20,000 nt of DNA, from the IMG/VR virus record IMGVR_UViG_3300009376_001605; one strand, written 5' to 3'. A model generated the notes under the pieces. That model was not told the DNA's origin, did no database searches, and was given only the letters and a program-made list of their open reading frames with translations. Origin of the DNA: an uncultured virus (IMG/VR IMGVR_UViG_3300009376_001605) (Duplodnaviria > Heunggongvirae > Uroviricota > Caudoviricetes). The position numbers and the translations under genes were made by a program. Numbering within the stretch: position 1 is the stretch's first letter; each line of letters opens with the position of its first letter. Below are positions 1-20,000 of the stretch, piece after piece.

Positions 1-1638
1 TGAAAAGTGGTAAACGCATGGGAAAGCATCGAGAACCTGGTTGAACCAATTCTGGTATGCTTCTTTTGCTTGGTAGTTTACGTTAACTTGCTGTCTAACA
101 TTATCCACATCCTGTGTATAGAAATTTCCACACGGGACAATCTGGAAACTATCAGACCTAATGTAGTCACATCCGTCCGAGCCTGGTGCTGAATATACAT
201 GTCCGTTCTCATCGAACTTTCTTAAATTTGCTGGAATTCCGTGAGTAATGTGAGGTTTATTCCTACTTACTCTCCACTTCCAGGGAAAAATATCGGCACG
301 GACCTTCTCAGGACCTCCCCAAAACTCTATAACAGGCATTGCTATAAGATCAATATTGTGAGGAAAGTTTCTACATAACCCGATTATCTTTTCATAATCA
401 TTTTCATGAACAACTTCATCACAGTCCATTTGCCAGCAGTATTCGCCTGTGCAAAGAGATCTTGCAAGAGCCTTCTGGAGTCCGTCAAATACGGCGAACC
501 GCTCATGATTCCAATCTCTAACTTCTTGATGAATTACAAGCTTTTCTTCCTTTTCAGACCAGGATTTCAGCTCTTCCCAAGTCCCATCCTTGGATCCTCC
601 ATCAACTACTACTACTTCATTACAAAAACCCAACATAGATGTAATGCATTCTTTCCAGGGATAATTTTGCTCGATGCAATCCTTAGTTGTAGTGTAACCG
701 CTTATTGTTGTTTTAAACTCCATATCGCTCTTAATCCCATTCCAGAATCTATCTCTTGCAGCGTAAAGATATGACTCAGTATCGATCATATCATCAGTTG
801 AAAACCATTCCTCATCTTTATGTTGAACATTGTCATTCAAGACTAGTTCGCAACCCAAAATCTTTGCCTCGATTACAAGTCGGGGACATGTATCAGCCCC
901 CTTGGGGAGAAATACCAGGCCTTTACTGCTAGCTAACTTATCTAAACACTCTTCATAAGGAAGGTTCCAGACAACCTCATATTCTAAATTGTTATCTTCA
1001 CAATATTTTTTTGCATCATCTACTCCTTTTATCCAAGAAGCAGATCCCATAACAATCCAGTTATTGCTTTTTTTATCTTTGTGCTTAGTGCGCAAGGCTT
1101 TTGCAGTTAAGAAAAAATCCTCATCAAAAACTGACGATAATACTGTGTTTGGCTTCTTAGACAGAAAGGGAAATCGAGAATGCTGGATTTCCATCTGCTT
1201 TTCAGACATCCACCATATAGATTTTGCACCCTCAAACAATGCAGAGACTATTTTTCCATGAATGTGCTCATGACAGTCGCATTTATTTCCTTCTATTTCC
1301 AGGTGCTTTTCGGGTGATCGATACCTGCAGAACTTATAATCATATTCTAAGATCGCATATCTCATATTAGCAACAATAGACGGGATCAGCTTGTAGTCCA
1401 TCGCCGAGAAGTTACCAAATATCCAGAACTTGTCGTGACCCTGGGAAAGAGTATCCAAATTCACGTCTTTGGAGTGAAGCTTATAGACAGTAAAGGGAGA
1501 TGATTGGATTAAAGCTTCGGAAGTAAGTTCCGCACCTCCAACGTAATCTTCAACAAACATATCTGAAACAAAAACTACTTTAGCTTCAGCGGGGATTTTT
1601 ATCTGGGGTTTTGTATCAAAAAGGCTGGTATTGAACAT
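1..1638 (-). CDS. Bifunctional glycosyltransferase, N-terminal GT-B (GT4-like) + C-terminal GT-A (GT2); runs off the left edge (partial, at least 546 aa)
   Basis: Not in the ORF track. Manual translation from the ATG at 1638 stays open to base 1 (MFNTSLFDTKPQ...). N-half has VFVSD..YVGGAE and LVFLPKGADTCPRLVIEAKILGCELV (GT4-like E-x7-E region, here D-x7-E). C-half has EVVVVDGGSKDGT and WQMDCDE (GT2 DxD). SD-like CAGGAG upstream. Confidence 0.85.
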   Translation of the reverse strand, partial: MFNTSLFDTKPQIKIPAEAKVVFVSDMFVEDYVGGAELTSEALIQSSPFTVYKLHSKDVNLDTLSQGHDKFWIFGNFSAMDYKLIPSIVANMRYAILEYDYKFCRYRSPEKHLEIEGNKCDCHEHIHGKIVSALFEGAKSIWWMSEKQMEIQHSRFPFLSKKPNTVLSSVFDEDFFLTAKALRTKHKDKKSNNWIVMGSASWIKGVDDAKKYCEDNNLEYEVVWNLPYEECLDKLASSKGLVFLPKGADTCPRLVIEAKILGCELVLNDNVQHKDEEWFSTDDMIDTESYLYAARDRFWNGIKSDMEFKTTISGYTTTKDCIEQNYPWKECITSMLGFCNEVVVVDGGSKDGTWEELKSWSEKEEKLVIHQEVRDWNHERFAVFDGLQKALARSLCTGEYCWQMDCDEVVHENDYEKIIGLCRNFPHNIDLIAMPVIEFWGGPEKVRADIFPWKWRVSRNKPHITHGIPANLRKFDENGHVYSAPGSDGCDYIRSDSFQIVPCGNFYTQDVDNVRQQVNVNYQAKEAYQNWFNQVLDAFPCVYHFS

Positions 1639-1651
1639 AGCAGACTGTACA

Positions 1652-1686
1652 CTCCTGGTCGTTTTATTCATTATAACGTGCAGGAG
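1652..1686 (-). promoter_or_regulatory. SD-sequestering inverted repeat with TATAAT in the loop
   Basis: CTCCTG...CAGGAG arms (plus inner CGTT/AACG); TATAAT at 1675..1670. Confidence 0.55.
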
Positions 1687-1692
1687 ATTAAA

Positions 1693-3006
1693 TTATAGGA
1701 TTTCAGCGCCTAAGCTTGCCAGCTCTGATCTTTCACCCTTTAAGAGCGTTACATGTGCAGAAATATCATATTCTTTAAATTTTTCCACCGTGTAACTTAA
1801 GCCGTTTGATGTGGCATCCAGGTATGTATTATCGATTTGATCAACATCACCTGTCAATATTATCTTTGTGTTTTCACCTACCCGGGTGATGATTGTCTTA
1901 AGCTCATGAGTTGTTAGATTTTGTGCTTCATCAATTATTATAATCGCGTCGGAGATCGATCTTCCTCTGATGTAAGTTATGGCTTCAATCTCTATCTTTC
2001 CGCTTTCAATGTACATGTCCAGCGTGTCTTTATCGTCTCCGAAAAGATACCGGAGATTGTCCCTTATTGGTGCAATCCAGGGTGCCATCTTATCGTAGAT
2101 ATCTCCTGGGAGATATCCGATATCTTTGCCCACAGCCTGGACGGGGCGGGAGATAACCACCTTTTTATACTTACCGTCTTTAGAGAATGCTTGCTCTAGT
2201 GCTGCAGATGCTGCAAGCAACGTTTTCCCAGTTCCGGCTTTTCCTACCAACGTAATGAGCTTAATATTGTCATCGAAAAGTATATCAAATGAAAATTTCT
2301 GCTCCTTGTTTCTAGGAATTAAGCCCCAGGAGCTTTTTATTTCTGGAATAAGTCTGAGCGTATTAGATTTCTTAATATGTCGAACGATTGCTGAGCCCTG
2401 ACCGGTACTTTCATCTTTCATTACTATGAATTCGTTTGCGTAAAGTTCTTCACCAATGATTTCTTCAGGGACAGGTATCTCTCGATCTGTATAGACTTTG
2501 TCAATCAAGGATTGCGGCGCACTTAGCCTCCTTACCCCTGTGTAAAGCCCTTCTGATTTGTCGATTATCTTGTGCTTATTGAAATCTTCACATGTGATTC
2601 CCAGGGCATCACATTTCACTCTTACGTTTATGTCCTTTGTTACAAGTATTACTTTTTCTTCTCGAGTATCTTGGAGGCATTTTGTCATCGCAAGAATTAC
2701 GTTATCTACAGAGCTTTTATCTAAGTCTGCTGGGAAAGGACATGTAATCTGTTCGCTTCCCAGGATAGTAAGCGTTCCGCCGCTATCCAGCTCGATCCCT
2801 TCGCTTAAGGATCCTTTCTCTCTAAACTTATCGAGAAGCCTAACTGATTTTCGCGCATTTTTTCCTACTTCGTCAGGTCTGCGCTTATGATCATCTAATT
2901 CTTCTAAAACAATTAGAGGAATGATTATATTATTATCATCAAAGGACAGCAGACATTCTGCATCATAGAGAAGAACGTTAGTATCAAGAATAAATGTCTT
3001 TTTCAC
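1693..3006 (-). CDS. phoH: PIN domain + PhoH ATPase (PhoH2/YlaK-type)
   Basis: N-terminal PIN motifs LDTNVLL, EELD, DN.IL, TKDINVR. C-terminal Walker A GKAGTGKT, RGRS, IIIDEAQN, GDVDQID. GTG start with GGAGA SD. Confidence 0.93.
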   Translation of the reverse strand: MKKTFILDTNVLLYDAECLLSFDDNNIIIPLIVLEELDDHKRRPDEVGKNARKSVRLLDKFREKGSLSEGIELDSGGTLTILGSEQITCPFPADLDKSSVDNVILAMTKCLQDTREEKVILVTKDINVRVKCDALGITCEDFNKHKIIDKSEGLYTGVRRLSAPQSLIDKVYTDREIPVPEEIIGEELYANEFIVMKDESTGQGSAIVRHIKKSNTLRLIPEIKSSWGLIPRNKEQKFSFDILFDDNIKLITLVGKAGTGKTLLAASAALEQAFSKDGKYKKVVISRPVQAVGKDIGYLPGDIYDKMAPWIAPIRDNLRYLFGDDKDTLDMYIESGKIEIEAITYIRGRSISDAIIIIDEAQNLTTHELKTIITRVGENTKIILTGDVDQIDNTYLDATSNGLSYTVEKFKEYDISAHVTLLKGERSELASLGAEIL

Positions 3007-3033
3007 AATGTCTCCGTCTCTCGAGTTAAATTT

Positions 3034-3276
3034 ATGAGTATTTTTTTAAAGCAAACATGTTTTGATGCGCACTCTGATAAAAACATGCCATGTCGCAAAA
3101 AAGAGTGTAAAAATTGGATCGACTGCAAAAAAGACTTTAATTGTGTTTTGATAAGTGCCAAAGAAGGTCCTAAGACATTGCAGGAAATTGGGGAAGTGTT
3201 TGACTTGACACGAATGAGAATCTGCCAAATAGAGAAAAGTATTCTGGGCAAGCTTAAGTCTTCCCTTCCTGATTAA
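3034..3276 (+). CDS. Small protein: Cys/His-rich N-terminus + sigma-70 region 4 HTH
   Basis: KTLQEIGEVFDLTRMRICQIEKSILGKL matches the sigma-70 r4.2 pattern TLEEVG..F.VTRERIRQIE.KAL.KL. Five Cys in the first 37 aa. Confidence 0.8.
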   Translation: MSIFLKQTCFDAHSDKNMPCRKKECKNWIDCKKDFNCVLISAKEGPKTLQEIGEVFDLTRMRICQIEKSILGKLKSSLPD

Positions 3277-3308
3277 GTATCTTTCTTTCTATTTATTTTG
3301 ATAAACAA

Positions 3309-3630
3309 TGGTGGAGCCGGCGGGAATCGAACCCGCGTCCGCAACCATCAATTGTAGGGATTCATTTACAAGTTTAGCTGGTTTTTGGCTCCAGCAAGCT
3401 CATCTCAAAAAAATGCTTACTTTTAAAAGGAGTAAGTCGAACCTTATCTCAAGCAACTTTCTGTTTATTGGCTGTTGCCGCCTCACACATCTACTGGTTT
3501 TTAAGCAGCGATTGCGTATATATCAAAATCGTCGTTTGCGATTATTATTTTGTGCCTTTTTACCTGGCCGGGCACCTCCAGGACTTGCATCACCTTCAAC
3601 ATCCGACCACGTCGATACCGTGTCGGCCCC
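3309..3630 (-). ncRNA. ssrA: tmRNA (322 nt), tag peptide (A)ANDDFDIYAIAA
   Basis: 5' GGGGCCG pairs with 3' CGGCTCC-ACCA (G3.U alanine identity, encoded CCA). T-arm GCGGGTTCGATTCCCGC. PK1 formed by CCTGG/CCAGG plus GTGCC/GGCAC. Resume context ATAATC-GCA. Tag ORF 3539..3501 ends AIAA-TAA. Confidence 0.97.
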
Positions 3631-3644
3631 ATCAAAGTTTAAAT

Positions 3645-3827
3645 TTAGTCTTTGCCTTCTTCTAGCGAAGTCTTGACTAAGTCTGCTGCTGCGTTCTTCA
3701 AGAGACGCAATCCTTTTCGTGCACGAGTTCCTGCACTTTTGTTTCCTCGGGCATTCTTGTGAATATCCAGCTCCAAGCTCTCTATCAGAACTTTCAATTC
3801 TTCCCACTTATCTATGACTTTGCTCAT
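3645..3827 (-). CDS. Histone H1-like (Hc1-family) nucleoid protein
   Basis: 60 aa containing GNKSAGTRARKGL, the GNKAAGTRARK signature of Hc1-like proteins. SD AGGAAG/AGGA upstream. Confidence 0.8.
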   Translation of the reverse strand: MSKVIDKWEELKVLIESLELDIHKNARGNKSAGTRARKGLRLLKNAAADLVKTSLEEGKD

Positions 3828-3848
3828 TTCCTACTTCCTTTCGCGTAG

Positions 3849-4559
3849 CTATTGATCTAATGAAACAGAACGATCATATTCATTACGTATGGCATCGTTT
3901 AACTTTCCAATGTACCCGGTGTTTCGCAGAGTTTTAAAAATTAAATTTTCCTCAGCAAATTCGCCTTTTCTCTCAAGACCTGCTTTTCTCATTTTCATAA
4001 TCTTGTCTTTGGCAATATCCAGGGCTTTTCTTTTTTCTTCTAATTCTACTACATGGTCTATTCTATCCATAATATCTTGTGATTTTTTAAGGACATACTC
4101 CTCGTCGATCTCAGGATTGGTTCTCTGGGGGACGACAAGCCACTTGTTTCTTAAAACAGAGAAAACCCCTGTAGAATGGTGGGGCTCCTTAGAATCTTGT
4201 GCGTAGAGTTCAACGTCGTGATCCTTAATCTTTATATCATGTGCATCATTCCATAATCGACGCTTAGCATTGAAAAGATCTTGAATGAGTTCTCCGGTTT
4301 CCCCCATTGAAGAGAAATCAAAAAGTATGTGGAGATCCAGATCGCTTTGGTCTGTATAATTGTAGTTTGCCATAGATCCTGTGAGCGTGATATCAGTAAA
4401 TGTCATCTTAGGATCAATCGACTCAAGAAAGTCATACGCGATTCTAAGAAGCGCTTTTCTTATCTCAGGTTTGAGTTCTACTTTGAATTCACCGCACGAA
4501 GGATCATCGCAGACCGTGTCCCAGATATTCCTGTTAAGCAATCTATTCACTCTTGTCAT
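3849..4559 (-). CDS. Pol-beta superfamily nucleotidyltransferase
   Basis: LTGSMANYNY...SDLDLHI (hG[GS]-x-DxD motif), third acidic residue in DVELY, helical C-terminal domain. Confidence 0.8.
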   Translation of the reverse strand: MTRVNRLLNRNIWDTVCDDPSCGEFKVELKPEIRKALLRIAYDFLESIDPKMTFTDITLTGSMANYNYTDQSDLDLHILFDFSSMGETGELIQDLFNAKRRLWNDAHDIKIKDHDVELYAQDSKEPHHSTGVFSVLRNKWLVVPQRTNPEIDEEYVLKKSQDIMDRIDHVVELEEKRKALDIAKDKIMKMRKAGLERKGEFAEENLIFKTLRNTGYIGKLNDAIRNEYDRSVSLDQ

Positions 4560-4602
4560 TTGAGAGCCCTCATCGAAGAGTAAATATTGAAATGTATGTA
4601 TT

Positions 4603-4857
4603 TTAGCTATCTAGAATAATCTTTGAGGTAGATTTAACACCCTCGACTGTTTCACCTTGGGACATCTTATAGATGCCTCTATATCCTGTTAGAAGCTCTC
4701 TATTCTCAAGCTCAAGAGCCAGGAGGCCAATTATCTGATTTATCTGGGATTGACTTACGCCATGCCTAAGAATTTCTAGGACTATCTCTCGAGACATAGA
4801 CATTTCTTTTACCCATTTATCAGTATCATTTTCACCGTATTTCTTTATTTCACTCAT
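4603..4857 (-). CDS. Hypothetical protein (84 aa)
   Basis: ATG at 4857 with AGGAG SD at good spacing; overlaps the stop of the upstream gene. Confidence 0.7.
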   Translation of the reverse strand: MSEIKKYGENDTDKWVKEMSMSREIVLEILRHGVSQSQINQIIGLLALELENRELLTGYRGIYKMSQGETVEGVKSTSKIILDS

Positions 4858-5326
4858 CACTATCTCCTAAAAAGCTTTGACTTGATGACGAAGATATCCT
4901 ATACTGGTCTTCATCTACAAATACCAGAAACTTTGCAAAAGTATCATCCTCATTTTCCTCGTAGGAAACTCTTACTTTTTCTCCCCACCTTTTTTCATCT
5001 AATATAAACTGTGCATGCTCCCATGCAGGAAGATCACAGCTATAGGATTCTAGAATTTCAACTAGGCGAGGTGGTAATCCGAACTTAATGTCTTTAATTT
5101 CAATGATAGACTTTGTTTCATCTTTTCCTGACGCAATCTCACTTTTGCAAACATCTACAACTTTGTGAATGACGCCGCAGTTTGGACACTGTGCCAGCTT
5201 TTCAACTACCTTATCGTTTTCAAGAATAGAAAAAACTGTAAACTTATGAAAAACAGGGTCTGGCTTGCCTCTGTACTGGGGCAGAATACAGTGGCATTGA
5301 ATTAAATGCTTCTCAGCACTTTTCAT
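4850..5326 (-). CDS. Hypothetical protein, probable Zn-binding (CHC...CPNCG..H...C)
   Basis: 158-aa ORF tightly packed in the operon; Cys/His motif visible in the translation. Confidence 0.75.
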   Translation of the reverse strand: MKSAEKHLIQCHCILPQYRGKPDPVFHKFTVFSILENDKVVEKLAQCPNCGVIHKVVDVCKSEIASGKDETKSIIEIKDIKFGLPPRLVEILESYSCDLPAWEHAQFILDEKRWGEKVRVSYEENEDDTFAKFLVFVDEDQYRISSSSSQSFLGDSDE

Positions 5327-5330
5327 TAAA

Positions 5331-5552
5331 CTACTTGCTATGGCGTCTAAGAGCGTTAATTAGCAAGTCAGATTTCTCAATGAAAGCCTGATCTACTGAA
5401 TCATTAGCAAGCTTACAAATTCCAGGAAGCTTTTCCTTGTCGATAGTCAGCATATTATTGTTGATTGCTGTATTGAAATTTCTTTCAATCTGTGCTTTTA
5501 CCTCTTCGATAATTGCTTTTACGCTGTAAGTTACATCATTTTGCAAACTCAT
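5331..5552 (-). CDS. Hypothetical helical protein (73 aa)
   Basis: GGAGAG SD; fills the gap between the chaperonin-like gene and the Zn-protein gene. Confidence 0.7.
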   Translation of the reverse strand: MSLQNDVTYSVKAIIEEVKAQIERNFNTAINNNMLTIDKEKLPGICKLANDSVDQAFIEKSDLLINALRRHSK

Positions 5553-5563
5553 TTTTTCTCTCC

Positions 5564-6889
5564 TTAGTCATCTAAAACGATCGCAGTGTCGATAGAAGAT
5601 AACTGCTTAAATAATTCATATCCATATTTGCATCCAATGTAAATTGAAGATGCTATCTGTCGTCCGCTACCTGGTATAATGCTTGATTCCGGAATATCGA
5701 TTATCCCAAATCTAGTAATCGCATTGGCACATCTAAGTGCAGTATCAATTTTCTCAATTTGACTAAATTTTTCCTGTGACGTTTTTTCAGGCAGATTTAT
5801 TTTAACCTGGTTGGATGTAAGCGAGGTTATTCTTCTTTTAAGGTAGTCATCTTTTAAATCACTCTCACCGAGCTGCTCTCTTATCTTTTCTGCCCTTGTG
5901 TTAGCAGAATTCTTGGATATAGAGCTTTTGATGCTTATCTTATTCTCAGTTATTACGACCTCTTCATTTGTGCTATCTAGGTGCTCGGGAGAAAATGAAG
6001 TAGATATTGTACCTGTCTGGAATCCGTAGAAGCATGATCCTGATGCGGCTGACATGTCGAAAATATCATTTATGGCTTCTTCTTCTTGGCTGGGCTTACA
6101 AAGCATTACATTAAATGTTCCGCGGGCGTTGTTCGCTATAATAGTTGAGACAACTTCAGGAGAGTATCCGAGACAGATAATGACTGCATTACCTTTTCTT
6201 TCTGCTAATGAAGAAAGTATTACATCTATTTCGGAAACTTTTTCTATAAAGCCTTCTATGCACAAGACAGAAACATCTTTTTTTGCCCACATGAAGTCTG
6301 ACTGTAAAAGAAGGTTAGGGTCTGGTTCTATTTCAAAGATATAGCTGGCATTAGATTCTATAATGGGATTAGGAATATTGCTATGCTCAAAAGATAACTT
6401 TCCTGACATTCCTGATAATTTTAGAGACTCCAAAACAAGAGAAGATGTTGTTTTGTCAAAATTTATTTTTAGGTAATCCTCTAAGGTTCTCAAAGTTGGC
6501 CTAGACATTTTTTCCTGAATGGCATCAAATATGTCATCTACATCTTTTCTTATAGATTTTTCTTTATCTTTGATACCCATGCTGCTTAGATTATCAGATT
6601 TCCTGGTTAGGTCTATAAGCATTTTAATCATAGTAGAAGATGACATTGCAGATGTTTTTTCACATTTTAAGACGTGATTAATCACGATCTGCTTGAAAAT
6701 ATTTTCAGTTCTGTTTGCAGGTGAATAAGAAAGCAAAGAAAGAAGAATGCTTCCAGAAGTTCTTGGGGAATTAGACATTAAAAATGCAACCTTTGAGTTG
6801 CGCTCTTGAATACGAGTAAGAGCTTCAAGGTTTTTTAAGAACTGTCTTGATTCCTTCTTTAGATTTTTTCTCTCTACTCGGGATCTCAT
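5564..6889 (-). CDS. Divergent GroEL/Cpn60-like chaperonin (441 aa)
   Basis: Apical-domain match: VLCIEGFIEKVSEI...AVIICLGYSPEVVSTIIANNARG.FNVMLCK vs GroEL ILL.DKKISNIRE...[30 protein letters not shown]. Also YLKRRITSL...EKIDTAL...GII vs KLQERVAKL...RVEDAL...GVV. No GDGTTT motif. Confidence 0.72.
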   Translation of the reverse strand: MRSRVERKNLKKESRQFLKNLEALTRIQERNSKVAFLMSNSPRTSGSILLSLLSYSPANRTENIFKQIVINHVLKCEKTSAMSSSTMIKMLIDLTRKSDNLSSMGIKDKEKSIRKDVDDIFDAIQEKMSRPTLRTLEDYLKINFDKTTSSLVLESLKLSGMSGKLSFEHSNIPNPIIESNASYIFEIEPDPNLLLQSDFMWAKKDVSVLCIEGFIEKVSEIDVILSSLAERKGNAVIICLGYSPEVVSTIIANNARGTFNVMLCKPSQEEEAINDIFDMSAASGSCFYGFQTGTISTSFSPEHLDSTNEEVVITENKISIKSSISKNSANTRAEKIREQLGESDLKDDYLKRRITSLTSNQVKINLPEKTSQEKFSQIEKIDTALRCANAITRFGIIDIPESSIIPGSGRQIASSIYIGCKYGYELFKQLSSIDTAIVLDD

Positions 6890-6903
6890 TTTTCCACGCG
6901 GGT

Positions 6904-8835
6904 TTAACCATCTCTCCAGAGATTATTGGCCGCAAATTTAATTACTTCTTCTGCAGAATCTTCATTGTAGCCGTAGTCTTCGATAAGCGTAGACACCATA
7001 TCACCGTATTTCTTTTGCTGTTTATTATCGCGGGATTTTGACTTTGTAACAATTCTGGACATATCTTTTACAGATGACATCAGTTTATTCTCAATGGCTT
7101 CCTTGAGAGGGCCATAAGCTTTCCAGTCAATCTTCTTTTTAGCGCGAAGAAGAGTAAACATGTAAGTAGTAACATCAGATCTAAATCCGTCTCTAGCAGA
7201 GCCTGTAATGCCAATATTTTCCTCGATGGATTTCATGAAGTTTTCATCTGGCTCCATCTCTTCACGTGTCACCTTATCTTTTACTCTTGACTTATTAACA
7301 TAAGCCTCGGCATGATCAAGGTAGTTATCAAAAAGGGCCTCTGCTTGTTCTTCGTAAGCACTTACAAAAGCCTTGGTAATCTCCTTCTCCAAGATCCTTA
7401 AGTATTCTTCATGAAGATCTTTTTGAAGGTATTGGAGATAGCGCTCTCTAGCTTCCTCATCGATAATCTGTTCTTTGACTTGCTTGATAAGGGAATCTCT
7501 AACTGAAATTGGGGTAACCATATTTCTATCAGAATCAGAAAGCGCTGAATCGATCGCTTTGGTGATGAAGCGTGTTGAGATACCGGTCATACCTTCATCG
7601 CGGGATTCCTCACGAAGATCTTTGATGTCGACCTTCTTGACTCTTCCCTTTTCGATGATGTCCTCCCCGTTATAAATCTTCATCTTAACCAAAGGATCAA
7701 CTTTACCAGAAGGTTTTAATCGAGACATAACTGCAAACATCGATGCAACCTCAAGTGTGTGTGGTGCAATGTGGGCATCGAAATCAGACATCTTCAACAT
7801 CTTCTGGTAAATCTTTACCTCCTCGTCAAGTTCTAGGCAGTACGGGACATTAACCTTGACGATTCGATCAAGTATAGCTTCATTTGTGTGTGTGGATTTA
7901 AATCGGTTCCATTCCGCTTCGTTGCAGTGTGCAAGGATGACACCGTCAAAGTAAATCATGGCACCTTTACCAGGAGAGGGAACTGCCTTCTCCTGTGTTG
8001 CCGTGATCATTGTGTGTAGAAATTCAATCTCATTCTTAAAGACCTCTACGAACTCAACGATACCTCTGTTACCAACATTAAAGGCCCCGTTCAAGGAAAG
8101 CACTCTGGGATCATCCTCGGGATACAGATCCAACTTCGAGATGTCCTCTGAGCCTATAAGAATTGAAGTATCTTGAGTGTTGGCATCGACAGGGGGTACA
8201 ACACCTACACCTCTTCTACCTCTAATTGAGAAAGAGGATTGTTTTACAGGAAAATTCTCATATTTCCCACCAAACTCTTCTAAAAGTCGGTGTCGACATA
8301 CAGGGCAAAGATCGCCTTCTATTTTAATGCCGAGCATTTCCTCAAACTTGCTGCGGAGAGAGCGAGGTACGAGATGTAGAGGTTCTTCTCTGATTGGGCA
8401 GCCATCTAAATGATAGATATGCTCTGCTCTTTCTAGGCCTCTTTTAATGTGTTCGATCAGGGCAGATTTTCCGGCGCCGACCGGGCCTAGGAGTAGAAGT
8501 ACTTGTCGACTTTCCTCACCCTTCATAGCAGCAGAACTGAGGAATCTCATCACTTTTGCTAGAGATCTTTCCATGCCGAAGAAATGCGGTTGGAAATAGT
8601 TGTAAGTCTTTGTCTTTTCACTATCAAATAGGCGGCGGCATCTCTCATCTGTTTCATCTAGTACTTCAATACCGTCTTCTGCAAGAACATCAAAAAGTCT
8701 TCTATGAGCCAAGGCTGCAATCTTTGGATTTTTCTCAACAACTTCCAGATATTCTAGAAAAGTACCCTTAAAGGATACATCCTTCTTTTCAGATCTCTGC
8801 TGGCTAATTAAATCAGCAAATTTAGATTTAGTCAT
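6904..8835 (-). CDS. prkA: PrkA/YeaG family AAA+ ATPase (serine kinase/protease)
   Basis: LLLLGPVGAGKS Walker A, CPIREEPL, GNRGIVEFVEVFKN, NEAILDRI..VNVPYCL, EGMTGISTRF. Typical length of 643 aa. Confidence 0.95.
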   Translation of the reverse strand: MTKSKFADLISQQRSEKKDVSFKGTFLEYLEVVEKNPKIAALAHRRLFDVLAEDGIEVLDETDERCRRLFDSEKTKTYNYFQPHFFGMERSLAKVMRFLSSAAMKGEESRQVLLLLGPVGAGKSALIEHIKRGLERAEHIYHLDGCPIREEPLHLVPRSLRSKFEEMLGIKIEGDLCPVCRHRLLEEFGGKYENFPVKQSSFSIRGRRGVGVVPPVDANTQDTSILIGSEDISKLDLYPEDDPRVLSLNGAFNVGNRGIVEFVEVFKNEIEFLHTMITATQEKAVPSPGKGAMIYFDGVILAHCNEAEWNRFKSTHTNEAILDRIVKVNVPYCLELDEEVKIYQKMLKMSDFDAHIAPHTLEVASMFAVMSRLKPSGKVDPLVKMKIYNGEDIIEKGRVKKVDIKDLREESRDEGMTGISTRFITKAIDSALSDSDRNMVTPISVRDSLIKQVKEQIIDEEARERYLQYLQKDLHEEYLRILEKEITKAFVSAYEEQAEALFDNYLDHAEAYVNKSRVKDKVTREEMEPDENFMKSIEENIGITGSARDGFRSDVTTYMFTLLRAKKKIDWKAYGPLKEAIENKLMSSVKDMSRIVTKSKSRDNKQQKKYGDMVSTLIEDYGYNEDSAEEVIKFAANNLWRDG

Positions 8836-8843
8836 TCTTGATG

Positions 8844-8880
8844 CTCCACACTTTCAATAATACACACTAATATGTAGGAG
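8844..8880 (-). promoter_or_regulatory. SD-sequestering inverted repeat upstream of prkA with TATTAT in the loop
   Basis: CTCC(T)ACA...TGTGGAG arms, 22-nt spacer. Confidence 0.45.
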
Positions 8881-8881
8881 T

Positions 8882-10189
8882 TTAAATCTCGAAAGGCTCA
8901 TCTTCGATAACAGTAAAGAATTTAAAGTCATCGCCCCACAGGTCTAAAAGATGATCACATACATTGTGTGCGTAATCTAGATCTAGATCCCTACCATCAT
9001 GCTCGTGTTCTAAAACCAGCGTTTGATCCTTTTGAAGCTCCTTGACATAAATATTTGGCAAAGAGTTAAGGCCTACATTTTTTATGAGATCGGATCTAAT
9101 CTGTTTCCAGCCATCTTGATCCGATATATCGTCTATCGTCCATTCTTTTTTCTTTTTAGAGTAAGAGAAAAGATTAAGTTCTTCACATATTTCTTTGTTG
9201 AGATATGACCTGATAAAAGATTCGTCATTATGAGAAGACCTTGCTATAAAACATTCCTCTAGCCCTTTATTTTTCTCAATCCATTTAAAAATTGTGAATC
9301 CTAGATGATAGGGATTAATTCTTCCTACCATTGGCCGGAGAACCTGATTATGAAATTTAAGAAAAGACAAGTGAAACTCTTGCGGGAGATCAAGCTCTGA
9401 CATTATTTTATAGTGCCAAAATGATGCCCATCCTTCATTCATTATTTTTGTCATTGCCTGCGGCATAAAGTACATTGATTCTTGACGAACAATATCAATA
9501 ATATCTCTTTCCCAGTCCTCTAAATTTCTAGAATGTTTTCCTATAAATCCAAGAATATCATAGTCAGGCTCTAATGGGATCTTATTGATATCAAAATCTT
9601 CTGGGAGTTTCTCAGGTTTAAAGTTAGCAATATCAACATAGGCTTGCTTTATTTCTTGATGAGATTTTCGACTAATTCCAAACTCGCGATAGTTATGATA
9701 CTTTAAAGCATGACATGCATCTATTACTTTTTCAACAGCTTCAACACCGATGTGAGGATTGTCAGAATATTTCTTGATCCTCTTTGCAGAATTACGAAAC
9801 CTTGATATCACATTAGCTGCATCGGTATGCTTAAACATCCGATTATTTTTGAAGAAGTCGGAGTGACCAACGCAGTGTGCCATGATAAGAACTTGCAAAG
9901 GAAGAGGGTTCTCAGTCATCAAATACGATATCGAGGGATCGCTATTGATGATCATCTCGTAGGGTAATCCCTCCATGCCGAGGTTATACATGGTGTGTGT
10001 TCGTTCAAAGGACTTGCCGTACGACCAATGCTGGTAGTGAGTGGGCATTCCAATGTATGACATGTAACCGATCATATCATGATAGTCGCAAACTTCGTAG
10101 TCAATTGGATACCAGTCAAGGTTATATTTCTTGGCTAGCTTAACAATTTTTTCGTCCCATGCATGGAGTTCTTCAAATGTCCATCCCAT
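8882..10189 (-). CDS. spoVR: SpoVR/YcgB family protein
   Basis: GMPTHYQHWSYGKSF, LPYEMIINSDP, AHCVGHSDFFKNN, TKIMNEGWASFWH, NPYHLGF, HDGRDLD. Confidence 0.95.
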   Translation of the reverse strand: MGWTFEELHAWDEKIVKLAKKYNLDWYPIDYEVCDYHDMIGYMSYIGMPTHYQHWSYGKSFERTHTMYNLGMEGLPYEMIINSDPSISYLMTENPLPLQVLIMAHCVGHSDFFKNNRMFKHTDAANVISRFRNSAKRIKKYSDNPHIGVEAVEKVIDACHALKYHNYREFGISRKSHQEIKQAYVDIANFKPEKLPEDFDINKIPLEPDYDILGFIGKHSRNLEDWERDIIDIVRQESMYFMPQAMTKIMNEGWASFWHYKIMSELDLPQEFHLSFLKFHNQVLRPMVGRINPYHLGFTIFKWIEKNKGLEECFIARSSHNDESFIRSYLNKEICEELNLFSYSKKKKEWTIDDISDQDGWKQIRSDLIKNVGLNSLPNIYVKELQKDQTLVLEHEHDGRDLDLDYAHNVCDHLLDLWGDDFKFFTVIEDEPFEI

Positions 10190-11358
10190 TATTCTGATCT
10201 CCCACCAAAAAGCTTCTTAAATGAAGGCCAGATATCTTTAGCATTAACCATCTTTAAAGTCTTAAAAGCTTTGTCTACAAGTGGTTGATAAATTTCCCAC
10301 ATTCTAGAATTATTATTCTGGCGCCACTGTGATGACTCACCGTTAGGATCTATTTCACAAAAAGCGTAAAGCTGTGATATTGACTTAAGTTTCTTAGAAG
10401 CATTGAAAGCTTTTTCCTCATCTTCTGACCAGTTATCCCCATCTGAACAATGAAAAGAGTATATATTCCAATTGCTGGGGTGATATCTTTTCTCAACGAC
10501 CTCGAGTGTAAGATCAAGTGCAGGTGAGATAAATGTTCCACCGGATGGTGCTAGACTGAAGAAATCATTCTCACTGACTTCTTTTGCCGTGGTTGTATGA
10601 GCAATAAATACAACTTCAACATTATCATATTTGTGTCGCAAAAACTGGTAGAGAAGAAAGAAGAAGCTCCGGGCAATGTACTTCTTTTCAGTACTCATTG
10701 AACCTGAGATATCCATAATGAAAAATATTGCTGCAGATGAGATCTCTGTTTCTTTTACTTTGAAATGCTTGTATCGAAGATCATCTTCATGAAAAGGAAA
10801 TCTTTCATCTTCTTCTTCGTTAAAGGTCCCAGCTTTTTGAGACATTTTCTTTCGACGAATCTTCTGTTTAAGAGTCTCTTTCTTAGAGAGGCGCGGCCTA
10901 ATACCTTTAGGCCGAACACCTTTTCTTCTAAAAGTGTCGGACGACAGAAACTTAAATTTCTTCTTATCTAGATCAGGAAGCTCAAGATCACTAAAGAGGT
11001 ATTCTGCAAGCTCCTCTAATGTAATCTCTACGTCGTAGAACTCCTCACCTGGTTTATCCCCAGGCTTGTTACCTGATTTCTTGCCTTCCTTATCCTCAGC
11101 AATCTTTTGACCTCTGTGAATATCTTTGCCCGGTGCGGAACCAACCTTTTTAGAGTTGTCACCGTAGATAAATTGGTATTCTTTTATGCCCTTTACAGGA
11201 ATCCGAACTTTTTTCTTACCATCTTGGCCAATAATGGACTCTTCGGCAACGATATTTCGAATACCTTCTTTTAAAGCTTTTTCAATTTTTTGCTTATGGC
11301 GCGATCGATCGGTGGCTGATCGATCTGCTATAGATTTGTGTTTTCTAAAAGTACTCAT
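10189..11358 (-). CDS. yhbH: YeaH/YhbH (DUF444) VWA-like protein
   Basis: DRSRH, PFHEDDLRY, MDISGSM (MIDAS DxSxS), FIAHTT.AKEV.E..FF...SGGT.IS, HCSDGDNW. Coupled to spoVR by a TAATG overlap. Confidence 0.93.
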   Translation of the reverse strand: MSTFRKHKSIADRSATDRSRHKQKIEKALKEGIRNIVAEESIIGQDGKKKVRIPVKGIKEYQFIYGDNSKKVGSAPGKDIHRGQKIAEDKEGKKSGNKPGDKPGEEFYDVEITLEELAEYLFSDLELPDLDKKKFKFLSSDTFRRKGVRPKGIRPRLSKKETLKQKIRRKKMSQKAGTFNEEEDERFPFHEDDLRYKHFKVKETEISSAAIFFIMDISGSMSTEKKYIARSFFFLLYQFLRHKYDNVEVVFIAHTTTAKEVSENDFFSLAPSGGTFISPALDLTLEVVEKRYHPSNWNIYSFHCSDGDNWSEDEEKAFNASKKLKSISQLYAFCEIDPNGESSQWRQNNNSRMWEIYQPLVDKAFKTLKMVNAKDIWPSFKKLFGGRSE

Positions 11359-11364
11359 GGTCGC

Positions 11365-11820
11365 TTAAGGTAATAATACCCCAAAAAGCGCTTGAATTAT
11401 AAGGATGGCGAGTGTCGAACCGAAAAGCCATTGCAATTTACTAAGATTGGACTGCCATATTTTGAGCCTATCTAGCTCTAAGTTATGAAGATCAATAGTT
11501 TTTACCTTGTCTTCAACATCTCTTTTCCATGAGAGGAGATCGTCAAATTCATCCATCTTATGCTGGGCTTCTTGGACAAATAGCCAACGCCTCTGAGATT
11601 CTGCCTCTAAGTCTCTTACACGGGATCGAACCCCACTCTCCGGATCATTAATGGTGTTATTCATAGCTTCTAAGGATTCTTTGACTTCGCCGAGCTGATC
11701 ATTAGTATGCTGAACGTCTTGAACCAGTTTTTCAAAGCCACCATTAAGAACGTGTGAAGAACTAAGCAGGGACTCGATCTGAGACAACTTATTCAGTATA
11801 GCTGTGGGTAGCTCTGGCAT
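11365..11820 (-). CDS. Coiled-coil protein with C-terminal transmembrane anchor
   Basis: Heptad-like helix, hydrophobic tail WLFGSTLAILIIQALFGVLLP, strong GAGGAG SD. Confidence 0.75.
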   Translation of the reverse strand: MPELPTAILNKLSQIESLLSSSHVLNGGFEKLVQDVQHTNDQLGEVKESLEAMNNTINDPESGVRSRVRDLEAESQRRWLFVQEAQHKMDEFDDLLSWKRDVEDKVKTIDLHNLELDRLKIWQSNLSKLQWLFGSTLAILIIQALFGVLLP

Positions 11821-11830
11821 TTTATTCTCC

Positions 11831-11866
11831 TCACAAATGTAAATATAAGCCGCTGGTGCTTTGTGA
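11831..11866 (-). promoter_or_regulatory. Inverted repeat abutting the SD with ATATTTA in the loop
   Basis: TCACAAA...TTTGTGA(GGAG), 22-nt spacer. Confidence 0.5.
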
Positions 11867-11894
11867 TGCTTAAACCAGGTGACAGACTAGGTTT

Positions 11895-11922
11895 AAAAAC
11901 TTCTTACAGGAAAAGAGAAGTT
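11895..11922 (-). terminator. Possible weak intrinsic terminator after the 80-aa gene
   Basis: AACTTCT...AGAAGTT stem followed by a T-run on the minus strand. The stem is AT-rich, so it would be weak. Confidence 0.3.
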
Positions 11923-11933
11923 ATAATTTTTAG

Positions 11934-12176
11934 CTAAAAAAATCTTAGTAAAATATCGATAAAAAGTAGAACAGGTACGCACCAGACTAGAAGAGAAGTA
12001 TTTTTCTTTAGGGACTTTTGATTCTCACGCAGAAATTCAATCTCTCTATTTATCTTATCGATATCTTTTCCCATGACGGGCATATCATCGTTAGTTAAGA
12101 CCTCATTGATCTTAAGTTTAATGTAGGCAAGTTCTTTTGCCATAGTTTGGGGATTGAATCTTCTACGTTCAGTCAT
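11934..12176 (-). CDS. Small coiled-coil protein with C-terminal transmembrane anchor
   Basis: IDKINREIEFLRENQKSL followed by LLVWCVPVLLFIDILL. GGAGAAGG SD; overlaps the upstream stop. Confidence 0.7.
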   Translation of the reverse strand: MTERRRFNPQTMAKELAYIKLKINEVLTNDDMPVMGKDIDKINREIEFLRENQKSLKKNTSLLVWCVPVLLFIDILLRFF

Positions 12177-12465
12177 TACCTTCTCCGCATTCCTTGCAAA
12201 CTAAAGACATTGCACCCTCTGATATCGTGAGATTCCAATCATCTAGATGGTCATCGCTTGAAGGATCAAATTGCTTACTACAAGATGTGCAAGATTTAGG
12301 CATGTTAGAGATAAAATTCTCTACTTTTTCTAATTGTCTAGACATCTCTTTTTGAAAGATCTTCTCAGATTCTTTCTTCTTATTAATTCTCTGATATCTC
12401 TGTTTATCTTTTCTCTTTTTCTTAAGAGCTTTAGATTGTTTTTTGTGAGATGGTATCTTGCTCAA
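12169..12465 (-). CDS. Basic Zn-ribbon protein (CTSC...CKEC)
   Basis: Lys-rich N-terminus and two CxxC motifs. TTG start after AGAGAG. Confidence 0.7.
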   Translation of the reverse strand: MSKIPSHKKQSKALKKKRKDKQRYQRINKKKESEKIFQKEMSRQLEKVENFISNMPKSCTSCSKQFDPSSDDHLDDWNLTISEGAMSLVCKECGEGND

Positions 12466-12471
12466 GGCTCA

Positions 12472-12508
12472 TTCTCTCTTATTTTATAATTACAGAGAAA
12501 AGAGAGAA
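12472..12508 (-). promoter_or_regulatory. 9-bp inverted repeat covering the SD, with TAATTATAAAAT in the loop
   Basis: TTCTCTCTT...AAGAGAGAA, 19-nt spacer. Confidence 0.55.
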
Positions 12509-12520
12509 CGTATAATTTTT

Positions 12521-12880
12521 TTATCTAAATCCAGGGCCAAATATGCCCTTAGAGAATCCTGGTCCATCAACTGCAGTAGGTTTCTTTTGCTCCATGTAAG
12601 CATCGTCACCCATCAGTCTTTCACCTCGAGGAATTTCACCAGAAGTTGCAGGATTAGGGATATCTTGACGCATACCCGCTTCTTTCTCATGAGCCCTGGG
12701 TTCAACATGCTGCAGCATTCTTTGAAGAAGAGCTCTGGCCTTGATTGGGCAATCACCAGCAGCGACCATTACTGCAGACATTAAATCTTCATGACCTTGA
12801 TCATGTGTGTCATGTTGGCGGTGCATATCGCACATCTCTTGGAGGATAATCTTCCTCAGTTGTGTCGCATTGATCTTCAT
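12521..12880 (-). CDS. Hypothetical protein with MKINATQLRKIILQE leader (putative virion protein)
   Basis: TAATG coupling to the upstream gene; shared N-terminal motif. Confidence 0.7.
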   Translation of the reverse strand: MKINATQLRKIILQEMCDMHRQHDTHDQGHEDLMSAVMVAAGDCPIKARALLQRMLQHVEPRAHEKEAGMRQDIPNPATSGEIPRGERLMGDDAYMEQKKPTAVDGPGFSKGIFGPGFR

Positions 12881-15141
12881 TACTTCTTCTCCGTAATATT
12901 AACTCTCACCCGCGGCGAGGAGCTTTTAACTTTAATACTTATAGGTTTTCCAGTGTTAAAGATTTCAAAAAGGGAATCATCAATCCCAGATAGATCTCCT
13001 AAAGAGCTATCCTGTGTGCCCGGATCGCTTGGTGTTCCCTGTGTTGGTGTTTTAGCTTTAGGATCAATCTTAGGCCTAGGTTTCTGACCCCTCTTTGCCT
13101 TTTCTTTTCCTACACCGAAATCCACCCCTAGCCCTCGAACCTTTTCGAGAGCATCATCAGAAGTTTGCTGGATTTTATCAAGAGCGCTTCCTGCTTCCCG
13201 ATGTTCATCATTAGCTATCTTTCGATCTTCAGGAGAAAGATCAGCAATATTTTCAACATCACCATAATAATTCTCTACCAAATCCCAGACACTATCAGGA
13301 ATTAATGGAATACCAACATTTTGGTGAAAGGAATATATTTCCGCTGGAGAAGCCCCGGACTTATCCTCAACAATCTTTAAATAATTTTTATGAGTTTCTT
13401 TGACAGCATATCGAAGTTGCTGTAGAGACATATCCACATTCCATTTTGGCATGACCTCATTATGTTTTTTATAAAAATCCGTTAGGCTATGGAGGTACTC
13501 AATTAGAAGTTTTCGAGCATCAGCACCCTCCGGAGGATTCATGACAAATTCATAGTTTTTTCTCTCTTCCTCGAGGCTGTCTGACAAGATGTACGTTATA
13601 ATCCAGAAAGTCATCATCGCGTAGTAGCTACCCTGTATCACTAGAAATAGCTTTGCAGCACTTCTTGATGCACCTAACCCATAAGATCTGGACACTTTTC
13701 CTGATGATCGTAGGATCGAGGTCAACCCAGCCGCGAACATCTTTGTCCCACCAAACCCGCCAAAGAAATCAACACCGGCCATAGCTTTCTTCCAGGCAGG
13801 TAGATCACTGAACTTGATTGCATCATCTGCCCAGGGTACCATCCATAATTTAAACTCTTGATTAAAAATATTCTTATACCCTTCCCAGGCCTCCTCCCTC
13901 CATTTAAGAAGAATATCAAATTTACGCCACCTGTCGTCTCCGGCCGCTTCCCATCGTTCTTGAAATCTTTTCCACGCTTGATAAAAAGTTCTGTTAGCAT
14001 TATTAAGGTTTTCCATAGCCTGTACCATCTCCCCGAGCTCGTCAGCTAGCTTGAGCACGTTCAGCTCTCCTCCTCCTGAGAGCCTGGACTGTCCCGACTT
14101 AGTGTATCTAATATCTGCTACTCTACCAGTTGCATAAACGGTTTCACCCTCTCCCAAGACAATGATCGCCGTTTGCCCATCTTGATTAATGACTACCCTT
14201 CCGGCCTCATCTACTAGAGGAAGATATAATTCTTCACCAGGCTTAATCTTGCCAGCATCTTCGGCTGCTTGAACTATCTTGTTTTCCATCTTGTTGAAGA
14301 TCTTCTTGGTCTGATCTGCGTTTAGAACCACCACATTGCCATCTTGTATTCTTTTAACAATTGTTTGAATTGCTTCCAAATAAGGAATCAAAACCTCGGC
14401 GGCCGCCGGGTCCGATGCAATTGTCGTTCTGATACTAAGCACCTTCTTTTCATAGAACTCTCTCGCAGACGCATTATCGATGTTATTCTCCTCCAACCAC
14501 TTTAGATCCTCGGGGTGTAGGGAAGAGGTCTGGTCGGCAGCATCAGCACCTCTTCGGGTTGCCGCCCGGGTACCCGAACTTGCTTTTCCTCCGCTTTCTT
14601 TCCACGACTTCATTGAACGACGTCGTCCTGTTGCACCGATACCTGCAGATCCCTCAATAACTCCGTCTTTGTCGATTGCCATGTAAATTTTAATGGGGGT
14701 AGGGCCGCTAGGAATAGGCTTTCCAGAAGCATCAATTAGGCCTTCCGGGAAATCTACGCTTCCGTCAAAAGAGATCCGTGCAGCTCCTGTAGAAGTTCTT
14801 CCATCCCCGAGAGGGACAGCTTCTCCTCTTCTTAGTTGATCCACAACAGATGCAATAACTTCATTCATTTGTTTTTCAAGCTGTGGGTTAGAATCAAAAA
14901 TATTTCTAAAAATGACTTTACTGTCAAGTCCTGCCGCGGCCAATTTTCTAGGTAGTTCAAGATTATCGAGTACTCTTCTTGATCTACTAACCACGTCTGC
15001 AAAGTCGTCAAGTCTTACTAATTTACCAGCCGTAGAGAGGTGCTTCCAAAAGCTGCCTAATTGCCTTAGTACCTCGTTAAGTGGGTCTTTGCTTGTTTCT
15101 AGTTCTTCATTCAGCGAGCTAAGATTTAGTTTTATTTTCAT
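12880..15141 (-). CDS. Large hypothetical protein (753 aa) with internal TM segment; putative virion-internal protein
   Basis: Long ORF abutting its neighbours; leader MKIKLNLSSLNEE; hydrophobic segment LFLVIQGSYYAMMTFWIITYIL. Confidence 0.75.
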   Translation of the reverse strand: MKIKLNLSSLNEELETSKDPLNEVLRQLGSFWKHLSTAGKLVRLDDFADVVSRSRRVLDNLELPRKLAAAGLDSKVIFRNIFDSNPQLEKQMNEVIASVVDQLRRGEAVPLGDGRTSTGAARISFDGSVDFPEGLIDASGKPIPSGPTPIKIYMAIDKDGVIEGSAGIGATGRRRSMKSWKESGGKASSGTRAATRRGADAADQTSSLHPEDLKWLEENNIDNASAREFYEKKVLSIRTTIASDPAAAEVLIPYLEAIQTIVKRIQDGNVVVLNADQTKKIFNKMENKIVQAAEDAGKIKPGEELYLPLVDEAGRVVINQDGQTAIIVLGEGETVYATGRVADIRYTKSGQSRLSGGGELNVLKLADELGEMVQAMENLNNANRTFYQAWKRFQERWEAAGDDRWRKFDILLKWREEAWEGYKNIFNQEFKLWMVPWADDAIKFSDLPAWKKAMAGVDFFGGFGGTKMFAAGLTSILRSSGKVSRSYGLGASRSAAKLFLVIQGSYYAMMTFWIITYILSDSLEEERKNYEFVMNPPEGADARKLLIEYLHSLTDFYKKHNEVMPKWNVDMSLQQLRYAVKETHKNYLKIVEDKSGASPAEIYSFHQNVGIPLIPDSVWDLVENYYGDVENIADLSPEDRKIANDEHREAGSALDKIQQTSDDALEKVRGLGVDFGVGKEKAKRGQKPRPKIDPKAKTPTQGTPSDPGTQDSSLGDLSGIDDSLFEIFNTGKPISIKVKSSSPRVRVNITEKK

Positions 15142-16881
15142 TTATGTATCTCCGTCCCCGGTGTCCCTGAAGTCATCTAATTCAGCAGGGGTCAATGTTC
15201 GCAATGCATTTCGGCGTTCAGAATCTCTCTTTGATGACTTTCGGCGTTCACCAGGTTTATATCTTTCCATGCCCTCGTCTTTGAGAGCTTTAATAACTAT
15301 CTGTGCAGACCTTGTCTCACCTTCACCTTTTAGCCAGTCAATCAAGTCGCCATCATCGGCTTCACCCTTTCTGGCAAGGTAAGTATTAAACTCTGCATAG
15401 AGCTCAGGAATATCACTTTTTCGACGATCTAGCACTCCATCGATGGCATCTTCATCTGTGCCCCAAGCTTCAAGCCATCCAGGTATAAGCTGTATATCTT
15501 CTCCTGCCATTGCTGTGTAAAGCGTGGCAGCATCATCGGATGTTTCTCCCGGAATCGTTCCCGGCGAGTATCTTTCTTTTTTATTATCTCTAAGGGCTTT
15601 TCGAACCATCCCGGCAACGTTTTGTAGTTTTCCTTCACCACCAAACTGAGTACCGCCCCAAAGACCCTTAGTCTCATCCTCTATCCAGTCGATAAGATCG
15701 TGATAGTATATAGTATCCCCGCGGCGCTCAGGAACCCGAGGTCCTTCTCTCTTCTCTACGGCCTTGCTGAACTCGTCATAGAGCTTGTGCAAGTCGTTTT
15801 TTCCACCTAGCTTTCCAGAACGTCTTTTTATGATATCTGCTACAATAGCTTCTCCGGAAGAACCTTCAACTCCCCAAGCTCCCTTTGAGGTAAAGCCATC
15901 CATCTCATCGTAGAGAATAGTAGCATCTGATTCTTTCTCGTAAGAACCGGTACCCGACGCTGCGAATAAACTAGGTGATTCAATATAAGCGAAAGGCTGG
16001 AGAATGTCATCTCCAATCAGGTTCGCAACTTGCCTTCTTAGATCTTTGCGAGTTTTTACTTCCGGAAGAAGAAAAAGAGGATATAGTGCTAATCCGAAAT
16101 CTTGAAATTCATCAGAATCCCAAGATTGCAATAAAGACTCAGCCTCCTCAACGGCAATCATATCGGAAGCGGTCAGTAAAATCTCGAACAGCCAAACAGC
16201 TGCAGCCGGCATCGCCTTAGCAGTCGTACCACCACTAAGGACAAAGGCGCCGGCCATGACTATAAACCACAAAGTTAAGACGATTCCTATCTTTACTTTC
16301 ATCACGGTCGACTTCCAGCTGAGCTCACCTTTATACGAATCAAATCCCTTTTGAGACTCACTTTTAAAGTCATTAAACCATGCCTTTGATGTGAGAGCAT
16401 TTAAGTAAAGTTTTTTGACCGCAGTCTCTACTCCTGTACCTGATATAAGGCGCTTAGCTTCTGCTTTTAAAAAGTCAGGATCTGTCTCGCTGTTAAGAGA
16501 TCTAAGTCTGTCATTTACAGATTTAGACGTATGTCTGCTAAGGGCTCTGGCTCTTTCATCTTTATCGGCAGATGATTTTACTGCTCCTGACGGCTTCTTT
16601 TTTGACATCCTTTTAAATAAAGTCTGGTAAGCTTTAGATGAAGAATCAAAGCTTTTCCCGACAGCCTTCTCCAGGCGATCAACTTTTTTATCACTTAGTC
16701 TTTCACGCTTGCTATTAAGGCCGATAACTGTAAAATTATCTTTCTCCGGGCTATACTCGTAGTCAAAGGGATCACCCTTCATAACATCCTGGAAATCTCC
16801 GCGGTCTGCAGAAAGTATGATATCGTTTTTTTCCTCAACCTGCTCGAGGAGGGTATTAAGAGAGGAGAGAGAAACCTTCAT
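15142..16881 (-). CDS. 579-aa protein with hydrophobic hairpin and two annexin-like repeats; putative virion-internal protein
   Basis: TM IGIVLTLWFIVMAGAFVL plus AAAVWLFEILL. Repeats DATILYDEMDG...DLIDWIEDE and DAATLYTAMAG...WGTDEDAIDGVL...DLIDWLKGE resemble the annexin consensus. Confidence 0.75.
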   Translation of the reverse strand: MKVSLSSLNTLLEQVEEKNDIILSADRGDFQDVMKGDPFDYEYSPEKDNFTVIGLNSKRERLSDKKVDRLEKAVGKSFDSSSKAYQTLFKRMSKKKPSGAVKSSADKDERARALSRHTSKSVNDRLRSLNSETDPDFLKAEAKRLISGTGVETAVKKLYLNALTSKAWFNDFKSESQKGFDSYKGELSWKSTVMKVKIGIVLTLWFIVMAGAFVLSGGTTAKAMPAAAVWLFEILLTASDMIAVEEAESLLQSWDSDEFQDFGLALYPLFLLPEVKTRKDLRRQVANLIGDDILQPFAYIESPSLFAASGTGSYEKESDATILYDEMDGFTSKGAWGVEGSSGEAIVADIIKRRSGKLGGKNDLHKLYDEFSKAVEKREGPRVPERRGDTIYYHDLIDWIEDETKGLWGGTQFGGEGKLQNVAGMVRKALRDNKKERYSPGTIPGETSDDAATLYTAMAGEDIQLIPGWLEAWGTDEDAIDGVLDRRKSDIPELYAEFNTYLARKGEADDGDLIDWLKGEGETRSAQIVIKALKDEGMERYKPGERRKSSKRDSERRNALRTLTPAELDDFRDTGDGDT

Positions 16882-16883
16882 GC

Positions 16884-17867
16884 TTATTTTTTCCCGTTGA
16901 TCTCATAATCCAAGTAGTGATATACAGAACCGAGATAGTCCGAGGCTTTAGTAATCTTGGACTCAACCCACTCAGGAAGGTCATCGGATTCACGAATCAT
17001 GTGTTCGAGTTTCTGGGAGTATTTAGCAGAACGTCGTAACTGAGATCGAGCCATTGATCCTTCGTCATCGCTATGATCTAGATCGCGAACTTCTTCATCT
17101 TCTTTGGCCGCGGCCGCAAGATCCATTACAACGTGGTCTGATGGGACGTGAGACATACTCATATCTGGTGCACCACATCCACAATGTGCTTCTGAAATGC
17201 CACCGTTAGAAAAGCCAAGCCCGCCTGCAAAACGTGCTTCATTGATATCAACTTCACCTGCAGAATCTCTACCGCCCGTAGCATACCCAGCATATGTAGC
17301 TGCATTCTGAATGCCGGCAATAAGCTCATCAAAGTCATAACCTATCTCAACCTCACCGCGTTCTTGCCCTGGGTACCACCGTTGGATTTTGTGCATAACA
17401 GTAGTTAGATCCTCGTCTTTACCTATTTTTGGATGTCCCATTACGGCAGCTAAGATTTTATGTGTTTCATGGCGCTGATCGTCAGTTCCTGATTTCGTAG
17501 TTCCTGCTGTTTTAAAGACATCCGCCCATGCCTGGACTATTTTAGCATTTTTTGGCTGCTTGGCCCACCCATCTAGATCATCTTCTGCGGTAACACCTTG
17601 ATCCTGTTCCAATAAGGCACGAAGGCTGTATCGGCGCTCTTTAACGATCGGTGTCAAGTCTTGGACGCGCGCCTGCGGTTTTTCAACATCTGCGGGGACA
17701 TCTTCCGGGACATGCTCAAAATCATCTGAGAGTATTCCATTAACATTTGGATCTTCAACAGGTTCCACATCCGAAGGATGTTTCGAGTTGGCGACGTTTT
17801 TTCGATCTTTGAAAGCTTTGAGTTCTTCTTCAATAATAGCTCGGAGGCCTACTTCATTTATCTTCAT
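16884..17867 (-). CDS. Hypothetical acidic protein (327 aa) with MKINEVGLRAIIEEE leader; putative head protein
   Basis: First gene of the coupled cluster; several (I/L)xE sites; helical C-terminus LPEWVESKITKASDYLGSVYHYLDYE. Confidence 0.75.
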   Translation of the reverse strand: MKINEVGLRAIIEEELKAFKDRKNVANSKHPSDVEPVEDPNVNGILSDDFEHVPEDVPADVEKPQARVQDLTPIVKERRYSLRALLEQDQGVTAEDDLDGWAKQPKNAKIVQAWADVFKTAGTTKSGTDDQRHETHKILAAVMGHPKIGKDEDLTTVMHKIQRWYPGQERGEVEIGYDFDELIAGIQNAATYAGYATGGRDSAGEVDINEARFAGGLGFSNGGISEAHCGCGAPDMSMSHVPSDHVVMDLAAAAKEDEEVRDLDHSDDEGSMARSQLRRSAKYSQKLEHMIRESDDLPEWVESKITKASDYLGSVYHYLDYEINGKK

Positions 17868-18158
17868 TTTAAATCCCTTGGGCGACGCGCACTTGAAAAG
17901 TGCAGGTTTTCATATTTTAAATATGCAAAAAGGCTGCTATTATTATACAATCTTTAGATGAGAGAGGAAACCAGTCAGATCTCAAAGATTTTGTCAAATC
18001 TTATGCCGATCTCGCCCGGTAACTTTTAAAGACATTTTTTTATAGGGGCTTCGTATACACCCAAATCATCCCATTAAATCAAACCCGAACCAATCTCAAC
18101 CCTCTCAGACCCCCTCTCAGGCTAAAACAACGGTCCACCCTCACAGTAAGATATAGTC

Positions 18159-18755
18159 ATGGCAAAAAAGAAACGCAGAGTCATCACAGAGGGCGCGAGG
18201 CGCATGGGTCGCGGGAGCGAACGGGTGTACGCTTACACATTCTCCTCGTATCAACGCGCAGCCGGTCCCTATCCGATCAAGGTGGGCATGACGCGCGCAG
18301 GCAGTGCGGAGCGTAGGATAGCGCAGCAGCTCGGGGCGTCTAACGCGGAAACCCCCATCCTCCTATTGGAGATCTCATGCGAACACGCCTCCCTATTAGA
18401 GCGCTCCTTGCATAGCAGACTGAAGAGTAGGCATATAACGGATGTTCCCGGCAAAGAGTGGTTTCGTACGACTCCCGCGGAGATCACTCGACACTTGCGC
18501 GCGTTAGACCCTTCTCACGTAGAATCATTCGGTCAAGGGATGATGGTTTTAGTGGATTGGGTCTGGCGCTGCATATGCGCAGCAACCTCGGGACTCTGGC
18601 AGCTGTTCTCATGGATGTTTAGAATCACGACGAAGAAGAGCAGAAGGCGATGGAAGCGCCGTACTAAGCGAGCCTTAAGGCGCACTGAGGAGAGGGTAGT
18701 GAATACACTGGTGTTCGGGCTGTGTCTCGCGTGTCTAGCGGTGTGTGCTACTTAG
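18159..18755 (+). CDS. T5orf172/MUG113-type GIY-YIG domain protein with hydrophobic C-terminal segments
   Basis: VYAY...IKVGMT...ERRI.Q...LERSLH..L...GKEWF pattern; GC-richer codon usage. Confidence 0.75.
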   Translation: MAKKKRRVITEGARRMGRGSERVYAYTFSSYQRAAGPYPIKVGMTRAGSAERRIAQQLGASNAETPILLLEISCEHASLLERSLHSRLKSRHITDVPGKEWFRTTPAEITRHLRALDPSHVESFGQGMMVLVDWVWRCICAATSGLWQLFSWMFRITTKKSRRRWKRRTKRALRRTEERVVNTLVFGLCLACLAVCAT

Positions 18756-19503
18756 AGATTACGAACAGCGCTGCGCCGTTGTGCCATTCAGACGTTTCGA
18801 ATCTTGTCTTGGTCTGTTTAGACCAATCGCATGCGACCCACCCGTCTGGGGGCGTGTGAACCTCGACTTGCATGTGAATGTTAGCGCCTACCTGATCAAA
18901 TGCCATATATGTGCCGTCGCGCGCCTTCTGCAAGTTCCAGTCATCGACTAAGACGATAGAAATGGGCGCCAGAGCGTCCCACGCTAAGACGATACCATCC
19001 TTCTGGTCTTCTCGGCTGTGCGGCCCATCAAAGAAGTAGATGTCGATTGGGCCATGTATGCCGAAATCTAGCTTTCTGAAATCTTCTTCATGTGAGTTGT
19101 GATTTGAGTTCTTGAAAATATCTGCCTGGCCTTTCCATCGGCCAACTACCTTGTAGTTCTCAATAAACTGCGCCTGAGGCCCACCGAACTCACTCCAGTT
19201 ATCGCATGTCCACGCTGTGATATGCGGATTATTGTAGATCGCTGAGAGCCAGGTGCTTCCGTTCCACGTACCTACCTCCCCGTAAGTGATTCCCTGCCTA
19301 GAACACAAGTTATTGAGCAAGTGACGGTACATGTATCCTGACATACCGTGAAGGCTCAAGAGCTGGATCGCTTCATTTGTGGGATCGAGAGGGATGCTGC
19401 TTTGTTCTTTCTTAGCGCAGTGGAACGCCCACCGGGCGTGACGCATCGCTTCATCGACTGAGGTGAACCGACCGGTACCGTCTGGTTTTCTTAGATCGTA
19501 CAT
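18748..19503 (-). CDS. Class I SAM-dependent methyltransferase (Methyltransf_24-like)
   Basis: YGEVGTWNGST (motif I), IDIYFFDGPH, IVLVDDW. AGGAG SD. Confidence 0.82.
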   Translation of the reverse strand: MYDLRKPDGTGRFTSVDEAMRHARWAFHCAKKEQSSIPLDPTNEAIQLLSLHGMSGYMYRHLLNNLCSRQGITYGEVGTWNGSTWLSAIYNNPHITAWTCDNWSEFGGPQAQFIENYKVVGRWKGQADIFKNSNHNSHEEDFRKLDFGIHGPIDIYFFDGPHSREDQKDGIVLAWDALAPISIVLVDDWNLQKARDGTYMAFDQVGANIHMQVEVHTPPDGWVACDWSKQTKTRFETSEWHNGAALFVISK

Positions 19504-19559
19504 TACATGTCTCCTGCTAGTACATGTGCTTAATTATAATAATTGTACCGTGCGAATGT

Positions 19560-19780
19560 CGGGCATGAAAAAGTTTTCGAAAATTTTCTCGAAGAGATTT
19601 TTGTGAAAATGGGCTTTTTAGTATTGAAAAAAGTTCCCGGAAAATTCTGGAGCAGAGTGAGTCTAGACTTAGGCCAAGCCCACCCCGGGTACCCCCTACA
19701 CAGTTTGCGGGGGCCCCCTGCGCCTAGCCCCCTAAGGGCCCGGCGCCCCTAGCGCCCTGCGTCCAGGCCCCCTGCGTAGT
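19560..19780. other. Structured non-coding region: A/T tracts followed by GC-rich palindromes and repeats
   Basis: TTTTCGAAAA, GGGTACCC and GGGGGCCCCC palindromes; GGCCCCCTGCG twice (19712, 19766); G-runs on the minus strand. Confidence 0.5.
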
Positions 19781-19794
19781 ACCCTCTGCAGGAA

Positions 19795-19980
19795 CTAGGC
19801 TAAGACCAGTACGGCGACCAGTGCGGCAACACCGACACCTAGGGCCAGGACACCGAACATGCCCACGACCACGCCGAACACCTTGACCGTGTTCTTCCAC
19901 GCGTACACGATGAACGACCGTAAGAACGCCACCACGAACCACACCACGAAGAATCCAGCTAAGAGCCACAAGCCTTCCAT
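19795..19980 (-). CDS. Small two-TM membrane protein
   Basis: Two hydrophobic helices. AGGAG SD lies 6 nt before the ATG at 19980, which fits better than the track's start at 19986. Confidence 0.65.
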   Translation of the reverse strand: MEGLWLLAGFFVVWFVVAFLRSFIVYAWKNTVKVFGVVVGMFGVLALGVGVAALVAVLVLA

Positions 19981-20000
19981 GATCATCTCCTATTCGCTGA

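Follow-up and report, generated by a model that had tools for sequence, protein, structure and literature searches.

Annexins are textbook Ca2+- and membrane-binding proteins of eukaryotes, and their lipid-binding unit is best known from animal cells. The handling of the host inner membrane by T4-type phages during DNA entry is a poorly understood step. A window of 20,000 nucleotides (the whole stretch of DNA analysed here) from the 236-kb genome of an uncultured giant marine far-T4 myovirus with 1015 ORFs raises the question of what annexin-like repeats would do in a phage protein. The original prediction described the product of a 579-aa ORF in this window as a probably virion-packaged protein with two annexin-like repeats, which is ejected and docks on or penetrates the host inner membrane in a Ca2+-dependent way. 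No published report of phage annexin repeats was found; the accessible part of a systematic prokaryote survey gives about thirty bacterial annexin homologues and none in viruses (PMC3894181), and a 2024 review calls prokaryotic annexins a class 'in abeyance' (PMC10882027).

Orthologues of the 579-aa protein show 98, 90, 58 and 65% identity, and the locus L004 keeps the gene order around the gene. The features of the gene and its surroundings are given in Table 1. The predicted two-helix hydrophobic hairpin and N-terminal leader are both present, as seen by hydropathy and by leader scans, and the position of the hairpin is kept in P0003, P0008, P0055 and P0036. The N-domain matched no family in Pfam, PHROGs or the ESM Atlas, and residues 1-310 gave only unnamed viral clusters in the ESM Atlas, with scores of at most 0.78. 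PHROGs returned nothing for the 579-aa protein or its two neighbours. A phmmer search of the whole protein against solved structures yielded a single chance match (E 0.72), and the viral structure library BFVD contained nothing at E<=0.001, the sole lead being A0A6J5RF64 with a prob of 0.69.

Table 1. Features of the 579-aa gene and its surroundings (positions in the window).
Feature	Position	Strand	Remarks
579-aa ORF (stop included)	15142..16881	-	leader, N-domain, hydrophobic hairpin, linker domain (conserved), a pair of annexin-type repeats and a charged tail
N-terminal leader, residues 1-17 (MK..L..L..LLE.VEE)	16831..16881	-	candidate T4-type protease sites L11-L12-E13 and V15-E16
N-domain, residues 18-95	16597..16830	-	domain shared by P0005-P0007, 63-69% identity over 16% of query
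Hydrophobic hairpin, residues 196-244	16150..16296	-	two segments of ~20 residues, linker SGGTTAKAM; by hydropathy
Conserved segment following the hairpin, residues 250-300 (W-D..F..FG.A.YPL.LLPE...LR..V)	15982..16134	-	also in P0036 and P0055
Repeat 1, residues 319-430	15592..15927	-	putative degenerate annexin-type repeat; beta-hairpin insert between helices C and D
Repeat 1 A-B loop insertion FTSKGAWGVE, 10 residues	15865..15894	-	from alignments; lacking in P0008
Repeat 2, residues 450-545	15247..15534	-	annexin-type repeat (15283..15534) and R-Y-K-P-G tail
Repeat 2 insertion EDIQLIPGWLEA, 12 residues	15466..15501	-	within the K-G-x-G-T loop; from alignment
Upstream gene of the tight block, 327 aa	16884..17867	-	leader MKINEVGLRAIIEEEL; ORF list, leader scan
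Downstream gene of the block, 753 aa	12880..15141	-	leader-like start MKIKLNLSSLNEELE, one hydrophobic segment; ORF list, hydropathy
Fourth gene of the block, 119 aa	12521..12880	-	leader MKINATQLRKIILQEM; leader scan
ATATTTA promoter-like motif	17918..17924	-	lies 57 nt ahead of the block's first gene
TGTATAATA, sigma-70-like extended -10 element (TATAATA-type)	17941..17949	-	upstream of the operon

The predicted internal duplication was borne out, with both repeats located and reading as originally described. A single BLASTP comparison of repeat 1 with repeat 2 gave 29% identity at E 0.003, and 26 columns, including D-A..L-Y, R-R-K, L-Y.E, D-L-I-D-W and K-A-L, are invariant in both repeats across three orthologues. 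In addition, an HMM built from repeat 2 only (57 proteins) matched repeat 1 at an i-E of 6.4e-9 among the 1015 ORFs of the genome, in which the repeat-2 family HMM found no other ORF below E 0.1. These three results establish the duplication as real and not a product of chance. The 753-aa neighbour was also considered as a paralogue of the 579-aa protein and was ruled out (best BLASTP E 0.22).

Repeat 2 is a genuine annexin-type repeat. Searched alone against solved structures, the repeat 2 of the window protein had annexins as its nine best matches (E 6e-4 to 0.012). The repeat 2 of an orthologue matched annexin VI at E 1.1e-15, and the 57-sequence family profile matched the same protein at E 7.6e-40, with single-repeat i-E values down to 1.7e-6; the best 60 of 84 matches of the former and the best 60 of 80 of the latter were all annexins or annexin A2 fusion constructs. 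The Pfam check of PF00191 proposed for this protein was negative, since neither the window protein nor its separate repeats matched Pfam Annexin at E<=10, and the match is limited to relatives. Pfam Annexin was matched by 33 of 53 relatives at E<=0.01 and by 8 of the 53 at the gathering cut-off of 25 bits or better; P0008 scored 26.5 bits and P0003 22 bits, the latter under the cut-off. Repeat 1 alone found no annexin among solved structures, and a profile of repeat 1 only reached annexin A8 at no better than E 0.18. Repeat 1 thus appears to be a degenerate copy, which is called an annexin repeat solely because of its resemblance to repeat 2. Therefore, the claim of two annexin-like repeats holds for repeat 2, by sequence and predicted fold, whereas repeat 1 lacks a direct annexin signal.

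The AlphaFold model of repeat 2 (pLDDT 78.5) is predicted to contain five helices A-E in the annexin arrangement; within the 12-residue insertion, at model residues 27-31, pLDDT drops under 50. Comparison of the model with 48,161 representative chains placed annexin-fold chains in all of the best 8 positions, and the top ranks of two structure comparisons hold annexin-fold chains only. The proposed check by AlphaFold and structure comparison therefore favours an annexin-like, five-helix repeat 2, though the Foldseek E-values are above 0.01 and non-significant (at best 0.29 with the repeat-2 model and 0.016 with that of both repeats). Together with the absence of a Pfam Annexin match to the window protein and an HMMER alignment to annexins that is confined to the N-terminal half of the repeat (its first 40-45 residues), these E-values would suit a convergent or chance likeness, produced by a short G-T-D-E motif within a helical protein. 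We regard such an origin as very improbable. It is opposed by the strength of the family profile and the annexin or annexin A2 fusion chains among its best 60 of 80 matches, by the relatives that pass the curated Pfam cut-off, and by the annexin-fold chains that lead the structure comparison. Moreover, the D-L..D.L..(D/E).G half of the repeat can be aligned by eye with annexin helix D and its cap residue.

The leader may connect the protein with the phage head. According to the available parts of two papers, diverse internal proteins of T4 bear propeptides of 10-19 residues, with cleavage following a Glu (PMC9026906, PMC3012670), and we took from the former the pattern of 10-19 residues ending in (L/I)-x-E on unrelated proteins. 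The leader of the 579-aa protein, with L11-L12-E13 and V15-E16, has this form and is common to otherwise unrelated ORFs, so that by analogy it resembles a T4 capsid-targeting propeptide. The leader pattern occurs on 9 of the 1015 ORFs, against 0.05 expected from shuffles, and on 24 of the 53 relatives. A leader HMM matched the 579-aa ORF at E 2e-7, this ORF being among its seeds, and detected 14 of 277 chosen ORFs at E<=0.01, 9 of which were seeds. One leader ORF sits between the protease and capsid genes, the leader is also found on small soluble proteins, and in other viral contigs leader genes cluster, with an M23 peptidase among them. The phage has a gp21-type prohead protease, encoded at positions 118281-118904 of the genome, a T4-type portal and a gp23 capsid protein, as revealed by matches to Peptidase_S77 (6.4e-25), Portal_T4 (1.2e-76) and Gp23 (6.5e-75).

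Based on these results, we tentatively propose, at slightly less than even confidence, that the 579-aa protein is packaged in the head, ejected, and acts at the host inner membrane through its hairpin and annexin-type repeats. The leader would act like a T4 capsid-targeting sequence and bring the protein into the prohead core, where the head protease might cut it off after E13 or E16. At infection, the mature protein would leave with the DNA, and the hydrophobic hairpin would insert into the host inner membrane. The entry device originally envisaged is supported in its annexin-type repeat 2, hairpin and shared leader, and by the T4-type head protease of the phage, which would use such a leader, but not in Ca2+ docking as first stated. 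Some further observations point against the proposal. Flavobacterium phage immuto, the cultured phage with the nearest capsid protein, has 0 matches to the strict leader pattern (its 73-aa ORF between portal and protease starts MKKSQIVKAVQEVLEE), and tblastn of the window protein and the short relative P0014 found no match among 50,697 phage records.

The operon gives indications in both directions. The coding strand has 26 copies of the motif ATATTTA and the other strand 3; the portal, the scaffold-like gene, the sheath and fibre genes have it upstream, as does the operon of the 579-aa gene. The motif is enriched before leader genes (5/14 versus 20/263, Fisher p 0.005, for a motif set chosen post hoc). 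The sigma-70-like TGTATAATA lies upstream besides ATATTTA and counts against packaging, as the timing of expression is not fixed by the motifs. A generic search of the operon for sigma-70 promoters and terminators stayed at chance level. The T4 late promoter TATAAATA, with 2 and 4 copies in 236 kb, was rejected as not used.

The same elements bear on a different location of the protein. It might be an unpackaged, integral protein of the inner membrane that the infected cell synthesises, anchored by the hairpin or its first segment, with the annexin-type repeats facing the periplasm or the cytoplasmic leaflet and the leader serving another shared purpose; superinfection exclusion, membrane-bound prohead assembly and envelope remodelling before lysis are possible roles. 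We consider this somewhat unlikely. The first hydrophobic segment is strong, with a 19-residue Kyte-Doolittle mean of up to 2.25 compared with 1.74 for the second (residues about 196-244), and such a segment is normally inserted co-translationally into the membrane of the producer, which fits poorly with cytoplasmic prohead loading. The hairpin also follows a Lys-rich flank and precedes an acidic one, and the sigma-70-like extended -10 element agrees with such a protein. The gene lies among the auxiliary genes PrkA, DUF444, SpoVR and PhoH, far from the structural module, but T4 internal-protein genes are likewise located away from the head cluster. An integral membrane protein also leaves poorly explained why the leader is common to small soluble proteins and an ORF inside the head module, and why the late-type motif is common to structural genes. 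Bacterial annexins with transmembrane regions are described in the accessible text of PMC3894181, in keeping with a membrane-anchored product.

For the packaged and ejected protein that we prefer, the membrane contact would depend on the loops of the repeats. A type II Ca2+ site was defined as (M/L)-K-G-x-G-T with an acidic cap about 38 residues on, and neither repeat of the window protein has this canonical motif. The loop of repeat 1 reads M-D-G-[10 aa]-G-S-S-G-E, in which canonical G-x-G-T is absent, and that of repeat 2 reads M-A-G-[12 aa]-W-G-T-D-E, with the cap E present (aligned by eye). The window protein shares the 12-residue insertion with P0001, P0002 and P0004, whereas P0003 and P0008 lack it; the canonical motif is found in P0003, where the loop reads K-G-L-G-T-D-E, in P0008 and in most relatives, and repeat 1 of P0008 retains A-G-L-G-T-K-E. 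Because the insertions of 10-12 residues break both Ca2+ loops, Ca2+-dependent docking by the window protein itself, as originally claimed, appears doubtful. The insertions of both A-B loops contain Trp, and their residues include Trp, Phe, Ile and Leu. The repeats would bind lipid by lying on the bilayer with the A-B loop face, and as both loops are enlarged, binding might depend more on interfacial hydrophobic insertion than on a canonical Ca2+ bridge. Use of Ca2+ may persist in relatives that retain K-G-x-G-T-D-E together with the acidic cap; this is plausible in a periplasm equilibrated with seawater, where Ca2+ is ~10 mM.

The disrupted Ca2+ loops of the window protein would also be compatible with a head-internal or scaffold-associated component with no role at the membrane, in which the repeats are generic helical modules, binding for example DNA, core or shell, and the hairpin is buried. 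The leader and the T4-type head module agree with this, as does the hairpin, which is Gly/Ala-rich and contains acidic residues in the orthologues. Nevertheless, the positions most conserved in the family are those of the Ca2+ loop and the cap (G 55/57, G 50/57, T 55/57 and D/E cap 56/57), indicating a retained annexin-like ligand site rather than a mere scaffold. In addition, the repeat accompanies transmembrane segments and an M23 peptidase neighbour in related contigs. A purely head-internal part is thus improbable in our judgement.

Metagenomic proteins with these repeats make up a family of at least 55 clusters, which is uncharacterised as far as the searches reached. The window protein has two repeats, and not the four- or eight-repeat disc core of eukaryotic annexins; most relatives are short single-repeat proteins with the same kind of N-terminal leader. 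Scans of viral contigs gave only 1 and 4 loci, and a pattern scan of 185,579 species genomes, too narrow to prove absence, gave one weak locus. The locus L023, a 627-aa protein on a high-GC contig sharing only the GDLIDWL motif, was judged spurious.

A wider picture, which we consider rather unlikely in full, is that annexins of one or two repeats form a large, undescribed family in marine T4-like phages, and that these proteins are loaded into the capsid by a T4-type address peptide and fired into the host envelope, where periplasmic seawater Ca2+ would switch on lipid binding or, in this lineage, enlarged Trp-rich loops would replace the Ca2+ bridge. If so, phages would be a main reservoir and vehicle of annexin repeats, which would be relevant to the scattered occurrence of annexins in bacteria and to where the eukaryotic family came from. 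With at least 55 clusters, most of them carrying a capsid-address-like leader, such a phage family would widen the known range of the annexin fold, give annexin evolution a new, testable source, and provide a concrete candidate for how T4-type phages handle the host inner membrane during DNA entry. The single-repeat members, at 115-200 residues, have a size suited to direct structural and lipid-binding work.

In its proposed life history, the protein is similar to gp14-16 of T7 and the E proteins of P22, which are packed in the capsid, expelled with the DNA and inserted in the host envelope. Those proteins are podoviral, no sequence relation to them was found (no PHROG match), and we know of no report of annexin repeats in the ejection proteins of T7 or P22. 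With T4 IPI, IPII, IPIII and Alt, as far as the available parts of PMC9026906 and PMC3012670 describe them, it shares a short propeptide ending in (L/I)-x-E on unrelated proteins and a gp21-type protease. However, its length of 579 residues and its hydrophobic hairpin set it apart from the small, basic and soluble internal proteins of T4; the leader sequences are not alike, and its processing and packaging are putative. Bacterial annexins, in the accessible text of Kodavali et al. 2014 (PMC3894181), likewise have one to several divergent domains, some with predicted transmembrane regions and extra domains, and their resemblance to eukaryotic profiles is remote but significant; the phage family differs in that its members come from contigs of T4-like phages and mostly follow a leader resembling a capsid-targeting sequence. 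The best sequence and fold matches are the eukaryotic annexin repeats (PF00191; A4, A5, A6, A8, XII and the alpha-giardins), whose unit likewise has ~70 residues in five helices, bears the signature D-A..L..A.K-G-x-G-T-D-E..I..VL..R and has, in helix D, an acidic residue following D-L. In contrast, HMMER leaves the second half of the phage repeat (D-L-I-D-W-L.D-D-G) unaligned, the C-D loop of the phage repeat is longer, and the A-B loops carry insertions of 10-12 residues. Finally, eukaryotic annexins form a four-repeat disc, whereas the phage-encoded protein combines two repeats with a leader, an N-domain and a hydrophobic hairpin in one chain.

Alignment of repeat 1 with repeat 2 of the 579-aa protein revealed 29% identity at E 0.003 (single comparison), and 26 columns are invariant between the two repeats across three orthologues. 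An HMM built from the repeat-2-type columns only (57 proteins) matched repeat 1 with an i-E of 6.4e-9 among the 1015 genome ORFs, with no other ORF below E 0.1. These comparisons bear out the internal duplication of the original prediction, which at the level of sequence is real. After each repeat comes R-Y-(S/K)-P-G, and many single-repeat relatives show a similar R-x-x-P-(P/G) end (R 29/57 and P 18/57 at these columns).

The original prediction took both repeats as annexin-like and pointed to Pfam Annexin (PF00191). This check was negative, as the Pfam search yielded nothing at E<=1 for the 579-aa protein and nothing at E<=10 for its repeat pieces. The orthologue P0003 matched PF00191 with E 1.8e-4 and 22 bits, below the cut-off of 25. 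Against all solved-structure sequences, repeat 2 of an orthologue found annexin VI at E 1.1e-15, the best 60 of its 84 matches being all annexins or annexin A2 fusion constructs, and the nine best matches of the window's own repeat 2 were annexins (E 6.4e-4 to 0.012). Repeat 1 alone gave no annexin match among these sequences, and the top match of an R1-only profile was annexin A8 at a mere E 0.18. A profile of the C-terminal region retrieved 55 proteins at E<=0.001 from 1.84 billion representative proteins, two of them already in the query alignment. Among the 53 remaining relatives, 33 matched Pfam Annexin at E<=0.01 and eight reached the curated cut-off, the match always covering roughly the first 45 of the 66 profile positions. 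The 57-sequence family profile matched annexin VI at E 7.6e-40 among the solved structures, with single-repeat i-E as low as 1.7e-6, and the best 60 of its 80 matches were again all annexins or annexin A2 fusion constructs. With both its own sequence and the family profile matching annexins, repeat 2 is very probably homologous to an annexin repeat, and this half of the claim holds; the direct signal is missing for repeat 1, which we read as a degenerate copy of repeat 2. That the annexin likeness arose by chance is highly improbable.

The first two-repeat model, from four sequences, was poor (pLDDT 58.6), and Foldseek placed annexin IV first with E 0.016 and TM 0.25. A second model was based on 57 sequences and covered repeat 2; it showed the anticipated five helices with pLDDT 78.5 and pTM 0.68. 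Annexins again ranked first in Foldseek (prob 0.99, TM by query 0.53-0.59, rmsd 2.5-3.2 Å), though with E-values of 0.29 or worse, none significant for such a short query. VIA-align, a comparison independent of Foldseek, put eight annexin-fold chains on top among 48,161 representative chains.

Conservation across the 57-sequence alignment peaks at the annexin K-G-x-G-T-D-E loop (G 55/57, G 50/57, T 55/57, D 47/57, E 49/57), and the D-L-I-D-W-L-x-D-D-G block is likewise kept (D 53/57, L 55/57, W 55/57, acidic residue 56/57, G 56/57). Compared by eye with annexin sequence, the acidic residue, eight residues past the conserved D-L, appears to match the place of the annexin cap residue. In the 579-aa protein, repeat 2 carries a 12-residue insertion (EDIQLIPGWLEA) between the first G and x-G-T; in repeat 1, the corresponding insertion is 10 residues long (FTSKGAWGVE), and G-S-S-G-E comes after it. 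P0003 and the longer relative P0008 are without these insertions, and repeat 1 of P0008 retains A-G-L-G-T-K-E. In an alternative HMMER alignment, the repeat-2 insertion itself pairs with annexin helix A. Judged from its sequence, the 579-aa protein is without a canonical type II Ca2+ site under either alignment; the canonical GxGT loop behind the predicted Ca2+-dependent docking on the host inner membrane is interrupted in both repeats. The loop face of annexins contacts membranes, as with Trp-187 of annexin V. Here the enlarged loops contain many Trp and hydrophobic residues and would lie on the same face. In some single-repeat relatives (P0027, P0035, P0060, P0033), the repeat is interrupted after helix C and before the D-L-I-D-W-L block by a long segment that is hydrophobic and transmembrane-like.

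Residues 1-310 matched no known family. Residues 196-244 contain two hydrophobic segments (means up to 2.25 and 1.74) with a nine-residue joint, confirming the predicted hairpin ahead of the repeats, and the orthologues, as well as the longer relatives P0008, P0055 and P0036, have such segments at the same position. Three further relatives (P0005-P0007) share the first 95 or so residues, a hydrophobic region and a single degenerate repeat. A first segment this strong also favours the chief rival, a membrane protein remaining in the infected cell, which we consider rather unlikely.

The leader pattern M-K-[ILV]-[TSKN]-x3-L-x2-[IL]-[IL]-x-E begins nine of the 1015 ORFs, against 0.05 expected from shuffled N-termini, and is present in 24 of the 53 relatives. 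The leader HMM at E<=0.01 found 14 of 277 chosen ORFs, nine being seeds; the polynucleotide-kinase-like protein among the others is possibly an enzyme cargo. A 138-aa leader ORF has the protease gene on one side and the scaffold-like and capsid genes on the other. A different viral contig (L020) has a row of four leader-type genes; an annexin-type repeat forms the end of one of these, and also of a neighbouring 565-aa ORF with a similar N-terminus. On a further contig (L022), a leader and M23 peptidase gene lies near a gene whose product combines a leader with a long hydrophobic region rich in Gly/Ala and with an annexin-like repeat (DDLYNAMKGLGT...DLLEWLDSD). Within a run of three leader genes in G000, the whole record, a 177-aa protein has a canonical EF-hand loop (DSDGDGSLDADE) straight after the leader, with Pfam EF-hand matches under cut-off; by its sequence it is possibly a second Ca2+-binding cargo of the same genome.

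The 235,681-bp IMG/VR record has a CheckV completeness of 70%. Its head genes encode a T4-type portal, a Peptidase_S77 (gp21-type) protease and a Gp23 capsid protein, accompanied by UvsX-like, gp32-like, sheath and baseplate genes, and the closest cultured capsid proteins are those of Flavobacterium phage immuto (45%), Microcystis phage Mel-JY01 and Rhodothermus phage RM378. The 579-aa gene is second in a tight minus-strand block of four (327, 579, 753 and 119 aa; gaps of 2, 0 and -1 nt). A metagenome contig (L004) encodes an orthologue with 58% identity in the same gene order (218 aa, 536 aa and an open-ended ORF of 501 aa running off the contig), also adjoining a T5orf172-type gene.

Two promoter-like classes are prominent in G000, where the T4 TATAAATA is not used. 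GTGTAAnT-N13-TATAATA precedes many genes in the 0.8-17 kb stretch of the record, as well as a helicase and a polymerase piece. It is probably the mark of early or middle genes, as opposed to the ATATTTA class found ahead of structural genes. ATATTTA occurs in 26 copies on the coding strand and three on the other, 18 copies lying <=120 nt upstream of an ORF, including portal, scaffold-like, sheath and fibre genes. ATATTTA-type motifs are enriched at leader ORFs (5/14 vs 20/263, p 0.005, for a motif set picked after the data were seen). Upstream of the target operon stand ATATTTA (-57) and TGTATAATA (-80), and the evidence leans towards its co-expression with structural genes.

Coordinates of the features described
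Feature	Location	Strand	Remarks
Window	G000:C1:17717-37716	-
579-aa ORF	window 15142..16881	-
Repeat 1; repeat 2	window 15927..15592; 15534..15283	-
R-Y-(S/K)-P-G	window 15562-15576; 15247-15261	-
327-aa neighbour	window 16884-17867	-	C-terminal motif EGSMA..QL.R....L......LPEWVESKITKA.DYL.SV..Y., matching no known family
208-aa leader protein	L020:6653-7279		same C-terminal motif, also in L004
T5orf172/MUG113-type gene, 198 aa	window 18159-18755	+	opposite strand, beside operon; same place in L004; hydrophobic, very basic C-terminal tail
PrkA-type AAA/Ser kinase (643 aa), SpoVR-like (435 aa), DUF444/YeaH-like (389 aa)	window 6904-11358	-	adjacent; all Pfam matches very strong; closest phage PrkA copies in Thermus phages and huge uncultured phages, ~33% identity
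PIN_4 and PhoH-like ATPase fusion, 437 aa	window 1693-3006	-
Tail-sheath paralogues, ~1040 aa each	L013:9960-13091; L013:13128-16232		neighbouring
GTGTAAnT, ~13 nt, TATAATA	G000 883-16971, 146010, 168207, 215281 (L006, L014, L015, L018)		11-150 nt upstream of at least 12 ORFs
Polynucleotide-kinase-like protein, leader-like start	L015:9776-10447 (G000 162776-163447)		non-seed; PHROG 415 E 4e-7; leader HMM E 7e-5; ATATTTA upstream
177-aa EF-hand-loop protein	L019:5788-6321 (G000 226788-227321)
L022 (AT-rich viral contig)	L022:885-1556; L022:4515-5741		leader-type N-terminus before M23-like peptidase sequence; nearby 408-aa protein

As a whole, we tentatively propose a packaged, ejected, membrane-inserting annexin-type protein. 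The leader would load it into the prohead and then be clipped, and the protein would exit with the DNA. The hydrophobic hairpin would insert into the inner membrane, and the annexin-type repeats would lie on the bilayer, with the enlarged hydrophobic loops in place of a canonical Ca2+ bridge. A role purely inside the head is improbable. A survey of bacterial annexins reports none found in viruses (PMC3894181), and a 2024 review still treats prokaryotic annexins as a class 'in abeyance' (PMC10882027). Full-text literature searches found no published report of annexins in phages among the matches listed. In T4, N-terminal propeptides of 10-19 residues bring a variety of internal proteins into the core and are removed by gp21, which cuts after Glu (PMC9026906, PMC3012670). 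The described T4 device is exactly of this kind, and by analogy the present leader may play the same role.
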